A stretch of 64,000 nt of DNA from Candidatus Magasanikiibacteriota bacterium. GTDB taxonomy: Bacteria > Patescibacteriota > Patescibacteriia > Magasanikbacterales > UBA922. Numbering within the stretch: the first letter of the stretch is position 1; each line of letters begins with the position of its first letter. The stretch spans positions 26,604 through 90,603 of the forward strand of contig DOMK01000001.1 in assembly GCA_003510435.1 (NCBI GenBank), in the 5' to 3' direction. This document shows positions 1 through 64,000 of the stretch, one piece after another. The position numbers and the translations under genes were made by a program. The notes below the pieces were generated by a model. It did no database searches. It was not told the DNA's origin and was given only the letters and a program-made list of their open reading frames with translations.

Positions 1-972
1 GATATCCAAGTTACCCAAGAAAAACTTGATTCATTGCAATTGGAAATTGAAACTTTGCAATTATCAATCGAGGATAAAGAAAAGGTGATGAATAAACAAA
101 AATTAATTTTAGCCGAGTTAATCCAAGATATTCATTATAATGACAATAAAAATTATTTAGAAATTGCTGCTAGTTATGATAATTTTTCTGATTTTTATAA
201 TCAATTGCAATATGTCCAAACTATAGATCAAGAATTGGGTAAGAGTGTCAAGACTCTACGTGGAATTAAAGAAGAATTGCAAGATAAAAAAACTCAAACT
301 GAAGAGCGTAAAAAATCTTATGATGATTTGAAAAAAGAATTGGAAGGTAAAAAAGCTGATTATAAAGATCAAGTTAATTATAAAGCCACCTTATTGACCC
401 AAACTCAATCATCTGAAGCTAAATATCAGACATTACTCGCTAGTTTAAAAGCTCAATATCAACAAATAGAAAATGAGGTTTCCTCTATCGAACAGGAAGT
501 GAGAAGAAAATTAGAAGCTGCTAATAAATTGGATAATATTCCAGGTGATTCAACTCAATTATCTTGGCCAACACAGAGTCGGTATTTGACAGCTCGTTTT
601 CATGATCCAGATTATCCCTATCGTCATGTTTTTGAACACACAGGAATTGATATTAGAGCCGGACACGGGACAGCTCTAAAAGCGGTGGCTTCTGGTTATG
701 TAGCGCGCGCTAAACATTGTTCACTCTCAAGTTGTTATAGTTATGTTATGTTGGTCCACTCTAGTGGAATTGCCACTGTTTATGGCCACATGAGTGGTAT
801 TACAGTCTCAGAAGATCAATTTGTGACAAGAGGTGATGTAATTGGCTATTCTGGTGGTACACCTGGTACGGTTGGAGCTGGTCCGTTTGTCACTGGTCCA
901 CATCTTCATTTTGAAGTAAGAAAAGATGGTATCCCTGTTAATCCGTTGAATTATTTGGTTCAAGATTGGTAG
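1..972 (+). CDS. M23 family metallopeptidase (LytM-like) with long N-terminal coiled-coil; 5' end runs off the window
   Basis: Reading frame open from position 1 (the Met at 34 is internal). Charged coiled-coil N-terminal half, then an M23 peptidase-like C-terminal region (GIDIRAGHGTALKAVASGYV ... GPHLHFEVRKDG). Confidence 0.75.
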   Translation, partial: DIQVTQEKLDSLQLEIETLQLSIEDKEKVMNKQKLILAELIQDIHYNDNKNYLEIAASYDNFSDFYNQLQYVQTIDQELGKSVKTLRGIKEELQDKKTQTEERKKSYDDLKKELEGKKADYKDQVNYKATLLTQTQSSEAKYQTLLASLKAQYQQIENEVSSIEQEVRRKLEAANKLDNIPGDSTQLSWPTQSRYLTARFHDPDYPYRHVFEHTGIDIRAGHGTALKAVASGYVARAKHCSLSSCYSYVMLVHSSGIATVYGHMSGITVSEDQFVTRGDVIGYSGGTPGTVGAGPFVTGPHLHFEVRKDGIPVNPLNYLVQDW

Positions 973-1020
973 AAAAACACGAGACATAAAACACATATCA
1001 CATAACACGAGACAATTTAT

Positions 1021-1389
1021 ATGGCGAAAAATGACTACCATCAAAAATTGAGAGGATTGATTGTGGAGTACATCGTTTTAGGTTATAAGTCTTTGAAAAA
1101 ATTTCCTGATGACGAAAAGTATGGAATGATTTCACAATGTAAAAGAGCTCTGGTTTCAATCCTTTTAAATTATTTAGAAGGATTTGCTAGAACAAAGAAA
1201 AAAGTAATGGTAAATTTTTATGAAATTTCCTATGGCTCATTACAAGAAACTATAGGAATTTTTTATTTAGCAATATTTTTAGAATTTATTTCAAAAGAAG
1301 AATATAAAAAGTTGTTCGATATAAAAGAGGAAATAGCTAGAATGTTGTGGTCAACAACAAAAGGTGTAAAACAGGAAGATAGAGAATAA
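1021..1389 (+). CDS. four-helix-bundle protein (23S rRNA intervening-sequence protein family)
   Basis: 122 aa; helical; the LVSILLNYLEGFAR ... SYGSLQETIGIFYLA pattern is typical of the IVS-encoded four-helix-bundle family. Flanked by inverted repeats (see repeat feature and finding). Confidence 0.65.
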   Translation: MAKNDYHQKLRGLIVEYIVLGYKSLKKFPDDEKYGMISQCKRALVSILLNYLEGFARTKKKVMVNFYEISYGSLQETIGIFYLAIFLEFISKEEYKKLFDIKEEIARMLWSTTKGVKQEDRE

Positions 1390-1394
1390 AAACC

Positions 1395-1454
1395 ATTTGC
1401 CTTGTGTTGTGTGGTTTGTGGATTGTGTTATGTGATGTGTCGCACAATATTTTA
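1395..1454. repeat. inverted-repeat arm (TGTGTTATGTGATGTGTCG) complementary to ACACATATCACATAACACG at ~995-1020; the two arms bracket the four-helix-bundle ORF
   Basis: Read directly: the upstream arm cacatatcacataacacg is the reverse complement of the downstream arm tgtgttatgtgatgtg(tcg). Confidence 0.5.
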
Positions 1455-1503
1455 GTAGGGGAGAGGGAGCATGAAGAAGAGTAGGGGTGTTATTATAAAT
1501 TTA

Positions 1504-1540
1504 AAAAAGAGTTGGTTTCGTGCCAAACTCTTTTATTTTT
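1504..1540 (+). terminator. rho-independent terminator (AGAGTTGG-loop-CCAAACTCT + T-run)
   Basis: aaaaagagttggtttcgtgccaaactcttttattttt: perfect 9-bp stem followed by a T-tract, downstream of the plus-strand genes. Confidence 0.6.
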
Positions 1541-1805
1541 AAATTATTTTGAATTACTAATTACTAATTCACCTAATTTCTAATAAAAATTAAAATAAAA
1601 TTTTTAAATTAGTATTTTCTACATGCTGGAACGGTGAGAGTGTGATAAATGTATTAAATAGCATTAGTTATAAGCTTTTTTGGCTTAACTTAGTGATATG
1701 TTCATACCTGGGTTCTGAAAAGCCCTAGTATGTAGTGTCGTATAAGATATATTGTGCGACGCCAGTACTATCTTGAGCTAAGGAGAAAAAGCTATTCTCC
1801 CCTGC

Positions 1806-2822
1806 CTATTGCCAATAAACTTTTCCCAAATAACGAAGATCAATATATTGTAAATTATTTCTTTTTACTTTATTTTTTAAAGTAAATTGTAGTTCTTCAA
1901 ATTGTTTATCAATTTCTTTATCAAGTTTCACTTTTATGTTCCAACCCTCTCTGGTTTTGATTACCCCGTCGCCTAGGTCATTTTCTAGGACTACATAGCC
2001 AAATGGTATGTCAGTTTTCTTGGTTAATAAATTGAACCAATTTATAATCCCAGCCACATTAACTTCATCCAAAACCCGGTCATTCAAATTTGTATCTTTA
2101 TTTCTAATATCATAAACAATTGGATAGTCTCCCATTTCATTCACTATATTTCTAACTGATGGTATATGGGCTAATTTTATTATTTCAGTTTTTGTAATAG
2201 TTTCTCCAGTTTCATTGGTTGAAGTCGTTGTTTTGGTTTGTGTTTGCCATTCGTCATCCCCGACTTTGCGAAGAATTTCTACAATGTGGCCGTCAGTACC
2301 AATGTAACTGTAATTTTTTCCATTATCATATATTAGAGTGGAAATTTTTTCTTCAATATTAATATTTAAAACATTAGGAAAAGTCTTACTAATCACAATT
2401 GACTCAATAGGAAATTTTTCTTTTAAAATATCTCTAACCTCATCTAGGTCAACTATAAAATAATTTTGTCCAGGTAGAATAAATAATCGTTTGTAATTAA
2501 TTACACCTAGTGTGGCATTTTTTATTTCTGTTTCAGAAATTCTTTGCAAGCCTGTGATATTTATAGTTTTTATATAAAAGAAATGACTGAAGACACTAAT
2601 AATTATCATGGATAAAACAGCTATTCCCAAAATTGATAATTCAATAATCTTTTTCCAATCCTTCTCCCCTTGTTCTTGCCAAAATGGATTTCTTTTTCTT
2701 TTATGCCAGTCAAAGTCTCGATGAACAGTATTTTTTGATGAAGAAAAAATAAAATCAGAAGCGATCTTCAATCCCCGACCCCATTTGCGTTTGTGTTTGT
2801 GAATATTGAAATTATTGTACAC
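1806..2822 (-). CDS. ftsQ: cell-division protein FtsQ/DivIB-like (N-terminal TM + POTRA domain)
   Basis: Single TM (ILGIAVLSMIIISVF), then a POTRA-like block IKTINITGLQRISETEIKNA ... YFIVDLDEVRDILKEKFPIESIVISKTFPNVLNINIEEK. Confidence 0.55.
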   Translation of the reverse strand: MYNNFNIHKHKRKWGRGLKIASDFIFSSSKNTVHRDFDWHKRKRNPFWQEQGEKDWKKIIELSILGIAVLSMIIISVFSHFFYIKTINITGLQRISETEIKNATLGVINYKRLFILPGQNYFIVDLDEVRDILKEKFPIESIVISKTFPNVLNINIEEKISTLIYDNGKNYSYIGTDGHIVEILRKVGDDEWQTQTKTTTSTNETGETITKTEIIKLAHIPSVRNIVNEMGDYPIVYDIRNKDTNLNDRVLDEVNVAGIINWFNLLTKKTDIPFGYVVLENDLGDGVIKTREGWNIKVKLDKEIDKQFEELQFTLKNKVKRNNLQYIDLRYLGKVYWQ

Positions 2823-2833
2823 AAAAAAATATT

Positions 2834-3847
2834 TTATAATTCAGAATAAATTTTATTTATTTTTTCTATTATTGTTTTATCAACATCAAACCAGCCTTGT
2901 TTTAGACATTTAGCTTTGCATCTATAAGCTCTTTCGCCAGGTATAAGTATTTCTTGGTATTTTGCCATTTTTTTAGAATTTTTCAATTCTTTAATTAAGG
3001 CAGTATTTTCTCGTTTAAACTTATTAAGATTAACAAATTTACTTGGGTCAATGGCCAAATATAAAGCCCCACGGTATTTCCATTTTCCGTCTTTACTATT
3101 ATTTTTTAATCCAAAACCAGAATTTACTAGTGGCCCAGTTAAAATTTCAAATAATATTCCCAAAGCAAAGCCTTTGTAACCACCAAAAGGCAAAGCAGCA
3201 AAGGCATCATCTGGATTAAGGGTTACTTCCCCCTTTTTATTAATGAAAGCGTCGTTTGGTAATTTTTTATTTAGTAATTTTGCTAATTGTATTTCTCTAT
3301 AGGCTCTCACAGATGTGGCCATATCAGCTACAATTGGCAAGCCAGTCGTAGGGACAGCAAAACCAATAGGATCAGTACTAATAATTGGATCAATTCCTCC
3401 GTACGGAGCTACGAGTGGTCCTCCGCCATTGTGAAAAATAAGAGCGATTAAATCATGTTTAGCCAAAGCCTCAGCTTGACTACCCGGACGAAGAATTGCT
3501 CTGGTGTTGTAAGTGCCAACCATGGCAATGCCAAATTTTTTAGCTTTTTTTATTAAAATTTTTCTAGCCATTTCTGCCACCAATTGCCCAGCCTGTCCTT
3601 GGCCATCGATCAAAGTAAAAACTGCATCATCTTTTGTGATTTTAATTTTTTCGGTTTTAGAACTTTCTAATATTCTTTCGATATCATAAACTCCATTTAC
3701 AAAAGCGCTTAGGCCGTGGCTTTTTTTGTTTAGCAACTCCCCTTCTAGATAATCAGAAAAAATAATTTTAGTAGCTTTGCTTGATACGCCACTTTTTATT
3801 AAAATTTGTTCGCATTTTTTTCTAATTTCATTTATTTTTACCCGCAT
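2834..3847 (-). CDS. Ldh_2 family (malate/L-lactate/sulfolactate dehydrogenase-like) oxidoreductase
   Basis: 337 aa; GQGQAGQLVAEMA ... ILRPGSQAEA ... HNGGGPLVAPYGGIDPIISTDPIGFAVP ... GGYKGFALGILFEIL matches the Ldh_2 architecture. Confidence 0.6.
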   Translation of the reverse strand: MRVKINEIRKKCEQILIKSGVSSKATKIIFSDYLEGELLNKKSHGLSAFVNGVYDIERILESSKTEKIKITKDDAVFTLIDGQGQAGQLVAEMARKILIKKAKKFGIAMVGTYNTRAILRPGSQAEALAKHDLIALIFHNGGGPLVAPYGGIDPIISTDPIGFAVPTTGLPIVADMATSVRAYREIQLAKLLNKKLPNDAFINKKGEVTLNPDDAFAALPFGGYKGFALGILFEILTGPLVNSGFGLKNNSKDGKWKYRGALYLAIDPSKFVNLNKFKRENTALIKELKNSKKMAKYQEILIPGERAYRCKAKCLKQGWFDVDKTIIEKINKIYSEL

Positions 3848-3865
3848 ATTTTTAAAGTTTTTATG

Positions 3866-4297
3866 TTAAGTAATTTTACTTAAATCACCATAAACAACTA
3901 TTGGTTTTACAGCTTTAATTTCTGATTCACAATATGGTATATCTGGTATTGGATTTAGCATAAAAATTTTTTGGTTTAAAACATGAGCAAATCCTATCTC
4001 CATTAAAGTGTTGGCGCCAACATAATTTTTAATCCCGTTTTTATCTAAGTTTAAAACCAATACAGCATCAGCTCCTTGCATCATGTTCCAAAATTCACGA
4101 ATTGCATCAAGATTGTATTTTTGATAGAGTTTAATTTCTTCTATTTCCTCAGCTGATTTGTTGATCATTGTTTTGTGAAAATTTGTTAAAAAAGCTTCAT
4201 GACCTAGTTCAGAAAGTTTATCACGATACTCTACCATTTTATCAGTAAATTGCATGGAGCCTATTATCCCTATTTTCATATCAAATATAATTATCAA
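3866..4297 (-). CDS. nucleoside 2-deoxyribosyltransferase-like small protein
   Basis: 143 aa; the IGIIGS ... GANTLMEIGFAHVLNQKIFML pattern resembles the Rossmann-like deoxyribosyltransferase fold. Weak call. Confidence 0.4.
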   Translation of the reverse strand: MIIIFDMKIGIIGSMQFTDKMVEYRDKLSELGHEAFLTNFHKTMINKSAEEIEEIKLYQKYNLDAIREFWNMMQGADAVLVLNLDKNGIKNYVGANTLMEIGFAHVLNQKIFMLNPIPDIPYCESEIKAVKPIVVYGDLSKIT

Positions 4298-5343
4298 AAT
4301 CCTCTCTTAATTTTTCTAAATGATTCAACTAACCAATTTACCCAATACTTTTTTGTAATTGGTAAATCTTGACAATGCAATAAATCTTTTTGATAACCAC
4401 CAAAGCCCTTTTTAAAATGAGTAATACCAGCAAATGGATGATTTTTTGGTGAGTTTTCTGGGGCAATTCCCCAAAAATTATAATATTTTATATTTCTTTT
4501 CCTGGCTTCTTTAATTGCTTCCCATTGCAATAAATATGAGCTTGGTAAGCGTTTATCAAGCCCCAGCGAAGCTCCATGGCGATAAGCCGCCATATTGCCG
4601 TAAAACATGACTATAGCAGAAGAATCTAATCTACCATCTGGTAAGTAAGCATTAAGAACTAAAGCTTCATTGTTTGATGAAAAAACAGAAAATTCATTGG
4701 TAATATATTTTTTGGAAAAACGATGAAAATTATGACGCTTTGCTGTCTCGTCATGAAGTTTATTAAAATTTTCCAGGTCAACCACTTGGTTTTTAATTTC
4801 AATGGTTACATTTTCTTTTTCACAGCGGTGAATTAGATTGCGGTGATTTTTGTTCATGTCAGCTAAGAGTTGATCTTCAGTCTTGTCTAATTCCAAAAGC
4901 CAAGTAGTTTCGGCCAAGACGTGCATTGGGGCTGGTCTAAAGCCTAATTTTTTAAATAGATTTTTATTATCCTCTGTCTCATCTAAAAATGGACTGATTC
5001 TAATAAAATCATATTTATTTTTTTGCGCAAAAGTTTTTAAATAATTAACAAAAATATCTAAAAATTTGTTTATCTCCCCAACTGGGCCATAAGGTAGATA
5101 AAGAAAATTACCTCTTTTGGCATGGGTACTAATAACTAATGAGCCACCAATTAATTTATTATCTTCATAAACACCAAAAATCCAGGATTGTTCAGACATT
5201 GATTCATAAAATTTTCCATAATGAAAAGATTGAACAAATAATGCCATGCCCCGCACCGAGTTTTGCTCTGGTGTTGGGGTATTCACTTGTGATAAAACAA
5301 AATTTTCCCAGTCACTTTTATTCTCAATGATCTTGACTTCCAT
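4294..5343 (-). CDS. FemAB-family peptidoglycan interpeptide aminoacyltransferase-like protein
   Basis: 349 aa; duplicated GNAT-like halves (GSLVISTHAKRGNFLYLPYGPV ... NAYLPDGRLDSSAIVMFYGNMAAYRHGASL), typical of FemXAB/lipid II aminoacyltransferases. Confidence 0.6.
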   Translation of the reverse strand: MEVKIIENKSDWENFVLSQVNTPTPEQNSVRGMALFVQSFHYGKFYESMSEQSWIFGVYEDNKLIGGSLVISTHAKRGNFLYLPYGPVGEINKFLDIFVNYLKTFAQKNKYDFIRISPFLDETEDNKNLFKKLGFRPAPMHVLAETTWLLELDKTEDQLLADMNKNHRNLIHRCEKENVTIEIKNQVVDLENFNKLHDETAKRHNFHRFSKKYITNEFSVFSSNNEALVLNAYLPDGRLDSSAIVMFYGNMAAYRHGASLGLDKRLPSSYLLQWEAIKEARKRNIKYYNFWGIAPENSPKNHPFAGITHFKKGFGGYQKDLLHCQDLPITKKYWVNWLVESFRKIKRGF

Positions 5344-5346
5344 AGT

Positions 5347-6585
5347 TTAGTATTGGTTTACTAAATTAATTATTCTTTCCGCATCTGTATTTGTAATATT
5401 TTTATCTGTGGGTAGATTGATAGACATAGCGGAAAGTTGTTCAGCTTTTGGACAATCCCCTGCTTTGTAGCCAGATTTGGTAATGTTAATATCAGCCGGC
5501 GCAATAGGACAAGAATACCAATCGCCCAAAATTATATTTTGATTTTTAGCTAACCTTCTCAATTTATGGGGATTTTCGACTAAAATTGTATAACGCAGCC
5601 AAACAGATTCATTAGTCCAGTCTGGTTTAGTAATTTTTGGATTATTAATTTTATCATTGTAAAGTTTGGCAATCTGTTGTCTGTGATTATTAAATTCAGA
5701 AATTTTTTCAGTTTGATTTAATAAAATTTTAGCCAGAGCATTAGGTAAGAGTGAAGGATAAAATAAAACTTGTTTGCCAATTTTTTCTTGCTTATAAATT
5801 ATCTTATTTGTCAGATTTAGTTTTTTTGCTATAGCCAATATCCACTTCCCTACTCCAATACTATACAATTTTTTACCAATAAAAAATATTGGATAATGGC
5901 ATAGATGTTGTTTTATTTTTAATAATCTAGAGTGTGGTAATCGTGTTTGATATTCTTTTATTTTACTAGCAGTTTTATCATCATTTGTAATCAATCCCCC
6001 GCCTCGGACACATGAAATGATTTTGTCGCTCCCAAAACTAAAAATTCCTATATCTCCAAAAGTGCCAAGTAATTTATTATTAAATTTTCCACCAAGAGAA
6101 TGGGCACAATCCTCAATAATTTTTAGATTATTTTCTTTGGCAATATTTAATAACTTTTCTAGATTGGCCGGTTTTCCAAAAGTGTGTTGAATAATTAAAA
6201 CTTTTGCCTTGTTAGTAATTTTTTTTTGCAAATCATTTGCATCCATATTGAAATCACTATCTATGTCTACATAAATTGGTTTAGCCCCTGTCCAAACAAC
6301 CGCATTACTTACTACCATACAAGTGTAGGCTTGAACTAAGACTTCATCATCTGGTTTTATATTTAATGATTTTAAAGCGTAAAATAAAGCTGTCCGACCA
6401 CTATCAAAAGCAAAAGCATATTTAGTAGAAAAATAATTTTTTAGCCAAGTTTCTATTTTTTCCGCACTGTCCCCTTTTTTCCAACTCCAGGGTTTAAACA
6501 AAAGACCGCAAGCGGTTTTTACATCTTGGTTGGTTAGATTGGGCGCAAAGCCAGTAAAAATAAATTTTTTAAATATGGAACTCAC
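5347..6585 (-). CDS. DegT/DnrJ/EryC1/StrS-family PLP-dependent sugar aminotransferase
   Basis: AFDSGRTALFYALKSL ... VLVQAYTCMVVSNAV ... IIEDCAHSLGGKF ... FSFGSDKIIS (PLP-binding lysine motif). Confidence 0.75.
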   Translation of the reverse strand: MSSIFKKFIFTGFAPNLTNQDVKTACGLLFKPWSWKKGDSAEKIETWLKNYFSTKYAFAFDSGRTALFYALKSLNIKPDDEVLVQAYTCMVVSNAVVWTGAKPIYVDIDSDFNMDANDLQKKITNKAKVLIIQHTFGKPANLEKLLNIAKENNLKIIEDCAHSLGGKFNNKLLGTFGDIGIFSFGSDKIISCVRGGGLITNDDKTASKIKEYQTRLPHSRLLKIKQHLCHYPIFFIGKKLYSIGVGKWILAIAKKLNLTNKIIYKQEKIGKQVLFYPSLLPNALAKILLNQTEKISEFNNHRQQIAKLYNDKINNPKITKPDWTNESVWLRYTILVENPHKLRRLAKNQNIILGDWYSCPIAPADINITKSGYKAGDCPKAEQLSAMSINLPTDKNITNTDAERIINLVNQY

Positions 6586-6590
6586 AAAAT

Positions 6591-8198
6591 TTAGATTAAT
6601 TTGGAATTATCCCTAATTTCTTTCATAACTAATTCTGGAATGCGGTTTTCTAATAAAACTACTGAACCACTATTTTTAATATTTTTTATATAAGTTAGTA
6701 ATTTTACCGGTTCAAAAATTTCTTTAATTTCTAAACGATATTTTTGACTTAGAGACCCTTCAGTGAGAGGTTTGACAAAATCAGGCGTAATTATAACTAG
6801 CTCATCGGTACTATAAGAGATTTCTCCGCCAATTTTTTCGTGGATTTCATTACTTTTTTCTCCCAATTCTAACATGCCTCGAGTAATTACAATTCTCTTA
6901 CGTTCATTTTCAAAATTAGTAATATAATCTAAAGCCGCTTTAAAACCTTCGGGATTGGAATTATAGCTGTCATCAATAATATCACAATTGCCATATTTGA
7001 AAATATGAATAGTTTGCGGTAGATTTTTTATAACACCTTTAATCTCTTCCTCTGTCATTCCTAAATAACGAGCTACTAATGTGCATGGTAGAACATTCAT
7101 GGTATTGTGACTACCACGTAAGTTTGAGTCTATTTGAATTTCTACATTTTGACAAATCACGACGACTTTACCACCTTCAGTATTTTTTTCTATACTCTTT
7201 ACCAAGATAGTTGGTTTATGTTCTTCTTCTGTACCAAAGGTCATTACTTGACAATTTAATTCATTTAAAAATTCCCGACAATATGAATTGTCGCTATTAG
7301 TAATAGCTAAGCCATCTTTTGGTAGAGACCTGAATAATTCATATTTGGCCTTTTGGGTTTTTTTAATATTACCAAATAGCGCTATGTGCTGTTCATTGAT
7401 GGCAGTCAAGATACCAATTTTTGGTTTTACCATATCGCAAATCAATTTTATTTCTCCTTCGGCATAAGCACCCATTTCTACTATAAAAATATCTGTATTA
7501 GAAAAATTAGTTTTTAAAATAAATTTGGCTATGCCAATTTCGGTATTAACATGTTTAGGCGTACTTATAACATTAAATTTACTTTTTAAAATATGATCCA
7601 AAAAGATTTTTACTGTCGTTTTGCCATAACTGCCAGTAATACCGATTATTTTTAAATTTTTATATTGGCTAATTTTTTTTCTAGCGCGATTAATTAATAT
7701 TTTTTTTATTAAATCAGTCATTAGATTAAAAGCATAAACTATTAAACCTAAAATAAAAATTCTTGTCATCATTAATATTAATAAAGCATCCCAATCGTGT
7801 GATTTAAATAATAAACTTACTTCTAGTAAGATTGGGATTGAGATTAATAATAAAGATTTTAGAGTAATAGCTGGCTTAATAAATTTTTTTCTTTTAAATA
7901 TTTTATGTATATCATGGATGAAATTAATAGCCAAGATAGCCAAGATAACTATTTTTTGGATCTCAATGTTCAAAGGTAGAAATAAGGCGACCATTATTAA
8001 AAAGGCCCGATGGACAATGTTAAATTGAAAAGTAAAATGTTTACCTTGCTCAGTACTCAAAAAATCACGAAATCTATCCCAGCGATATTCTTTAAGTTGG
8101 AAAAAATACACAAAATAGCTATAATCCGAGATAGCTGAAAAAATCCAGAGAATAAAAATTATAGTATTAATATCAGAAAACATATTATTAATTAACAA
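6591..8198 (-). CDS. murF: UDP-MurNAc-tripeptide--D-Ala-D-Ala ligase (MurF) with ~170-aa N-terminal polytopic membrane extension
   Basis: Mur ligase P-loop IIGITGSYGKTTVK and ATP-grasp-like body (FIVEMGAYAEGEI ... ILTAINEQHIALFG). N-terminal 170 aa are hydrophobic helices. Confidence 0.75.
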   Translation of the reverse strand: MLINNMFSDINTIIFILWIFSAISDYSYFVYFFQLKEYRWDRFRDFLSTEQGKHFTFQFNIVHRAFLIMVALFLPLNIEIQKIVILAILAINFIHDIHKIFKRKKFIKPAITLKSLLLISIPILLEVSLLFKSHDWDALLILMMTRIFILGLIVYAFNLMTDLIKKILINRARKKISQYKNLKIIGITGSYGKTTVKIFLDHILKSKFNVISTPKHVNTEIGIAKFILKTNFSNTDIFIVEMGAYAEGEIKLICDMVKPKIGILTAINEQHIALFGNIKKTQKAKYELFRSLPKDGLAITNSDNSYCREFLNELNCQVMTFGTEEEHKPTILVKSIEKNTEGGKVVVICQNVEIQIDSNLRGSHNTMNVLPCTLVARYLGMTEEEIKGVIKNLPQTIHIFKYGNCDIIDDSYNSNPEGFKAALDYITNFENERKRIVITRGMLELGEKSNEIHEKIGGEISYSTDELVIITPDFVKPLTEGSLSQKYRLEIKEIFEPVKLLTYIKNIKNSGSVVLLENRIPELVMKEIRDNSKLI

Positions 8199-9012
8199 AA
8201 TTTTTAATTATTTCTAATAATTTTTCTTTTGTCTGTAAGTGTAGTCCGTGTCTAGCATTTTTAATTATTTCTAATTTTGAATTCTTGATTAGTTTGTTCA
8301 ATTTATAAGCATCAGACACTGGCAAATAACCATCCATGGTACCCCAGACAATTAAAGTCGGTACTGTAATTTTATTAGCCTCTTCTCCTCTATCTTGACG
8401 GATAATGTTTTTAAAAATTTCCCGTTTGATTCCAGATGTGTCGTGATAATCTTTGGCACCAATGGCTTTATGAAAAATATCTTCGGCCCAGAGAGAGCCT
8501 TTTTCTATCCACGGAATTTTAAAAATTAATTTACCAAATTTTGCGCCCGCGTTAAAAATTACACGTCTGAAAGTTTTCTTTGGTCGAAACACAGCCGGCG
8601 CAGTTAAAATTAATTTATCAATCATATCTGGATATTTACTAGCAAAAACTGTGGCGACTTGACCGCCGAAACTGTGACCGAGTAATACCACGTCATTCTG
8701 AGCGGAGCGGAGCGGAGTCGAAGAATCCCCTTGTTTGTACACAAAAAAATGGGATCCTTCGACTTCACTGCGGCTCACAAGCTCACCTTCGTTTCGCTCA
8801 GGATGAAGTAGTGATTCGATTTTATTTTTTACAAATTCAACATAATCCTCTACTCCCCAGACTTTATCTGGACATGGTTCATCACCAAAGCAAGGTAATT
8901 CAATAATTTGAATATCAAAATCATTACTGGCTAATTCAGCAAATTCGTTCCAAGTCGCTTTGTTTCCTCCCCAACCGGGAAGGATGATTAATTTTGATTT
9001 TAAATTATTCAT
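8188..9012 (-). CDS. alpha/beta-fold hydrolase carrying an in-frame palindromic-element insertion
   Basis: Nucleophile elbow LLGHSFGG. The 40-aa stretch LHPERNEGELVSRSEVEGSHFFVYKQGDSSTPLRSAQNDV is encoded by the repeat at 8692-8816. Confidence 0.65.
   Translation of the reverse strand: MNNLKSKLIILPGWGGNKATWNEFAELASNDFDIQIIELPCFGDEPCPDKVWGVEDYVEFVKNKIESLLHPERNEGELVSRSEVEGSHFFVYKQGDSSTPLRSAQNDVVLLGHSFGGQVATVFASKYPDMIDKLILTAPAVFRPKKTFRRVIFNAGAKFGKLIFKIPWIEKGSLWAEDIFHKAIGAKDYHDTSGIKREIFKNIIRQDRGEEANKITVPTLIVWGTMDGYLPVSDAYKLNKLIKNSKLEIIKNARHGLHLQTKEKLLEIIKNFVN
8692..8816. repeat. family-A palindromic element (GTCATYCTGAGCGGAGCGGAGCGGAGTCGAAG...CGCTCAGGATGA), inserted in frame
   Basis: Terminal inverted repeats gtcattctgagcg/cgctcaggatga and inner gtcgaagaatcccc/gggatccttcgac. 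Near-identical left half at 44340-44432. Confidence 0.7.
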
Positions 9013-9824
9013 TTTATAGAATTAATTTTTATAGAATTTTTTAATATGATAGATTTTAACTGACTGTAGATAATTAAATAAATTGTTGCTGCTCCAAACG
9101 ATAATAATGTCCCCCAGTATATTCCATATAAAGGATAGGCTATTGAAATTAATAAAGAATAAATAATGAGAGAAAACATCCCAATTGGTACATTTTTAAT
9201 AATTGTGTGAACATGTTCTTTTGAATATGTAAAATGAACAATTAAAATAAGTGGAAAAAGTGTAGTTGGAAATGCAGAAAATAAGCCGGCCCAGGTTGAA
9301 CCAACAAATTTTGGGATACTTGTAATAAAAAGTATAATCAAAGCTGAAAAGAAGGCACGCATAAAAAGTATTTTAAAATCTAATTTTACTTTATTTTCGA
9401 TTATGATGTTTTTGATATTTTTAAATAAATATATATATAGGAACGCAAAAACTATAGGAATAAGGATGGCGATGAATTTGTTTAATTGAATAAAGTGTAA
9501 TACATAAATAACCAAGAAATATCCTAAAATAGAAAATAACGACGATAACAATATACTGTATTTGTTAAAATATTTAGAAGAAACATAATAAAAATATACG
9601 AATGATAATGACGCTGTCATTCCTATCATATTAAAAATTGCGCTATCGGACGCGAATTGTGGACCTAATTCTAATCCAAAGAAAAAAAGTGTTATAGCAG
9701 ATCCTGTTGGATACCCAGATAAGATACCCGCAACTCTCGGACTTACATACTCAGCTAAAAGCGATAATCCTACCACAATAGAAATAGCAACGGTTAATTT
9801 AATTATAAACAACATTTCAAACAT
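9009..9824 (-). CDS. polytopic integral membrane protein, unknown function
   Basis: 271 aa, ~8 hydrophobic helices, no recognisable motif. Confidence 0.5.
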   Translation of the reverse strand: MFEMLFIIKLTVAISIVVGLSLLAEYVSPRVAGILSGYPTGSAITLFFFGLELGPQFASDSAIFNMIGMTASLSFVYFYYVSSKYFNKYSILLSSLFSILGYFLVIYVLHFIQLNKFIAILIPIVFAFLYIYLFKNIKNIIIENKVKLDFKILFMRAFFSALIILFITSIPKFVGSTWAGLFSAFPTTLFPLILIVHFTYSKEHVHTIIKNVPIGMFSLIIYSLLISIAYPLYGIYWGTLLSFGAATIYLIIYSQLKSIILKNSIKINSIK

Positions 9825-9858
9825 ATATTACTAAAATTTTGTAATAATTGTAAACAAT

Positions 9859-10377
9859 TTATTTATTAAATAGAGAAATAAATTTACCTTCATACAACAA
9901 TTTAGCCACTTCATCTGGTTGGAAATTTTTTCCATTCATGCAAACGCTTATACTTGGTTCCATATCCTGGACTTTTGCAATAGAATAACCGAGATTAAAA
10001 GGTGCGTCAGATGGAGTAAAACCGACTAATGGTATCATGGATCCCGTAAAAATAATTGTTTGATCTTTTCTTTTTAGATGTTTGTTTAAGTATCTAGCAG
10101 TGTCGGGCATTGTATAAGTTCCATGAGTAATAATTATTTTTTTGTAAGGACTTTTTTCAATGGTGTTTAGTATTTTTTTGAGATCTGCTTTGGTAAGATG
10201 TCGACTATCTTTCATACAGATTTCTGTGTATTCTGTCTTTTCATAAAGTTTTAAACTTTTAATAAAATCTGGCACCACTGAAGACCTATTAGTTATAGCC
10301 GTATCCTTTGTACCATCATAATGTGAATCAATTGTCCCCCCCGTAAGTATTATGTGAATTGTATTTTTATTGGGCAT
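9859..10377 (-). CDS. L-asparaginase/GatD-like N-terminal domain protein (truncated architecture)
   Basis: ILTGGTIDS (threonine-nucleophile motif) and ITHGTYTM (HGTDTM-like) in a 172-aa protein. Confidence 0.5.
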   Translation of the reverse strand: MPNKNTIHIILTGGTIDSHYDGTKDTAITNRSSVVPDFIKSLKLYEKTEYTEICMKDSRHLTKADLKKILNTIEKSPYKKIIITHGTYTMPDTARYLNKHLKRKDQTIIFTGSMIPLVGFTPSDAPFNLGYSIAKVQDMEPSISVCMNGKNFQPDEVAKLLYEGKFISLFNK

Positions 10378-10383
10378 ATATTT

Positions 10384-11613
10384 TTATTTTAAGATTTTTT
10401 TATTTAAAAACTTCTGTAAAACCTCTGGCACCAAAACACTACCATCAGCTTGTTGAAATTGTTCTAAAATAGCTGGAATAAGACGACTAGTAGCTAAACC
10501 AGAAGCATTTAAAGTATGAACAAATTTATTACCGTTTTCAGTTTTATAGCGAATATTGCCACGACGAGCTTGATAATCTAGTGCGTTGGAAGCACTACTA
10601 ACTTCTTTATAAATTTCCATGCTTGGAATCCAAACTTCTACATCCATAGTTTTGGCCATCGCAGACGAAGCATCACCAGCAGCCAAGAGTGAGGTTTGAT
10701 AGTGCAAACCCAAACCCTCAACTAATTTTTCGACTGCGCCGACCATTTCAGCAAACGCTTCCCAGGATTTATCTTCAGTTGTAAATTGGAACATTTCAAT
10801 TTTATTAAACTGATGTCCACGCACCATTCCCCTTTCTTCTTTTCTATAGCTACCGGCTTCTCTTCTAAAACAAGTGGAATAAGCATAATATTTTATGGGC
10901 AAATCTTCGCCAGATAAAATTTCATCGCGATGATAATTACCCAGCATCATTTCTGAAGTCGCGTTTAGACAATTGCCGTCTTGAGTCCAATACAAATCAT
11001 CTCTAAATTTTGGTAAGTGCCCAGAAACATAGGCAGAATCTTCGTTTAATAAATACGGTGGAATAATAAAAGTATAGCCATTATTACGGTGGAATTCTAT
11101 AAAATAATTTAATAAAGCCCATTCTAATAAAGCGCCATCACCTTTGTAAATCCAAAAACCAGCTCCAGACATTTTGGCGGCACGTTCATAATCAATTAAT
11201 CCCAAAGAAGTGACTAGTTCCACATGATCTTTTGGAACAAAATCAAATTTTGGTTTGGCTCCAAAAGTTTTTACTACTTTATTATTTTCTTTACCACCAG
11301 CTGGTACATCATCAGCCGGAATATTTGGTAAAGCTGATAATTTTTCTTTTAAATTATCTTCTACTATTTTTAATTCATCATCAAATTTTTTAATCTCATC
11401 GCCCAAAGCTTTCATTTTGGTAATTTCTTCTGGACTAGGTTTACCCTTACTGCCTTTGTTTCTTTCAGCTTTTAATTCATCAACTTTGGTAATTATATTT
11501 TTTCTTTCATCGTCTATTTTTATAATTGTTTCCAAATTAACACTTTCCATTCTTTTGAGAAGTGCTTGTCTAACTTCGTTTGTTTTTTCTCTGATTAAAT
11601 TTATGTCTAACAT
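10384..11613 (-). CDS. serS: seryl-tRNA synthetase
   Basis: N-terminal coiled-coil arm, class II motifs (FRREAGSYRKEERGMVRGHQFNKIEMFQF, TLNASGLATSR). Confidence 0.9.
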   Translation of the reverse strand: MLDINLIREKTNEVRQALLKRMESVNLETIIKIDDERKNIITKVDELKAERNKGSKGKPSPEEITKMKALGDEIKKFDDELKIVEDNLKEKLSALPNIPADDVPAGGKENNKVVKTFGAKPKFDFVPKDHVELVTSLGLIDYERAAKMSGAGFWIYKGDGALLEWALLNYFIEFHRNNGYTFIIPPYLLNEDSAYVSGHLPKFRDDLYWTQDGNCLNATSEMMLGNYHRDEILSGEDLPIKYYAYSTCFRREAGSYRKEERGMVRGHQFNKIEMFQFTTEDKSWEAFAEMVGAVEKLVEGLGLHYQTSLLAAGDASSAMAKTMDVEVWIPSMEIYKEVSSASNALDYQARRGNIRYKTENGNKFVHTLNASGLATSRLIPAILEQFQQADGSVLVPEVLQKFLNKKILK

Positions 11614-11656
11614 ATTTTTAGGTTTTAGTGATTAGGTTTTAGGTTATAATTATTTT

Positions 11657-11974
11657 CTAGTAAAGTTCTATTAAAACAGTTGTTGTAATTCTTTCTATGT
11701 CTGCAATTAATTCATTACTAAATTTTTTGTTGTTAGATGTCTGATGTTCTGTTTCTTTTTGTGCCCTAGCAATTAGTTCGCTAATTTCATTATCAAATTT
11801 TCCTTTTAATAAATTTGCTGAAGCCGTACTTAAAACTAATAACTTGGCAGAAATAGAATCTACAGCTTTTGTTCCAGAAGAAATCAATTCTGTTTTTAGA
11901 TTTTTTATTACCATGTCTTTTATTTGTTCTGGGGTTGGGCGTTGTGCTTCCACCCCTCTTTGAATTCTATTCAT
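11657..11974 (-). CDS. hypothetical protein
   Basis: 105-aa ORF in operon-like spacing; no motif recognised. Confidence 0.35.
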   Translation of the reverse strand: MNRIQRGVEAQRPTPEQIKDMVIKNLKTELISSGTKAVDSISAKLLVLSTASANLLKGKFDNEISELIARAQKETEHQTSNNKKFSNELIADIERITTTVLIELY

Positions 11975-12431
11975 AACTTTTTGCTTGATAAGATATTGGA
12001 AATAATTCTTGTGAATCGGTTTTGATTATTTTAGAAACATTTTCATTAGCTAATAATAAATTTATTTTTTTGTTTTTACCAGAATAATTTTCTGCCTCAC
12101 TTAAAATTTGTCTACACAATCCACAGGGCGAGATTACTTCATTTTCCATTTTACCATCATAAAAACCAACAATGGCAATTATTTTATAATTATAATTTTT
12201 GTCAAAAATAGCTTTGTCCAATGCCATGCGTTCAGCACAGGTGGAATTACTGACATTGGTACGGCGAATACTGGTGCCTTGATAAATTTTTCCATCTACA
12301 CATAGTAATGCTGCACCAACATGCCTCGTGCCTTTTTTATTCCAATATTGATTACCTGCTCCCCTAGCCTGTTCAAGCAAATTTTTTTCTTGTTCACTAA
12401 GTTTGTTGTATGAAATTTTTTTCATACTCAA
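11967..12431 (-). CDS. cdd: cytidine deaminase
   Basis: Zinc ligands CAERMA and PCGLCRQ in a 154-aa protein. Confidence 0.7.
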   Translation of the reverse strand: MSMKKISYNKLSEQEKNLLEQARGAGNQYWNKKGTRHVGAALLCVDGKIYQGTSIRRTNVSNSTCAERMALDKAIFDKNYNYKIIAIVGFYDGKMENEVISPCGLCRQILSEAENYSGKNKKINLLLANENVSKIIKTDSQELFPISYQAKSYE

Positions 12432-12432
12432 A

Positions 12433-13458
12433 TTATAAATTATTTTCTTGAATAGTTTCTAATAATTCTGGCATCATTTGATCTAGCCATTCATTATCTC
12501 CGGGCAAAAAGTCATATTTGTTGTGAGTAGTAGGATCAATCCACTTGGCATCCAGGACTTCGTTATTATTAATATTTAGTTTGCCACCAATTATTTTACA
12601 TATTATTGGCACAAGATAGACTTGATAACTAAAATTTGGAAACTTATGATTTTTGACTGCAATTTTTTGTAATTGTTTAATAATTTTTACTTTGTAGCCG
12701 ACTTCTTCTTTGGCTTCTTTTATAACCGTGCTTTCTACTGATTCGCCAAAATCACAAATGCCTCCTGGTACTTCCCACTTTTTGTGCGATTCTTTACGAT
12801 GGGGATCATTGCGAAGAGTAATTAATAATTTTTTGTCTTGAATTATCAAAGCACATGGTACAACAATATGCTTCGCGCCAAATTGATTTTGTAAATAATA
12901 TTTAATTTTTTGTAAAGCTTTACCACGATGGGAACAAGAATTTTTTTCTTGCATATCCATTTGCGCATAGGTTTTCTTTTTGGCATTGACATAAAAAATT
13001 GGATCATAAGCAAAACCATCTTTACCTGTTTCTTTTTCAGTGATTTTTCCTTCGGTTAGTCCACTAGCCAGATACACATCTTGATTGCTAGGATTATAAA
13101 GTGAACAAACAATGGCAAAAGTAGCAGTGCGATTTTTCTTTCCTTTCATTTTTTCCAAAATAATATTTCTTCTTTCAACATCATTTTTTCCAATGCGAGC
13201 GGAATATACACCCGGATAATTTTTTAAGGACTTAACAAAAATTCCCGAATCTTCACTTAGAGTAATCAGACCTGTTTTTTCACCATAATAATTAGCTTTG
13301 AGCATAGCATTTTGTTCTAGAGTAGTGCCATTTTCTTCTGGTTCTAGAATATTTTTATCCAAGTCTTTTAAACTTAAAAATTCAAATGGTAAATCACCAA
13401 GGAATTTTTTGATTTCTTTAAATTTTCCTTTATTGGTTGTGGCGATGAGAACTTTCAT
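12433..13458 (-). CDS. fusion protein: RdgB/Ham1 non-canonical NTP pyrophosphatase (N-terminal) + Nudix hydrolase (C-terminal)
   Basis: N-terminal KVLIATTNKGKFKEIKKFLG ... FAYDPIF (Ham1). C-terminal Nudix box GGICDFGESVESTVIKEAKEEVGY. Confidence 0.7.
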   Translation of the reverse strand: MKVLIATTNKGKFKEIKKFLGDLPFEFLSLKDLDKNILEPEENGTTLEQNAMLKANYYGEKTGLITLSEDSGIFVKSLKNYPGVYSARIGKNDVERRNIILEKMKGKKNRTATFAIVCSLYNPSNQDVYLASGLTEGKITEKETGKDGFAYDPIFYVNAKKKTYAQMDMQEKNSCSHRGKALQKIKYYLQNQFGAKHIVVPCALIIQDKKLLITLRNDPHRKESHKKWEVPGGICDFGESVESTVIKEAKEEVGYKVKIIKQLQKIAVKNHKFPNFSYQVYLVPIICKIIGGKLNINNNEVLDAKWIDPTTHNKYDFLPGDNEWLDQMMPELLETIQENNL

Positions 13459-13550
13459 ACACGGAAATAAGGAATTAAAGGATTATACGGATTTTTTATT
13501 ATCATATTTTTTCCGTGTGATCCTTTATCTCCGTATCTCAGTGTTATACC
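13458..13550. repeat. family-D hairpin element (ACACGGAAATAAGGA...GGATTATACGG...TCCGTGTGATCCTTTATCTCCGT)
   Basis: Internal inverted repeats. Paralogous copies at 13952-13990, 14394-14440 and 32293-32338. Confidence 0.5.
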
Positions 13551-13951
13551 AACCGTTCAATATATTTTCTAATTTTATTAGTCTTCAATTCCCCTTCTCT
13601 GTATGGGGTTAATTTTACTATTCGTGTGTTTAATCCAAATTTTGTTATAGCATTTTCTAGTTCATCAACATAAATTTTTTGATCATAACCAAGGGCAATT
13701 ACATCAGGTTTTTGATCCTGAATAACTTTATAAACATCAGTTTCATCACCTAACACTACCTCATCAATCAAATCAATATGTGTTAAAAATTCTAGACGTT
13801 CTTGTTCACTATGTAGAGATCCATATTCTTTTATTCTTTCTACATTAATATCGCGCGCTACGACAGCAATTAATTTGTCACCATATTCTCTAGCTTCCTT
13901 AAACATATGGATGTGACCACCATGGATAATATCAAATGTGCCAAAGATCAT
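13544..13951 (-). CDS. cytidylyltransferase-family nucleotidyltransferase (TagD/RfaE-domain-II-like)
   Basis: FGTFDIIHGGHIHMFKEAREYGDKLIAVVARD. Start moved to the Met of MIFGTFD because the upstream 20 codons are repeat-encoded. Confidence 0.55.
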   Translation of the reverse strand: MIFGTFDIIHGGHIHMFKEAREYGDKLIAVVARDINVERIKEYGSLHSEQERLEFLTHIDLIDEVVLGDETDVYKVIQDQKPDVIALGYDQKIYVDELENAITKFGLNTRIVKLTPYREGELKTNKIRKYIERLV

Positions 13952-13988
13952 AACACGGAGATGAGGAGAAGACGGATTATACGGAACA

Positions 13989-14393
13989 TTATTTTTTTTC
14001 ATATCGGTCATATTCTCTATAGTTTACAATTCTTTTTATTTCTAATTTTGGATTACCAAAGTTTATTAATAAACCAACTTCCAGCTTACTTGCCTTGAGA
14101 TATGAAACTGTTTGAGTCTGAAAGATTTTTGGTAATTCACCACTAACAGCTTTTAATTCTATTATTATTTTATTATTTACTAACAAGTCTACTCTAAAAG
14201 TTCCTATTAATTTATTTTTGTAATACACGTCATATTCAAATTCAGATTCTATATCAAATTTATTTTCTATTAAATCATTTATCATGGCTTGATGATAAAT
14301 ATACTCTTTAAAACCAGGCCCAAGTGTTTTGTGTATTTCTATCGCTATACCTATAATTTTTTGTGTTAGTTCCCACTCCTTTTTTATTATCAT
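13989..14393 (-). CDS. GxxExxY-family protein (family typically encoded inside rRNA intervening sequences)
   Basis: LGPGFKEYIYHQAM = G-x-x-E-x-x-Y signature; 134 aa. Bracketed by family-D inverted repeats. Confidence 0.65.
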   Translation of the reverse strand: MIIKKEWELTQKIIGIAIEIHKTLGPGFKEYIYHQAMINDLIENKFDIESEFEYDVYYKNKLIGTFRVDLLVNNKIIIELKAVSGELPKIFQTQTVSYLKASKLEVGLLINFGNPKLEIKRIVNYREYDRYEKK

Positions 14394-14440
14394 ATTTTTT
14401 CCGTGTAATTCTTTATTTCCGTGTCTCAGTGTTTATACCA
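14394..14440. repeat. family-D repeat arm (TTTTTTCCGTGTAATTCTTTATTTCCGTGTCTCAGTGTT)
   Basis: Inverted copy of ACACGGAGATGAGGAGAAGACGGATTATACGG at 13955-13988. Near-identical to 13498-13550. Confidence 0.5.
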
Positions 14441-16538
14441 AACCAATTTGTGGAGCAATTTTTTTTAATGCCTCAATAGCTAGTTGTAAAAATTCGTCCA
14501 AGCTCAAGCCAAGTTTTTCACATTCCATTATTATATCCCGATTACAGCCAGCGGCAAACTTTTTATCTTTAAATTTTTTCTTTAATGAGCTTAGTTCTAG
14601 ACTAGCAATTTTGTCTGGACGCATGCGAGCAGCTGCATAGACTAAACCGGTGGTGGTCTCAGCACAGGCCAAAGCATGTTCAATCATTTTAGTTCTAGTT
14701 TTATCTTGCAAATTTGCACAATTAAAACCATAGCCGTGAGAAACAACGACATTTATAAAATCATCAGCAAATCCAGCTTCCTTTAAAAGTTCTGGGGCTT
14801 TTGTCAAATGCTGAGTGGTATCGTTTTCTGTCAATTCCCAATCAATATCATGTAAAAGACCAAGCATTCCCCATGTTTCAACATCCTGACCTAGTTTTTC
14901 AGCAAGCTTTTTCATGATTGCTTCTGATTCTTGGTAATGGTTTAGATTGGCTTCTTTATTATTATATTTTTGTACTAATTGCCAGGCTTCTCCCCGATTC
15001 ATTGGTAGGGGTGATAAGCCTCCATCATTTTTTTGATTAGTGATATTAATCATTGGTTGATTGTTCTGTTCAACTGGTTTCATTAGCGGAAATAGCGTCA
15101 CTTCTCGTAAAGTGTGGGAACCAGTAATGAGCGCAGCAAAACGATCAATCCCAATGCCAGTGCCTGTGGCTGGAGGCATGCCATGTTCTAGAGCCTCGAC
15201 ATAGTCCCAATCGTTATTCATGGCCTCTTCATCACCTTCATCTTTATTTTTTACTTGTTCTTCAAATCTGGCTCGTTGATCAACTGGGTCATTTAATTCA
15301 GTATATGAATTGCTCAATTCAAAACCGTTAACAATTAGTTGAAACATCTCAGTATAGCGTGGATCTTCGGCTTTTTTTGCTAATGGTTTTAATTCAATTG
15401 GATAATTTAAAACAAAAGTTGGTTGAATTAATTTTGGTCGGGTTGATTGTTTATATAATTCGTCAATCAATTTACCACGTTCAGTAATATCTTCTGGATC
15501 ATAGCCCTTAGTTTTCATTTCTTTGGCTAGTGTTTCTACGTCAGTAAAATTATTAATATCAATACCAGAATGTTCCAAAACTGCATCATGAAAAGAAATT
15601 CGTTTGTATGGTCCGGCAAAATTAATTTTTTGATTATCAACTTCAACTTCCAATTTACCCACTGATTTTTCTACCACAAATGGAATTAATTCTTCATGCA
15701 TTTTCATATTATCTTCATAATCAGCATAAGCCCAATAATATTCTATCATGGTAAATTCTGGATTATGTTGGTGATCAACGCCTTCATTTCTAAAAGCCCG
15801 ACCCATTTCAAAGGTGCGTTCAAATCCTCCAACTAATAATCTTTTTTGCCATAGCTCGCCCATGCAAATACGCAAATGAACGGGTAAATTATAAGCATTG
15901 AGATGGGTGTCAAAAGTTTTGGCCATAGCGCCAGAAGCAATTGTTTCTAAGACTGGAGTTTCTACCTCAACAAAATCTTTGCTAAACATAAACTCGCGCA
16001 TATAACGCAAAATTCGTCCGCGAGCAAGAATTTTCTCTTTTTCTTCTGGATTAACAAGAAAATCAATATATCTTTTGCGATAGCGAGCTTCTTCATCTTG
16101 TAGACCATGAAATTTGTCTGGTAAAGGTAAGAGTGATTTGGCGAGCAATGTCCATTTTTTAACCAAAACAGATGGTTCACCTTTGTGAGTGGTAAATTTT
16201 TCGCCCTCTACAGAAATAATATCGCCAATATCAATTTTTTTGATAAATAATTTGTAATCAGTTTCATCAATTTCTCCTTGTTTAAAAGCGACTTGCATTT
16301 GGCCAGAATTGTCTTGCAAATGACAAAAAGTCAGTTTGCCCATGTCTCGTTTTGTCATGATTCTGCCAGCTGAAGCAATAGATTCACTTTCATTTTTTGT
16401 CAGAGCTTGTTTTAGGGTGTGCTCGCGTTTTACTCTGGCTGGATATGGGTTTATACCAACTTCTCTTAGTTCTTCTAGTTTTTTTAGACGAATGGCACGT
16501 TCGTCATTTATGTTTAATTCTGGAGAAATACTATCCAT
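14433..16538 (-). CDS. lysS: lysyl-tRNA synthetase (class II) fused to a ~210-aa C-terminal HD-superfamily phosphohydrolase-like domain
   Basis: LysS body through GIGIDRFAALITGSHTLREVTLFP. Then an extension with H...LLHDIDWE...VSHGYG...D (HD-domain metal-ligand pattern). Confidence 0.85.
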   Translation of the reverse strand: MDSISPELNINDERAIRLKKLEELREVGINPYPARVKREHTLKQALTKNESESIASAGRIMTKRDMGKLTFCHLQDNSGQMQVAFKQGEIDETDYKLFIKKIDIGDIISVEGEKFTTHKGEPSVLVKKWTLLAKSLLPLPDKFHGLQDEEARYRKRYIDFLVNPEEKEKILARGRILRYMREFMFSKDFVEVETPVLETIASGAMAKTFDTHLNAYNLPVHLRICMGELWQKRLLVGGFERTFEMGRAFRNEGVDHQHNPEFTMIEYYWAYADYEDNMKMHEELIPFVVEKSVGKLEVEVDNQKINFAGPYKRISFHDAVLEHSGIDINNFTDVETLAKEMKTKGYDPEDITERGKLIDELYKQSTRPKLIQPTFVLNYPIELKPLAKKAEDPRYTEMFQLIVNGFELSNSYTELNDPVDQRARFEEQVKNKDEGDEEAMNNDWDYVEALEHGMPPATGTGIGIDRFAALITGSHTLREVTLFPLMKPVEQNNQPMINITNQKNDGGLSPLPMNRGEAWQLVQKYNNKEANLNHYQESEAIMKKLAEKLGQDVETWGMLGLLHDIDWELTENDTTQHLTKAPELLKEAGFADDFINVVVSHGYGFNCANLQDKTRTKMIEHALACAETTTGLVYAAARMRPDKIASLELSSLKKKFKDKKFAAGCNRDIIMECEKLGLSLDEFLQLAIEALKKIAPQIGLV

Positions 16539-16612
16539 ATATATAAAAAATTGGCTAATAAAATTAGACTTAATTATGTAATTATTTTATCATAAAATAT
16601 ATTTAAATACAA

Positions 16613-16636
16613 ATACCCCCAGATCTGGGGGTATTT
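16613..16636 (-). terminator. intrinsic terminator hairpin (TACCCCCAGATCTGGGGGTA) downstream of greA
   Basis: Perfect GC-rich palindrome flanked by A/T runs on both sides. Confidence 0.55.
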
Positions 16637-16651
16637 TGCTATTTTTAGCAA

Positions 16652-17122
16652 TTATTTTACATGTAAAATCTTGAATTCTTGTACCCCTGACGGCAATTGG
16701 ACTTCAACCTTGTCACCCTTCTTCTTACTCATAAAAGCGGCTCCTAATGGAGATTCATTGGAAATTTTACCGGTTGATGGGTCAGCTTCTTGGGCACCAA
16801 CAATTATATATTCTTTTTCTCCTCGATCGCCCTTTACTAATACAGTAGAACCAATGTTTACTATACCGTCAGTTTGGTTGTCTTCATCTACAATTTTAAA
16901 ATTGTCCAAAATGTATTGGATTTGTTTTACTCGACTTTGTGCCCAAGCCATATCTTCACGAGCTTGGTGATATTCAGCGTTTTCTGACAAATCACCCATT
17001 TGTCTGGCATCATCAATTCTTTTGGCTAAACCAGGGATTTTTTCTTCTCTTAGTTCTTTTAGCTCGATTTCTAATGATTTTAATTTATCCTGGCTCATGT
17101 ATTGCGTAATTTCATCTGTCAT
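16652..17122 (-). CDS. greA: transcription elongation factor GreA
   Basis: N-terminal coiled-coil (DLSENAEYHQAREDMAWAQSRVKQIQ) plus C-terminal FKBP-like domain. Confidence 0.9.
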   Translation of the reverse strand: MTDEITQYMSQDKLKSLEIELKELREEKIPGLAKRIDDARQMGDLSENAEYHQAREDMAWAQSRVKQIQYILDNFKIVDEDNQTDGIVNIGSTVLVKGDRGEKEYIIVGAQEADPSTGKISNESPLGAAFMSKKKGDKVEVQLPSGVQEFKILHVK

Positions 17123-17155
17123 AATTAGTTGTTTACTATATAAAATCTTTAAAGT

Positions 17156-17180
17156 AATAAAAACCGCTTTTTTGCGGACT
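17156..17180 (-). terminator. terminator hairpin CCGCAAAAAAGCGG + T-run after the mre/mrdA operon
   Basis: aaaaaccgcttttttgcgg read on the minus strand gives a stem followed by TTTTT. Confidence 0.45.
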
Positions 17181-17244
17181 GTACAATAGTATTATAACAG
17201 AGTTCAAACATGAGTCAAGTTATTATCCACACTTGTCATAAAAA

Positions 17245-17327
17245 TACAATATACACGTAACAAAATACAAGTGAGTCCTGCAAATATGGTTTAATTTAAA
17301 AAATTGTATCTTGTTACGTGTATATTG
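17245..17327. repeat. long hairpin: 16-17-bp perfect inverted repeat CAATATACACGTAACAA / TTGTTACGTGTATATTG around a ~45-nt loop
   Basis: Read directly; resembles the empty stems of the IVS-like cassettes. Confidence 0.55.
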
Positions 17328-17335
17328 TGTATTGT

Positions 17336-19330
17336 CTATTGTTTCGTGTATTTCCACCACCAACGATAAAATTCATGAGCGATTGGAACGGAAATTGAAC
17401 TTCCTTCCCCACCCTCTTCCACCATGATAGTTATAACAATTTCTGGATTATCAAATGGGGCAAAGGAAGTAAACCAAGCGTGATTTTCTTTATTAGAACT
17501 CCATTGGGCTGTACCAGTTTTTCCCGCAGTAGTAAAAGGTAAAAGAGCTAAACGTCGACATGAACCATAGATAACACAGTCACGCATACCAAGTCTAACT
17601 ATACTAATATTTTTTTCATCTATAAAATTTTTATTGATTATTTCTGGAGAAATAGTTTGTTCTTCTTTTGTGATCGGATCAACAATAGATTTTACTATCT
17701 GGGGTTTGTAAATCGTACCGCCATTAGCAATGGTAGCAGTCATTTCGGCAATTTGTAGTGGTGTCACAAGTGTGTCTCCTTGACCAATTGATAAGTTGTA
17801 AGTATCTCCAACATACCATCTTTCTTTTTTGGTGGTTTCTTTCCATTCTTTTGAGGGTAAAAATCCAGCCTGTTCTCCTGGTAAATCTATACCCAATTTG
17901 GTAGCAAAATTAAATTTACGCAAATAATCAGTAATTTTACTAACACCTAGACCAACAAAGTCATTATAACCTCCAGCAATATAATAATAAAAAGTATTGA
18001 CTGACCAAGCTAGAGATTTTCTCACATCAGTTACGCCATGACCGCCAGCTTGCCAATCAGGAAAAAACCAAGTACCAATCTGTAGACCGCCAGTACTCAA
18101 AAAGCTTGTACTTTGATTAATAATCTTTTCTTGCAAGGCGGCCGCAGCAATTGCCGGTTTAATTGTTGAACCAGAGGGGTAGGTGCCACCAATTGCCCGA
18201 TTAAATAATGGGTTATTAATATCTTCGGTGTATTTTTTATAATTAGTATTGGTAATTCCGCCAGAAAAATCATTATTATCAAATGAGGGCAAACTGACCA
18301 ATGCTAATATTTCCCCAGTGTTAGGATTCATTACAATACCGCTAGCTCTTTGTTTTTTGGCAACATCTAGGTTTTGTTGAATAATTTTTTCTAAATTATT
18401 TTGAATATTGGCATCAATCGCTAATTTGATATGAAATCCTGGTTTGGGTGGTTCTTCGGCAATAATGGACTGTTCTTTACCAGTAGCATTTACTTCTATA
18501 CGCTTTTTTCCATAAGTACCCCGCATAAAATTTTCATAACTTTTTTCTATACCAGTTTTTCCTATACTATCTGATGGCAAATAACCAGATTTATATAATT
18601 CGTCTAATTCTGGTTTATTTAATTTTCCAATATAACCTAAAACATGGGCAAATGAATTGGCAGTGGTGGTAACACTGTTATCTTTTTCTACCAGAGGTAA
18701 ATAAAGTCTTTTGCTACTACGTTGGATTTGAATTCCTGGTAGTTCATTAGACTCAATTAAAATTGATAAAGCTTTTTCGTAATCTATATCTTCTTTTATA
18801 ATAATAGATTCATAGCTGTAAGAACCATATTCATCCAAAATTTTATTAATTTCATTTTTATCAACATCTAGTAGTTTGGATAATTTATCTATCAAATCAT
18901 TTTTTTGGGTTTTTTCTTTAGGTAGGTCTTGCGGTACTAAGGCTAAAGAAAAATTTGGAATATTTTTTGTTAATTGAATATTATTTCGATCATAAATTAA
19001 ACCTCGTTCAGCCACAATGGGAATTATTCTTTCACGATTGTTTTCGGCCGATAGTTTGTAGGTATCAGCCTTAATAATTTGTAGGTAAATTAGACGAGTT
19101 GTGATTAGAGAAAAAGATAATATTAAAAATATGAAAAAATAAAAGTTTTTTTTCGAGGTAAAACTGGTATTAGTGTACCGACCAATTTGTGGGGTTGAAA
19201 CTTGTTTGTCTGTTTTATTTTCAAAATATAAAGATTCTTCTGTCCAAGATTTTCGATACCTACCATCAAGTGAACCACTGTCTATTTCAGGAGAATTAAT
19301 TTCAAAAAAGTTTTTATTGTCATTAATCAT
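17336..19330 (-). CDS. mrdA: penicillin-binding protein 2 / peptidoglycan D,D-transpeptidase MrdA
   Basis: TM anchor, dimerisation domain, transpeptidase motifs (STIKP, SWN-like, KTGTA). Start placed at the ATG of MINDNKNFFE; the longer track ORF overlaps mreD. Confidence 0.85.
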   Translation of the reverse strand: MINDNKNFFEINSPEIDSGSLDGRYRKSWTEESLYFENKTDKQVSTPQIGRYTNTSFTSKKNFYFFIFLILSFSLITTRLIYLQIIKADTYKLSAENNRERIIPIVAERGLIYDRNNIQLTKNIPNFSLALVPQDLPKEKTQKNDLIDKLSKLLDVDKNEINKILDEYGSYSYESIIIKEDIDYEKALSILIESNELPGIQIQRSSKRLYLPLVEKDNSVTTTANSFAHVLGYIGKLNKPELDELYKSGYLPSDSIGKTGIEKSYENFMRGTYGKKRIEVNATGKEQSIIAEEPPKPGFHIKLAIDANIQNNLEKIIQQNLDVAKKQRASGIVMNPNTGEILALVSLPSFDNNDFSGGITNTNYKKYTEDINNPLFNRAIGGTYPSGSTIKPAIAAAALQEKIINQSTSFLSTGGLQIGTWFFPDWQAGGHGVTDVRKSLAWSVNTFYYYIAGGYNDFVGLGVSKITDYLRKFNFATKLGIDLPGEQAGFLPSKEWKETTKKERWYVGDTYNLSIGQGDTLVTPLQIAEMTATIANGGTIYKPQIVKSIVDPITKEEQTISPEIINKNFIDEKNISIVRLGMRDCVIYGSCRRLALLPFTTAGKTGTAQWSSNKENHAWFTSFAPFDNPEIVITIMVEEGGEGSSISVPIAHEFYRWWWKYTKQ

Positions 19331-19869
19331 ATTTTGAATAAACCAGATTCTATAATGGTGGTATTGAAACGACGAGATAATTTGGAAATGATAAAGTATA
19401 TAATGGCTAAGACTGATAGAGTAAATATAAATTCCCAAAAAAATGTAATAAAAATAGACTGCCAAGGTATATTAATAATTAAAGAGAAAGATTTGGCTAA
19501 AATTAATAATAACATGTAGAATAGACGATAAAAAAATAAGGCAAAAAATCCAATGGCAACAGTTGAAAGTAGAGAACGGTTGGTAAAAATTTCTTGGTAT
19601 AACCAATAGGTAAACAAAACACTGATGGTACTAGAAAAAAGGATAATACCAAATGGTGTAGTAGAAAAAAGTTCTAAAAGTAGATGTGAAAAAAAAGTAA
19701 ACCAAATAATTGTTCCTGAATTTTTCCAAAGAATAAAAATTATAATCACAATAAATAAGATATTTATTTTGTTAAAAGGATAAGGTAACAAATAAGATAA
19801 TCCAATATTAAAAATTGTTAATACCATTATAATAAGGCCGATACCAAAAAACTTTAAAAATTTTGCCAT
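19327..19869 (-). CDS. mreD: rod-shape-determining protein MreD-like small polytopic membrane protein
   Basis: 180 aa, 5-6 TM helices, sits between mreC and mrdA in the conserved order. Confidence 0.5.
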   Translation of the reverse strand: MAKFLKFFGIGLIIMVLTIFNIGLSYLLPYPFNKINILFIVIIIFILWKNSGTIIWFTFFSHLLLELFSTTPFGIILFSSTISVLFTYWLYQEIFTNRSLLSTVAIGFFALFFYRLFYMLLLILAKSFSLIINIPWQSIFITFFWEFIFTLSVLAIIYFIISKLSRRFNTTIIESGLFKI

Positions 19870-19870
19870 A

Positions 19871-20671
19871 TTATTTTTTCAATTTTATAATGGATACCAA
19901 AAATATTTTATTCAAATCACCAGAAGTTTTTAATATGGCTTTTTGAAAAGGTTGGTAAGCTTCTTTTTCAACCGCTTCGACTGTACCAATCAATAATCCT
20001 TTGGGAATGGTGACCTCTAAACCAGAAGTGACGATTATATCACCTACACTTACCTCTTCGTTTTGGGGAATATAATTCATTTTTACACTGATACCATAAC
20101 CACCCTCTACCAAACCAATACTTTTGTCTCGATTTAAAACTGTAGTGGCAACTTTACTTTGATTATCATTAATCAATCTAGCTGTGGCCGTATGTTCCTC
20201 TACTTTTATAATTTTACCAACCAAAATGCCTTCACCAATGATGACGGGAAAATCTTTTTCTATGCCATCACTTGATCCCCGATTTAAAATAATCGAGCTA
20301 CCAACTGGATCAATATTTTTTCCAATTACTTCTGCGCCAATAAAATTATAGTTATTTTTTTTAGAAAAATTTAATTGATTTCTTAATTCAGTATTTTCTT
20401 GTTCTAATAAATTATTATTAATAGCACTTGATTGACAACTCAAAAATTCTGATTTTATATTTTTATAAGCATTTTCCAGATCATTAACAGAAGAAAATTC
20501 CTCAGTCTCCCCATTGATTTTTAGGTTAGTTTTGTATATCAGTTTTGAACCTGGCGTCATGATTGCGCGAAAAAAATTTTCGATTGGATTTAACCAACCG
20601 ATATAATGGAAACTACTTATTATTATAATGACAAGAGAAACACTAAAAAATGTTTTTAATTTATTATTCAT
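19871..20671 (-). CDS. mreC: rod-shape-determining protein MreC
   Basis: N-terminal TM, coiled-coil (LEQENTELRNQL), then beta-rich domain (VIGKNIDPVGSSIILNRGSSDGIEKDFPVI ... GLLIGTV). Confidence 0.65.
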   Translation of the reverse strand: MNNKLKTFFSVSLVIIIISSFHYIGWLNPIENFFRAIMTPGSKLIYKTNLKINGETEEFSSVNDLENAYKNIKSEFLSCQSSAINNNLLEQENTELRNQLNFSKKNNYNFIGAEVIGKNIDPVGSSIILNRGSSDGIEKDFPVIIGEGILVGKIIKVEEHTATARLINDNQSKVATTVLNRDKSIGLVEGGYGISVKMNYIPQNEEVSVGDIIVTSGLEVTIPKGLLIGTVEAVEKEAYQPFQKAILKTSGDLNKIFLVSIIKLKK

Positions 20672-20726
20672 AAAAAATAAAGAACCGTCGTGGCATACTC
20701 ATAAGATATTACGGCGAGCTAAGGAT

Positions 20727-21776
20727 TTATTTTTTTGATTTTCTAGCAGATGGTAGAGCCACTTCTTTTAGAAGCGCTTCGTCTTCTAATAAAATACCAG
20801 TGCCTCTAACGACCGATGTAAGTGGATCATCTGCAATTCGTACAGGGATATCTGTGGCCTGTGAAATAACTCTATCTATACCTTTTAAAAGGGCTCCGCC
20901 ACCAGTTAAAAGCAGGCCTCTTTCGTGGATATCACCCGTTAATTCTGGTGGAGTTACTTCCAAAGTTGTTTTTACCAAATCAACAATTATATTAACCGAT
21001 CGAGCCAAAGCTTCTCTGATGTGTTCATCTGTCACCATCACTTCTCTTGGCAAACCACTCATCACATCTCGACCACGCATGGGAAATTGAATACTTTCTT
21101 CAGTGCTAATGGCCGTCCCAATTTTTATTTTTATTTGTTCAGCATGACTCTCACCAATAAACAAATTAAAAACTTCTTTGGCATATTGCATGATATTGCG
21201 GTTCATTTCATCACCAGCGACTGGAGTGGAGCGCCAATTGACTACACCGTTCAAAGAAATAACCGCTACTTCTGTAGTACCACCACCAATATCAACAATC
21301 ATATTGCCAATTGGATCTTGAATCGGCATATGTGAACCAATGGCCGCTGCCATTGGTTCTTGGACAATATAGACTTCTTTGGCGCCAGCCGAAATTGTGG
21401 CATCTTCTACGGCTTTGATTTCTACTTCTGTCACTTCTAGAGGTACACAGATTATTACTTTTGGTCTAGAAACCAGGGCAAATTTGTCATCATTTATTTT
21501 ATCAATAAAATATTTTAACATTTTTTCTGTTACTTCATAATCAGAAATAATACCATGATTTAATGGTCTAGTAATTTCGATATGTGGTGGAGTTTTTCCT
21601 AACATATACTTGGCTTCATTACCTACAGCCAAGATTTGTTCGGTTCTAGTATTTACTGCTACTACAGTTGGTTCATTGATAACAATGCCTTTTTCTTTTA
21701 TAAAAACTAAAGTATTGGCCGTACCAAGATCAATTCCAATTTCCGTATTAAATTTTTTGAAAAGATTTTTAAACAT
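20727..21776 (-). CDS. mreB: rod-shape-determining actin homologue MreB
   Basis: IGIDLGTANTLVF ... NEPTVVAV ... DIGGGTTEVAVIS. Start placed at MFKNLFKKF; the track ORF has a 20-codon hydrophobic extension. Confidence 0.9.
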   Translation of the reverse strand: MFKNLFKKFNTEIGIDLGTANTLVFIKEKGIVINEPTVVAVNTRTEQILAVGNEAKYMLGKTPPHIEITRPLNHGIISDYEVTEKMLKYFIDKINDDKFALVSRPKVIICVPLEVTEVEIKAVEDATISAGAKEVYIVQEPMAAAIGSHMPIQDPIGNMIVDIGGGTTEVAVISLNGVVNWRSTPVAGDEMNRNIMQYAKEVFNLFIGESHAEQIKIKIGTAISTEESIQFPMRGRDVMSGLPREVMVTDEHIREALARSVNIIVDLVKTTLEVTPPELTGDIHERGLLLTGGGALLKGIDRVISQATDIPVRIADDPLTSVVRGTGILLEDEALLKEVALPSARKSKK

Positions 21777-21878
21777 AATATATACAACATACAATATACA
21801 TGGAATAATATACAAAAAATATATATCAAAATACAAATTGTATTTTGATCCATGTATATTGAATTTTAATTTTTATAT

Positions 21879-23543
21879 TTATACAATTTTCTCCATTTTA
21901 ACTTCCCCACTTTTTCTATCCTTTACTTCCACACTCCCCTGTTCCAAAGTTTTTGGACTAACAATATATCGAGTAGGAATGCCAATCAAATCACTGTCAG
22001 CAAATTTTTCCCCAGCGCGAAGATCCCGATCGTCATATAAAACTTCTTTACCTTCACTAATTAATTTATTATATAATTCATCAGCTTTTTTTATTCCTTC
22101 TTCATCTTTGCAGAGTGAGATCAAATGAATTTGATAAGGCGCCACTGTCTCTGGCCAAATAATGCCTTTGTCATCATAAAATTTTTCAACAATCGTGGCG
22201 AGAGTCCGATCAACCCCAATTCCATAACAACCCATATAATATGGTTTTTCTTTGCCATCCTTATCTGTAAAATTGGCCTTCATACGACTACTATAGTGTT
22301 CACCGAGCTGAAAAATATTTCCTACTTCAATGCCTCGTCCTTCTTTTAAGACACTACCATTTTCGCTTTCGAATCCGTCCTGAGCCATAACAATATCACC
22401 TTCTTTGTGGGGAGTAAAATCTCTACCAATATTAATATTTAATAAATCACCATATTTTTTATTTGCTCCACCATAGGCATTTTTTATGGTTCTTAATGAA
22501 TCATCAGCTACAATAAAAACTTTTTTATCAATATTAACTGGTGAAATAAAGCCTGGTTCACTACCAATAGCGCGAACCTCATCTTCAGTAGCCATACGAA
22601 GTTCATTGGCTTCGCTCAAATGCTTTAATTTTATTTCATTCACATCCAAATCACCACGAATAATGGCTAAAATATATTTGCCTTTGTCATCAACAAAAAG
22701 TACATCTTTAATTTGTTGCCATAGTGGTAAATGGTGATACTCAACTCCGTCTTCCATTGAATTACCACGCTTGGCTTCAACTTCTTGCAAATCTTTTTCT
22801 TCCTCGTCAATATTTTTATTAATTTTTTTAAATTTGGCTACGTCTTCGTGAGCAGCATAGGTTCCATCTTCAGAAATCAGGAAACGACTTTCACCAGAAT
22901 CACATTCTACTACAAATTCATGACTGTATTCACCACCAATATAGCCATTATCGGCTTCTACTACCACGGTTTTTAAACCCATACGTTCAAATATCTTGGT
23001 ATAGGTATGCCACATTTTTTCATATTCAATTTTAAAATCTTCTTCATCAGCATGAAAAGAATAAGCATCCTTCATAAGGAATTCGCGAACTCTAAGTAAA
23101 CCACCGCGGACTCTCATTTCATCTCTAAATTTTTGAGAAAATTGATAGATGTTAAAAGGTAAATCTTTGTAACTCATGTTGTACTTTCGTACTAGATCAA
23201 CCATCATTTCTTCGGCTGTACCACCGAGAGCAAAACTACTACCATTTCTATCTTTTATAGTCATAAGTTCAAAACCAGCTGATTCTGTTCGACTGGTTTC
23301 TTTCCATAATTCTAATGGGTGTAAAACAGGGGTAATAATTTGCAAGGCACCAGCTTTGTTCATTTCTTCTTCAATAATTTTTATTACCCTATCTCTTACG
23401 CGTATTCCTAAGGGTAAAAAATAATATCGACCAGCAGTTGATTCTCTGATAAATCCAGCTTGATATAAATATTTATGACTGATCATTTTAATATCAGACG
23501 AAATCTCTTTTACTGTTTTTGTAAATAATTTTGATTGGCGCAT
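21879..23543 (-). CDS. proS: prolyl-tRNA synthetase
   Basis: Class II motifs and ProRS body; C-terminal anticodon-binding/zinc-type region (YMGCYGIGVDRTLA). Confidence 0.85.
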   Translation of the reverse strand: MRQSKLFTKTVKEISSDIKMISHKYLYQAGFIRESTAGRYYFLPLGIRVRDRVIKIIEEEMNKAGALQIITPVLHPLELWKETSRTESAGFELMTIKDRNGSSFALGGTAEEMMVDLVRKYNMSYKDLPFNIYQFSQKFRDEMRVRGGLLRVREFLMKDAYSFHADEEDFKIEYEKMWHTYTKIFERMGLKTVVVEADNGYIGGEYSHEFVVECDSGESRFLISEDGTYAAHEDVAKFKKINKNIDEEEKDLQEVEAKRGNSMEDGVEYHHLPLWQQIKDVLFVDDKGKYILAIIRGDLDVNEIKLKHLSEANELRMATEDEVRAIGSEPGFISPVNIDKKVFIVADDSLRTIKNAYGGANKKYGDLLNINIGRDFTPHKEGDIVMAQDGFESENGSVLKEGRGIEVGNIFQLGEHYSSRMKANFTDKDGKEKPYYMGCYGIGVDRTLATIVEKFYDDKGIIWPETVAPYQIHLISLCKDEEGIKKADELYNKLISEGKEVLYDDRDLRAGEKFADSDLIGIPTRYIVSPKTLEQGSVEVKDRKSGEVKMEKIV

Positions 23544-23607
23544 AGATTCATGACACTGATGACGCGGATTTTATGCGGATGACGCAGATCACGCGGATTG
23601 TTTAAAT

Positions 23608-24015
23608 TTAAGTATTGAAACGGGGTTGATTATTATGATTATTTTTTGTACTCCAAACAAAAGCTAGATATAAAACTAAAGCACCTAGTAAAAGTAAAGC
23701 ATTCCACCAGCGTAAATAATTTATACCTTGTAGATAAAGTAAAACTATAATTAATCCAGAAAAAAATATAGAATCTCTAAAGCTTTTTTGGACATAGCGA
23801 AACATTGGTAATTGTTCTTTGGAAAATAGTTTTCTAATGATAAAGGCAAAAATTGAAATAGTACCAAGCAAGGCCAAAAATAAACTAATATAAAAAAAAC
23901 TAAACCCTAGTCCAGTATCTTGAGATGGATCAATATTAATAACTACTATCCACCAGGCTGCCCAACACAAGATAGAACCTAAGATCATTACTGTAAAATA
24001 TTGTTTGAGAGTCAT
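23608..24015 (-). CDS. small membrane protein, unknown function
   Basis: 135 aa, 4 predicted TM helices. Confidence 0.4.
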   Translation of the reverse strand: MTLKQYFTVMILGSILCWAAWWIVVINIDPSQDTGLGFSFFYISLFLALLGTISIFAFIIRKLFSKEQLPMFRYVQKSFRDSIFFSGLIIVLLYLQGINYLRWWNALLLLGALVLYLAFVWSTKNNHNNQPRFNT

Positions 24016-24090
24016 ATTTGACTAATAAAATAGCCCTATTAAAGGCCATTCTATTGTATTATATTTAACAAAATTTATCAATACCCCATT

Positions 24091-24345
24091 TTAAAGCAAA
24101 TACCTTATTCTATCCACCTCGTTTTTGCCTAATTTTAGATTAATTTTTTTAACAATTTCTTCCTGATTTTCCCGAACTTGTTGGGCAATTTCAGAGTTAT
24201 TACAAGAAACAGTCAAAGTGCGGTTTTTCAAAAATAAAGGATTGACCGCATCAGTGGCAAATATTTTTTCACAAATTTCCTTGGCAAATTCAATCACCTT
24301 GGTATCATTAGCGGTTTTTTTGTTGTTATTGGGATAGTTAGTCAT
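24091..24345 (-). CDS. DUF721 (DciA-like) domain protein
   Basis: 84 aa; LTVSCNNSEIAQQVRENQEEIVKKINLKLG ... VDRIRY resembles the DUF721 pattern. Weak call. Confidence 0.4.
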   Translation of the reverse strand: MTNYPNNNKKTANDTKVIEFAKEICEKIFATDAVNPLFLKNRTLTVSCNNSEIAQQVRENQEEIVKKINLKLGKNEVDRIRYLL

Positions 24346-24348
24346 AGT

Positions 24349-24855
24349 TTATATTCTATATAACCTTATTTTACCACAGACTGTCTCAGGTTGCCAATTG
24401 GGGAAGCTAAAGCCATAGGAAATGACTCTGGCTCCAGGCTTCATTTCCTTCAATATTTTAGCCTTTAATTTTTCCATTTTTGACTGAATAAAATACAACA
24501 TGATTACATCAGTTTGATTTAAATTGGTTTTCCACAAATCTTCTCTTAGAATTGTAATATTTTTAATTTTACTTAATTTTATTTTACTCCACCAATATAG
24601 AATTGGATTTATTTCAATGCCAATGCATTTTTTACATTTAGGTGAAGCAATTTTCAAAAAACGACCGTCACCTGATCCTAAGTCCATCAAAATATCATCT
24701 GTTTTTAAATCAGCTAGTTCCAGCATTTCTTTTACGTGTTTGTTTGTTGTTGGAACAAAAGGAGCGCCAATAAACATTGTATAAGCAAAATAAAAAAAAT
24801 ATATTATCAATAACAGATAAATAATTAATATAGATATTAAAAAATAAATAAGCAT
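24349..24855 (-). CDS. class I SAM-dependent methyltransferase with N-terminal TM helix
   Basis: Motif I LMDLGSGDGRFLKIA and motif II IGIEINP. Confidence 0.6.
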   Translation of the reverse strand: MLIYFLISILIIYLLLIIYFFYFAYTMFIGAPFVPTTNKHVKEMLELADLKTDDILMDLGSGDGRFLKIASPKCKKCIGIEINPILYWWSKIKLSKIKNITILREDLWKTNLNQTDVIMLYFIQSKMEKLKAKILKEMKPGARVISYGFSFPNWQPETVCGKIRLYRI

Positions 24856-24867
24856 ATTAAATTAAGT

Positions 24868-24922
24868 GTTTAGGAATTAGGACTAGAGGCTGGATTTCTC
24901 GCATCTTACTCCCTAATTCCAA
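24868..24922. repeat. family-C REP-like palindrome (GGAATTAGGACTAGAGGC...GCATCTTACTCCCTAATTCC)
   Basis: Hairpin-forming; paralogs at 38104-38160, 42343-42404 and 48845-48910, always just past a gene 3' end. Confidence 0.55.
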
Positions 24923-24930
24923 TTACTATT

Positions 24931-27900
24931 TCACAATTGTCTAAATTCACAAATTTCCTTAAAATCACAATACTGACAAACATGTTTGTTTGGTGTGGCT
25001 GTAAAATCATTGGATTTAATTTGAGTAATTGTCTTAAGAATTTTTTCTTGTAATTTTTCTAGATCTTTAGCTTCACCAATAAAGGACGTTTTTATATTAT
25101 CATTGACATAATAAAAAGTTAGCTGGCCCACGGGACCAATGTTTCTATATTCAGGTAGAGTCTGAGTCGCGATTTGATAAATCAAAAGTTGTTGTTTGTC
25201 CTCGGTTGTTAAAGTTTCTTTGGACTTGCCAGTTTTGTAATCAATAATTTCTAAACTACCATCCGCTACTTTGTCTATTCTGTCAATTCTACCATGTACA
25301 ATGTAGTTACCTACTTTAACCTTGAACCACCCTTCCAATGATACAGGTACAGTCCACTTGCCATCTTCTGAAGAATAAAATATTTTCAAAATTTCTTTGC
25401 CTTTGGCATAGTATTTTTCCCTTTGTTCACGACTATTGTACCAGTCAGAAGCCCAATTTTTTTCATACATTTCCAATAATTCTTTTTCACTCGGAACTAT
25501 TATCTCCCCAGTATCTGATTTTTTTGTTTCTACTGGTAGACCAAACAAAGACGCTTGCTTGACACTATTTAATTCTTGAATTTTATTATAAAAATCCTGC
25601 AAAGTATTGTGAATGGTATTTCCAAAGCTAAAACTGGCACTGCCTTTCATGGGGATTTTTAAAACATGCGCTAGTTTGTATTGATAAGGACAACGTTCGT
25701 AGGAGCTGATTTGGGAGAAAGAGAACTTGTTGGGTGTTTCGTAAATTAACTCCTCGCCTACTAGAGGAAGTTTAGGAGAAGTCATTTTTAAATCCAAAAT
25801 TTGTTTTTTATCCAGACCCCCTCCAACTCCCCCTGATAGGGGGAGGGCATCAGACAGTTCTGCTAAAAATCTACTAATTTTCTTTTTTCTTGTTCCACCA
25901 TAATCTTCGGCACTGGTTAAAAATAGTTTTTCTTTTGCTCTTGTACAGGCAACATAAAATAAGCGTCGCTCTTCGGAATAATGAAAATCATCACTAGGTA
26001 AATTATCCTTGACTAGCTCATCGGGCAATTCCAAATTACCGCCTTTTTTTCTGGTAGGAAATCTTTCTTCAACTAAATTTACTACAAAAACATATTTATA
26101 TTCCAAACCTTTTGCCCCATGGACTGTAATAATATTAACTGAATCTGGTGTATCTTCTGGCTGGTAAATTTTTCCACCGTCACCGGATTCAATAATATTA
26201 TTAAAATGTTCTACAAATTCTAAGACTTTGCAATCGGGTGTAATTTGTTCAAAAGTTTTAATTAAATCAAAAAGTTGTCTAAGGTAATTTATTTGCCGAA
26301 TAATTTCTCTGTCGCCATTGGTTTCGCCATGAGTCAAGTAAGTTAAATATCCACTATTTTCTAAAAAATTGTATAAAACAGCGGTTGGTCTTTCATATCG
26401 CGCCTGCTTCATACCACTGTGAATAGTTTCTAAAATTTTACTAGCAATTTTTTGTCCGCTAGCAGAAATGTCAAATTCCACTCCTCGTTTTAAAATTTCG
26501 TAATAACTAATAGATTTCTGTTTGGCTCTAGCGGTAATTTTTTGCATGTCATTTTCATCCATTGCCCAGGCTGGCATACGTAAAAGTCGATACATGGCTC
26601 GGTCATCATAAACATGGGTAAGTAATTGAAAAAAAGCTAGGCAATTTAATACAATAGCCTGTCTATAAAGGCCAGATGAGGCCAAATACTCATATGGAAT
26701 ATTAGTCTGCTCTAAAGCGTGAATAAAGGGCTCTACGTGCGAGTTAGCCCTGACTAAAATGGCAAAATCATCCCATGATATTGATTTCACTGATTGTAAT
26801 TTGATTTCACTGATTTTTTTGATTACTTCCTGAACTTCATCATCTAAAGTTTGACAATGTATGTGTTCAATTTCAGTTTTGATGGTATTTTTAGCAATTA
26901 GTTTCTTATCAATTTTTAATTTTACTTCAAGGCGATCAGGATTATTATTTTGAATACTTTTATAACTTAGATCTAAAATTTCTTGACCAGAACGATAATT
27001 TTCATTCAAAACAATTTCTTTGGCATTTTTAAAATCTTCTTTAAAATGCATAATGACTGAAACGTTTGATCCACGGAAACTATAAATACTTTGGTCATCA
27101 TCCCCTACTACTGTTAGTTGACAATTCTGAGGCAAAGCCGAAGAATCCCGCTGTTTATCGCTTGAACCACAGGATCCTTCATCACTTCGTTCTTCAGGAT
27201 TAGCTAATAATTTTATTAATTGATATTGTGCCCAATTTACATCTTGAAATTCATCTACCAAAATATAGGTGAATCTGTCTTGCAAAGTTTTTAAAATATT
27301 TGGTCGATCTTTTAATAATTTGACAGTATAAAAAATCAAATCCCCAAAATCTAAATAACCATTATCCAAAAGTAATTGATTATAAGTATGATAAGCATTG
27401 GCGAGCTCTGTTTGACGATTTTTATCTTGGATATTAACTTCGTCTTTATCCATTTTTACATTTTCCACATATTCCAAATATTCAGTGGTAGAAACTAATT
27501 CATCTTTGGCTTTGGAAAAATGATTCAAAAGCGAATGAATCATAGACATGGGACTACCAAGCGGACGGTAATAATCTAGATTGAAATCGTACAAATGTTT
27601 TTTTACCAAGAGCCAAGCATCAGTGTCAGTAAGAAGTTTGAAACGTGATGGCAAACCAATTTCCAAACCATATTCCTCAAGAATTTTTTGACAAAAAGCA
27701 TGAAAAGTAGAGATTTGTAAATCTGTGTATCCAATATCCAAAATTTCATCCACTCTTTCTACCATTTCGCCAGCGGCTTTTTCTGTAAAAGTTAAGGCCA
27801 AAATATTTTCTGGCTTGGCTAATTTTTGATCAACCAAATAAGCAATCTTTTGGGTGATTACTGTGGTTTTGCCTGTACCTGCTCCGGCCACGATTAAAAG

Positions 27901-27960
27901 TGGACCAGTGGTATATTCTATGGCTTGTTTTTGTTGATTGTTTAGATTATATTCAGACAT
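24931..27960 (-). CDS. UvrD/PcrA-type SF1 helicase fused to a C-terminal RecB/Cas4-like PD-(D/E)xK nuclease with Cys cluster (AddA-like)
   Basis: Walker A AGAGTGKTTV, helicase motifs, C-terminal GRIDRIDKVADGSLEIIDYKTGKS + CPYQY ... CQYCDFKEIC. Two in-frame repeat insertions (27135-27200; 25816-25850). Confidence 0.8.
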   Translation of the reverse strand: MSEYNLNNQQKQAIEYTTGPLLIVAGAGTGKTTVITQKIAYLVDQKLAKPENILALTFTEKAAGEMVERVDEILDIGYTDLQISTFHAFCQKILEEYGLEIGLPSRFKLLTDTDAWLLVKKHLYDFNLDYYRPLGSPMSMIHSLLNHFSKAKDELVSTTEYLEYVENVKMDKDEVNIQDKNRQTELANAYHTYNQLLLDNGYLDFGDLIFYTVKLLKDRPNILKTLQDRFTYILVDEFQDVNWAQYQLIKLLANPEERSDEGSCGSSDKQRDSSALPQNCQLTVVGDDDQSIYSFRGSNVSVIMHFKEDFKNAKEIVLNENYRSGQEILDLSYKSIQNNNPDRLEVKLKIDKKLIAKNTIKTEIEHIHCQTLDDEVQEVIKKISEIKLQSVKSISWDDFAILVRANSHVEPFIHALEQTNIPYEYLASSGLYRQAIVLNCLAFFQLLTHVYDDRAMYRLLRMPAWAMDENDMQKITARAKQKSISYYEILKRGVEFDISASGQKIASKILETIHSGMKQARYERPTAVLYNFLENSGYLTYLTHGETNGDREIIRQINYLRQLFDLIKTFEQITPDCKVLEFVEHFNNIIESGDGGKIYQPEDTPDSVNIITVHGAKGLEYKYVFVVNLVEERFPTRKKGGNLELPDELVKDNLPSDDFHYSEERRLFYVACTRAKEKLFLTSAEDYGGTRKKKISRFLAELSDALPLSGGVGGGLDKKQILDLKMTSPKLPLVGEELIYETPNKFSFSQISSYERCPYQYKLAHVLKIPMKGSASFSFGNTIHNTLQDFYNKIQELNSVKQASLFGLPVETKKSDTGEIIVPSEKELLEMYEKNWASDWYNSREQREKYYAKGKEILKIFYSSEDGKWTVPVSLEGWFKVKVGNYIVHGRIDRIDKVADGSLEIIDYKTGKSKETLTTEDKQQLLIYQIATQTLPEYRNIGPVGQLTFYYVNDNIKTSFIGEAKDLEKLQEKILKTITQIKSNDFTATPNKHVCQYCDFKEICEFRQL

Positions 27961-27992
27961 ATTTATTTATATTTTAGCACAATTTTTGAGAC

Positions 27993-28021
27993 TTGACAAA
28001 GGTGGTAGTATATGATATTTT
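27993..28021 (+). promoter_or_regulatory. sigma70-type promoter TTGACA-N17-TGaTATTTT (extended -10) reading into the GC-rich island
   Basis: ttgaca at 27993-27998, 17-nt spacer, TG at 28013-14, tatttt at 28016-28021. Confidence 0.45.
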
Positions 28022-28029
28022 ATACAGTT

Positions 28030-28260
28030 CAGTATTATAGGCGAGAGGTCTGTAAGTTTTTGCTTATAGGCCCTTCTCCTAATCGTCGGGAGAGGCGTGC
28101 AAGAGCACGTATAAGTCAGCTGAATGCCGGGGTGTCGGCATGGAAAAACATCCCAAGAGGGGTGGCTGACAGGGATTGTACCCAGACGATAGTCCAAGAG
28201 GACTAGGGCATTGTACTAGTCGTTTAGTCAACGACTGGTGTCTCCAAGCGGAGATATACA
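28030..28260 (+). other. GC-rich ~230-nt leader with multiple predicted stem-loops (possible cis-regulatory RNA or ncRNA) upstream of the island ORF
   Basis: Local hairpins such as cccttctcctaatcgtcgggagagg, gccggggtgtcggc, agtcaacgact; composition jumps from very AT-rich to GC-rich exactly here. Confidence 0.3.
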
Positions 28261-29196
28261 ATGAATTCCACGACTAAACTGCGGAGAATGACGATGAAGC
28301 GTTGCTTGTCAGAGCAGTTCAACATCCTGATGGATGAATTGGCCTCCATTGGTATGGCTGGCCTCTTCTGCCTCATCATCGGGATGGCCAAGAGCAAGTC
28401 GCAATTGGCCAGGTTCCACAACGAACTCAAGCCCAACCAGCGTCTCGTGCGTGGAGATTATATCATGCTCGAGGACTGGTGGGAGGCCTCGTATGAAAAG
28501 GCCAGAGGAGAACTCACTGAAGTGGCTAGAGAGAAGTTGCAAGAAGTGATTCTTCTCTCCTATCGCAACGAGCACAGTGCTGCGAATCTGAGCCACTACT
28601 ACGAACGGAAAATTAACGAGGAACGTTGGAGTAGAGAACATCCGAAAACCCCGCTTGCAACTTCTAGCGTCAACCTCGTGCTCTCTTGCCCCGAACGTGA
28701 CGGGCATGGCTACCACCACTTTCGCGCGTTCATGTTTAATGTAGAATTTGAAGTCAGTTGTACTTTTCTGGATAGCACACTACTAGTTCATATGTGCATC
28801 AAGAGAAATAAACTGACCGAAAATCTCGTACACAGGATTCTGACGTCCAAGCTGGTTAATGCCAGTTTCGGACATACAGGAGTGTATGTAAATAGTGGTG
28901 ATGAGCTGACCTTCAGGTTCGATCTCGGGGCTGATATAGGTAGGCGCTTGAAGGAGATGATCTCGGCATTTGATAAATCCGAGGGCGCTCACCGACGTGC
29001 TGACGTAGTGGCCATGGACACTTTTGCACATGAGGTTGGAAGAAACCTCATTGACGTCTGTGACCTTGAGCTGGATGGGCTCTACGCTGTAGTGCTGTTT
29101 GTCGCAGATGACCCACGTTGTCTGCAGTCAACGGTATTCGAGGATGGCGCACCGCACGCCAGGCATCGGGTCTGGTGCCATCGCACCAACGCCTAA
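28261..29196 (+). CDS. hypothetical protein (311 aa) encoded on a compositionally foreign GC-rich island; no recognisable domain
   Basis: Long ORF with GC-rich codon usage unlike all neighbours. Lies between a consensus promoter and two intrinsic terminators. Opposite-strand ORFs here look like GC-composition artefacts. Confidence 0.55.
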   Translation: MNSTTKLRRMTMKRCLSEQFNILMDELASIGMAGLFCLIIGMAKSKSQLARFHNELKPNQRLVRGDYIMLEDWWEASYEKARGELTEVAREKLQEVILLSYRNEHSAANLSHYYERKINEERWSREHPKTPLATSSVNLVLSCPERDGHGYHHFRAFMFNVEFEVSCTFLDSTLLVHMCIKRNKLTENLVHRILTSKLVNASFGHTGVYVNSGDELTFRFDLGADIGRRLKEMISAFDKSEGAHRRADVVAMDTFAHEVGRNLIDVCDLELDGLYAVVLFVADDPRCLQSTVFEDGAPHARHRVWCHRTNA

Positions 29197-29235
29197 GACC
29201 ACAGAAGACTTTACAACTCGGAGGATGTGAAGTGA

Positions 29236-29306
29236 CACGGGCGACCTATGACACCCCACAGGTCGCCCGTTCAAAAAAACAGATATTGTTAAATGTCTGT
29301 TTTTTA
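29236..29306 (+). terminator. tandem intrinsic terminators (ACGGGCGACC...GGTCGCCCGT then AAAAAAACAGA...TCTGTTTTTT)
   Basis: Two perfect hairpins, the second followed by a T-run, immediately 3' of the island ORF. Confidence 0.65.
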
Positions 29307-29328
29307 ATATTACATTTTATTATAAATT

Positions 29329-29751
29329 TTATTTCAAAGTAATAATATAAGCTCCACCAGCAATCATGGCTGCACCCATTACACTGCGCCAAGTGAGGCC
29401 CTCACCCAAAAACAAAGCCGCGAGAATAATAACAAAAATTATACTAAGACGGTCAATGGCGACCACTTTTCCAGCCATACCATATTTAAGCGCAAAAAAA
29501 TAAAATAACCAGGATAGTGCGCCGGCAATACCAGATAAAGTAATTAATAACCAATCTTTACCATTTAAAGAATGAAAATTAAAACCATTAAACTTTTTTA
29601 AAGTTAGAGCGACCAGAAATAGAAAAATTGCCATGATAATTGAGCGAATCGTAGTTGCCAGTGTAGAATCAATTGTCTTGAGACCAAGTTTGCCAAAGAT
29701 TGCTACGGCTGCGGCAAAGATGGCAGATAAAAATGCATATAATAACCACAT
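29329..29751 (-). CDS. small 4-TM EamA/DMT-superfamily half-transporter-like protein
   Basis: 140 aa, four hydrophobic helices with an EamA-like pattern (AIFGKLGLK ... IIFVIILAALFLGE). Confidence 0.5.
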   Translation of the reverse strand: MWLLYAFLSAIFAAAVAIFGKLGLKTIDSTLATTIRSIIMAIFLFLVALTLKKFNGFNFHSLNGKDWLLITLSGIAGALSWLFYFFALKYGMAGKVVAIDRLSIIFVIILAALFLGEGLTWRSVMGAAMIAGGAYIITLK

Positions 29752-29866
29752 AAAGCATTGATTTAAACTGATTTAAACTGAATATATATTAACATTAATC
29801 AGATAAAAAGAAAACAGGCTTGTACAGAGCTCTGCTTTCTTTTGTGAGAGTGAAAAAATGTGTTAG

Positions 29867-29926
29867 TTAGTTACAACCGCAACCACCGCCACAACCTCCA
29901 CCGTCAGTTAAATTTTTATTCTTCAT
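29867..29926 (-). CDS. 19-aa Gly/Cys-rich peptide MKNKNLTDGGGCGGGCGCN (short paralog of the two downstream Cys-rich peptides)
   Basis: Found by hand translation; shares the C-terminal G-C-G-C-N motif with peptide 3. Preceded by a consensus promoter and AAGGAGGA. Confidence 0.35.
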   Translation of the reverse strand: MKNKNLTDGGGCGGGCGCN

Positions 29927-29962
29927 GTTTTGTATGCTTAAGAATTAATCCTCCTTATTTAT

Positions 29963-29992
29963 ATAATACATATTTAGTATGATATGTGTCAA
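29963..29992 (-). promoter_or_regulatory. sigma70-type promoter TTGACA-N18-TATTAT upstream of peptide 1
   Basis: Minus-strand read: cTTGACAcatatcatactaaatatgTATTATataaataAGGAGGAtt...ATG. Confidence 0.5.
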
Positions 29993-30047
29993 GGGGTGGA
30001 TAACTAGGGATAAAAAAACCAGCCTTTTCAGACTGATTTTTTTGATT

Positions 30048-30194
30048 TTATTCTTCGCTATCTTCTCCAAGTTTTTCGCCGTCCACTTCTTCTTCACTTT
30101 CACTTTCATAACATTCACAACAATCTCCACAACCACCACACTTGGGGCAAAGCTCGTCCTCGCTAAAGGGCATATCACATTTACGACATTCCAT
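30048..30194 (-). CDS. 48-aa acidic cysteine-rich peptide MECRKCDMPFSEDELCPKCGGCGDCCECYESESEEEVDGEKLGEDSEE (metallothionein-like)
   Basis: Hand-translated; 9 Cys in CxxC/CC/CxC arrangements, then a poly-acidic tail. Below the ORF-track size cutoff. Confidence 0.5.
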   Translation of the reverse strand: MECRKCDMPFSEDELCPKCGGCGDCCECYESESEEEVDGEKLGEDSEE

Positions 30195-30259
30195 ACTTAT
30201 AATTAATTAGATAGGGTGTCACGCTAGGGACGTGACAGGATATACAATTAAAATTTAAT

Positions 30260-30409
30260 TATTGGCAATTGCAACCACAACCACCATCACCACAACAAGA
30301 TTCTTCTTTCCCTTCTTCTTTACATTCGCAACAAGCTTTACAGCTAGTTTCTTCATCACAGCAAGTGTTTTCTTCGTTTAATTCTACTTCACATTTTGCA
30401 CAATTCATA
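30260..30409 (-). CDS. 49-aa acidic cysteine-rich peptide MNCAKCEVELNEENTCCDEETSCKACCECKEEGKEESCCGDGGCGCNCQ (metallothionein-like)
   Basis: Hand-translated; 14 Cys. The C-terminal GCGCNC is reminiscent of the bacterial SmtA C-terminus (GC..GCNC). Own perfect promoter. Confidence 0.55.
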
Positions 30410-30437
30410 TTTTTTTAGATTAATAATTATAGATTAT

Positions 30438-30466
30438 ATTATACATTTTTTATGTGGATTTGTCAA
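30438..30466 (-). promoter_or_regulatory. consensus sigma70 promoter TTGACA-N17-TATAAT upstream of peptide 3
   Basis: Minus-strand read: TTGACAaatccacataaaaaatgTATAATataatctataattattaatctaaaaaaatATG. Confidence 0.55.
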
Positions 30467-30470
30467 TCAA

Positions 30471-31775
30471 CTATATTCCCTCTCCTAACTCGCTTGGTTC
30501 AACTCTTGTTTGTTTGAAAATTTCTTTTTCAAATAGAATTATTCCTAATACACTGACCAAAACAATAGCCAAAAGAACAGAAGCTGATAAACTTTCTGTA
30601 AAAACATTATTAAAAATAGCAATGGCTAAAAATGCTAAGCCAATCTCCCCTCTTATGGTGGTGGCTCGAGCAATCAATATGCCTTCTCTTTTATTTTTAT
30701 AAAAGAAACGAATAAAACATTTACCAACAAAAGCCAAGATAACAAATATAAGAGCGTAGAGCCAAGTATGATAATTCAATAAAGATTCTCTACCCAACAT
30801 TGTTCCAAGACTAACCAAAAATCCACCCACAAAAATATGCATGTAGCCTTCAATTTTTGTCCAAACTTCGCTTTTTATTTTATGATCCATTTTGGATAGT
30901 ATTAAGCCAATACCAAATGCTCCCAAAATTGGTTCTAGACCAATCGCGGAAGTCAAGGCACAAGCCAAAATTAAAGCGCCAAAAAAGAAACGAGTATAAG
31001 ATCCTGTGCTAGTTGTCACATAATGTTGGTCAAGATATTTTGCAGCTTTGTCTATAAAATTGAATGACCACATAATAAAAGCAACAAATAAGAACCCAAT
31101 AACTGATAATGCTATTAAGAAAATATCACCAAATTCCGCACCACCATATAAAAATTTTCCTAAAATTGTCAAAAGCAACATTCCAATAATATTACTCATC
31201 AGGGCTATACTTAAAATTTTATCACCAACTTCGGTATGGAGTTTGTTGCCAGCTTTGAGAGCGGAAACTGAAAGCCCGAGCGATGTGGCCGTAAAAATAC
31301 CACCAAGAAAAACTGCTGGTAGCCAATTGAGATGTAATAAATAATAGCCAACTAAAGAAAATAAAGCCAATTGAACTAATGTGGCAGACACAGTGGATAA
31401 TATGTTAGAACCAAAATTCTTTTTTAGAATTGATAAATCAAAATATAATCCAGCTTCAAATAATATAAAAAATATACCAGCTAAGCGGACAATCTCTACT
31501 CCTTGAGCATAGGGATCAATCGCGCCAAACAAGGCTGGACCAATAATTATTCCTAAAAATATTTTACCAGCCATTGGTGCAACATTGAAGACCTTGGCTA
31601 GACGAGCACCAAAAGAGGCAAAAATTGCTAAGAATGAAATATCTAGTAGAATTGGTAAAATACTACTGATTTCGTAGTTATCATTTGCCAATAAAACTGG
31701 TCTTAGATAATACAAAATAAAAATTGCAATGGCTGATTCTATAATTACCAAGAATAAAGTTTTAAATTTATTCAT
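30471..31775 (-). CDS. monovalent cation:proton antiporter (CPA/Na+-H+ exchanger family)
   Basis: 434 aa, 11-13 TM helices, Na_H_Exchanger-like repeats (GIIIGPALFG ... LILSKMDHK). Confidence 0.7.
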   Translation of the reverse strand: MNKFKTLFLVIIESAIAIFILYYLRPVLLANDNYEISSILPILLDISFLAIFASFGARLAKVFNVAPMAGKIFLGIIIGPALFGAIDPYAQGVEIVRLAGIFFILFEAGLYFDLSILKKNFGSNILSTVSATLVQLALFSLVGYYLLHLNWLPAVFLGGIFTATSLGLSVSALKAGNKLHTEVGDKILSIALMSNIIGMLLLTILGKFLYGGAEFGDIFLIALSVIGFLFVAFIMWSFNFIDKAAKYLDQHYVTTSTGSYTRFFFGALILACALTSAIGLEPILGAFGIGLILSKMDHKIKSEVWTKIEGYMHIFVGGFLVSLGTMLGRESLLNYHTWLYALIFVILAFVGKCFIRFFYKNKREGILIARATTIRGEIGLAFLAIAIFNNVFTESLSASVLLAIVLVSVLGIILFEKEIFKQTRVEPSELGEGI

Positions 31776-32257
31776 AAAGTTGATTAATAAATTATAAATT
31801 AAGATGATGGTATTATACTATAATTAACTCAAAAGAAACAATATTCGTGGGGATAAAAAAACACTCACCAATCTCCTTGAACTAATTCCATAATATAGAA
31901 TCAATTCAAGTGCGGTGAGTGTTTTTTACACTACCCCAACCCACCATCCCACTGGATAGCGGGGTTGGCAGCTCTTCCACAACTAATGATGGTTCCGGTC
32001 TAGACGACCGGGTAGACCAACGTGTGGTCGGGGAAGAACACTTTCTTTTGTACCATCCCCTCCGACATCTCCACCCAACCTGTGGCGTTGAACTGATGAT
32101 GACCTTCTTGGGTCAACAACAGTTTCTCATAAATTGTTCCATCTGGGTGTTCACCCTGACGAAACTTGCCGTTGATAGGCAATTGACCAAAGCTCATATC
32201 CATGAATAAACCATACGGTAGTTTGAGTAATATATTTTATATTAATTTTAAATTTTG

Positions 32258-32292
32258 TCAATAAAAAAACACATACTAATTAGTATGTGTTT
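32258..32292 (-). terminator. atp-operon intrinsic terminator (AAACACATACTAATTAGTATGTGTTT + T-run)
   Basis: Perfect 11-bp stem. The minus-strand read is followed by TTTTTTT. Confidence 0.55.
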
Positions 32293-32338
32293 GGAATTTC
32301 CGTGTAATCTTATAATTCCGTATCTCCGTGTTTTATTT
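32293..32338. repeat. family-D repeat fragment (TTCCGTGTAATCTTATAATTCCGTATCTCCGTGTTTT)
   Basis: Matches the 13498-13550 / 14394-14440 consensus. Confidence 0.45.
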
Positions 32339-32761
32339 AACATTCTTATACTTCTTTGCTACCCTCACCCGATTCATTTCCCTATCAATTACCGCTTGCA
32401 GACGAGCAAAGTTAACATCTTCGCCAGTTTTGGCCTTGGTCATTTCTTCTTCGGCTCGAACTCTGGCTTGTTCAGCGCGATCAATATCAATCGTATCCGC
32501 TCTTTCCACGTTATCAGCCAAAATAATTAATTCGTTATTACCTTTTATTTCTAAGAAACCACCAGAGACTGCAAAAGGATGTTCACCTTCTTTATCAACA
32601 ATTTTTAATTCTCCAGCTTTAAGAACAGACACAAGTGGAATGTGATTTGGTAAAACTGTTATTTCACCAGACATAGTTGGAATAGAAACTTGAAAAATTT
32701 CATTTTCATAAACAACTTTTTCTGGTGTGGCAATTTTGAATTTTAATATATTCGTGTTCAT
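32333..32761 (-). CDS. atpC: F-type ATP synthase epsilon subunit
   Basis: KIATPEKVVYENEIFQVSIPTMSGEITVLPNHIPLVSVLKAGEL. Confidence 0.85.
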   Translation of the reverse strand: MNTNILKFKIATPEKVVYENEIFQVSIPTMSGEITVLPNHIPLVSVLKAGELKIVDKEGEHPFAVSGGFLEIKGNNELIILADNVERADTIDIDRAEQARVRAEEEMTKAKTGEDVNFARLQAVIDREMNRVRVAKKYKNVK

Positions 32762-32762
32762 A

Positions 32763-32868
32763 ATCTCGAGCGAAGCGAGAGATCCCTTTTCATTGGGTTT
32801 AACTTCGCTATATTTTAAGTATTGTTTAATGTTTTGGAAAGGGATTCCTCACCCTTCGGGATTCGGAA
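32763..32868. repeat. family-B palindromic element (~105 bp; CTCGAGCGAAGCGAGAGATCCCTTTT...AAAGGGATTCCTCACCCTTCGGGATTCGGA) between atpD and atpC
   Basis: Near-identical copy at 37411-37520; diverged copy at 45721-45835. Confidence 0.65.
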
Positions 32869-34254
<1,386 letters not shown>

Positions 34255-34264
34255 TTATTTTAAT

Positions 34265-34360
34265 TTGTGATTATTGTTTGTTAATCATTTTTTTCACATA
34301 TCACATAGCACGTATCACATATCAATTTATTTGTTGTGTGGTATGTGTTGTGTGGTACGT
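34265..34360. repeat. ORF-less inverted repeat of the CACATATCACATA / TGTGTGGTATGTG type (empty IVS-like stem) between atpG and atpD
   Basis: tcacatatcacatagcacgtatcacatatca ... tgtgtggtatgtgttgtgtggtacgtga; arms are reverse-complementary. Confidence 0.5.
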
Positions 34361-34362
34361 GA

Positions 34363-35331
34363 TTATTCAAGTGCCGCCGCACCACCAGCAATTTCGGCAA
34401 TTTCTTGGGTAATGCCAGCTTGGCGAGCTTTGTTATAAGTTAAATTTAATTCATCAATCATATCTTCGGCTGAATCAGAAGCATTTCTCATGGCCATCAT
34501 CCGAGCACTATGTTCACTGGCCGATGATTCCAAAGCGGCTTGAAATATTTGCGTCTCAACTAGTCTTGGTAAAATTGTTTTTAAAACATCAGTCGTGTTT
34601 GGTTCAAAAATGTATGTGTCAGTAATCAAAGTTTGATTTTGTTTTTGTTCGTCAGTCTTTAAGTCTTCATTGTCTGTGCCTAGATTATTCATCATTTTTT
34701 CCAAATCAAGTTCAGAAATTGGCAAAACTTGTCTCAACTTTGCAGTTTGGACAATAGCTGATTTGTAATCAGTATAAGCAACAACGACTTTGTCATATTT
34801 TTTAGCTTCGTATTCCCCGACTATCATTTTGGCAATTGGTAAAATATCATTTAGATTTGGGGTATCAGAGATATCACTATAAGATGCAATTAAATTATAA
34901 CCATTTTTCTTGGCAAAATCTGCACCTTTTTTTCCAATACCAACCACATCAATTTCAATATTCTCGCCAGCCTCAATATTATCTTTTCCTACCATGTGTT
35001 GACTAATATTTTTTGGATCTTTCAGTTGTTCAGCCGTCTTTCTAATAATATTAGCATTAAAACTTCCACATAAACCACGATTGGATGTTACCAAAACTAC
35101 AAGTAATTTTTTTACTGGCCGAATTTCTAACAAAGGCAAATTGACTTCTTGCACTTTTGACAAGTTCACCAAAAGATCCCAAGCCATTTTGGCATAGGTA
35201 CGAGTATTAACAGCTGCTTCAGTTGCTTTTCTCATTTTGGCAGCCGCGACCATTTCCATGGCTTTAGTAATCTTCTTAGTATTACCCACGGATTTGATAC
35301 GTCGTTTAATTGCTTTGGTGTTTACGGCCAT
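34363..35331 (-). CDS. atpG: F-type ATP synthase gamma subunit
   Basis: N-terminal IKRRIKSVGNTKKITKAMEMVAAAKMRKA and C-terminal LTYNKARQAGITQEIAEI. Confidence 0.85.
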   Translation of the reverse strand: MAVNTKAIKRRIKSVGNTKKITKAMEMVAAAKMRKATEAAVNTRTYAKMAWDLLVNLSKVQEVNLPLLEIRPVKKLLVVLVTSNRGLCGSFNANIIRKTAEQLKDPKNISQHMVGKDNIEAGENIEIDVVGIGKKGADFAKKNGYNLIASYSDISDTPNLNDILPIAKMIVGEYEAKKYDKVVVAYTDYKSAIVQTAKLRQVLPISELDLEKMMNNLGTDNEDLKTDEQKQNQTLITDTYIFEPNTTDVLKTILPRLVETQIFQAALESSASEHSARMMAMRNASDSAEDMIDELNLTYNKARQAGITQEIAEIAGGAAALE

Positions 35332-35433
35332 AAAAGGCTTACGAAGCCGACAAGGCTGACTAGGCTCGCAAGGCTTTTGTAAGCCTTGTTAGCTTTGTGA
35401 ACATTGTAAGCTCTAAGTATATTAGTTTATTAA

Positions 35434-36960
35434 TTATTTACTAAATTCTTGACAGGCTGATTTAAGTTCAGCTTCTACAGTCTCGTCCCAATCACCTTTA
35501 GCTAACTTGTTTAACAAAGCTCGTTTTGATTTATTCATAAATTCAATCATTTTCTTTTCTGCGTCGGCAATTTCTTTGACAGCAAATTTATCAAAATAAC
35601 CATTGGATACAGCATAGATAACCGCGATTTGTTCCTCTACAGCCATTGGACTATATTGTGGTTGTTTTAATAATTCTGTCATGCGTTGACCCAGATCAAT
35701 TTGTTTTTTTGTATCAGCATCTAAGTCACTAGCAAATTGAGCAAAAGCTTCTAATTCACGGAATTGGGCCATGGCCAGTTTAATTTTACCAGCCACTTTT
35801 TTCATGGCTTTTAATTGGGCTGCTCCACCGACACGAGATACAGATATACCAATATTTAAAGCCGGTCTAATACCTTTGTAAAATAAATCGGTTTCTAGGA
35901 AAATTTGTCCATCAGTAATAGAAATTACATTGGTTGGAATATATGCAGTTACGTCCCCTGCTTGAGTTTCTATAATTGGTAGAGCCGTAATAGAACCACC
36001 ACCATTTTCTTTGCTTAGTTTGCAAGCGCGTTCCAAAAGACGTGAATGTAAATAAAATACATCGCCAGGATAGGCTTCACGTCCTGGTGGACGGCGGAGT
36101 AACAAAGAAATTTCACGATAAGCCCAAGCTTGTTTGGTCAAATCATCATAAACAACTAAAACATCTTCACCTTTATCAGCAAAATATTCAGCCATGGCTA
36201 CGCCAGCATATGGAGCAATAAATGACATAGAGGCAGGATCAGAAGCACCAGCTACGACCACAGTCGTATACTCCATTGCCCCAGTTTCTTTTAACTTGGC
36301 GACGATACGAGCAACTTTGGATTCTTTTTGACCAACCGCTACATATACGCATTTCATGTTTTGACCTTTTTGGTTGATAATAGTGTCAATCGCAATGGCA
36401 GTCTTACCAGTTTGTCTGTCGCCGATAATAAGTTCACGTTGACCACGGCCAATTGGAATCATTGCATCAATGGCTTTGATACCAGTCTGCACTGGTTGAT
36501 GAACTGGGTGACGTTTCATAACACCAGGAGCAATTTTTTCTACTGGATAAAATTCTTTAGTATTGATTTCACCCTTGCCATCAATCTCTTGACCCAGAGC
36601 ATTCACGACTCTACCAACCATTTGTTCACCAACAGGCACAGACAAAATTCTACCAGTACGTTTAACTGTGTCTCCTTCTTTAATGGCTTTATAATCACCC
36701 AAAATCATGGCACCAACAGTCTCTTCTTCCAAGTTTAGAGCCACACCAAAAACCCCACCAGTAAATTCCAACATCTCCTGGTATTGACATTTGGTTAGAC
36801 CAGACATGCGAGCAATACCATCACCGACTTGAATAACAGTACCAACTTCTTCAGTTTGGACTGTCTTTTCAAAGTCAGCAATGTGCTTTTTTAATTCTTC
36901 AACGATTGCGTTTGTGGACATATATTTTATATTATGATTATTTATAATATTTGTTATCAC
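35434..36960 (-). CDS. atpA: F-type ATP synthase alpha subunit
   Basis: P-loop [13 protein letters not shown] and the conserved alpha body. Confidence 0.95.
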
Positions 36961-37008
36961 CTATCATTTATTTTACAGAATTATTAATGATAAGTGATAA
37001 ATGATAAC

Positions 37009-37401
37009 CTAATTTAGTGAATTTTTAAGTAATTTTAGTTGTGTTTTTAAACTTCCATCCAAAATTTTATCTTCAGTTTTGACTGACACACCACCAAGTA
37101 AATTTGTATCAATAGTTTCAATCGCTTCTACTTGATTACCAAAAATTGATTTAATTTTTTCTAAAGTATTTTTATCTAATTTTCTAGCTGACTTAACTTC
37201 TATCTCTATTACCCCAGCCTGTTTTTTGGCGTATTTTTCAAATTCTTTAATAATATTGTCAGATTGTTTTAATTTTTGATTAGCAACTAAAATAGTGACA
37301 AACTTTTTTAAAGCATTGTTTAATTTTTCGCCTTTAAGTTCTTTTGTGCTATCATACAAGGCTTCGGCGTATTGTTTGTTGCTAATTTTTTTCTTTGACA
37401 T
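37009..37401 (-). CDS. atpH: F-type ATP synthase delta (OSCP) subunit
   Basis: Helical N-domain and C-terminal LLGGVSVKTEDKILDGSLKTQL. Start moved to MSKKKIS because upstream codons are repeat-derived. Confidence 0.7.
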   Translation of the reverse strand: MSKKKISNKQYAEALYDSTKELKGEKLNNALKKFVTILVANQKLKQSDNIIKEFEKYAKKQAGVIEIEVKSARKLDKNTLEKIKSIFGNQVEAIETIDTNLLGGVSVKTEDKILDGSLKTQLKLLKNSLN

Positions 37402-37410
37402 AATCTCGAG

Positions 37411-37520
37411 CCAAAGCGAGAGATCCCTTTTCATTGGGTTTAACTTCGCTTTATTTTAAATATTGTTTAATGTGTTGGAAAGGGATTCCTCTCCGTCAGC
37501 TGACGGATCGGAATGAACGA
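37411..37520. repeat. family-B palindromic element between atpF and atpH; supplies the last codons of atpF
   Basis: taatctcgagccaaagcgagagatcccttttcattgggtttaacttcgctttattttaaatattgtttaatgtgttggaaagggattcctc... Confidence 0.65.
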
Positions 37521-38083
37521 AGAGTTTCCTCAATCAAAGCCACATCTTTCTTATCATCCAATTTTTCATTCATTATTTTTTCTACTGCAGCGATAATAAG
37601 ATTAACAGTTTCTTTCTTAATTTCAGACATCATATTTTCTTTTTCTGTTTGGATATTGCGTTTGGCCTGATCAATTAACATTTCAATTTCTTTTTTAGCT
37701 TTTTCTTTCATGTCAACTGATAATTTTTCTGCTTCAGTGTGTGATTTTTCAATAATTTTATTCGCTTCCACCTTAGCTTCATCCAATTTTTCTTGAAACT
37801 TAACTTCGCTCATTTGCAAATTGGTTTCAACAGCCTTAGCATTATCAATACTGTCGTCAATCAATTTTTTGCGTTCTTCCATGGTCTTGGTCAATGGTTT
37901 TAAAATCAAAAACCAAACGATTCCGGCTACGATAGCAAAGTTTAATAATTGAAAACCAAATAATTGAGCATTGATACCGAGTGAAGCAGCAACACCTTCA
38001 TCACCAGCTGGTTGGGTAGTGTGTTCAGCTGTGGCCACAATTGGTTCTTCTGATGTTGCGTAAACATTTTCTATTAAAAACAT
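37496..38083 (-). CDS. atpF: F-type ATP synthase subunit b
   Basis: Single N-terminal TM (FAIVAGIVWFLIL) followed by a long charged helix. Confidence 0.7.
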   Translation of the reverse strand: MFLIENVYATSEEPIVATAEHTTQPAGDEGVAASLGINAQLFGFQLLNFAIVAGIVWFLILKPLTKTMEERKKLIDDSIDNAKAVETNLQMSEVKFQEKLDEAKVEANKIIEKSHTEAEKLSVDMKEKAKKEIEMLIDQAKRNIQTEKENMMSEIKKETVNLIIAAVEKIMNEKLDDKKDVALIEETLRSFRSVS

Positions 38084-38103
38084 ATTGTATATTTATAAGA
38101 GTA

Positions 38104-38160
38104 ATAGGGAGTTAGGGCTGGAGGCGGGTAAATATTTTTTCACATCTAGTCCTAATTCCC
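38104..38160. repeat. family-C REP-like palindrome (ATAGGGAGTTAGGGCTGGAGGCG...CATCTAGTCCTAATTCCC)
   Basis: See 24868-24922. Confidence 0.55.
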
Positions 38161-38221
38161 AACTACTATTTATTTTAAATAATCTTATTCATCCGGATCA
38201 AAATTGACCCGGAAAGTAAAA

Positions 38222-38488
<267 letters not shown>

Positions 38489-38607
38489 TTACCTCGCGGA
38501 ATGATAGCAATTAATTAATAATAAAATTCAATATACATGCCTGCCTGCCGGTAGGCAGGGATCAAAATATAAATTGTATCGTGTTATGTGTATGTTGAAT
38601 TTTGTTA

Positions 38608-39417
38608 TTAATGTTCCTCTGCTCCATGTGGAGCGCTAGTGGCTACTGTCAAATATACAATTGTTAACATGGAAAATACCGCCGCTTGAATCAAGCCGAC
38701 TAATAATTCTAATAACATAAATGGTGTCGGTACCAAAGCTGCTACCAAAGCAGAAATTACAGAAATTAAAACTTCACCAGCAAAAATATTTCCAAATAAC
38801 CGAAGGGATAAAGAAACCACTTTAGCAATTTCAGACATGATCTCAATTAAACCAACTGCAAATTCAATCAAGGCAGTAAAAACAGCAATCGCGCCATCAG
38901 CAATGCCATGTTTAAACTGAGCAAAACTTTTAATAAAATTTTTAATTTGAAAAAATTTACCTAAATGAGTAAAGACTCCAATCGCAATAAAAGCATAAAC
39001 ATGAGAACCAATCACTGAGACTAAAGCCATAGCTAAAGTAAGATTCAAATCAGTATTAGCTGGACGCAAGAGCATATTATGACCAACAGTAATACTACCC
39101 GTACCTGGCAAAAGACCTAGCCAATTGGATAATAAGACGAAAAAGAAAATAGAACCGACAATTGGTAAAAATTTGACAGTTTTTTTTCTGTTACCTGTGA
39201 CACCGTCGAAATAACCGAGAACAGCTTCCAAAAAATATTCACACCAATTTTGTAATTTTCCTGGACGAAGTCTAATGGCTCGTTTGAGAACAATACCCAA
39301 TACCAAAAAAATAATAATGGCAATCCAAGCATTAATCATGGTATTAGTAATGTTTATATTACCAATATGAAAAACAACTTCTGGAGCTAAGGGTGGAATG
39401 TGAATTTCACTGGACAT
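38608..39417 (-). CDS. atpB: F-type ATP synthase subunit a
   Basis: 5-6 TM helices; conserved arginine helix region LSLRLFGNIFAGEV. Confidence 0.85.
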   Translation of the reverse strand: MSSEIHIPPLAPEVVFHIGNINITNTMINAWIAIIIFLVLGIVLKRAIRLRPGKLQNWCEYFLEAVLGYFDGVTGNRKKTVKFLPIVGSIFFFVLLSNWLGLLPGTGSITVGHNMLLRPANTDLNLTLAMALVSVIGSHVYAFIAIGVFTHLGKFFQIKNFIKSFAQFKHGIADGAIAVFTALIEFAVGLIEIMSEIAKVVSLSLRLFGNIFAGEVLISVISALVAALVPTPFMLLELLVGLIQAAVFSMLTIVYLTVATSAPHGAEEH

Positions 39418-39516
39418 AAATTCTTTTTTGTCACCCTGAATTTATTTCAGGGTCTTTTATATATTTTATTATCTTTTTTGAGAAAGATGCTGAAATAAAT
39501 TCAGCATGACAGTGTT

Positions 39517-39777
39517 CTATTTTTCTTCGTCTATTTTTTTATATTCATCTCCGTACTGCTTGGCTTTTTTGTAAATCATTTTACCAGATAAAACAGCCGC
39601 AATGATGAAAGCAATTACTGTAAACCAAGGGGCATAACCATATTTTCCTTCTAACCACTGACCAATTAAAACAAAAACTACAACTGGTACAGCGATGGTT
39701 GCGCCAAAATCACCAATAATCCTTAGTCCCATTAACATATATTTTCTGTCTTTAGGATTTTCTGGTAATAAGGCCAT
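39517..39777 (-). CDS. AtpZ/AtpI-like small membrane protein at the head of the atp operon
   Basis: 86 aa, two TM helices, LMGLRIIGDFGATIAVPVVV typical of the ATPase_gene1 family. Confidence 0.5.
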   Translation of the reverse strand: MALLPENPKDRKYMLMGLRIIGDFGATIAVPVVVFVLIGQWLEGKYGYAPWFTVIAFIIAAVLSGKMIYKKAKQYGDEYKKIDEEK

Positions 39778-39824
39778 ATTATAAAGGAAAAGACGTCTCT
39801 TTATGAAACGCCCATATTTTACAC

Positions 39825-39853
39825 TTTTTCCAAACTTAAGTCAACTATTTTTT
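39825..39853 (-). promoter_or_regulatory. sigma70-type promoter TTGACT-N17-TAAAAT for the atp operon
   Basis: Minus-strand read: tagTTGACTtaagtttggaaaaagtgTAAAATatggg, ~45 nt upstream of atpZ. Confidence 0.5.
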
Positions 39854-39890
39854 TATATATTGGTTGTGGACATTTTTTTAACTAAAATAA

Positions 39891-40475
39891 CTATAATTTA
39901 GTCATTTTTCCTCTTATCTCTCTTTCCTCTTTTTTTTCGACCCTTACTTTACAATCAACTGTTTTAAATTCTTTACTATTATTAAATCTGAACAACCCTC
40001 TTAAAGTTTCACCATTTAATACATGTAGTGGCCATTCCTTGTCTGCCCCTAAAAAATTACCCGCCTCTAAAATTTCTTTTAGTTCTTCTCTTTTTACCCA
40101 TTTCCATCCTTCTAATTTTTCTTTTTCTTTTTCTGAAACAGTTGGTTCACCAATAAATTTTTTGGTTCTATATAAGTAGATAATGAATTCTTTTTCTGGT
40201 TCTTCTAAAAAACTAACTTTTAGACTCCCAGCTAATTCAAGATCTTTTTCATCAACAACTAATGAGGTTTCTTCATACACCTCCCTAACAGCGCTTTTTT
40301 TAATTGCTTCTGACATGGCTGGAATTTTACCCTTTCCTTCTCCGTCTGATGATTCTTCTACTTTTCCGCCCGGTCCATTGTATTTACCAGCTCCAATACC
40401 TTTTAATTTTTTACTTAAAAGAACCTCACCACTATCATTTTCTATAAAAACAACATTCATGAATTTGTATGGCAT
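39891..40475 (-). CDS. Nudix hydrolase (MutT-like) with a Gly/Lys-rich insertion inside the Nudix box
   Basis: GPGGKVEE-[SSDGEGKGKIPAMSE]-AIKKSAVREVYEETSLVV. Confidence 0.65.
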   Translation of the reverse strand: MPYKFMNVVFIENDSGEVLLSKKLKGIGAGKYNGPGGKVEESSDGEGKGKIPAMSEAIKKSAVREVYEETSLVVDEKDLELAGSLKVSFLEEPEKEFIIYLYRTKKFIGEPTVSEKEKEKLEGWKWVKREELKEILEAGNFLGADKEWPLHVLNGETLRGLFRFNNSKEFKTVDCKVRVEKKEEREIRGKMTKL

Positions 40476-40477
40476 AC

Positions 40478-41359
40478 TTATTTTATATTAGTAAATAAGT
40501 TTTTGGCATTGTTTACACTCAGTTCCATAATTTCTTCTACAGATTTTTGTTTTATTTCTGCCATTTTTTTAGCCACTTCTTCTACCATCCAGGGTTCACA
40601 TCTTTTACCTCTATAAGCCTGTGGGGATAAATATGGTGCATCAGTTTCAATTAAAAATCTATCTAGGGGTATATTTTTTGCTACTTCTAATAAATCTATA
40701 GTTGGTTGTGGGTTTGTTTTGCGAGCAGGAAAAGTTAATACACCGGTAAAGCCGAGGTATAAACCAAGATCAATAAATTGTTGGGCATTTTCCCAGTTTG
40801 AGGAATAACAATGTACTACGCCAGTGATCGGTGATCCCTGATCACTGGTCACTAATTTTAAATATTCAAGAAGTTCATTATATGCATCCCGACAATGGAA
40901 TACAACGGGAAGATTGTGTTTTTTAGCAAACTTTATTTGTTTACCCAAAATATCTTTTTGCTTGTCTAAAATCTTGTCAGAATTTTGTCCCTCAGGCACA
41001 TGATAAAGTTCCAAACCACACTCCCCGACTCCAATTACCTTTTTACTTTTGGCCAGTTCGTCATAATAAGTTTCATCAAAATCTTCATCGCGAGAAATAA
41101 AATTAGATTCTTCTTCGTCTACTTCGGTTGCATGCAAGTGAATGGGGTGCAAACCAATGGTAGCATAAATATTGTCATACTGCTCTGCCAATTCCATAGC
41201 TTTTTTTGAGGTATCCATCTGTGTACCGACCGCGTTCATTATTACATTCTTTTTAATACAACGAGAGATGACCTCATTACGGTCATCTTTGTAGCCTTGA
41301 AATTGAATATGACAGTGAGTGTCAATCAGAGTGCTCATAATTTTGTTATATTTGTTCAA
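40478..41359 (-). CDS. tatD: TatD-family metal-dependent deoxyribonuclease with an in-frame mini-palindrome insertion
   Basis: IDTHCHIQF ... GVGECGLE ... VVFHCRDA ... HCYS ... ETDAPYL. Extra LVTSDQGSPITGV encoded by the palindrome at 40821-40852. Confidence 0.8.
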   Translation of the reverse strand: MNKYNKIMSTLIDTHCHIQFQGYKDDRNEVISRCIKKNVIMNAVGTQMDTSKKAMELAEQYDNIYATIGLHPIHLHATEVDEEESNFISRDEDFDETYYDELAKSKKVIGVGECGLELYHVPEGQNSDKILDKQKDILGKQIKFAKKHNLPVVFHCRDAYNELLEYLKLVTSDQGSPITGVVHCYSSNWENAQQFIDLGLYLGFTGVLTFPARKTNPQPTIDLLEVAKNIPLDRFLIETDAPYLSPQAYRGKRCEPWMVEEVAKKMAEIKQKSVEEIMELSVNNAKNLFTNIK

Positions 41360-41479
41360 TCATTTCATTTCTACTAGCCTGCCAATCTAACACGGAAAGA
41401 CAGAAAAATATATTTAGTATAATAAATAAAATACCAATAATTATTGCAATTATAATAAGTGAATGATAATTTTTTTGAG

Positions 41480-41690
41480 TTTTATTCATAATAATCAACT
41501 TGACTAGCTTTACTTTTTAAAGCTTCTACTTTGTCTGAATAATTTTCAAAATATACTAATTTGTTTCTTTTGTATTTTTTAGACAAAGCATTATCATAAG
41601 TACCATCTTTATGTTGTTTACCTCTTTTTATTAAACTATCGGTATATCCCACTTATAAAACATTGTATATACTCGCCATAATATAAATAT
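41480..41690 (-). pseudogene. decayed GIY-YIG nuclease gene (paralog of 47930-48274), interrupted by an in-frame stop
   Basis: Minus-strand translation MASIYNVL*VGYTDSLIKRGKQHKDGTYDNALSKKYKRNKLVYFENYS... parallels YYVYIMASITKVLYVGYTDCLIKRGRQHKTGTYDNAFSKKYKTNKLVYFESYY. Confidence 0.55.
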
Positions 41691-41783
41691 AAGAAGTTCT
41701 ACTCCTTAATAATTTCATACAAAAGTTATGTATAAGAAAGACCCCTCCTCACTCTTTCAAGTTCGTTCGGGGTGGTGCAGTGA

Positions 41784-42335
41784 CTATATTGGTGTAGACG
41801 AAGTAATAACACCCTCAAGATTATCTATTGTATTTTGAATCATTTTTAAAGCATCGGGTAATAATGGCATAAGAATATCAGCCATACCAACAGCATATGG
41901 AGCGACAACGGAATCTTCTATATAATTCATAATAGTGGCTGATAAAGGAAAAATATCTATAAAATATAAAATTAAACCAATGGTAATAACACCTTCAAAA
42001 AATCCTAATATAAGCCCCAGGAAACGATTAATACCTTTTATAAATGGTAGATTAGTCAAGACACTGAGCATTTTATCTACAATCCAAAAACCAAAACCAA
42101 CCAAGCGATTGATAATAACAAAAGCAATAATAAACATTAAAACTTTTGGGCCATTGCCTTCCCAGCCAGTAATTCCCATTAACCAATTGGCCATTGGTTC
42201 ATAATAACGTGAGGCTAAATAGGCACCGAGCACTGTACCCAAGAGTGAACCAAAAGTATGAATTAAACCAAACCAAAAGCCAAACATGGCAAACCCACCA
42301 ATAATGATGAGAAGAATTACGTCAAATAATCCCAT
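41784..42335 (-). CDS. cvpA: CvpA-family membrane protein
   Basis: LFDVILLIIIGGFAMFGFWFGLIHTFGSLLGTVLGAYLASRYY. Confidence 0.6.
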   Translation of the reverse strand: MGLFDVILLIIIGGFAMFGFWFGLIHTFGSLLGTVLGAYLASRYYEPMANWLMGITGWEGNGPKVLMFIIAFVIINRLVGFGFWIVDKMLSVLTNLPFIKGINRFLGLILGFFEGVITIGLILYFIDIFPLSATIMNYIEDSVVAPYAVGMADILMPLLPDALKMIQNTIDNLEGVITSSTPI

Positions 42336-42342
42336 ATATTTT

Positions 42343-42404
42343 AGGAATTAGGAATAAGGGCTAGAAGCGGGTTTTCTCGCCTCTAGTCCCAATTCCCTAT
42401 TCCT
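42343..42404. repeat. family-C REP-like palindrome (AGGAATTAGGAATAAGGGCTAGAAGCG...CGCCTCTAGTCCCAATTCCCTATTCCT)
   Basis: See 24868-24922. Confidence 0.55.
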
Positions 42405-42407
42405 ATT

Positions 42408-43901
42408 TTATTTCTCCAGTCTAGGAAACAATATCTCACCTTTGTTTATTATACCACCTTCTCTCAATTTTCCCCAGTCGCGTGAAGTATCAGTCGTGCC
42501 TAATTGTTTTAAAATCTTTTCTGCGGTCTCAGGAATTATTGGTAATAAGGCAACAGCAATGTGACGTAAACATTCGGCCAGTTGATAAAGTAAACCAGAA
42601 ATGTCTTCACCTGCTTTGGCTTTTTCCCATGGTTTTTCATCAGTAATAATTTTATCAATTACCGAAACCATAACGTCGATAATTTTGATTGAAGCTTCAA
42701 AATTATAATCTTCTATTGATTTAGGATACCACCCTGGACTCCAGAATTGATTAAATTCCGTTTGTAAAATCCCGTTAAAAACTTTTGGAATTTTACCATT
42801 ACTATATTTCTCTAACATCGTCAAAATTCTACTCGTCAAATTCCCTATTCCATTTACCAAACGGGCTGTGTAAAAATCTTCAAATCTTTCAATAGAAAAA
42901 TCACCGTCTTCATAAGATGGTAAGCCACCAAGCAAAAAATAACGTGTAGCATCTGTGCCATATTTATCAACAATTTTGTATGGCTCAACTACATTACCAA
43001 GGCTCTTGCTCATTTTTTGTCCTTCAGATGTAATAAAACCATGAATAAAGATTTGTTTGGAAGTTGGTAAGCCGGCTGACAACAGCATGGCTTGCCACAT
43101 GGCAGATTGTTGACGTAAATTATCTTTACCAGCCACCTGATAACCTGGCCAAAAATTATTAAAATTATTTTCATCTTCTGGCCAACCTAATGTGGAAATA
43201 TAGTTTATAAGAGCATCAAACCAAACATACATCACATGATCTGGATCATTTGGTACAGGAATACCCCAAGGCATTTTGGCTTTTAATCTAGAAATACTAA
43301 AATCTTCTAGACCACGCTCTACAAAGTTTTTTATTTCTAATTGACGATGAGCAGGTACAACAAATTCTGGATTAGATTGATATAAATCTAAAAGCGATTC
43401 TTGATATTTAGAAAATCTAAAAAAATAATTTTCTTCTTCAATTAATTCAATATTTAAATTTGGATGCACTGGACATTTGTCATCTACCAGTTCTGAATCA
43501 GTTTTTTCCAATTCGCAACCTACACAATATTTTACTTTGTAATTCTTTTTGTAAATATCACCATTCTTTTCACAACGCAACCAAAATTCTTGAGTTGCTT
43601 TGATATGATGTGGGTCGGTGGTACGAATAAAATGAGTATAGCTCAAATTCAAGGCTTGTTTTAGAGCATCAAACTTGGCTGCGTACTCATCACAATATTT
43701 TTGTGGGTCAATACCAAGTTCTTCGGCTTTACGATAAATTTTTAGACCATGTTCATCTGTGCCGGTATTAAAAATTACTTCTTCACCAAGTAATTTATGA
43801 TAACGAGCGATCACATCGGCTTGAATAATTTCCAAAGCAAAACCAATATGCGGTTCGGCATTGACGTATGGTAGGGTGGTTGTTAAATAAAAGTTTTTCA
43901 T
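42408..43901 (-). CDS. metG: methionyl-tRNA synthetase
   Basis: HIGH-class motifs (PYVNAEPHIGF ... KMSKSLGN) and CxxC zinc knuckles (CVGC ... CPVH). Confidence 0.9.
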   Translation of the reverse strand: MKNFYLTTTLPYVNAEPHIGFALEIIQADVIARYHKLLGEEVIFNTGTDEHGLKIYRKAEELGIDPQKYCDEYAAKFDALKQALNLSYTHFIRTTDPHHIKATQEFWLRCEKNGDIYKKNYKVKYCVGCELEKTDSELVDDKCPVHPNLNIELIEEENYFFRFSKYQESLLDLYQSNPEFVVPAHRQLEIKNFVERGLEDFSISRLKAKMPWGIPVPNDPDHVMYVWFDALINYISTLGWPEDENNFNNFWPGYQVAGKDNLRQQSAMWQAMLLSAGLPTSKQIFIHGFITSEGQKMSKSLGNVVEPYKIVDKYGTDATRYFLLGGLPSYEDGDFSIERFEDFYTARLVNGIGNLTSRILTMLEKYSNGKIPKVFNGILQTEFNQFWSPGWYPKSIEDYNFEASIKIIDVMVSVIDKIITDEKPWEKAKAGEDISGLLYQLAECLRHIAVALLPIIPETAEKILKQLGTTDTSRDWGKLREGGIINKGEILFPRLEK

Positions 43902-43991
43902 AACATTGATTTCACAGATTAGAAATGATTACACTGATTAAATCTATAAATTTTTTAATAACCTTATTCGTATTATTCTGTTTACTGAATA

Positions 43992-44732
43992 CTACTTACT
44001 GATTACTATTACAAACTCCCCTTTTTCTGAAATATTCATCGCCAATATTTCTTTAATTGTCCCGCGATAAATTGTTTCAAATTTTTTAGTTAATTCACGA
44101 CACACACACATTTGTCTGTCTTCTTCTAAAACTTCAGCCAATTCTCCTAAACATTTTTTTATTCTGTGATTTGATTCATAAAATGCGACTGTGTATTCTG
44201 CCTTCGCCACATCAGCAAAAAAAGTTTTACGACCTTTTTTGTGTGGCGGAAAACCCATGAATACAAATTTGTCGGTTGGAAAGCCTGAAATACTTAAAGC
44301 CGTTATTACTGCACTTGGTCCTGGAATTGGCTCTACTGTGTCATCCTGAGCGGAGCGGAGCGGAGTCGAAGGATCCCCTTCTTCAACAGGGGGATATTTC
44401 GACTTCGCCCTCCGGGCTTCGCTCAATATGACGTTTATGAGTTGGTTTCCTGGATCTGATATACCTGGCGTACCAGCATCAGTTACTAATGCCAAATTTT
44501 TACCTTGTTCCAACAATTCCTTGATCTCACGAACTTTCTTTTCTTCACTATGTTGATGATAAGAAATAGTTTTGGTTTTAATCTCAAAATGATTCAACAA
44601 ATTTAGTGTTACTCTAGTATCTTCACACAAAATAAAATCCACACTTTTTAATATTTTAAGTGCACGTAAAGTGATGTCGCCTAGATTACCAATTGGCGTG
44701 GCGACTATGTATAATTTACCTGTATTTTCCAT
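43992..44732 (-). CDS. rsmI: 16S rRNA (cytidine1402-2'-O)-methyltransferase RsmI, carrying an in-frame family-A element
   Basis: LYIVATPIGNLGDITLRALKIL ... ILCEDTRVT. Inserted RRAKSKYPPVEEGDPSTPLRSAQDDTVEPIPGPS is encoded by the repeat. Confidence 0.85.
   Translation of the reverse strand: MENTGKLYIVATPIGNLGDITLRALKILKSVDFILCEDTRVTLNLLNHFEIKTKTISYHQHSEEKKVREIKELLEQGKNLALVTDAGTPGISDPGNQLINVILSEARRAKSKYPPVEEGDPSTPLRSAQDDTVEPIPGPSAVITALSISGFPTDKFVFMGFPPHKKGRKTFFADVAKAEYTVAFYESNHRIKKCLGELAEVLEEDRQMCVCRELTKKFETIYRGTIKEILAMNISEKGEFVIVISK
44340..44432. repeat. family-A palindromic element inside rsmI
   Basis: gtcatcctgagcggagcggagcggagtcgaaggatcccc...gggggatatttcgacttcgccctccgggcttcgctcaatatgac. 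Confidence 0.7.
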
Positions 44733-44801
44733 GGTTTAATTGTATCAAAAAAGCCCTCTTAAATCAAGGAGCTTTGAATAATTAAAAATATTGATATAGA
44801 A

Positions 44802-45185
44802 TTATATTAATGTTATGTCGCCTAAATAAATATCTTTAGATCTTGGTTTAATAGGAGATTCTGAAAAACAAAATTCAACTTTTACTCTAAATTGATTATT
44901 AGTTTTTGTGAATAATGGTACATCAGTTGTTAGACTGATTATTCCAGCCATTATCCCTCCGTTGCTTTGTATTAGTTGTTCTTTGGTGCCAACAAATTTA
45001 TCTGATGAATTAAGCAAATATGTTTTGAAGTCTTCTTTATCTTTAAAAAAAGCATTTCTAGATAAACTTCCTAAATACATAATGTATTCTCCATTTATCA
45101 TGTCGCGCATATTATCAGAGCTAGAACGCTCTGCATTTTCAATTAAGTCGGCTGGTAACCTGTCAATTTCTAGAAAATCAGACAT
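44802..45185 (-). CDS. hypothetical protein in the Fe-S cluster operon
   Basis: ORF in operon spacing. Start moved to MSDFLEID so it abuts rather than overlaps the ferredoxin gene. Confidence 0.4.
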   Translation of the reverse strand: MSDFLEIDRLPADLIENAERSSSDNMRDMINGEYIMYLGSLSRNAFFKDKEDFKTYLLNSSDKFVGTKEQLIQSNGGIMAGIISLTTDVPLFTKTNNQFRVKVEFCFSESPIKPRSKDIYLGDITLI

Positions 45186-45186
45186 A

Positions 45187-45372
45187 TTATTCTTCAATTT
45201 CAATGGCCCCAACTGGACAAGCACCAGCGGCATCTTTAATAGTTTGTTCGTCATCCCCTGGTGGAACGACTTCTACTGCTTTACCATCCTCATCCCATTT
45301 AAAACTGGCTTCAGCCAAGACAATACATGTACCACAGCTGATACATTTTTCTTTGTTTACTTTACACTTCAT
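45187..45372 (-). CDS. small 4Fe-4S ferredoxin
   Basis: 61 aa: CISCGTC ... CP (CxxCxxC...CP cluster motif). Confidence 0.75.
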   Translation of the reverse strand: MKCKVNKEKCISCGTCIVLAEASFKWDEDGKAVEVVPPGDDEQTIKDAAGACPVGAIEIEE

Positions 45373-45418
45373 ATTAAATGCTTAAAATGCCTGAAAGGCC
45401 AAAAAGGCTTGAGAGGCT

Positions 45419-45724
45419 TTATAATTTAGTAAGTTCATCAATGTTTAAATCTAGTTCTTTTGTATTTGCGTCAGAAAAATCAGTCGGATTCTCAATTTCT
45501 GTCATCACATTTTCTGGAGTAATATTATGAATAACTATATCATCTACTCGGATATTAGGTGATCTATGACAATGTCCAGTACAAGTACAAATATCTAAAC
45601 AGATTTTATCATTACATTCACCTTTTTGCAAACCAGTCTCCATTTCAATTTTGTGCAATATTGCATCCGAACCTTTGGCAGAACAAGTTATACCTTTGCA
45701 GATTTTTATTTGTTTCATAATCAT
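45419..45724 (-). CDS. thioredoxin-like [2Fe-2S] ferredoxin (NuoE-like fold)
   Basis: ICKGITCSAKGSDAI ... CLDICTCTGHC spacing. Start moved to an internal Met because the upstream 39 codons are encoded by repeat 45721-45835. Confidence 0.5.
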   Translation of the reverse strand: MIMKQIKICKGITCSAKGSDAILHKIEMETGLQKGECNDKICLDICTCTGHCHRSPNIRVDDIVIHNITPENVMTEIENPTDFSDANTKELDLNIDELTKL

Positions 45725-45835
45725 TCCGAGTGTAGCGAGGAATCCCTTTTCCTTGGGGTTAACATCGGTTTTATTTAATGCTTTTTTTAATGAATCAAAA
45801 AGGGATCCCTCACCCTTCGGGATTCGGGATGACGG
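45721..45835. repeat. family-B palindromic element (diverged copy)
   Basis: tcattccgagtgtagcgaggaatcccttttccttggggttaacatcgg...aaaagggatccctcacccttcgggattcgggatga. Confidence 0.6.
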
Positions 45836-45837
45836 TG

Positions 45838-46524
45838 TCAACCATAATACTTCTCCATATAAAATCTAATCAATTCTTCAATTTCTGGAATGGCTTCGGG
45901 ATCACCCACACCAACTTTTAATTTCTTTTGCACATCTTCCAAATTTTGCGCGCCTTCTAGTACCGCTTCTTCTATATCATGATCAGTAATATTTAGAACT
46001 TTATCAATAATTTTACTTCCAGCTGTCACAATTCTACCGTGTTGTCCAGTTTTACGAAAATAATCATTAACTGCGGCTTGTAAAGCTTTGTCACCCAAGA
46101 CTGAACAGTGTACTTTTCTATCTGGTAAGCCACCAAGCCGAGCTAAAATATCTTGTGGTTTTATTTTTAAAGCGTCTTCGAGTTTCATTCCACCCTTTTC
46201 AACGATCATTTCTGATAAAACCGAAGTGGAGGCAATGGCTGAACCACAACCAAAAGTGCGCCAGCGACAGTCCTTTATTTTTTCACTTTTTTCATCTACT
46301 AAAATCCACAGTACCATTTCATCACCACAAGCTGGCGAACCTACGCGTCCCATTCCATCATATTTAAACTTTTCTTCCTCGCCCTGTTTCATAAAATTTC
46401 GCGGATTAAAAAAATGATCCTTAACAATGTCAGAATACAACCAACCAGAACCATCATTACTGCGGATATCTACCGGTTTAGTTAAATTCTTAGTTTTGGT
46501 TACTTTTTTAATTATTTTTTTCAT
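45838..46524 (-). CDS. NifU/IscU-family Fe-S cluster assembly scaffold protein
   Basis: GSPACGDEMVLWI ... FGCGSAIASTS (three scaffold cysteines) plus a C-terminal extension. Confidence 0.75.
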   Translation of the reverse strand: MKKIIKKVTKTKNLTKPVDIRSNDGSGWLYSDIVKDHFFNPRNFMKQGEEEKFKYDGMGRVGSPACGDEMVLWILVDEKSEKIKDCRWRTFGCGSAIASTSVLSEMIVEKGGMKLEDALKIKPQDILARLGGLPDRKVHCSVLGDKALQAAVNDYFRKTGQHGRIVTAGSKIIDKVLNITDHDIEEAVLEGAQNLEDVQKKLKVGVGDPEAIPEIEELIRFYMEKYYG

Positions 46525-46616
46525 AGACTATTGGATACTAAATACGAAATTTACAAAAATACGAACTGAGGTGCAATAATTTTTGTAATTTTGTACTTTT
46601 TGTATTTCGTATCCTA

Positions 46617-47858
46617 TTATTTATACTTAGCATGTTTTTTATTTCCCATTTGTACAGGACTAATTTCCCTTAACTTTTCAACTATGCCCGGCAAATATTT
46701 CATGACATAATCAATATCAGCTTTGGTATTGCAATGCCCAAGAGTAAAACGCAAGCTACCATGAGCATATTCATAAGGTAAACCAAGCGCAGTGAGAACA
46801 TGTGATGGTTCTAGTGAGGTAGAAGTACAAGCTGAACCAGTGGAACAGCAAATGCCATAAGCATCTAAATATAATAACATAGCTTCACCTTCTACATCCA
46901 TAAAAGTGACATTCAAATTATTTGGCAGACGTGAGTTTTCATTTCCCAAAGAGGCGCCGTTCAATTTTATTTTATCAATTTTTTTACTAATTTGGTCGTA
47001 AAAATAATCACGCAATTCAACTAAACGCATGTTTTCATCTTGTCTATTTTCCTGAGCCAATTCTAACGCTTTGGTAAAGCCGACAATTCCAGCTAGATTC
47101 TCTGTACCACTGCGTAAATTCATTTCCTGACCACCACCATAGATAAGTGGCACGATATTCACTCCACGTCGCTTGTAGAGCATTCCTACGCCTTTGGGGC
47201 CATATATTTTGCTAGCATTGAGTGTCAATAGATCCACATGGAGCTTTTCCACGTCCAATTCTAAAACTCCGCCAGCTTGGCAAGCATCTGTATGAAAAAA
47301 TGGATATATAGAATTATTTTCTTTGCGATATTTTAAAATTTCTCTTCCAATATCAGCGATTGGTTCTACCGTACCAATTTCATTATTGGCATACATAATA
47401 GAAATCAAAATTGTGTCAGGACGAATCTCAGCTCGAACTTTTTTTGGTGAAATAAAACCCCGTGAATCTGGTTCTAAATATGTCACAACAAAACTTTCTT
47501 TTTCTAAGTGTTCAATTGGATTTAAAACCGCATGATGTTCAATCTTCGTGGTAATAATATGTTTACCAAAATTTGCGTGTTTTCTAGTCACACCGAATAT
47601 TGCCAAATTATCTGACTCACTACCACCACCAGTAAAAATAATATTGTCTGGTAAAGCATGAATAATCTCTGCGACTTTTCTGTGACAATCATTCAGTTCG
47701 CCATTGGCAACCCGACCTGCTTCATAAAGACTACTCGGGTTACCAAAAATCTTACCATAATATGGCTTCATGACTTTTTCTACTCGTTCATCAACGTAAG
47801 TCGTAGCCGCGTGGTCTAGATAAACAAATTTTTTGGTTTTTGGTTTTGGGGGGAACAT
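46617..47858 (-). CDS. cysteine desulfurase (NifS/IscS/SufS-type class V aminotransferase)
   Basis: YLDHAATT ... TGGGSESDNLAI ... SASKIYGPKGVG ... SSTGSACTS. Start moved to MFPPKPK; the track ORF's extra 48 codons are repeat-derived and overlap the GIY-YIG gene. Confidence 0.85.
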   Translation of the reverse strand: MFPPKPKTKKFVYLDHAATTYVDERVEKVMKPYYGKIFGNPSSLYEAGRVANGELNDCHRKVAEIIHALPDNIIFTGGGSESDNLAIFGVTRKHANFGKHIITTKIEHHAVLNPIEHLEKESFVVTYLEPDSRGFISPKKVRAEIRPDTILISIMYANNEIGTVEPIADIGREILKYRKENNSIYPFFHTDACQAGGVLELDVEKLHVDLLTLNASKIYGPKGVGMLYKRRGVNIVPLIYGGGQEMNLRSGTENLAGIVGFTKALELAQENRQDENMRLVELRDYFYDQISKKIDKIKLNGASLGNENSRLPNNLNVTFMDVEGEAMLLYLDAYGICCSTGSACTSTSLEPSHVLTALGLPYEYAHGSLRFTLGHCNTKADIDYVMKYLPGIVEKLREISPVQMGNKKHAKYK

Positions 47859-47929
47859 AGTATAAATTAATCTCGAACGAAAAACAGAAAGCGAAGCGAA
47901 CTGTTTTGAGGAGAGATCTTTCTTACCTC

Positions 47930-48274
47930 TTAATTCTCTACGCGAGTAAAACCCTGCATAATATAAAAATTTTTCTTTACTTGTAAATATAAATCTATCC
48001 AATCTGGATTATCTTTTTCAATTAATTTGATCTTCTTCTCTTTTCTATATTTTTTAATTTGACTTTCTCTTTTTAGAGATTCTTCTTTTGTATAATAACT
48101 TTCAAAATAGACTAACTTATTAGTTTTATATTTTTTAGAAAAAGCATTATCGTATGTACCTGTTTTGTGTTGTCTACCTCTTTTTATAAGACAATCTGTA
48201 TAACCTACATACAATACTTTCGTTATACTTGCCATTATATAGACGTAGTAATTTCTCCTCCTTAAATTGTTCAT
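47930..48274 (-). CDS. stand-alone GIY-YIG nuclease-domain protein (UPF0213-like)
   Basis: YYVYIMASITKVLYVGYTDCLIKRGRQHKTG ... YFESYYTKEESLKRESQIKKY = GIY-YIG core. Confidence 0.7.
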   Translation of the reverse strand: MNNLRRRNYYVYIMASITKVLYVGYTDCLIKRGRQHKTGTYDNAFSKKYKTNKLVYFESYYTKEESLKRESQIKKYRKEKKIKLIEKDNPDWIDLYLQVKKNFYIMQGFTRVEN

Positions 48275-48327
48275 AGTGAGATTAGTTTTAAGAAAGATCT
48301 CTCGTCGCCCTTCGGGCTCACTCGAGA

Positions 48328-48729
48328 TTAATTTATCACTTCACTCAACTTCAATTCACCTAAATACTTAACTAATTTTTCATTAACCATTTTAAAAACT
48401 TTTTGAGAGTCACATTTTCCTTCTTTGGTGCAATGACAGCCTTTTTTTAGACAATTGGTGACAGCATACTCCCCTTCCAGTGCTTCGACAATATTTTTGA
48501 TAGTTAGATTTTTAAATTCATTATTTAGTTGATATCCACCCTGTGCGCCCTTTACTGATTTTACAATCTTGGCTTCACGAAGTTTTTTGGCAATTCTTTG
48601 TAAAAATAAAAAAGATATTTTTGAATCTTTTGAAAAATTTCGTAGACTTAATAATTCCCCACTCTTTGATTTTGTTAGAGCAGAGATGAGTTGGATACCA
48701 TAGTCTACTTCTTTGGTGAATTGCAACAT
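48328..48729 (-). CDS. Rrf2-family transcriptional regulator (IscR/SufR-like)
   Basis: wHTH DYGIQLISALTKSKSGELLSLRNFSKDSKISFLFLQRIAKKLREAKIVKSVKGAQGGYQL plus CxxxxxxC...C cluster ligands. Confidence 0.75.
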   Translation of the reverse strand: MLQFTKEVDYGIQLISALTKSKSGELLSLRNFSKDSKISFLFLQRIAKKLREAKIVKSVKGAQGGYQLNNEFKNLTIKNIVEALEGEYAVTNCLKKGCHCTKEGKCDSQKVFKMVNEKLVKYLGELKLSEVIN

Positions 48730-48804
48730 ACGTTGAAGTTAAAAGTAAAAAGTTTCCGCCAGAGGACGGATCAGTCTTTGGCTGAAAAAGTATAAAGTAC
48801 TAAA

Positions 48805-48832
48805 ATTATACCACTCTAGTATGATATGTCAA
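48805..48832 (-). promoter_or_regulatory. consensus sigma70 promoter TTGACA-N16-TATAAT for the Fe-S operon
   Basis: Minus-strand read: ctcTTGACAtatcatactagagtggTATAATttt. Confidence 0.55.
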
Positions 48833-48844
48833 GAGAAAATAAAA

Positions 48845-48910
48845 AGGAGTTAGGAATTGGGTATAGAGGCGAGAAAAATTATCCCGCATCTAGTCCTTAC
48901 TCCTAACTCC
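48845..48910. repeat. family-C REP-like palindrome
   Basis: ggagttaggaattgggtatagaggcg...cgcatctagtccttactcctaactcc. Confidence 0.55.
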
Positions 48911-48926
48911 TTCTAATAATAAGGAT

Positions 48927-49535
48927 CTATAGAGGAAGCGTTAAATTAATATTATTAATCACTTCGCCACTAGCATTCATAGGTATTACAGGCGGATCAA
49001 AATTCACAGGAAATGGTGTAAGGTCCCCAGTTAAAGTATTATAGTATAGCATCTTATTTTTTCGACCATATTCATACAATTCCATCGTCACTTTCACATC
49101 TTGTTCACAATATTTTTTTATCTCATCAATTTTTCCTTCTTCCCACCATTTTTGGGCTTGGAGACCATCGGCGCTTTTTTCCATTTGCAAAGTGGCTTTG
49201 ACTAGATCATTCAATTTGAAACGAGAGCCAGTAGATTCTCTAACAACTTTTAAAAGATCTAGATGAGGAAATTTCATCAAATCACCCGCATAATATTTAT
49301 CCAAAATTGGCAAATCAAAATGTTCGCTATTATAGCCAATAATCCGTTCAGCTTTTTCTAAAATTGGCCAAAGCTGACCAAGCTCACTTTCCAAAAATGA
49401 TTGATACTTATTTGTTTCATATTCATAAATAGAAACAACTGTCACTTTCAGATTATCAAAATCTCGGATATCACCAATGGTTTCTATGTCTAACACAACT
49501 TCTTTGGACATAATTTTATAATTTAACGATGCCAA
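48927..49535 (-). CDS. DEDD-family 3'-5' exonuclease (RNase H-like fold)
   Basis: Exo I VLDIETIG, Exo II IGYNSEHFDLPIL, Exo III YCEQDVKVTMELY. Confidence 0.6.
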   Translation of the reverse strand: MASLNYKIMSKEVVLDIETIGDIRDFDNLKVTVVSIYEYETNKYQSFLESELGQLWPILEKAERIIGYNSEHFDLPILDKYYAGDLMKFPHLDLLKVVRESTGSRFKLNDLVKATLQMEKSADGLQAQKWWEEGKIDEIKKYCEQDVKVTMELYEYGRKNKMLYYNTLTGDLTPFPVNFDPPVIPMNASGEVINNINLTLPL

Positions 49536-49621
49536 TATACGAATGGTACTAATTATACTAATAAATTATTATTAGTTGTGATTAGTATTATTGGTATGAA
49601 TTAGTATATTAGTATCGCAAT

Positions 49622-49975
49622 TTAAGCGACTTTTTTAAAATTAACTTTAAATACTGGTTCATAATCTTTTCCATCTTCATCTTTTATTGCAATACTCTCG
49701 CCTTTCATAAGTTGAGTAATAGCAATATCAGTAATTAATTCAGTGTCAGATTCAATATCAATTTTTAAATCCTCTAACTTAGTAAATTCCGAACCAAAAT
49801 CTCTCCGTACGGCTTCTTCAATTTCCTTTTTCTTGGCGCGCAAAGTTTTTAATTCATCAACCAAATCAGTGTAAGAAGAAGAATTTTTTAAAGCTTCTTT
49901 ATAAGAGGCTTTTATATCTTTTTGTTTTTTCTTGGCCTCTTGCAGGCGGTTAAAAATGGCTTGTAGATCTTGCAT
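49622..49975 (-). CDS. hypothetical coiled-coil protein
   Basis: 117 aa, charged helical N-half; no motif. Confidence 0.35.
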   Translation of the reverse strand: MQDLQAIFNRLQEAKKKQKDIKASYKEALKNSSSYTDLVDELKTLRAKKKEIEEAVRRDFGSEFTKLEDLKIDIESDTELITDIAITQLMKGESIAIKDEDGKDYEPVFKVNFKKVA

Positions 49976-50071
49976 AAAATTTCACAATAAATACATCTTA
50001 TTAATCTTATTAATCTTTGCCCATAAGTACTTAGCAAAGATTTATATGATTTATATGATTTTAAATAAAGA

Positions 50072-50584
50072 TTATAAATATTCTTGACACGCTTTGAAAT
50101 AGTTTTTCAAATATGGATGCTCAGATAAAATTTCTCTGGACCATTTATACTCGACTGATTGTTCATCCAATTTCACATCTTCACTATTTTCAATTTTCAT
50201 GAGAATGGCTGTGCCAAGATAATGAACATTTTCTACAGAAAAAGGATAAAAATGTCTGTCTTCATTACTCCATTCGGCTGTGGAAAAAATTTCTTCAAAA
50301 TATTGAGGTGAAACATAAACTATTTTTCCTTTTATTCCTGTTTCTTTTTCTAAAACTGCCTTTGCACCCTGTTCAATAGTTTCACCATTAAATATTCTTC
50401 CACCTGGCACCCACCACTCGTCTTTGGCTGGATTATTTTTTCTTTTTATCCAAAGGAACTCATTATTTTCATTTTTCAAAATAATGTTGACTGAAACCAT
50501 TGGATAATATTCGACTGTTTTGGCAAAAACTCCAAATGGAGCTTTTCTATCTTTAGGAATTTTCATAGGCCAGTATTTTAGCAC
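50072..50584 (-). CDS. Nudix hydrolase
   Basis: WWVPGGRIFNGETIEQGAKAVLEKETGI Nudix box. Confidence 0.65.
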   Translation of the reverse strand: MLKYWPMKIPKDRKAPFGVFAKTVEYYPMVSVNIILKNENNEFLWIKRKNNPAKDEWWVPGGRIFNGETIEQGAKAVLEKETGIKGKIVYVSPQYFEEIFSTAEWSNEDRHFYPFSVENVHYLGTAILMKIENSEDVKLDEQSVEYKWSREILSEHPYLKNYFKACQEYL

Positions 50585-50623
50585 AAAAAAACAAAACCGC
50601 CAAATGGCGGATTGTTTATTATT

Positions 50624-50878
50624 CTATTCTAACCAAGCGGGCATTTTTTTGATATAATTTTCCGCAGCAATTTGGGCTTCTTCCTCGGACAAACCAAGTT
50701 CACCCACAAAATAAAAATCTCGACTGCCAGAAATTATATCTTCTTTTGGCCAGAGTTCGCCAGTTTCATCACACACACAATACAGGCACAAATTCCATTT
50801 GGTATTATTTTTTCGAGCTCTATTATCTTTGTCTAAAGGTAAACCACAAGAATCACATTTTATTTCTTCCTGCATCAT
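50624..50878 (-). CDS. small zinc-ribbon protein
   Basis: 84 aa with CDSCG ... CLYCVC. Confidence 0.4.
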   Translation of the reverse strand: MMQEEIKCDSCGLPLDKDNRARKNNTKWNLCLYCVCDETGELWPKEDIISGSRDFYFVGELGLSEEEAQIAAENYIKKMPAWLE

Positions 50879-50908
50879 ATTTTTGCAAGTTAAATTTAAT
50901 ATAATTTA

Positions 50909-51619
50909 TTAGTCAGCAATATTAATTTTTGTTGAACCACTACCGCCTATCGTAGCATTCAACAAGGGTCCAGAACACTGAGCCACTTTTGTTATAATAG
51001 TTGACACCCTATCACCAGCTTGCCATTCTGTTAACAACTGAGTCAGTAGTGAATTTTGTGAAAAAATACACACAGCATCTTTTCCATTAAAATTATTTTG
51101 TACATCAGCATTACCACTTTTTTCAAATTCACTTATTTGAGCTTCTGACATACCTGAAGCAATTAAATCATCTTTAGCTTCTTTATTATAACTCACTGTT
51201 ACATTGTTTGTTTTCATGTACAATATACATTTTCCCTTTACTGTATCTTTTATCTCATAATAATCAGTAAAATTATAATTAACACCAAACATATCAAGTG
51301 TGTATGAAATATTTGCTTTTGCTGGCAAACATGTTTTTGATAATTCTACCAAACATAACAAATCATTGGAACAATTTTTTATTTCATTAGCTTTAATTAC
51401 TTCAACTTTTGGTAAACTTGTTTCTTTAGTTTCTAATTCATCTACTAATGTTTTATTTGGATCCAACTCCTTTTGGTCGGTGGTTTCTCTTTTTTGAGTT
51501 TCTGTTGTAGTCTTCTGTATTTCTGTCTTTATATTATTATCTTTTGTTTGGAAACTGCAACCAACTCCCAAAAACAAAAAAGATAACAAGCATATTGAGA
51601 TATATTTGAATGATTTCAT
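50909..51619 (-). CDS. lipoprotein, unknown function
   Basis: Signal peptide with lipobox (LLSFLFLGVGC). Confidence 0.55.
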   Translation of the reverse strand: MKSFKYISICLLSFLFLGVGCSFQTKDNNIKTEIQKTTTETQKRETTDQKELDPNKTLVDELETKETSLPKVEVIKANEIKNCSNDLLCLVELSKTCLPAKANISYTLDMFGVNYNFTDYYEIKDTVKGKCILYMKTNNVTVSYNKEAKDDLIASGMSEAQISEFEKSGNADVQNNFNGKDAVCIFSQNSLLTQLLTEWQAGDRVSTIITKVAQCSGPLLNATIGGSGSTKINIAD

Positions 51620-51724
51620 AACTTTTGTTTAATAATTAAATTTTAAATATAAAGCTATACACATATTGTACCACAATAAATAAAAAACTCCAGCCATAGC
51701 CAGAGTTTTTTAAAATACATGAAA

Positions 51725-51955
51725 TTACAACCCTAGAGCTTTATTAATTTTAGGTTTATCAAACCCAACAATAATTGTACCGTCAATATCAATCACTGGC
51801 ACCCCCATTTGGCCTGATTTTTTGATCATTTCTTGGGCTTTGTCTTGATCTTCACCCACATTATAATCCACAAACTCTACTTTATTATCTTTAAAATAAT
51901 CTTTGGCCATATGGCAGTATGGACAGCTGGGGGTAGAATAAACAGTTACGTTCAT
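51725..51955 (-). CDS. glutaredoxin/NrdH-like redoxin
   Basis: 76 aa, CPYC active site, thioredoxin fold. Confidence 0.85.
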   Translation of the reverse strand: MNVTVYSTPSCPYCHMAKDYFKDNKVEFVDYNVGEDQDKAQEMIKKSGQMGVPVIDIDGTIIVGFDKPKINKALGL

Positions 51956-52087
51956 ATTTTAATAAGTTAATTAAGTTAAACTAAATGAATAAGTACTTAC
52001 AATATAAGTTTATACTATTAAAAATTTAGTTCAATCTGTGGATAATTTATTATCAAAAATATTTATGTGTCAACGGTGGTTGGGTGG

Positions 52088-52852
52088 TCAAGTGATTTGT
52101 AACACTTCCATCACTACTTTTCTATAAGTACAATAATCACAGTCTTTGTTTGGATTGGGTAACTTATCACTTAATAAACATTTATGTGCTTCTATAATAG
52201 TTTTTTCTACCCATTCATCACTACCCTCATAAGGTATAAGTGTAATATCAAATTCGAGTTTACCGTCAAAAGCTTCTTTGTCAGTATCACCATTGCAATA
52301 CACAAAATAGCCAGTATTAGAGACTTTGTAGCCATTTTGGCGAAGTAGCCATTGATATACTTCCATTTGCCGTTTATAACCATCATGCCAGGTATTATTT
52401 AATTCGGTAATGGCTTCTTGTTTACTCGTAGCCTTATAATCCACCACAATATACTCATTATTAGAATTAATCCACAAGTCGTCAATGGCACCAGTAATTG
52501 TAATGCCAGTTTTTGGATGAACATATTGAATACCAGTAAAATTGTCGCGCCATTCATTTAATTTTTCATGAGGGGCAGGAATAGCATCAATACTATATTT
52601 TTCTTGGAGAGGATGTTGTTGATTTTTTGCACGATGAATATCAAATTCTTTTTTTAATAAAGTATCGACCGCTGAGTTTAGATTAAATGGAAAACCTGGT
52701 GGTCTTTTTACACCCAATTTATTATCAATATAAAAGCACCTGGGACACTCCACAAACAAATCAATTTTTGATCGGCTTAATTTCCAATTATTTTTTACCC
52801 CGGGAACAAAATTCCAGTTTTGTCCACGCGGGACTTTGTAATATTCTGACAT
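52088..52852 (-). CDS. stand-alone Cas4-like PD-(D/E)xK nuclease with 4-Cys cluster
   Basis: N-terminal ECPRC; GAIDDLWINSNNEYIVVDYKATSK (D ... EYxVVDYK); C-terminal CLLSDKLPNPNKDCDYC. Confidence 0.6.
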   Translation of the reverse strand: MSEYYKVPRGQNWNFVPGVKNNWKLSRSKIDLFVECPRCFYIDNKLGVKRPPGFPFNLNSAVDTLLKKEFDIHRAKNQQHPLQEKYSIDAIPAPHEKLNEWRDNFTGIQYVHPKTGITITGAIDDLWINSNNEYIVVDYKATSKQEAITELNNTWHDGYKRQMEVYQWLLRQNGYKVSNTGYFVYCNGDTDKEAFDGKLEFDITLIPYEGSDEWVEKTIIEAHKCLLSDKLPNPNKDCDYCTYRKVVMEVLQIT

Positions 52853-53168
52853 AATATTTTATTATAAATAAATTATTTGTAAGATTAATGAGCATTGTAT
52901 ATGATTTTAATCAGTAATAATATTATTTGCTAAAATCCGTTATAATCTGCTTAATGTGCCGTTTTGTATAATTTAACAGCAGATTTGAACAGATTACAGC
53001 AGATTAAAACGGAAAATAAATATAATACTTGTCTTTTTGTAAAATATAAAAGTATAAACAACACCAATATATCTTACAAATTATGTCTTAAAATGATATA
53101 TAAAACACAGATCAGTAAAAATTAGTTTAATCAGTTAAATCAGCGTTCTATCTAACTTTATAAGTACT

Positions 53169-53699
53169 TTATATATCCAAACCCTTAATCCTTTTTCTTT
53201 TCTCTTTATGATCAGGGATTGTTTTGGCAACTAGATCCCAAAATTTTTTACTATGATTCATCTGTTCTAGATGACAAAGCTCGTGCACTACCACATAATC
53301 AACCAGTTCTAATGGCAAAAAAAATAATTTATAATTAAAATTCAGATGTTTTTTTGTAGAACAACTCCCCCATCTGGTTTTTTGCCGACGAATCACTACA
53401 TGATTGTATTTAAAATTATAAAATTCATTATAATATTTTAATCTCTCGGTAATTAACTTTTTTGCTCTCGCCTGACAAGAATGAAAACTTGGCAATACTG
53501 GTTTGTCTTTTTTAATTTTACTTTTTGTCTTGGCTAATTGTTCAGTAATCCAGGCTTGTTTATTTTTAACAAAATCTTCTATAGTTTTTTTTGCTACCCA
53601 AGCTGGGCTAGTGACTACCACTTTTCCATCGGCATGAACTAAAATTTTTATAGAACGAGATCTTTTGAATTTTTTAAGTGTATACTCAAATTGGGACAT
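53169..53699 (-). CDS. YgjP/DUF45-family (M48-like) zinc metallohydrolase
   Basis: HELCHLEQMNHSKKFW (HExxH) near the C-terminus of a 176-aa protein. Confidence 0.7.
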   Translation of the reverse strand: MSQFEYTLKKFKRSRSIKILVHADGKVVVTSPAWVAKKTIEDFVKNKQAWITEQLAKTKSKIKKDKPVLPSFHSCQARAKKLITERLKYYNEFYNFKYNHVVIRRQKTRWGSCSTKKHLNFNYKLFFLPLELVDYVVVHELCHLEQMNHSKKFWDLVAKTIPDHKEKRKRIKGLDI

Positions 53700-53708
53700 A
53701 TTTTATTG

Positions 53709-53848
53709 TTCCTCCCCTATAAGGGGAGGCGGACACGAAGTGCCAGTGGGGTCGTTTGACTCTCCAAATTCTCACTTGTTATTCTGAATTAAAATGTTTT
53801 GTGACACGAATGACCCCCTCCTACCTCCCCCTCATAGGGGGAGAGCTA
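53709..53848. repeat. family-F palindromic element (CCTCCCCTATAAGGGGAGG ... CCTCCCCCTCATAGGGGGAG)
   Basis: Two G/C palindromes around an AT-rich core; the right end supplies the last codons of the downstream oxidoreductase gene. Related in-frame copy at 25816-25850. Confidence 0.55.
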
Positions 53849-55088
53849 ATGAATTTCCCGCTGTATACCCAGTACCCCAAGCGACGGTTAGATTATAACC
53901 CCCAGTAATACCATCAATATCCAAAATCTCTCCGGCAAAGTATAAATTATCTATTAATTTTGATTGCATAGTCTTCGGATCAATTTCTTTTAAATCAACC
54001 CCGCCACTCGTGACAATGGCTTGCTCAAATCCCATATCCCCCACCACTGTTAATTTTAAATCATGTAAAATTTCTAGTATTTTTTTTCTTTCTTCCTTGC
54101 TAATACTGTTAGCTAATTTTTCTGGATAAATATCGGCCAAGTCCAACATAATGCCAACAAATTTACTTGGTAGAAAATTATCCCAAATATTTTTAATAGT
54201 TTTTTTACCATTATCATGAAAGATTTTTTGTAAAAATAAATCTAATTGTTTTTCATTTTGTTTGGGTTTAAAATTTATTCTTAATTCTACATTGCCATTT
54301 TTTCTGGCAGTAATAACCTGCTTACTCAAATTCAAAATCATCGGACCACTAATACCAAAATGAGTAAATAAAATATCACCAATTTTTTTAGTAATTTTCT
54401 TATTATTTTGATAAAGACTGACTTCTATATCACTAAAACTTAAACCTTGTAAATCTTTTACAAAAGTTTCTTTTATTTTTAATGGTACAAGCGACGGAAT
54501 GGTTGGTGTAATCGTATGACCAAGATTTTTGGCAAATTTAAATCCATCACCAGTCGAGCCAGTACCAGGATAAGATAATCCCCCAGTAGCAATTAACAAA
54601 TTGGTTGTATTAAATAATTCTCCATTTTCAAGTTCAACGCCAGTAATATTAGTTTTGTCTTTAAAAATATTTTTTACTTGAGCTAAAGTTTTAATTTCTA
54701 CTTTATTATTTTTTAAATATTTTATTAGAGAATTAACAATCTCTTGGGACGAATCACTCCTAGGAAAAACCCGTCTATCATCTTCAATTTTTAATTTAAC
54801 ACCCAAATTTTCAAAGAAATTCATAATTTCCTGTGGAGGAAAATTGTTTAGAGCAGAAAATAAAAAAGCGCCATTATCACCATAGGCTTTGATTAGTTCT
54901 CTAATATTTGATTCATCGTGAGTCAGGTTGCAACGCGTATGTCCAGAAATCAAAATTTTTCTGCCTAATTCTTTATTTTTTTCCAATAACAAAACTTTGG
55001 CTCCGCGTTCACTGGCTATACCAGCCGCCACCATACCAGCTGCGCCACCACCGATGACGATTAGATCATATTGATTTTTCATACACAT
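53832..55088 (-). CDS. HI0933/BaiN-family NAD(FAD)-utilising dehydrogenase
   Basis: YDLIVIGGGAAGMVAAGIASERGAKVLLLEKN dinucleotide-binding motif; 418 aa. Confidence 0.75.
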   Translation of the reverse strand: MCMKNQYDLIVIGGGAAGMVAAGIASERGAKVLLLEKNKELGRKILISGHTRCNLTHDESNIRELIKAYGDNGAFLFSALNNFPPQEIMNFFENLGVKLKIEDDRRVFPRSDSSQEIVNSLIKYLKNNKVEIKTLAQVKNIFKDKTNITGVELENGELFNTTNLLIATGGLSYPGTGSTGDGFKFAKNLGHTITPTIPSLVPLKIKETFVKDLQGLSFSDIEVSLYQNNKKITKKIGDILFTHFGISGPMILNLSKQVITARKNGNVELRINFKPKQNEKQLDLFLQKIFHDNGKKTIKNIWDNFLPSKFVGIMLDLADIYPEKLANSISKEERKKILEILHDLKLTVVGDMGFEQAIVTSGGVDLKEIDPKTMQSKLIDNLYFAGEILDIDGITGGYNLTVAWGTGYTAGNSLALPL

Positions 55089-55107
55089 GTGTCATCCTGA
55101 ATAATAA

Positions 55108-55635
55108 TTATATATTCCTACTATCATACGCCCAATGCAGTAAAGCTTGACGTTGTTTTCTTCGACACGAAGTATCTCTTGGTCGACAATTTTTCTTTAT
55201 AGCGCCAACATGACGAGCAATCGCTTTCCAACGTTTAATTTGCCTGTCATCTTCACCAGGAATTCTCCGCCCTAAATAATACCGACAATACCACTGAAAC
55301 CAACCATGGGGATCATCTTTATAAATCCAACCTTTCTTTTGCCAAACAGATAATGGCTGACTAGCAGATACACCAAAATAATTTAATTCACCATGCTTTT
55401 CTTGATCTGGAGATAATTTTATAATCTTAAACCAAGATTTTGGCAAATCTTTGGGAATTAAACCTTTGGCACCAATAAAATAAGCTCCACCAAACACACC
55501 CAACTTTAACATTTCAGCTGGCGTTAGATTTGGCCTAAAATCAGGGTGAAATTTTTTCCCCGCTGACGTAATTATTTGATATTTATAATTCTTTTGAAAG
55601 TTGTCAGAATATACTACAGTCTTCATATTACTCAA
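55108..55635 (-). CDS. conserved hypothetical protein (aromatic-rich; GWFQWYCRYYLGRR motif)
   Basis: 175-aa ORF, no confident family assignment. Confidence 0.4.
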   Translation of the reverse strand: MSNMKTVVYSDNFQKNYKYQIITSAGKKFHPDFRPNLTPAEMLKLGVFGGAYFIGAKGLIPKDLPKSWFKIIKLSPDQEKHGELNYFGVSASQPLSVWQKKGWIYKDDPHGWFQWYCRYYLGRRIPGEDDRQIKRWKAIARHVGAIKKNCRPRDTSCRRKQRQALLHWAYDSRNI

Positions 55636-56629
55636 AAAATACTGGGATTTCTAAAGCATCATCATTTTGTGGCAAACCAGATGGATTATCTTTCTTTAAT
55701 ATTAAAGCACCACGATTGGAAACAGTTGTGTCAGCTGTGAAATTTAGTGTGGCTTTGAACGGTACAAATTCCGTTGTCATCCAACCTGCCCCGTCAGTAT
55801 CGTCGGGGTCAAGTTGAGCTTGAGCAACACCTTCGGCAATAATCAATCCGTCCCAATTGGTCAAAACTATTGGAAAACTTGCTTCGAAAAACCATGTTCC
55901 TCGCGCTTGACCAGTAATTTCTAATGGTGAAGAAATAAAAGAAGCTGGCTTTGGTGAAGTTAATTCAATTGTCTCTTTTTTATAATTTAATTCTTTTAAA
56001 ATTCCTTCTTCAAAAACAAAATACCTTTGTCTTTCTAATGTCGGTTCATCAGTCATAGCTTGTCCATCAGCATGATCTTTATAATTTACAATAATTATGC
56101 CTTGTCGAAACTCAATATCTTTTGGTAAAATTCTATCTCCCAAAAAAATCGCATTATAACCATAATAAGTGCTAGAAGCTTGTAAAGCAATGGAAACATA
56201 ATAAAATGTACCGCTTCCACCATCATTTTGAGTCAAAATAACTACAGCATCATCAAGATTATTATCATCCAAATCTCCTAATTCACTAGCAGAGAGTAAT
56301 TCTGTTATATTTTTACTTTTTTCTCCTGGCAATATTTCTTGTTCAAATTTATCTTCTACCATTTTGCCATCTACGAGAGTAATAATTTCATTTTCAATCG
56401 TATAAGTGGCATTTTTAACTCCGTCTAACATATTAAAACTGGGCTTTTCATTTTTTTGGGTCAAACAGATTTCATCGGGCATAGGTTCACTGGGGTGGCC
56501 ATGCTGTATCCACTGGCCATTTTCACACAACCAAGCATCTTCGTCTCCACCAACAAAAAATCTTAGACCAACTATAACTAATAAAAAAATTGCTATAATT
56601 GTTAGAAAAATATAAATTACTTTATTCAT
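55628..56629 (-). CDS. exported/membrane-anchored hypothetical protein
   Basis: N-terminal TM (IYIFLTIIAIFLLVIVGL), beta-rich remainder. Confidence 0.45.
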   Translation of the reverse strand: MNKVIYIFLTIIAIFLLVIVGLRFFVGGDEDAWLCENGQWIQHGHPSEPMPDEICLTQKNEKPSFNMLDGVKNATYTIENEIITLVDGKMVEDKFEQEILPGEKSKNITELLSASELGDLDDNNLDDAVVILTQNDGGSGTFYYVSIALQASSTYYGYNAIFLGDRILPKDIEFRQGIIIVNYKDHADGQAMTDEPTLERQRYFVFEEGILKELNYKKETIELTSPKPASFISSPLEITGQARGTWFFEASFPIVLTNWDGLIIAEGVAQAQLDPDDTDGAGWMTTEFVPFKATLNFTADTTVSNRGALILKKDNPSGLPQNDDALEIPVFFE

Positions 56630-56642
56630 AAAATTTTTTAGA

Positions 56643-57311
56643 CTAGTCCCAGCTCAAACGACTATCGCCTGTGATAGGAATAACTTCACCTAAAAATTTA
56701 GGCTTAGTATTAAATAAAATAGAAAAAAATGCTTTTATCCTGGCCAGTGATTCTCTAAATTCCAATCTGGCCTCACCTTTATAAATTTGTTTATCTGCGG
56801 AAAAACCTTTAGCATTCAAACCAAGATTTTTTGCCATATATAATGCCCGGGGTAAATGAAATCTCTGGGTCACAATTATCACAGATTCAACTTGAAAAAT
56901 ATCCCTAGCCCGATAAATACTATCATAAGTATCAAAACCAGCATGATCTAAAAAAATATCTTCGGCTAGCACACCATTATCAAGAAAATATTTTTTCATG
57001 GCATTGACCTCGTCATACTCTGTGGTACCATGGTCACCACTCACCAAAATCTTTTGTACTTTTTTATTTTGATATAGTTCCAAAGCAGTTTTTGCTCGGT
57101 CGCCTAGAATAGCACTGAGACTGCCATTGTTATTCACTTTAGCACCTAATACTAAAGCCGTTTGAAACTGCCCGACTTGGTCTATATCAATGGCATACTC
57201 ATCTTGAAAAGTGGAAGCGACAATATAATAATTTACACTTGCGTAAAACAAAAACAAAGCCACACACCCGATTAAAAAGAGAATAATTATTTTTGAAAGT
57301 TTTGTTAACAT
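56643..57311 (-). CDS. SanA/YdcF (DUF218) family protein
   Basis: ALVLGAKVNNNGSLSAILGDRAKTALELYQNKKVQKILVSGDHG. Start at the ATG of MLTKLSK; the track ORF begins at a GTG 17 codons upstream and overlaps the next gene. Confidence 0.7.
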   Translation of the reverse strand: MLTKLSKIIILFLIGCVALFLFYASVNYYIVASTFQDEYAIDIDQVGQFQTALVLGAKVNNNGSLSAILGDRAKTALELYQNKKVQKILVSGDHGTTEYDEVNAMKKYFLDNGVLAEDIFLDHAGFDTYDSIYRARDIFQVESVIIVTQRFHLPRALYMAKNLGLNAKGFSADKQIYKGEARLEFRESLARIKAFFSILFNTKPKFLGEVIPITGDSRLSWD

Positions 57312-57631
57312 AAATTTATTTTTTTTGTCTTTTTCTTTGATTTTCCTTTTTTCTCCCAACACGACCCTGTCTCTAGCTCTTTTTTAAATTCTACCATCCT
57401 CTTATCAAAATAATATTCAACATCATTTATTCCTAATCTTTTGGCAATAACAAATGTTCCAATAAGTAAGTTAGCTAAACGTTTACCAACTTCGTCTTTA
57501 TCTTTTTTCCAAGAAGCTATCCATAATTTAGTAATTGATTCTTGAATACCCAACAAATCATAGTCTTTACTAGGAGATGTTAGTAATTCTAATTTTTTAA
57601 CAATTTTGTAAGCTTCATTTAATGTGGTCAT
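57305..57631 (-). CDS. MazG-like nucleotide pyrophosphohydrolase-domain protein
   Basis: LGIQESITKLWIASWKKDKDEVGKRLANLLIGTFVIAKRLGI; start at MTTLNEAY. Confidence 0.45.
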   Translation of the reverse strand: MTTLNEAYKIVKKLELLTSPSKDYDLLGIQESITKLWIASWKKDKDEVGKRLANLLIGTFVIAKRLGINDVEYYFDKRMVEFKKELETGSCWEKKGKSKKKTKKINLC

Positions 57632-57701
57632 ATATATTAACTTATTAAAAATAAACAAGTTTATTATAACAAAAATCGCCAGGTTTGGCGATTTTATGAT
57701 G

Positions 57702-59498
57702 TTATTGCTTAGCTTCTTTTCTCGCATTCCTGATTCTATCATTATCAGTCAAAAGTTGCTTGCGCATTCTCACACTTTTTGGCGTAATTTCCAAATATTC
57801 ATCTTCAGCCATAATCTCCATACCACGCTCTAGAGTCAATTCTATTGGTGGAGTCAATTGAATGGCCATATCAGCGGTAGAAGCTCTCATATTGGTCAAA
57901 TGCTTGCCTTTAATAGGGTTTACAGTCATATCTTGGCCTTTGGCAGTATTGCCAATTACCTGGCCTTCATAGACCTCTACATTTGGTCCCACAAACAAAG
58001 TCCCACGATCTTGTAAATTGGCTAGAGAATAGGATAATACTTTACCAGTCTCGCCAGAAATCATAGAACCAACATCGCGCTTTTCAATTTCACCCACATA
58101 TGGTTTAAATCCAATCATTTCACTGCACAGAATGCCTTCACCCCGAGTATCAACAATGAATTCATTGCGATAACCCAGTAGACCACGAGTTGGAATTTCA
58201 TAAATCAAACGGGTATGATTTTGTTCTGGCTTCATGGCAATCATTTGACCTTTTCTTTTGGACATTTTTTCAATTACCACTCCGGCAGATTCCTGAGGTA
58301 TATCAATGGTCACTTCTTCAAATGGTTCACACTTTACCGCATCCACGTCTTTGATAATAACTTGAGGTTGGGAGACTTGAATTTCAAAACCTTCACGACG
58401 CATATTTTCCAAAAGAACGGCAATATGCAATTCGCCTCGGCCATTAACTTTGTAATATTCTACTGGCGTAAAATCAACTTTCAATCCCACATTGACTTCC
58501 AATTCTTTTTCTAGTCTTTCTTTTATTTGTCTACTTGTCACATACTTCCCTTCTTTACCGGCAAAGGGAGAATTATTAACTAAAAAATTTAGTGAGATAG
58601 TTGGTTCATCAATTTTAATGGCGGGCAAAAGCGCTTCATCTTTATTAGCACAAATGGTGTCCCCAATATAAATATCAGGGAGCCCAGCGATCATAACAAT
58701 ATCACCAGCCGTCGCTTCGGTCACTTCTTTTCTAGTAAGACCTTCAAACGTGATCAATTGGTTAATCTGTCCGGAAATAATTTCTCCGGTTTGTTTTTTT
58801 ATAAAAACTCTATCACCATTTTTCATTGTCCCTTTATATATTCGGCCAATACCCATACGACCAAGATAATTATCATAAGCCAAATTGAATGGTTGCATAG
58901 TGAAAGGCAGAGTGGTATCAGCTAAGACGGCTGGTACTTTGGCAAGAATTGTATCCAAGAGCGGAGACAAATTATCAGATTCATCTGTTAGATTAATTTT
59001 GGCAATCCCCTGCTTGGCAATCGCAAACACGGTCGCAAAATTTAATTGTTCATCGGTCGCACCAAGATCCATAAATAATTCCAAAACTTTGTCATGAGTC
59101 CATTCTGGTCTGGCCGCTGGTTTATCAATTTTATTAATCACCACAATTGGCTTTAAACCAAGTTCCAAAGATTTTTTCAAAACAAATTTTGTTTGTGGCA
59201 TTGGCCCCTCCTGAGCATCGACGACTAATAAAACTGAATCAATTGAGCGTAAAACCCGTTCGACTTCTGAACCAAAATCAGCATGGCCGGGAGTATCTAC
59301 GATATTGATTTTTGTCCCTTTATAAAATACTGAGGTATTTTTTGAATAAATAGTAATGCCCCGTTCCATTTCCAAAGCATTGGAATCCATACTAACACTA
59401 TCATCTGTCACCATACCAGTTTGACGCATCAAAGCATCGGTCAATTTGGTTTTGCCGTGGTCTACGTGAGCAATAATTGCAATATTTCTAACTTCCAC
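57702..59498 (-). CDS. typA: translational GTPase TypA/BipA
   Basis: [20 protein letters not shown] ... [14 protein letters not shown]; EF-G-like five-domain length. Confidence 0.9.
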
Positions 59499-59536
59499 AA
59501 ATTTTTAGTTAACTAGTAAATTTCTAGAATTGCCTA

Positions 59537-59565
59537 ATTATAGCGAAAAATTTGTAATATGTCAA
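59537..59565 (-). promoter_or_regulatory. consensus sigma70 promoter TTGACA-N17-TATAAT for typA
   Basis: Minus-strand read: cTTGACAtattacaaatttttcgcTATAATtagg. Confidence 0.55.
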
Positions 59566-59575
59566 GTTGTGAAAC

Positions 59576-59604
59576 AAAAACCGCCTGTTAAGACGGTTTT
59601 ATTA
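59576..59604 (-). terminator. intrinsic terminator (AACCGTCTTAACAGGCGGTT + T-run) after the upstream membrane-protein gene
   Basis: aaaaaccgcctgttaagacggtttt palindrome. Confidence 0.5.
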
Positions 59605-59635
59605 TATTTAGTCGGTTAAAAATAGATACTAAACT

Positions 59636-60658
59636 TTAAAATTTTGTAGGTACAGCTGGTGTATTTTTGTATAATTCTGGATCAATTGTTCTTTCAAAAC
59701 ACACTCTACCCTTATCATGGCTCCAGTTTTGTTGGTAATTATCATAAGGTGAATAATAAGTAGGTTCTCGATTCACCAAACTGTCAGTCAAATTTGAACC
59801 AGCAAAATTAGCGCACAAATTGAATGATAATGGACTAATTATATTATACTCATAAGCAATCTGAGTATTTGGGTCAGTTGGTACCATAAATCCAGAGATA
59901 TTGTCTTGTAAGTCTGCCAATTTTGTTGGCAAAGCATTTTTCTTGGTCCAGTAATCAACGACTTGACTTTGCATTACTTGCAAATCATTTAGCCTTTGGT
60001 CATCAAACCGACGATTGCGTTGTTCACTTGGGGTACCAACAATAAAAAATCCCAAGACCACACTACCTAAAACCAAAACTCCAGACACAATAGCCAAAAT
60101 TCTCAACACTTTAGTTTTTTGTTCTTCTCTTTTTAGATCCCATAGATAATAACCAAAAACCGCTCCGGCTACCACTAATACGACTAAAACTTTTAAGAAA
60201 AATCTAGTACTCAATTCTCCATTTAGAAAATTATAAACAAAAGTCATGAGGTCTATAATAATCGTAATGGCCGACACAAACAAAGTAAAGTAAGTGAGCC
60301 ACTTGCGTAATTTCAAATCTCGTTTGGCTGGAATGCTAATCAAATCTTTTTCCAAAAACCAAGTTGTCAATAGATAAGCGGGAAAAGCAATCAAAAGAAC
60401 CGATGATGACCAACGCACCCCATTGGCAATGTTCATAAAATAATAATCTAGCGAATCTGGAAATGAGGCATTGATATATTGGATGAACAAAGTGATAAAA
60501 CCAATCACACTAAGATAAAATGTGACAATATTGAAAAGATGTAAAAAAACATCCTTTGGTGTGCTTTTTATGTGATTTTCCATATTAAATAAATTAATAC
60601 TAATTAAATTTTTATTTGTATAGAACACAAATTTTACAAATTGGACAAATTTACTCAA
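59636..60658 (-). CDS. polytopic membrane protein with C-terminal extracytoplasmic domain, unknown function
   Basis: 340 aa; 5-6 TM helices then a soluble tail. Confidence 0.45.
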   Translation of the reverse strand: MSKFVQFVKFVFYTNKNLISINLFNMENHIKSTPKDVFLHLFNIVTFYLSVIGFITLFIQYINASFPDSLDYYFMNIANGVRWSSSVLLIAFPAYLLTTWFLEKDLISIPAKRDLKLRKWLTYFTLFVSAITIIIDLMTFVYNFLNGELSTRFFLKVLVVLVVAGAVFGYYLWDLKREEQKTKVLRILAIVSGVLVLGSVVLGFFIVGTPSEQRNRRFDDQRLNDLQVMQSQVVDYWTKKNALPTKLADLQDNISGFMVPTDPNTQIAYEYNIISPLSFNLCANFAGSNLTDSLVNREPTYYSPYDNYQQNWSHDKGRVCFERTIDPELYKNTPAVPTKF

Positions 60659-60898
60659 ATCTAACTAATATAATTTGTGAAGATTTGTGATAATTTAGGT
60701 AATTTGAGTTCTATTTGAACATGGTTATTATACCACAAAGTTAGACTTTTAAATATTTTGTCAATGGCGTTGATTTTTAAAAAAACAAAAACCATCCTAC
60801 TCCCACGCAAATCTAAAATAATTTTAAACTTACGCGGACGGATGGCTTTTGAGTGGGAAAAAGAGCTATTGGAGAAAAACCAACCGTCAGCGGGTGAA

Positions 60899-61348
60899 TC
60901 ACCAGGAGCCGTGATACCTGCTGTCCGACTCCTGGGACACCTTGATGACCTGTTGTCGACTGATGACGACGAGCTGGAACATGTGGTGGCAGTTCGGACA
61001 CCTGATCGGCCCCGTGGTCGCGTTCGATAGCAACGAGACCTTCCTGCCACAGTCCTCGTGGGGGCACTGGACGCTGGCTTGCCCCGCGTGGATCTGCATG
61101 TCAGGAAGAGCCTTGGGCTTGGGCGTCGTGTCGGTCTTCTTGGACGCGGACGACAACGACTGGCAGTTGGGGCACAGCCCGTTGTGCTTGGTCGTGAGAC
61201 CGTTGCACTGAGGGCAACGCTCCATCTGCCCATCCTTGGTGCCGACGGCGTTGCACCGCTGGCACCAGTACTGATCGCCATGGTGCGGGTGAGGCACCAT
61301 GTGGTGGGGCTTGGCCCCTTTACACCCTTTCCAGAGACCCTTCTTCAT
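60899..61348 (-). CDS. His-rich, multi-CxxC zinc-ribbon protein on a GC-rich island
   Basis: 149 aa with CQRC ... CPQC ... CPNC ... CPHEDC ... CPNC. GC-rich codon usage unlike neighbours. The other long frames across this island are composition artefacts. Confidence 0.5.
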   Translation of the reverse strand: MKKGLWKGCKGAKPHHMVPHPHHGDQYWCQRCNAVGTKDGQMERCPQCNGLTTKHNGLCPNCQSLSSASKKTDTTPKPKALPDMQIHAGQASVQCPHEDCGRKVSLLSNATTGPIRCPNCHHMFQLVVISRQQVIKVSQESDSRYHGSW

Positions 61349-61411
61349 CGAAACACCACTTGGTTGAATTCTCCAATAGAAATTTAATCATTTCTACTTA
61401 AAAATGTCAAT

Positions 61412-62572
61412 TTATTTTTTTATTATTTTATACACCCCTGCCTTTTTCCCAGAAATTAATACTGAGAAATTTTGTTCTAATATAAATTTATCAGTAAAGT
61501 CTTTTAATAAATCTAAAAATAATTCTCTCTGCCCCAACAATACAACCGCCACGCCACCTGGTTTTAAAACTCTAAAAAATGATTGAAGCATCTGGGTGTA
61601 AAATATATTTAATTCACTCTCGCTCTTTTTATTAAAAATCCCCCACGGTGGATCAGTCACAATTTTATCAATTGAATTATTAGCAATACTGGGCAAAACC
61701 AAAGCATCACCATTATATACTTCAATTTTCAAATTCATCCTTTGGACATTAGTTTGCAAATAATTAACTAGTTTTTTATCATTGTCCGTGGCAATCACGC
61801 GCGTATACTTATTTATTTTTACCCGCTCAATCGGAATCGCACCCGAGCCAACAAACGGATCCAAAAAAACATCAGTCTTATTCATGTCTGACAATTGACA
61901 CAAAATATTTGTCACTTCGGGACGGAGTTCACCTTGTTGAAGACTCTTGGCTGAATCATGGTTGTGAGTAATCCGCATACCAAAAAATCCCCTGCCTTCA
62001 CTCCGCAATAATATCCAAAATTCAATATCAGGTTTTTTTCGATTAGTTCTATATTTGGTAAAGTATTTTATTTTTTCTTCCAATTTTATTAAAAGCGTAT
62101 TGTCCACGGCTGACAATTGATTTTCTTTGGAAGTAATAATGCGAAAAGTTTTTTGTCTCACTGACAAAACCGGAATATTAAGCTTGGCATTATTCACCAA
62201 TTCATTAAGCATTAAATCTAAGGATAAATTTTTGTCAGAAAATTCTTTTATGAGAATAAAAGTATTATTTACAAACCGTAATTCTTTTACTTTGTTTACA
62301 TCTGTCGTAGTAGTATAAACAACTAACCCGTCCAAAAGTAAAACAATCTTGGTTTTATCCAGAGATTTAATTAGAAAATCTTTGACGGCATTTTCAAAAC
62401 CGCTTACAAATGTTGAATAATAGATGTACATAATAAGGAATAAGGAGAAAGGAATAAAAAAATATAATAAACTCTGTTTGTTCTGTTTGTTCTGTTTGTT
62501 CTGTTTGTTCTGTTTGTTCTGTTTGTTCTGTTTGTTCTGTTTGTTCTGTTTGTTCTGTTGTAAAATTAACAA
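61412..62572 (-). CDS. class I SAM-dependent RNA methyltransferase (DPPW amino-methyltransferase motif; THUMP-like N-terminal region) with (QNK)9 N-terminal repeat
   Basis: FLDPFVGSGAIPIE (motif I), IVTDPPWG (motif IV). True start may be the ATG at 62431 downstream of the repeat. Confidence 0.6.
   Translation of the reverse strand: MLILQQNKQNKQNKQNKQNKQNKQNKQNKQNKQSLLYFFIPFSLFLIMYIYYSTFVSGFENAVKDFLIKSLDKTKIVLLLDGLVVYTTTTDVNKVKELRFVNNTFILIKEFSDKNLSLDLMLNELVNNAKLNIPVLSVRQKTFRIITSKENQLSAVDNTLLIKLEEKIKYFTKYRTNRKKPDIEFWILLRSEGRGFFGMRITHNHDSAKSLQQGELRPEVTNILCQLSDMNKTDVFLDPFVGSGAIPIERVKINKYTRVIATDNDKKLVNYLQTNVQRMNLKIEVYNGDALVLPSIANNSIDKIVTDPPWGIFNKKSESELNIFYTQMLQSFFRVLKPGGVAVVLLGQRELFLDLLKDFTDKFILEQNFSVLISGKKAGVYKIIKK
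62474..62560. repeat. perfect tandem repeat (CTGTTTGTT)x~9.5
   Basis: Read directly. In frame it encodes QNKQNK... at the 5' end of the methyltransferase ORF. Confidence 0.9.
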
Positions 62573-62614
62573 CAGAAATAGCAGAATTGAGCGGAAAAAA
62601 ACAGAAAATAAAAT

Positions 62615-63220
62615 TTATAAATTATTTTCTTCTTTGTTATTTTTGCAAACAAAAGCTTTTCCATCATTAAACTTTTCCTTCCATTCTTCTGGATTGCCAT
62701 AATCAGCAAATTCACTGTACCAACCATGATGAAACTTTGGTTTATGAGCCGCTTTGATTGGACACCAATATCTCTCAGTTCGGCCAGCAATTTCTACCGC
62801 ATAAGCAAATAGACCACCAACATAGGTGCAATAAATGCAATGAATTTTTTGAATCCAATTGAGATAATCCAAAAACTGACGATCATAAACAATAAAATCT
62901 TTACGATTAACTTTTGGAATGTGAAAAAGAGGAAAGGCTACCATGTGATAAAGTGTTAGGAAAAAATCCAAAATAAAGGCCGGGATTATCATCATGTAAA
63001 TAAATGGCATGGACAATAAATGTCGAATATTTTGAGGAACAACATATTTCCAAGCCGGAATTTTGAAAGATTTATTTATTCGTTTAATTTCTTTTAAAAA
63101 CACGACTTTTCTACCAGAAAAATAAAAACCATACTTCTCAGCCAACTGATTATATTTATCTGACAACTGTTTGTTTAAAGAATTAATTTTCTCTATGATC
63201 TGTTTTATACTTTGGTTCAT
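62615..63220 (-). CDS. hypothetical membrane-associated protein
   Basis: 201 aa; two central hydrophobic helices; Cys/His-containing C-terminal part (HCIYCTY ... WCPIKAAHKPKFHHGW). Confidence 0.4.
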   Translation of the reverse strand: MNQSIKQIIEKINSLNKQLSDKYNQLAEKYGFYFSGRKVVFLKEIKRINKSFKIPAWKYVVPQNIRHLLSMPFIYMMIIPAFILDFFLTLYHMVAFPLFHIPKVNRKDFIVYDRQFLDYLNWIQKIHCIYCTYVGGLFAYAVEIAGRTERYWCPIKAAHKPKFHHGWYSEFADYGNPEEWKEKFNDGKAFVCKNNKEENNL

Positions 63221-63223
63221 AAA

Positions 63224-64000
63224 TTAGTTATTTTTAAGAAATGCAAAAAATATTGGTGGAATAATCAAAATTATTAAACCACTTAAAAGAAAAGCCGTAC
63301 CCACAGAAAACAAATCTGACCAATAACCGACAATTGGTATTGTAATAGCTACACCCAATTGATAAACCAGAGCATTTATAGAATTCATAGTCGCTCGTTT
63401 TCTAGATTCACATTCTTCATTCCACAGATGCCCTAATATTGGACTGCGCAAGCCAAAAAAGAAAGAGGAAGTGGAAAATAATATTAACATAGTTAAGCCT
63501 GTTGTCCAAGTAGCAAAAATCAATAGCAAGGCTAATAATATTACCGACATTATCACTGTCCGTTTATTGCCAAATCGCTCGGATATAGCATGTGAAAAAT
63601 AAAAACCCAGTGAAGACAGGGCAAACTCAGCCGCGGTAGCATAACCAAACCACAAAATAGGAATATTTTTAAATTGAAAAAATAATTGACTCAAAAAATG
63701 AGTACTCTCACCAAACGACCAAGCCACTATTCCACCCAGCAAAATAAACATCAGTTGTTTATTTTTTAAAACATCTTTAGCAGATTCTAACATGTGTCCA
63801 TTTAAAGTTGCATCAGCTTTTTTTTCGTACGGTGGTTCATCAATAAAAAATATAATAATTAAAGCGATTAGAAACGGAAAAATTGTATAAAATATTGGAG
63901 TGCGAAGTGAGATGGTAGCCAAATATCCTCCAATCACGGAACTGATAGCCGCCCCAGCTGGCCAAATCGCCATATAAATTCCACTAATTTTTTTATATAA
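63224..64000 (-). CDS. MFS-type transporter, C-terminal half (5' end beyond window)
   Basis: Six TM helices with MFS-like loops; ORF runs to the window edge. Confidence 0.5.
   Translation of the reverse strand, partial: LYKKISGIYMAIWPAGAAISSVIGGYLATISLRTPIFYTIFPFLIALIIIFFIDEPPYEKKADATLNGHMLESAKDVLKNKQLMFILLGGIVAWSFGESTHFLSQLFFQFKNIPILWFGYATAAEFALSSLGFYFSHAISERFGNKRTVIMSVILLALLLIFATWTTGLTMLILFSTSSFFFGLRSPILGHLWNEECESRKRATMNSINALVYQLGVAITIPIVGYWSDLFSVGTAFLLSGLIILIIPPIFFAFLKNN

What the first reader, a model, noticed from the sequence alone, without database searches (positions are those of the whole stretch)
41480..48274. GIY-YIG mini-nuclease gene inside the Fe-S assembly operon plus a decayed paralog 6 kb away
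A 114-aa GIY-YIG protein gene sits between the Rrf2 regulator and the cysteine desulfurase gene, flanked by short palindromes (47880-47960, 48290-48330). A second copy at 41480-41690 is clearly alignable by eye at the nucleotide level over ~200 bp but has an in-frame TAA and a truncated 3' part. Stand-alone GIY-YIG genes are classic homing-endonuclease-like selfish elements. One intact plus one dead copy suggests recent mobility.
Basis: partly seen in the sequence, partly recalled or inferred. Interest (0 to 1): 0.55.

Follow-up and report, generated by a model that had tools for sequence, protein, structure and literature searches.

The report
Ssn-type nuclease cassette with hairpin repeats
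The small nuclease gene wedged into the iron-sulfur operon is a member of the recently described Ssn family of single-strand DNA cutters, carried between its own hairpin repeats like a tiny insertion sequence. Comparison with related genomes shows that both the intact copy and the dead copy are insertions into junctions that are compact in relatives.

Summary
An intact 114-aa GIY-YIG gene (47930-48274, minus strand) lies between Rrf2 and the cysteine desulfurase gene. A second copy (41482-41718) is 75.5% identical over 245 nt. It has an in-frame TAA, has lost the catalytic Glu and is truncated at the 3' end.

It is not a classic homing endonuclease. It fits the Ssn family (SsnA, cd10448; Chenal et al. 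2025): single-domain nucleases that cut single-stranded DNA beside hairpin repeats (NTS/SRM), which typically flank the gene in inverted orientation. Cassette A (47862-48336) has this architecture, and copy B keeps its 5' hairpin. Homologues 45% identical to the window protein carry the canonical Neisseria-type NTS on both sides.

Relatives show the compact junctions: Rrf2 overlaps IscS, and CvpA abuts TatD. Related cassettes occupy other operon junctions. The copies are old (dS about 1.0-1.4) and the intact one is under purifying selection (dN/dS 0.09), so mobility is not recent.

The window also holds four gene-less hairpin pairs, two of them in frame inside genes. One lies in an RsmI loop that is occupied by different hairpin types across Magasanikbacteria.

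Verdict: a new member of a known kind, of moderate interest.

The parts
47862..48336 (-). Whole cassette A: 5' hairpin repeat (SRM), ssn gene, inverted 3' hairpin repeat. It fills the Rrf2-IscS junction.
   Evidence: Nested perfect inverted repeats are at 47862-47876/48322-48336 and 47911-47925/48289-48303. The junction is an 11-nt gene overlap in relatives L183 and L005.
47930..48274 (-). Intact ssn-like GIY-YIG gene (114 aa).
   Evidence: Pfam PF01541 E 2.7e-10. All invariant family residues are present (Y22 G24 R32 H36 E70 N89 W92 D94). It is 45% identical to a homologue flanked by canonical NTS repeats. dN/dS is 0.09 against the same-site copy in L003.
48289..48336 (-). 5' SRM-like hairpin of cassette A: ATAAATTA[ATCTC]GAG..CGA[GAGAT]CTTTCTTA. 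Its outer end supplies the last two codons and the stop codon of Rrf2.
47862..47925 (+). 3' SRM-like hairpin of cassette A, inverted relative to the 5' one, with the same ATCTC/GAGAT basal stem and CTTTCTTA tail. It ends 4 nt before the IscS ATG.
41482..41718 (-). Decayed ssn copy B, with TAA at 41653-41655, the catalytic Glu lost and the C-terminal third missing.
   Evidence: The sequence is identical in L175 and L176.
41733..41777 (-). 5' SRM-like hairpin retained by copy B: CACC[ACCCC]GAAC..GGA[GGGGT]CTTTCTTA. The stem is kept through compensatory changes.
41360..41783 (-). Segment inserted between the CvpA stop and the TatD start (copy B plus a 50-aa ORF of unknown status).
   Evidence: In relative L182 (IscS 96% aa identity) the CvpA stop and the TatD ATG are 1 nt apart.
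48805..48832 (-). Consensus sigma-70-type promoter (TTGACA-16-TATAAT with TG) upstream of Rrf2. It is the likely source of transcription through the cassette.
   Evidence: One search gives a 12/12 match. No terminator-like site was found on the gene strand between Rrf2 and IscS. Only 25 nt separate the 5' hairpin from the ssn ATG.
44339..44433 (.). Gene-less SRM pair (GTCAT...ATGAC), in frame inside the RsmI gene.
   Evidence: Fold z-score about -5. The pair corresponds to residues 104-132, which have no counterpart in PDB RsmI 3kwp..
8691..8808 (.). Gene-less SRM pair, in frame inside an alpha/beta-hydrolase ORF (8188-9012).
37397..37521 (.). Gene-less SRM pair between atpF and atpH. One member has the same ATCTC/GAGAT stem as cassette A.
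   Evidence: A pair with similar sequences sits at the same junction in L182.
39430..39516 (.). Gene-less SRM pair between the ATPase_gene1 gene and atpB.
45802..45834 (-). Single SRM at the NifU stop / 2Fe-2S ferredoxin start.
   Evidence: An SRM lies at the same junction in L182.

Best explanation
The gene is a Patescibacteria (Candidatus Magasanikbacteria) member of the Ssn family of single-domain GIY-YIG nucleases. It sits between two inverted copies of its cognate hairpin repeat (SRM), forming an insertion-sequence-like cassette.

Shown here:
1. The cassette architecture.
2. Its recurrence around close and distant homologues.
3. Covariation that preserves the basal hairpin stem.
4. Compact, unoccupied junctions in relatives at both sites.
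5. Other operon junctions occupied by related cassettes.
6. Strong purifying selection on the intact copy.
7. Decay of the second copy.
8. Further gene-less hairpin pairs in the same window.

Taken from the literature on homologues, not tested here: the protein binds the hairpin only as single-stranded DNA, in one orientation, and cuts a few nucleotides upstream of it. In this layout that places one cut at each outer edge of the cassette, on opposite strands.

Inferred:
- The gene has no room for a promoter of its own and is read through from the promoter upstream of Rrf2.
- Cassettes and gene-less hairpin pairs spread or are exchanged between hairpin-bearing sites. I think this happens through host recombination or replication acting on single-stranded DNA nicked by the nuclease, rather than through a self-contained transposase reaction.
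- The cassette at the Rrf2-IscS junction is now a stable, selected resident.
For: Family and architecture:
- PMC11893778 describes Ssn/SsnA and the NTS-ssnA-NTS layout.
- The window protein is a 114-aa GIY-YIG domain only.
- Homologues occur in many phyla. In 44 of 77 loci the two flanks form inverted repeats that score above all controls.
- L157, L150, L119 and L163 carry GTCATTCCCGCGAAGGCGGGAATCC-type repeats on both sides, which fit the Neisseria NTS consensus. Their proteins align with the window protein; identity to the L157 protein is 45%.
- A generic SRM pattern lies next to the gene in the expected orientation in 52 of 80 loci, and on both sides in 26 of 80.
- The close CPR homologues share one variant: TTWAT-stem-GAG..CGA-stem-CTTTC. 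The 5-bp basal stem is 98.8% paired, with 16 double-sided changes; 0 of 500 shuffles reached this.

Insertion:
- None of 80 IscS loci from metagenomes has the gene.
- Rrf2 and IscS overlap in L005 and L183. CvpA abuts TatD in L182.
- Related cassettes lie at IscS|NifU, purQ|purC, ?|NTP-transferase and ACS|POR junctions.

Selection and age.

Promoter.

Gene-less pairs.
Against: - The published SRM search pattern finds nothing in the window and matches only 3 of 80 homologue loci. The flanking hairpins here have TTAAT where the Neisseria repeat has the GTCAT said to be needed for recognition, and their loops are 22-38 nt rather than 5 nt or fewer.
- I could not compare the protein directly with the characterised N. 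meningitidis SsnA or with CDD cd10448.
- As RNA, the flanking hairpins do not fold significantly better than shuffles (z -1.55, -0.82, 0.03).
- The stem positions used for the covariation count were located partly by complementarity, which favours pairing.
- The GTCAT-type solo repeats in the window differ from the TTAAT/CTTTC type that flanks the gene, so their cognate nuclease may be a different paralogue outside the window.
- Nothing here shows nuclease activity or movement directly.
Confidence: 0.8

Rival explanations
1. It is a free-standing homing endonuclease of the phage Seg/Tev kind. It cuts double-stranded DNA at the empty Rrf2-IscS junction and is copied in by repair, and it spread recently.
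For: - The gene is present at the same junction in two non-sister lineages (window and L003), while lineages in between have the compact junction.
- The two copies are each other's best database hits.
- A dead copy lies elsewhere, as expected in a homing cycle.
Against: - There is no DNA-binding domain: 114 aa, with the nuclease domain covering residues 8-81.
- There are no phage matches and only 4 plasmid records.
- The cassette carries its own inverted hairpins, which homing genes do not need.
- Characterised family members do not cut double-stranded DNA.
- There is no co-conversion signal in the first 30 IscS codons: window-L003 72.8% against window-L183 70.4%.
- dS of 1.0-1.4 between copies means spread was not recent.
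Confidence: 0.06
2. It is an autonomous insertion sequence. The GIY-YIG protein is itself the transposase, acts on the two hairpin ends, and also mobilises the gene-less hairpin pairs as miniature non-autonomous elements.
For: - It has terminal inverted repeats, occupies variable junctions and has compact empty sites.
- Gene-less pairs have the same end-to-end geometry.
- The set of pairs differs between the window and L182.
- One RsmI loop is occupied by different hairpin types in different lineages.
- The authors of PMC11893778 note the IS-like layout.
Against: - No target-site duplication is visible.
- There are no near-identical copies.
- From established knowledge, GIY-YIG enzymes hydrolyse DNA without a covalent intermediate, so rejoining would need host factors.
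- The intact copy is conserved like a host gene.
- There is no presence/absence variation among assemblies of the same population.
Confidence: 0.25
3. It is an ordinary housekeeping repair nuclease (UPF0213/YhbQ-like) that happens to lie in the operon, and the hairpins are transcription or mRNA-stability signals unrelated to the protein.
For: - There is weak similarity to UPF0213 structures 1zg2 and 1ywl (E 3e-4 and 3e-3).
- The gene is co-oriented with and close to its neighbours. The upstream neighbour is co-oriented in 61 of 72 loci.
- It is under purifying selection.
Against: - The hairpins travel with the gene into unrelated operons and keep their inverted arrangement.
- The gene is absent from 80 related isc loci.
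- No terminator-like site was found on the gene strand.
- Similarity to hairpin-flanked homologues (about 1e-20) far exceeds that to UPF0213 proteins.
Confidence: 0.05

Closest known systems
Ssn nucleases (SsnA, CDD cd10448 GIY-YIG_unchar_3) with NTS/SRM hairpin repeats, Chenal et al., Nat Commun 2025 (PMC11893778)
   Same: - It is a small single-domain GIY-YIG protein.
- The gene is flanked on both sides by inverted hairpin repeats, and further copies of such repeats are scattered in the genome.
- Homologues across many phyla include some with repeats that fit the Neisseria NTS consensus.
   Different: - The host is Patescibacteria, which that paper does not mention.
- The flanking repeat is a variant: TTAAT instead of GTCAT, long structured loops and a CTTTC tail. 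It fails the published search pattern.
- The protein has a C-terminal tail about 15 aa longer than most family members aligned here.
- The gene sits inside operons and is probably transcribed by read-through.
- The repeats often lie inside coding sequences, against 2% reported for N. meningitidis.
- Activity was not tested.
REP/BIME repeats and their RAYT (IS200/IS605-type Y1) transposases
   Same: A single nuclease gene is flanked by inverted hairpin repeats that also occur in many gene-less copies. The protein recognises the hairpins in single-stranded DNA. The system appears domesticated and vertically inherited.
   Different: The enzyme is unrelated (HUH/Y1 with a covalent intermediate, against hydrolytic GIY-YIG). 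REPs are extragenic, whereas here pairs lie in frame inside genes.
Free-standing GIY-YIG homing endonucleases of phages (Seg proteins, I-TevI type)
   Same: It has a GIY-YIG catalytic domain and is a small gene inserted between host genes in the same orientation. Its presence at a fixed junction is patchy.
   Different: Those enzymes carry a C-terminal DNA-binding domain (over 200 aa in total, from general knowledge), cut double-stranded DNA at the empty site and have no flanking hairpins. No phage homologues were found here.
UPF0213 / YhbQ-type small GIY-YIG proteins (PDB 1zg2, 1ywl)
   Same: The size and fold class are the same.
   Different: Sequence similarity is only marginal (E 3e-4). 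They are not known to be associated with hairpin repeats.
Rickettsia palindromic elements (from my own knowledge; not tested)
   Same: Palindromic repeats are inserted in frame into protein-coding genes and tolerated as extra loops.
   Different: No sequence comparison was made. A link between those elements and Ssn nucleases is not established in the papers I could search.

Membership tests
Ssn (SsnA, cd10448) | Single-domain GIY-YIG protein of about 94 aa with no extra DNA-binding module | tested here: met
   The protein is 114 aa and PF01541 covers residues 8-81. Family members in the alignment are 92-122 aa.
Ssn (SsnA, cd10448) | Intact GIY-YIG catalytic residues (two Tyr, Arg, His, Glu, Asn) | tested here: met
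   Copy A has Y22, G24, R32, H36, E70 and N89, all invariant in alignment A2. Copy B fails this test: stop at the second Tyr, Glu lost, tail missing.
Ssn (SsnA, cd10448) | Homology to characterised SsnA (blastp E<1e-10 to the N. meningitidis protein; CDD assignment cd10448) | not testable with these tools
   Neither the NMB0047 sequence nor CDD was available. Indirect evidence: 45% identity to the L157 protein, whose gene is flanked on both sides by repeats fitting the NTS consensus.
Ssn (SsnA, cd10448) | Gene flanked 5' and 3' by hairpin repeats in inverted orientation | tested here: met
   Two nested perfect 15-nt inverted repeats. The same layout is seen in L003, L005, L009, L177 and L178, and in 44 of 77 distant loci.
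Ssn (SsnA, cd10448) | Flanking repeats match the published SRM pattern HGTCWYN(0-2)YYVSBRHN(0-5)WNVSBRGN(0-2)RNCYNB | tested here: not met
   0 matches in the window. The pattern does match canonical NTS but only 3 of 80 homologue loci. Here the lead is TTAAT and the loops are 22-38 nt.
Ssn (SsnA, cd10448) | Additional copies of the repeat dispersed in the same genome | tested here: met
   Nine further SRM-like hairpins in 64 kb, as four pairs and one single. With the strict GTC-lead pattern there are 7 hits against 1.7 expected, of which 5 are sequence-recognisable SRMs (four GC-rich).
Ssn (SsnA, cd10448) | Cuts only single-stranded DNA, strand-specifically, just upstream of the repeat | not testable with these tools
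   Biochemistry is needed. It has been shown for four homologues in PMC11893778.
Free-standing GIY-YIG homing endonuclease | Nuclease domain joined to a sequence-specific DNA-binding domain | tested here: not met
   Only 33 residues lie beyond the domain, and they align with the family's conserved C-terminal helix.
Free-standing GIY-YIG homing endonuclease | Resides in phage genomes, mobile genomes or introns | tested here: not met
   No match in 50,697 phage records and 4 of 72,556 plasmid records.
Free-standing GIY-YIG homing endonuclease | Presence/absence at one fixed site among relatives, with co-conversion of flanks | tested here: inconclusive
   Presence at the Rrf2-IscS junction is patchy, but the IscS 5' end shows no excess similarity.
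Insertion sequence / transposon | Terminal inverted repeats | tested here: met
Insertion sequence / transposon | Target-site duplication | tested here: inconclusive
   I saw no direct repeat at the edges of cassette A, copy B or the gene-less pairs. Some single-strand transposons make none.
Insertion sequence / transposon | Several near-identical copies in a genome | tested here: not met
   There are two copies at 75.5% nt identity, dS about 1.0. Only 64 kb of the genome was seen.
UPF0213 / YhbQ | Clear sequence membership | tested here: inconclusive
   The best PDB matches, 1zg2 and 1ywl, reach only E 3e-4 and 3e-3. NCBIfam has no model that matches.

The most novel reading that the evidence does not exclude
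In Patescibacteria the hairpin-ssn-hairpin unit and its gene-less hairpin pairs are (or recently were) a mobile system. It targets gene junctions and tolerant protein loops, repeatedly hitting the same sites: the Rrf2-IscS junction and one RsmI loop. This would be direct comparative evidence that Ssn nucleases drive the spread of their repeats, and a CPR counterpart of the in-frame palindromic elements of Rickettsia.
Probability: 0.4. Interest if true: 0.65.

Novelty: new member of a known kind. Interest (0 to 1): 0.4.

Why it matters
The Ssn paper showed the chemistry and noted the IS-like layout, but left the biology outside Neisseria open and offered no evidence that the unit moves.

This locus and its relatives give compact empty sites, alternative occupied junctions, a decayed copy and gene-less pairs that differ between genomes with dS about 0.7. 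That makes the mobility question testable in a lineage with tiny, streamlined genomes.

It also warns annotators that odd GC-rich peptide stretches in CPR proteins (VILSEA..., ...LRSAQDD) are repeat insertions. Gene starts and stops at such junctions may be supplied by the repeat.

Tried and rejected
- Rfam at gathering thresholds and tRNA/tmRNA scans of the whole window found nothing.
- RNA folding of the flanking hairpins was not better than shuffles, so I do not claim an RNA element.
- The published SRM pattern gave 0 hits, so I used a looser, self-defined pattern with simulated controls. With the most relaxed lead the background is high (8 expected, 13 found), so individual hits were accepted only on sequence.
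- NCBIfam has no model for the protein.
- The first family alignment was too diverse for the search for related loci.
- I tried to reach the Neisseria SsnA by searching with the L157 protein. The family is so large (7942 clusters at E<=1e-10 among the 8000 candidates scored) that no Neisseria entry appeared among the 120 listed. The paper's supplements are not held.
- A test for a co-conversion tract at the IscS 5' end, the signature of homing, was negative. I also withdrew the idea that the shared 'MFP' IscS start is a derived marker, because L016 and L183 have N-F/L-P there too.
- I considered that the TAA in copy B might be an assembly error or recoding. I rejected this because two other assemblies are identical and two further defects are present.
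- I considered a functional link to Fe-S assembly. I rejected it because related cassettes sit in purine, nucleotide-sugar and pyruvate-oxidoreductase operons.


Full report
**1. What is in the sequence**

The window is AT-rich (about 33% GC) and nearly all genes lie on the minus strand. A source name on one of its proteins places it in Candidatus Magasanikbacteria, in Patescibacteria.

Downstream of a consensus sigma-70-type promoter (48832-48805, 12/12 match), the gene order on the minus strand is:
- Rrf2 regulator (48328-48729)
- a 114-aa GIY-YIG gene (47930-48274)
- IscS-like cysteine desulfurase (ATG at 47858)
- NifU
- two ferredoxins

A second GIY-YIG copy lies between cvpA and tatD at 41482-41718. 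It aligns to the first at 75.5% over 245 nt (E 6e-43) and 67.5% at the protein level. It is dead by three criteria:
- a TAA replaces the second motif Tyr
- the invariant Glu is lost
- the conserved C-terminal third is missing

The same sequence is found in two other assemblies, so this is not an error.

**2. The palindromes are part of the unit**

Two nested perfect 15-nt inverted repeats bracket the intact gene. Each end is a hairpin of the form lead-[ATCTC]-GAG...CGA-[GAGAT]-CTTTCTTA. The two hairpins point towards each other. Copy B keeps the 5' hairpin with a compensated stem, ACCCC/GGGGT.

The closest homologues have the same layout at other places:
- L003: the same junction
- L005-L008: between IscS and NifU
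- L009-L014: between purQ and purC
- L177: before an NTP-transferase gene
- L178: between acetyl-CoA synthetase and pyruvate oxidoreductase genes

All are on the same strand as their neighbours.

Across 17 such hairpins the 5-bp basal stem is 98.8% paired, with 16 double-sided changes. I located the stems partly by complementarity, although the conserved GAG/CGA and CTTTC/CCCC flanks fix the register.

**3. Identification**

A literature search found Chenal et al. 2025 (PMC11893778). According to that paper:
- The Ssn family (SsnA, CDD cd10448) consists of single-domain GIY-YIG proteins of about 94 aa that bind and cut only single-stranded DNA, in one orientation, just upstream of a hairpin repeat.
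- The repeat is called NTS in Neisseria and SRM in general.
- 71% of homologues have such a repeat nearby and 42% have one on both sides.
- The authors call this layout identical to that of an insertion sequence, and they only hypothesise mobility or domestication.

Eighty homologue loci from species-representative genomes span Acidobacteriota, Bacteroidota, Ignavibacteria, Chloroflexota, cyanobacteria, Alpha-, Gamma- and Deltaproteobacteria, Firmicutes and several CPR groups.
- In 44 of 77 loci the two flanks form an inverted repeat stronger than any control segment.
- Four loci (L157, L150, L119, L163) carry GTCATTCCCGCGAAGGCGGGAATCC-type repeats that fit the Neisseria NTS consensus and the published pattern. 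Their proteins align with the window protein across the whole domain; identity to the L157 protein is 45%.

Points against simple membership:
- The published pattern finds nothing in the window.
- I could not obtain the Neisseria protein or CDD for a direct comparison.

The protein matches nothing in phage records and almost nothing on plasmids. It is only marginally similar to UPF0213 structures.

**4. Both copies are insertions**

None of 80 IscS loci from metagenomes has the gene within 2.5 kb. Where Rrf2 is detected it abuts IscS.

Three syntenic relatives are informative:

| Relative | IscS aa identity to window | Rrf2-IscS junction | Other |
|---|---|---|---|
| L182 | 96% (dS 0.65-1.0) | holds an unrelated 331-aa gene | no ssn gene in 12.7 kb; CvpA stop and TatD ATG are 1 nt apart |
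| L183 | 83% | Rrf2 and IscS overlap by 11 nt | |
| L005 | 72% | Rrf2 and IscS overlap by 11 nt | ssn cassette lies between IscS and NifU |

The 11-nt overlap in L183 and L005 looks like the ancestral compact junction.

L003 (IscS 75% identical) carries the sister cassette (77% aa identity) at the Rrf2-IscS junction. So sister cassettes occupy one junction in non-sister lineages. That requires either two gains at the same site, or one gain followed by precise losses.

A test for co-converted flanks was negative.

**5. Age and selection**

| Comparison | dS | dN/dS |
|---|---|---|
| Window copy A vs the L003 copy | 1.36 | 0.09 |
| IscS, same two genomes | 1.8 | 0.10 |
| Copy A vs copy B | about 1.0 | 0.22 |

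All assemblies of this population carry both copies unchanged. The intact gene is therefore a long-standing, selected resident. Mobility is real on the scale of species divergence but is not recent.

**6. How it most likely works**

Shown: the anatomy, the insertion status, selection, and the co-occurrence with further repeats.

From the literature: hairpin-specific single-strand cleavage upstream of the repeat.

Inferred:
- With the two repeats inverted, the predicted cuts fall at the two outer edges of the cassette on opposite strands. Those positions are at the Rrf2 stop and at the IscS start.
- Only 25 nt separate the 5' hairpin from the ATG, and no terminator-like site lies on the gene strand. 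Expression is therefore probably by read-through from the Rrf2 promoter. This fits the bias for a co-oriented upstream neighbour, seen in 61 of 72 loci.
- GIY-YIG enzymes hydrolyse DNA without a covalent intermediate (general knowledge). I therefore favour spread and exchange through host recombination or replication at nicked single-stranded hairpins, with existing repeats acting as landing sites, over a self-sufficient transposase. This step has only circumstantial support.

**7. Beyond the finding: gene-less hairpin pairs**

The window holds four gene-less hairpin pairs with the same end-to-end geometry (GTCAT...ATGAC), plus one single repeat.
- Two pairs lie in frame inside genes: RsmI (44339-44433) and an alpha/beta hydrolase (8691-8808).
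- Two pairs lie between ATP synthase genes. One of them supplies the last codons and the stop codon of atpF.

RsmI orthologues of Magasanikbacteria fall into two length classes. The long class carries inserts at one loop that are built from different repeat types in different lineages, with the right-hand edge at the same position to within one codon. A close relative has the native loop, and has a pair just after the gene instead.

The set of pairs differs between the window and L182, although the atpF|atpH pair is shared. I found no paper describing this for CPR, and none linking the Rickettsia palindromic elements with GIY-YIG nucleases.

**8. Verdict**

The feature is real and is a new member of a known kind, the Ssn nuclease with its hairpin repeats. 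Its repeats are variant and its host group is new for the family. The comparative evidence shows that the unit was inserted.

The homing-endonuclease label and the claim of recency are not.

Noticed in passing
window 43992-44732 (RsmI), insert 44339-44433; loci L179-L183; alignment A6: A gene-less hairpin pair lies in frame in an RsmI loop (residues 104-132, absent from PDB 3kwp). Magasanikbacteria orthologues are either about 220-226 aa without an insert or about 240-262 aa with inserts at the same loop. The inserts are built from different repeat types (GTCATATTGAGCG.., GTCATTGCGAGC.., GTCATGCTGAATTT..), and all three inserts read at DNA level end ..ATGAC at the same position to within one codon.
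   Followed up: partly
window 8691-8808 inside ORF 8188-9012: A second gene-less hairpin pair lies in frame in an alpha/beta-hydrolase gene, just before the GHSFGG motif. It encodes HPERNEGE...DSSTPLRSAQNDV.
   Followed up: partly
window 37397-37521; L182 12283-12390: A hairpin pair lies between atpF and atpH. One member supplies the last seven codons and the stop codon of atpF, and the other extends the apparent atpH ORF. A pair with similar sequences sits at the same junction in relative L182.
   Followed up: partly
window 39430-39516: An AT-richer hairpin pair (GTCACCCTGAATTTATTTCAGGGTC / GTCATGCTGAATTTATTTCAGCATC) lies between the ATPase_gene1 gene and atpB. The same repeat type occurs in the RsmI insert of L181.
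   Followed up: no
window 45802-45834; L182 4934-4959: A single hairpin repeat lies at the NifU stop / 2Fe-2S ferredoxin start. The annotated ferredoxin N-terminus (MTPSSRIPKGEGS...) is probably repeat-encoded. L182 has a repeat of another type at the same junction.
   Followed up: partly
window 25807-25864, 53707-53768, 53800-53854: A different GC-rich palindrome family (..CCCCCT.ATAGGGGGAG..) is often preceded by GACCCCCTCC, which resembles the stem of copy B's hairpin. I did not analyse it.
   Followed up: no
window about 28000-29400, 31928-32097, 60879-61344: These stretches have much higher GC than the rest (0.49 at 28001-29000 against about 0.33). There are no Rfam or tRNA matches and their content was not examined.
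   Followed up: no
L182 1709-2704: In the closest relative, the Rrf2-IscS junction holds an unrelated 331-aa gene (weak Maf hit) preceded by a GC-rich hairpin that is not an SRM. This junction accepts different insertions.
   Followed up: partly
L131 2483-4077; L016 2314-2337: In a Moraniibacteria genome an ssn cassette with canonical-type repeats sits directly upstream of another class-V aminotransferase gene. In L016 a canonical NTS-type repeat lies 165 nt upstream of IscS. Together with the window and L005, this is a possible preference for cysteine desulfurase neighbourhoods, or it may be chance.
   Followed up: partly
L178 6208-6594: A small PDDEXK_3 nuclease gene is inserted between pyruvate oxidoreductase subunit genes, in the same contig that carries an ssn cassette one gene upstream.
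   Followed up: no
L073 1366-3135: The NifU match is split by about 1.1 kb in one metagenome contig. The content of the interruption was not examined.
   Followed up: no
window 41346-41498: A 50-aa hydrophobic ORF overlaps the end of pseudogene B and lies inside the inserted segment. It is called as a gene in other assemblies (47 aa). Its status is unknown.
   Followed up: no

What the first reader, a model, noticed from the sequence alone, without database searches (positions are those of the whole stretch)
60720..61390. Second GC-rich island encoding a His-rich multi-zinc-ribbon protein
This is a ~670-bp block of sharply higher G+C between a membrane-protein gene and the RNA methyltransferase gene. 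The only sensible frame encodes a 149-aa protein with five CxxC/CxxxxC pairs and an N-terminal PHHMVPHPHHGD stretch. It resembles small zinc-ribbon nucleic-acid-binding or toxin-antitoxin-type proteins. The same compositional signature as the 28-kb island suggests a common foreign source and possibly related function.
Basis: partly seen in the sequence, partly recalled or inferred. Interest (0 to 1): 0.65.

Follow-up and report, generated by a model that had tools for sequence, protein, structure and literature searches.

The report
Foreign zinc-ribbon orphan gene cassette
A roughly 650-base piece of foreign, G+C-rich DNA carrying one self-contained gene for a small zinc-binding protein of unknown function sits between two housekeeping genes of an A+T-rich groundwater bacterium, and although it is real, it is an ordinary kind of recent gene acquisition.

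Summary
Window 60880-61340 is 62% G+C in a 33.7% genome, the strongest compositional outlier in the window, and it coincides almost exactly with ORF 60899-61348 (-). That frame has third-position G+C of 0.85, five Cys pairs (P=0.009), and one distant homologue that conserves every Cys of the N-terminal half.

It is not an assembly chimera: at least seven assemblies carry identical sequence. A relative with 90-95% identical flanks (L005) has an empty site, with the methyltransferase stop followed 78 bp later by the DUF5671 gene. This marks about 650 bp (60766-61414) as an insertion.

The insert reads as one transcription unit:
- a TTGACA-17-TTAAAT promoter
- the ORF
- a hairpin plus T-run terminator
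- an 11(+6)-bp inverted repeat bracketing the ORF

The protein is an orphan. It passes no curated family threshold, has no phage, plasmid or defence-system match, and gives no confident fold. It probably binds three zinc ions.

The 28-kb island has similar architecture but different composition (51% G+C, third-position G+C 0.58) and no sequence similarity. A common source is therefore not supported, and neither is a toxin-antitoxin reading.

Verdict: a moron-like, horizontally acquired single-gene cassette. It is a new member of a known kind and of modest interest.

The parts
60766..61414 (-). Whole segment absent from the closest relative (the insertion, about 650 bp). The boundaries are good to roughly +/-10 nt, because the short direct repeats AAAAAT and ATTGACA occur at both junctions.
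   Evidence: BLAST and MAFFT against L005. L005 303-1320 matches window 62432-61415, and L005 1331-1371 matches window 60765-60725, with only 10 nt between these two blocks in L005.
61381..61410 (-). Sigma-70-type promoter-like site, TTGACA - 17 nt (ending in TGA) - TTAAAT. It starts 2 nt after the methyltransferase stop codon.
   Evidence: The consensus scan gives 10 of 12 matches, the best in the region. The sequence was read directly. The site is predicted, not shown to be active.
61362..61379 (-). 5' arm of the inverted repeat that brackets the ORF (CTATTGGAGAA, then TTCAACC). It lies in the predicted 5' UTR; the 11-nt core ends 20 nt before the ATG.
   Evidence: the repeat finder pair I10 is 11 nt and 100% complementary. 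The chance of an exact repeat of 11 nt or more between the two flanks is 0.004. The repeat forms the closing stem of the predicted transcript fold, extended by 6 further pairs.
60899..61348 (-). Gene for a 149-aa, basic (pI 9.2), Cys/His-rich protein.
- Residues 1-64: N-terminal domain with conserved C9, H15, H23 and three CxxC pairs.
- Residues 65-88: Lys/Thr/Pro-rich linker.
- Residues 89-125: C-terminal Cx4C...CxxC ribbon.
- After that: a beta-hairpin tail.
   Evidence: ORF list. Third-position G+C of 0.85. P0004 is a homologue, 48% identical, conserving all 7 aligned Cys. The C-terminal ribbon is 44-47% identical to the repeated ribbon of P0005. Pfam zinc-ribbon matches are below threshold.
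60866..60885 (-). 3' arm of the inverted repeat (GGTTGG, TTT, then TTCTCCAATAG). It lies in the 3' UTR; the 11-nt core starts 22 nt after the stop codon.
60779..60851 (-). Long imperfect hairpin followed by TTTTTGTTTTTTT, which looks like an intrinsic terminator. It is absent from the empty site.
   Evidence: RNA fold of 60760-60905 (-): -43.7 kcal/mol, z = -4.5, and none of 200 shuffles folds as well. The simple terminator scan missed it because the loop exceeds 8 nt.
60725..60765 (-). Host sequence conserved with the relative, containing the extended -10 promoter (TGGTATAAT) of the DUF5671 gene. It marks the downstream edge of the insertion.
   Evidence: 95% identity to L005 1331-1371.

Best explanation
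This is a recently acquired, population-specific single-gene cassette of foreign origin. About 650 bp were inserted into the 78-bp spacer between a methyltransferase gene and a DUF5671 membrane-protein gene of a Candidatus Magasanikbacteria (candidate phyla radiation, CPR) genome.

**Shown**
- The segment is real DNA of this population.
- It is missing from a close relative.
- Its G+C-rich part coincides with an ORF that has the codon periodicity of a high-G+C donor.
- The ORF belongs to a very small protein family in which the Cys and His ligands are conserved.

**Inferred**
- The cassette entered by illegitimate (microhomology-type) recombination. No recombinase is present, and the junctions carry only the short direct repeats AAAAAT and ATTGACA.
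- It is transcribed from its own TTGACA-17-TTAAAT promoter and stops at its own hairpin and T-run terminator.
- The 5' and 3' UTRs pair over 11+6 bp into a panhandle that encloses the ORF, which may stabilise the mRNA or limit its translation.
- The product binds about three zinc ions: two in the N-terminal domain (C9, H15, H23, C29, C32, C45, C48, C59, C62) and one in the C-terminal ribbon (C95, C100, C117, C120).
- Like other small basic zinc-ribbon proteins, it acts by binding nucleic acid or a partner protein. The most likely role is an accessory or conflict-type one, as is typical of such add-on genes, but the specific function is not known.
For: **Composition.** The block 60880-61340 is 62.3% G+C against 33.7% for the window, the top outlier.

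**Coding.** Codon-position G+C is 0.53/0.47/0.85, against 0.29-0.31 at third positions of host genes. Almost all codons end in C or G.

**Not an artefact.** The sequence is 100% identical across both junctions in six assemblies of five sequencing runs or samples made with different assemblers: MEGAHIT SRR2177986 and SRR2177953, Logan SRR2177986 and SRR6487867, SPAdes ERZ5996431 and JGI 3300009031. Two shorter contigs (L004, L020) are also identical; L004 crosses the methyltransferase-side junction, and both end inside the 1.1-kb comparison stretch.

**Empty site.** L005 is a Magasanikiibacteriota MAG with 90-95% nucleotide identity in both flanking genes. Its methyltransferase stop is followed after 78 bp by the DUF5671 start codon.

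**Protein family.**
- An exhaustive HMMER search of 1.84 billion representative proteins found one homologue of the N-terminal domain. P0004 has E = 1e-7 and 48% identity, and conserves C9, H15, H23 and all three CxxC pairs.
- The C-terminal ribbon matches the repeated ribbon of P0005.
- Five Cys pairs occur by chance with P = 0.009.

**Transcription-unit anatomy.** Promoter-like site, terminator hairpin with z = -4.5, and the bracketing inverted repeat with P = 0.004.
Against: - No expression data exist. The promoter, terminator and panhandle are predictions.
- The promoter and terminator flanks are A+T-rich like the host, which is odd for DNA arriving from a high-G+C donor. Part of the 650 bp may therefore be host-lineage spacer that L005 lacks.
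- The more distant relatives (L006, L009; 68-69% amino-acid identity) have different synteny and cannot confirm that this was an insertion rather than a deletion.
- No donor was found: no phage, plasmid or viral-contig match.
- The structure models are of low confidence (pLDDT 50-52) and gave no significant fold match, so zinc stoichiometry and binding partners are inferred from motifs only.
Confidence: 0.75

Rival explanations
1. The block is an assembly chimera or contaminant, meaning a fragment of a high-G+C organism wrongly joined into a low-G+C contig.
For: The composition changes abruptly at both ends. The protein has no named relatives.
Against: Identical junctions were recovered with four different assembly pipelines: six contigs from five runs or samples span both junctions, and two shorter contigs (L004, L020) are also identical. 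The G+C block is framed by a promoter, a terminator and a bracketing inverted repeat, which is not what a random join would give.
Confidence: 0.02
2. The G+C-rich block is a structured non-coding RNA or DNA element, and the 149-aa ORF is a by-product of the high G+C content.
For: The predicted transcript folds more stably than shuffles (z = -4.9), with a 17-bp closing stem. G+C-rich DNA produces long ORFs in several frames, here of 206, 109, 90 and 89 aa. JGI gene calling chose the antisense ORFs.
Against: There is strong three-base periodicity, with third-position G+C of 0.85 against 0.47 at second positions. A homologue only 48% identical at the protein level conserves every aligned Cys. No Rfam family matches, even at E <= 1. 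The other frames have no Pfam match.
Confidence: 0.05
3. The gene is ancestral at this site and was deleted in the L005 lineage. On this reading, its G+C richness is a property of the gene family rather than a mark of recent transfer.
For: - The homologue P0004 is also G+C-rich (55%) behind an A+T-rich promoter-like leader (34%).
- L006 carries a different G+C-rich block directly upstream of the orthologous DUF5671 gene, and L009 carries one 0.7 kb upstream. The locus may therefore have held such blocks for a long time.
- The cassette's own flanks have host-like composition.
Against: A third-position G+C of 0.85 inside a genome whose genes have 0.29-0.31 would not persist for long under the host's mutational bias. 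The L006 and L009 blocks are unrelated in sequence to this one. No other Magasanikbacteria protein resembles it among 5.8 billion clusters.
Confidence: 0.1
4. It is a small mobile element bounded by terminal inverted repeats (60866-61379, 514 bp) that carries the ORF as a passenger and is moved in trans by an unknown transposase.
For: An 11-bp perfect inverted repeat, extendable to 17 bp, lies symmetrically 20 and 22 nt outside the ORF (P = 0.004). The P0004 contig has an 8-nt inverted repeat at equivalent places.
Against: - The segment missing from the empty site is about 135 bp longer than the repeat-bounded unit and includes the promoter and terminator.
- There is no direct duplication immediately outside the repeat arms.
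- The repeat motif occurs nowhere else in the 64 kb beyond chance.
- No transposase is nearby.
Confidence: 0.07
5. It is a toxin or antitoxin, for example a fold-back-controlled toxin mRNA like hok, or a zinc-ribbon antitoxin.
For: The gene is small and stands alone. Pairing of the 5' and 3' ends of the mRNA resembles the fold-back inhibition of type I toxin mRNAs (the comparison rests on general knowledge of hok/sok). An antisense ORF overlaps the 3' end of the gene.
Against: There is no partner gene and no hydrophobic peptide. Pfam, NCBIfam, PHROGs and PADLOC give no match to a toxin-antitoxin or defence family. The antisense ORF lacks coding periodicity (0.62/0.40/0.45) and has no family match.
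Confidence: 0.04

Closest known systems
Phage 'morons': independent add-on transcription units in phage and prophage genomes (reviewed in PMC3594210)
   Same: One ORF with its own promoter and terminator lies between two genes that are adjacent in a related genome, and its base composition differs from the surroundings.
   Different: It is not in a phage or prophage. The flanks are chromosomal housekeeping genes (BipA, methyltransferase, membrane protein), and no phage or viral contig matches.
Zinc-ribbon domain families: Pfam DZR PF12773, Zn_ribbon_19 PF14369, and the MJ0042-type finger TIGR02098 / Zn_ribbon_4 and Zn_ribbon_5
   Same: It has paired CxxC knuckles 10-16 residues apart. The C-terminal ribbon has the pattern CPxxC...RCPxCxxxF and is 44-47% identical to such a ribbon in P0005.
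   Different: All scores are below the curated cut-offs: 24.7 against 30.8 bits, 23.0 against 27.3, and 9.3 against 20.9. The N-terminal domain, with its conserved C-x5-H-x7-H lead-in, has a single homologue in 1.84 billion representatives and belongs to no described family.
Zinc ribbons of ribosomal protein bL32 and of a/eIF2-gamma
   Same: There is local motif similarity, CPQC-x10-CPNC, to D. radiodurans L32 and archaeal IF2-gamma.
   Different: E-values are 0.13-0.18 over about 23-33 residues only, the rest of the protein is unrelated, and the gene is not in a ribosomal context.
hok/sok-type type I toxin mRNAs (fold-back inhibition by pairing of the 5' and 3' ends)
   Same: A long-range stem is predicted between the 5' and 3' ends of the mRNA, enclosing the whole ORF.
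   Different: The product is a 149-aa soluble zinc protein, not a membrane peptide of about 50 aa. No antisense RNA gene has been identified, and there is no family match.
Miniature inverted-repeat or insertion-sequence elements
   Same: Short terminal inverted repeats lie around a unit of about 0.5 kb.
   Different: The element is single-copy, has no target duplication at the repeat ends and no transposase, and the inserted segment is larger than the repeat-bounded unit.

Membership tests
Phage moron | Independent transcription unit: own promoter, one ORF, own factor-independent terminator | tested here: met
   Promoter-like site matching 10 of 12 positions, the ORF, and a hairpin plus T-run with z = -4.5. 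These are predictions from sequence only.
Phage moron | Lies between two genes that are adjacent in a related genome | tested here: met
   In L005 the methyltransferase and DUF5671 genes are 78 bp apart.
Phage moron | Base composition differs from neighbouring genes | tested here: met
   62% against 33-36% G+C.
Phage moron | Resides in a phage or prophage genome | tested here: not met
   The flanks are BipA, an rRNA/tRNA-type methyltransferase, MFS and other chromosomal genes. There is no hit in phage records or IMG/VR.
Pfam double zinc ribbon (DZR, PF12773) / Zn_ribbon_19 (PF14369) | Score at or above the curated gathering threshold | tested here: not met
   23.0 against 27.3 bits, and 24.7 against 30.8 bits.
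Zinc-ribbon fold (general) | Two CxxC-type knuckles supplying four zinc ligands on a beta-hairpin scaffold | tested here: inconclusive
   The motifs are present and conserved. The AlphaFold models show short strands around the knuckles, but pLDDT is only 50-52 and Foldseek found no match with E <= 0.001.
MJ0042-type zinc finger (TIGR02098) | Score at or above the NCBIfam cut-off | tested here: not met
   9.3 against 20.9 bits. The resemblance to the P0005 ribbon is local only.
Toxin-antitoxin system | Two-component locus (toxin plus cognate antitoxin gene or antisense RNA) with a recognisable family | tested here: not met
   It is a single gene. Pfam, NCBIfam and PADLOC give no match to a toxin, antitoxin or defence family. 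The antisense ORF lacks coding periodicity.
Insertion sequence or miniature inverted-repeat element | Terminal inverted repeats directly flanked by a target-site duplication, with multiple copies in the genome | tested here: not met
   The inverted repeat is present. There is no duplication next to its arms and no further copy in the 64 kb.
Integron gene cassette | attC recombination site with conserved core sites at the cassette boundary, and an integrase or a cassette array nearby | not tested
   No attC model was run. By eye the junctions lack a GTTRRRY core, and no integrase or array is present in the window.

The most novel reading that the evidence does not exclude
The cassette may be one example of a so far undescribed class of autonomous single-gene units in CPR bacteria. 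Each would consist of a near-consensus promoter, a G+C-rich orphan ORF and a long hairpin terminator, sometimes with UTR inverted repeats. They would move without a recombinase of their own and accumulate at preferred intergenic sites.

Several observations point that way. The 28-kb island has the same architecture. An unrelated G+C-rich block sits at exactly the same place, directly upstream of the DUF5671 gene, in L006. Another lies nearby in L009. The only homologue (P0004) also sits behind a TTGACA-17-TTAAAT promoter, with an inverted repeat around its ORF.

The evidence does not exclude this, but it does not establish it either. Homology between the upstream regions is not significant (P = 0.13).
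Probability: 0.1. Interest if true: 0.6.

Novelty: new member of a known kind. Interest (0 to 1): 0.3.

Why it matters
CPR (Patescibacteria) genomes are small and streamlined, so a freshly acquired gene that is not yet adapted to the host shows how they gain genes. The empty site is known, and the compositional boundary falls at the ORF itself.

The protein defines a tiny zinc-binding family of two members among 1.84 billion representative proteins, with a conserved Cys/His lead-in that no database describes.

If G+C-rich orphan blocks recur at the same locus in related genomes as a general pattern, that would point to an insertion hot spot or a cassette-like route of gene flow in these bacteria. 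As it stands, this is a well-documented example of ordinary horizontal acquisition of an orphan gene.

Tried and rejected
- **Known RNA families.** No hit at gathering thresholds in the window or in L005-L007. Around the island, only a meaningless miRNA hit at E = 0.59. No tRNA or tmRNA that could serve as an integration target.
- **Word-seeded protein searches.** The search with the protein found only itself, and the search with the two-sequence alignment found nothing.
- **Family libraries.** PHROGs, NCBIfam and PADLOC gave nothing at or near a threshold.
- **tblastn against phage and plasmid records.** Nothing, apart from one E = 0.9 hit.
- **IMG/VR.** Four loci (L013-L016) matched residues 3-33 at 55% identity. 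The match is the motif GAKPHHMVP in an ORF that overlaps a phage cytosine-methyltransferase gene, it contains no Cys, and the number of pattern hits fits chance, so I rejected it as homology. Scans with the full proteins found nothing.
- **Structure.** Two AlphaFold runs, single sequence and a 5-row alignment, gave pLDDT of 50 and 52. Foldseek against the PDB gave no match with E <= 0.001, only generic zinc-ribbon and RING-like entries.
- **Shared cassette chassis.** I tested whether the promoter and leader regions of the window cassette, L008, L006 and the 28-kb island are homologous. Local alignment scores do not exceed shuffles (P = 0.12-0.86). The terminators of the window and L006 are alike in design but not demonstrably homologous.
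- **Common origin of the two islands.** No DNA or translated similarity.
- **Exact junction and target duplication.** This cannot be resolved because the flanks differ by 5-10% from L005. Only the short repeats AAAAAT and ATTGACA are seen at both ends.
Full report
**1. Observation**

The window averages 33.7% G+C, and its 500-bp windows have a standard deviation of 4.7%. The 500-bp window starting at 60851 reaches 60.4%, the maximum in the 64 kb. At 100-bp resolution, G+C climbs from 25-32% at 60700-60850 to 58-66% between 60900 and 61350, then falls to 22-27% by 61400.

A log-odds segmentation puts the G+C-rich block at 60880-61340 (62.3%). This coincides almost exactly with ORF 60899-61348 on the minus strand.

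The ORF encodes 149 residues. The Cys pairs are at positions 29/32, 45/48, 59/62, 95/100 and 117/120, there is one further Cys at position 9, and the His-rich stretch occupies residues 14-25. Shuffling the protein gives five or more such pairs in 0.86% of trials.

Several other ORFs overlap in other frames, as expected in G+C-rich DNA. The 149-aa frame, however, has codon-position G+C of 0.53/0.47/0.85, and nearly all of its codons end in C or G. Host genes have third-position G+C of 0.29-0.31. The other frames have no Pfam match.

**2. Artefact or real**

The exact protein is encoded on contigs from SRR2177986, SRR2177953 and SRR2177954 (MEGAHIT) and SRR6487867 (Logan). The identical flanking gene led to further contigs: a Logan assembly of SRR2177986, a MEGAHIT contig from SRR2177956, a SPAdes contig from ERZ5996431, and the 171.6-kb contig of JGI metagenome 3300009031. 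The only database match of the 28-kb island's protein, an NCBI Magasanikbacteria MAG protein, is recorded on a contig of that same length.

All are 100% identical to the window, and six of them (from five runs or samples) span both junctions. L004 crosses the methyltransferase-side junction and L020 starts inside the insert; both end inside the 1.1-kb comparison stretch. A chimera reproduced identically by four pipelines in several samples is very unlikely.

The JGI gene caller chose antisense ORFs in the island. This may explain why the protein is held only by the Logan and ENA sources.

**3. Empty site**

A scan of one genome per species found L005 (JBAQFA010000016, a Magasanikiibacteriota MAG). 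Its DUF5671 protein is 98% identical to the window's. At the DNA level:
- the methyltransferase gene is 90% identical
- the DUF5671 gene is 95% identical
- the BipA gene is 90% identical

In L005 the methyltransferase ORF ends at 1329 and the DUF5671 ORF starts at 1408, with no G+C rise in between. L005 1331-1371 matches window 60765-60725 at 95%, and L005 303-1320 matches window 62432-61415. Window 60766-61414, about 650 bp, therefore has no counterpart in L005.

The insertion abuts the methyltransferase stop codon. The window protein ends in ...KIIKK, whereas the L005 protein ends in ...KIIKKNG. Short direct repeats (AAAAAT and ATTGACA) occur at both junctions. With 5-10% divergence in the flanks, they cannot be told apart from chance, from microhomology, or from a decayed target duplication.

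More distant relatives (L006 and L009, 68-69% protein identity; L007 and L011, 45-58%) have other genes upstream and do not show which state is ancestral. The polarity therefore rests on composition. A third-position G+C of 0.85 in a genome at about 0.30 is what a recent import looks like.

**4. Anatomy of the insert** (minus-strand orientation)

- **Promoter.** Two bases after the methyltransferase stop codon comes TTGACA, then a 17-nt spacer ending in TGA, then TTAAAT. This is the best promoter-like site in the region.
- **Leader.** A leader of about 33 nt follows and contains CTATTGGAGAA.
- **ORF.** The ORF comes next.
- **Inverted repeat.** Twenty-two nt after the stop codon lies the perfect complement, TTCTCCAATAG. 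An exact inverted repeat of 11 nt or more between the two flanks arises in 0.4% of shuffles. In the predicted fold of the transcript, it extends by six further pairs (UUCAAC/GUUGG plus one more) into the closing stem of the whole molecule. The overall stability has z = -4.9.
- **Terminator.** Downstream is a long imperfect hairpin followed by TTTTTGTTTTTTT (z = -4.5).

The insert thus reads as a complete transcription unit. None of this has been shown experimentally.

The G+C richness is confined to the ORF. The promoter, leader and terminator loop are as A+T-rich as the host.

**5. The protein**

Pfam gives only sub-threshold zinc-ribbon matches: Zn_ribbon_19 at 24.7 bits against a cut-off of 30.8, and DZR at 23.0 against 27.3. 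NCBIfam, PHROGs and PADLOC give nothing meaningful. The word-seeded search of 5.8 billion clusters found only the protein itself and a one-residue variant, G101D.

The exhaustive HMMER search of 1.84 billion representatives found six proteins with E <= 0.001. One of these is the protein itself, and three owe their score to short repeats (a repeat-rich 880-aa and a 1512-aa protein, and a C2H2 finger array). The other two are informative:

- **P0004** (147 aa, E = 1e-7) aligns with residues 3-64 at 48% identity. It conserves C9, K13, P14, H15, M17, V18, P21, H23, G24, all six Cys of the three CxxC pairs, and the TTK between the second and third pairs. The His-rich stretch is therefore a conserved motif with two invariant His, not low-complexity sequence.
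- **P0005** carries two copies of a ribbon that is 44-47% identical to residues 89-124. Its pattern, CPxC...RCPxCxxxF, is typical of MJ0042-type fingers.

Against PDB sequences, the second and third pairs (CPQC-x10-CPNC) weakly resemble the ribbons of ribosomal protein L32 and IF2-gamma, with E = 0.13-0.18.

The protein is basic (pI 9.2), and P0004 is more so (pI 11.2). Two AlphaFold runs gave pLDDT of 50 and 52, with short strands around the knuckles. Foldseek found nothing with E <= 0.001.

My reading is a two-domain protein that binds about three zinc ions and acts by binding nucleic acid or another protein. This is an inference from motifs and charge only.

**6. The homologue's context**

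P0004 lies on a 594-bp contig. Its ORF is 55% G+C, and the 73 nt upstream are 34% G+C. That upstream stretch carries TTGACA, 17 nt ending in TGA, then TTAAAT, the same arrangement as in the window. An 8-nt inverted repeat (GAAAGAAA/TTTCTTTC) lies just after the -10 box and 4 nt after the stop codon.

This parallel is suggestive. However, local alignment of the two upstream regions is no better than shuffles (P = 0.13), and an 8-nt repeat is weak evidence on its own.

**7. The 28-kb island and other islands**

The second outlier is 28069-29269, at 51% G+C. It holds a 311-aa ORF with codon-position G+C of 0.55/0.38/0.58. This ORF has no Pfam, PHROGs, NCBIfam or PADLOC match. In 5.8 billion clusters it has no relative other than itself.

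The island has a TTGACA-17-TATTTT promoter-like site with TG before the -10 box, a 240-nt leader, and two hairpins with T-runs after the ORF. Its architecture is therefore similar to the 61-kb cassette.

Its composition and codon choice differ, and there is no sequence similarity to the 61-kb island. The trinucleotide correlation is 0.49, and both islands are anticorrelated with the host. The two islands look like separate acquisitions of the same general kind.

L006 has an unrelated block of about 55% G+C (5540-5900) directly upstream of its DUF5671 orthologue. That block has a weaker promoter-like site and a similar long hairpin with a T-run. L009 has a block of about 55-60% G+C 0.7-1.5 kb upstream. 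This hints at a preferred site, but with so few genomes it may be coincidence.

**8. Comparison with known things**

The closest functional analogy is the phage moron: an independent promoter-ORF-terminator unit of deviant composition, sitting between genes that are adjacent in relatives (PMC3594210). Three of the four defining features are met. The fourth, residence in a phage genome, is not.

It is not a member of any curated zinc-ribbon family, because it scores below their thresholds. It is not a toxin-antitoxin pair, and it is not an insertion sequence or miniature repeat element: it is single-copy, has no target duplication at the repeat arms, and the inserted segment is longer than the repeat-bounded unit. 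Integron cassettes were considered by eye only.

**9. Verdict**

The feature is real and well delimited, and the empty site makes it a clean example of recent gene gain in a CPR genome. The mechanism of entry and the function of the protein remain inferred. It is a new member of a known kind, a horizontally acquired orphan gene encoding a zinc-ribbon protein. Interest is modest. It would rise only if the recurring G+C-rich single-gene blocks prove to be a distinct cassette system.

Noticed in passing
window 28069-29269: A second compositional island (51% G+C) holds a 311-aa orphan ORF (28261-29196, +). Upstream are a TTGACA-17-TATTTT promoter-like site and a 240-nt G+C-rich leader; downstream are two hairpins with T-runs. 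The only database match is the same protein in an NCBI Magasanikbacteria MAG. No empty site was sought.
   Followed up: partly
L006 5540-5900 (GW2011_GWC2_37_14) and L009 2400-3250: Unrelated G+C-rich blocks (55-60%) lie directly upstream of the DUF5671 orthologue in L006 and 0.7 kb upstream in L009. The L006 block may encode an 80-aa orphan and ends in a long hairpin plus TTTTTTGTTTTTT, much like the window cassette. This may indicate an insertion hot spot.
   Followed up: partly
window 60586-60724: The 5' leader of the DUF5671 gene is about 105 nt longer than in L005. It contains two CACAAAT and three ATTTGT(G) motifs in inverted orientation, which could be an operator or hairpin. This is a second difference from the relative, separate from the island.
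   Followed up: no
window 62440-62572: The methyltransferase ORF, if started at the upstream TTG, begins with eight tandem QNK repeats (a 9-nt CAAAACAAA repeat). Gene callers start the protein downstream of this (339 aa). It is probably a simple-sequence repeat in the upstream region.
   Followed up: no
window 31934-32087 and 44309-44424: There are two short G+C-rich segments (57-59%, 115-155 bp). The first lies in an intergenic stretch after the gene ending at 31775 and has no Rfam match. The second lies inside a 246-aa ORF.
   Followed up: no
window 1-64000: ARAGORN and Rfam (at gathering thresholds) found no tRNA, rRNA or any other known RNA family in the 64 kb.
   Followed up: no
L016 4472-5773 (IMG/VR contig): In a viral contig, a cytosine-5 DNA methyltransferase ORF is overlapped by a 365-aa ORF in another frame that carries repeated WPTP motifs. 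The true gene may contain a frameshift. It was met only as a chance motif hit.
   Followed up: no
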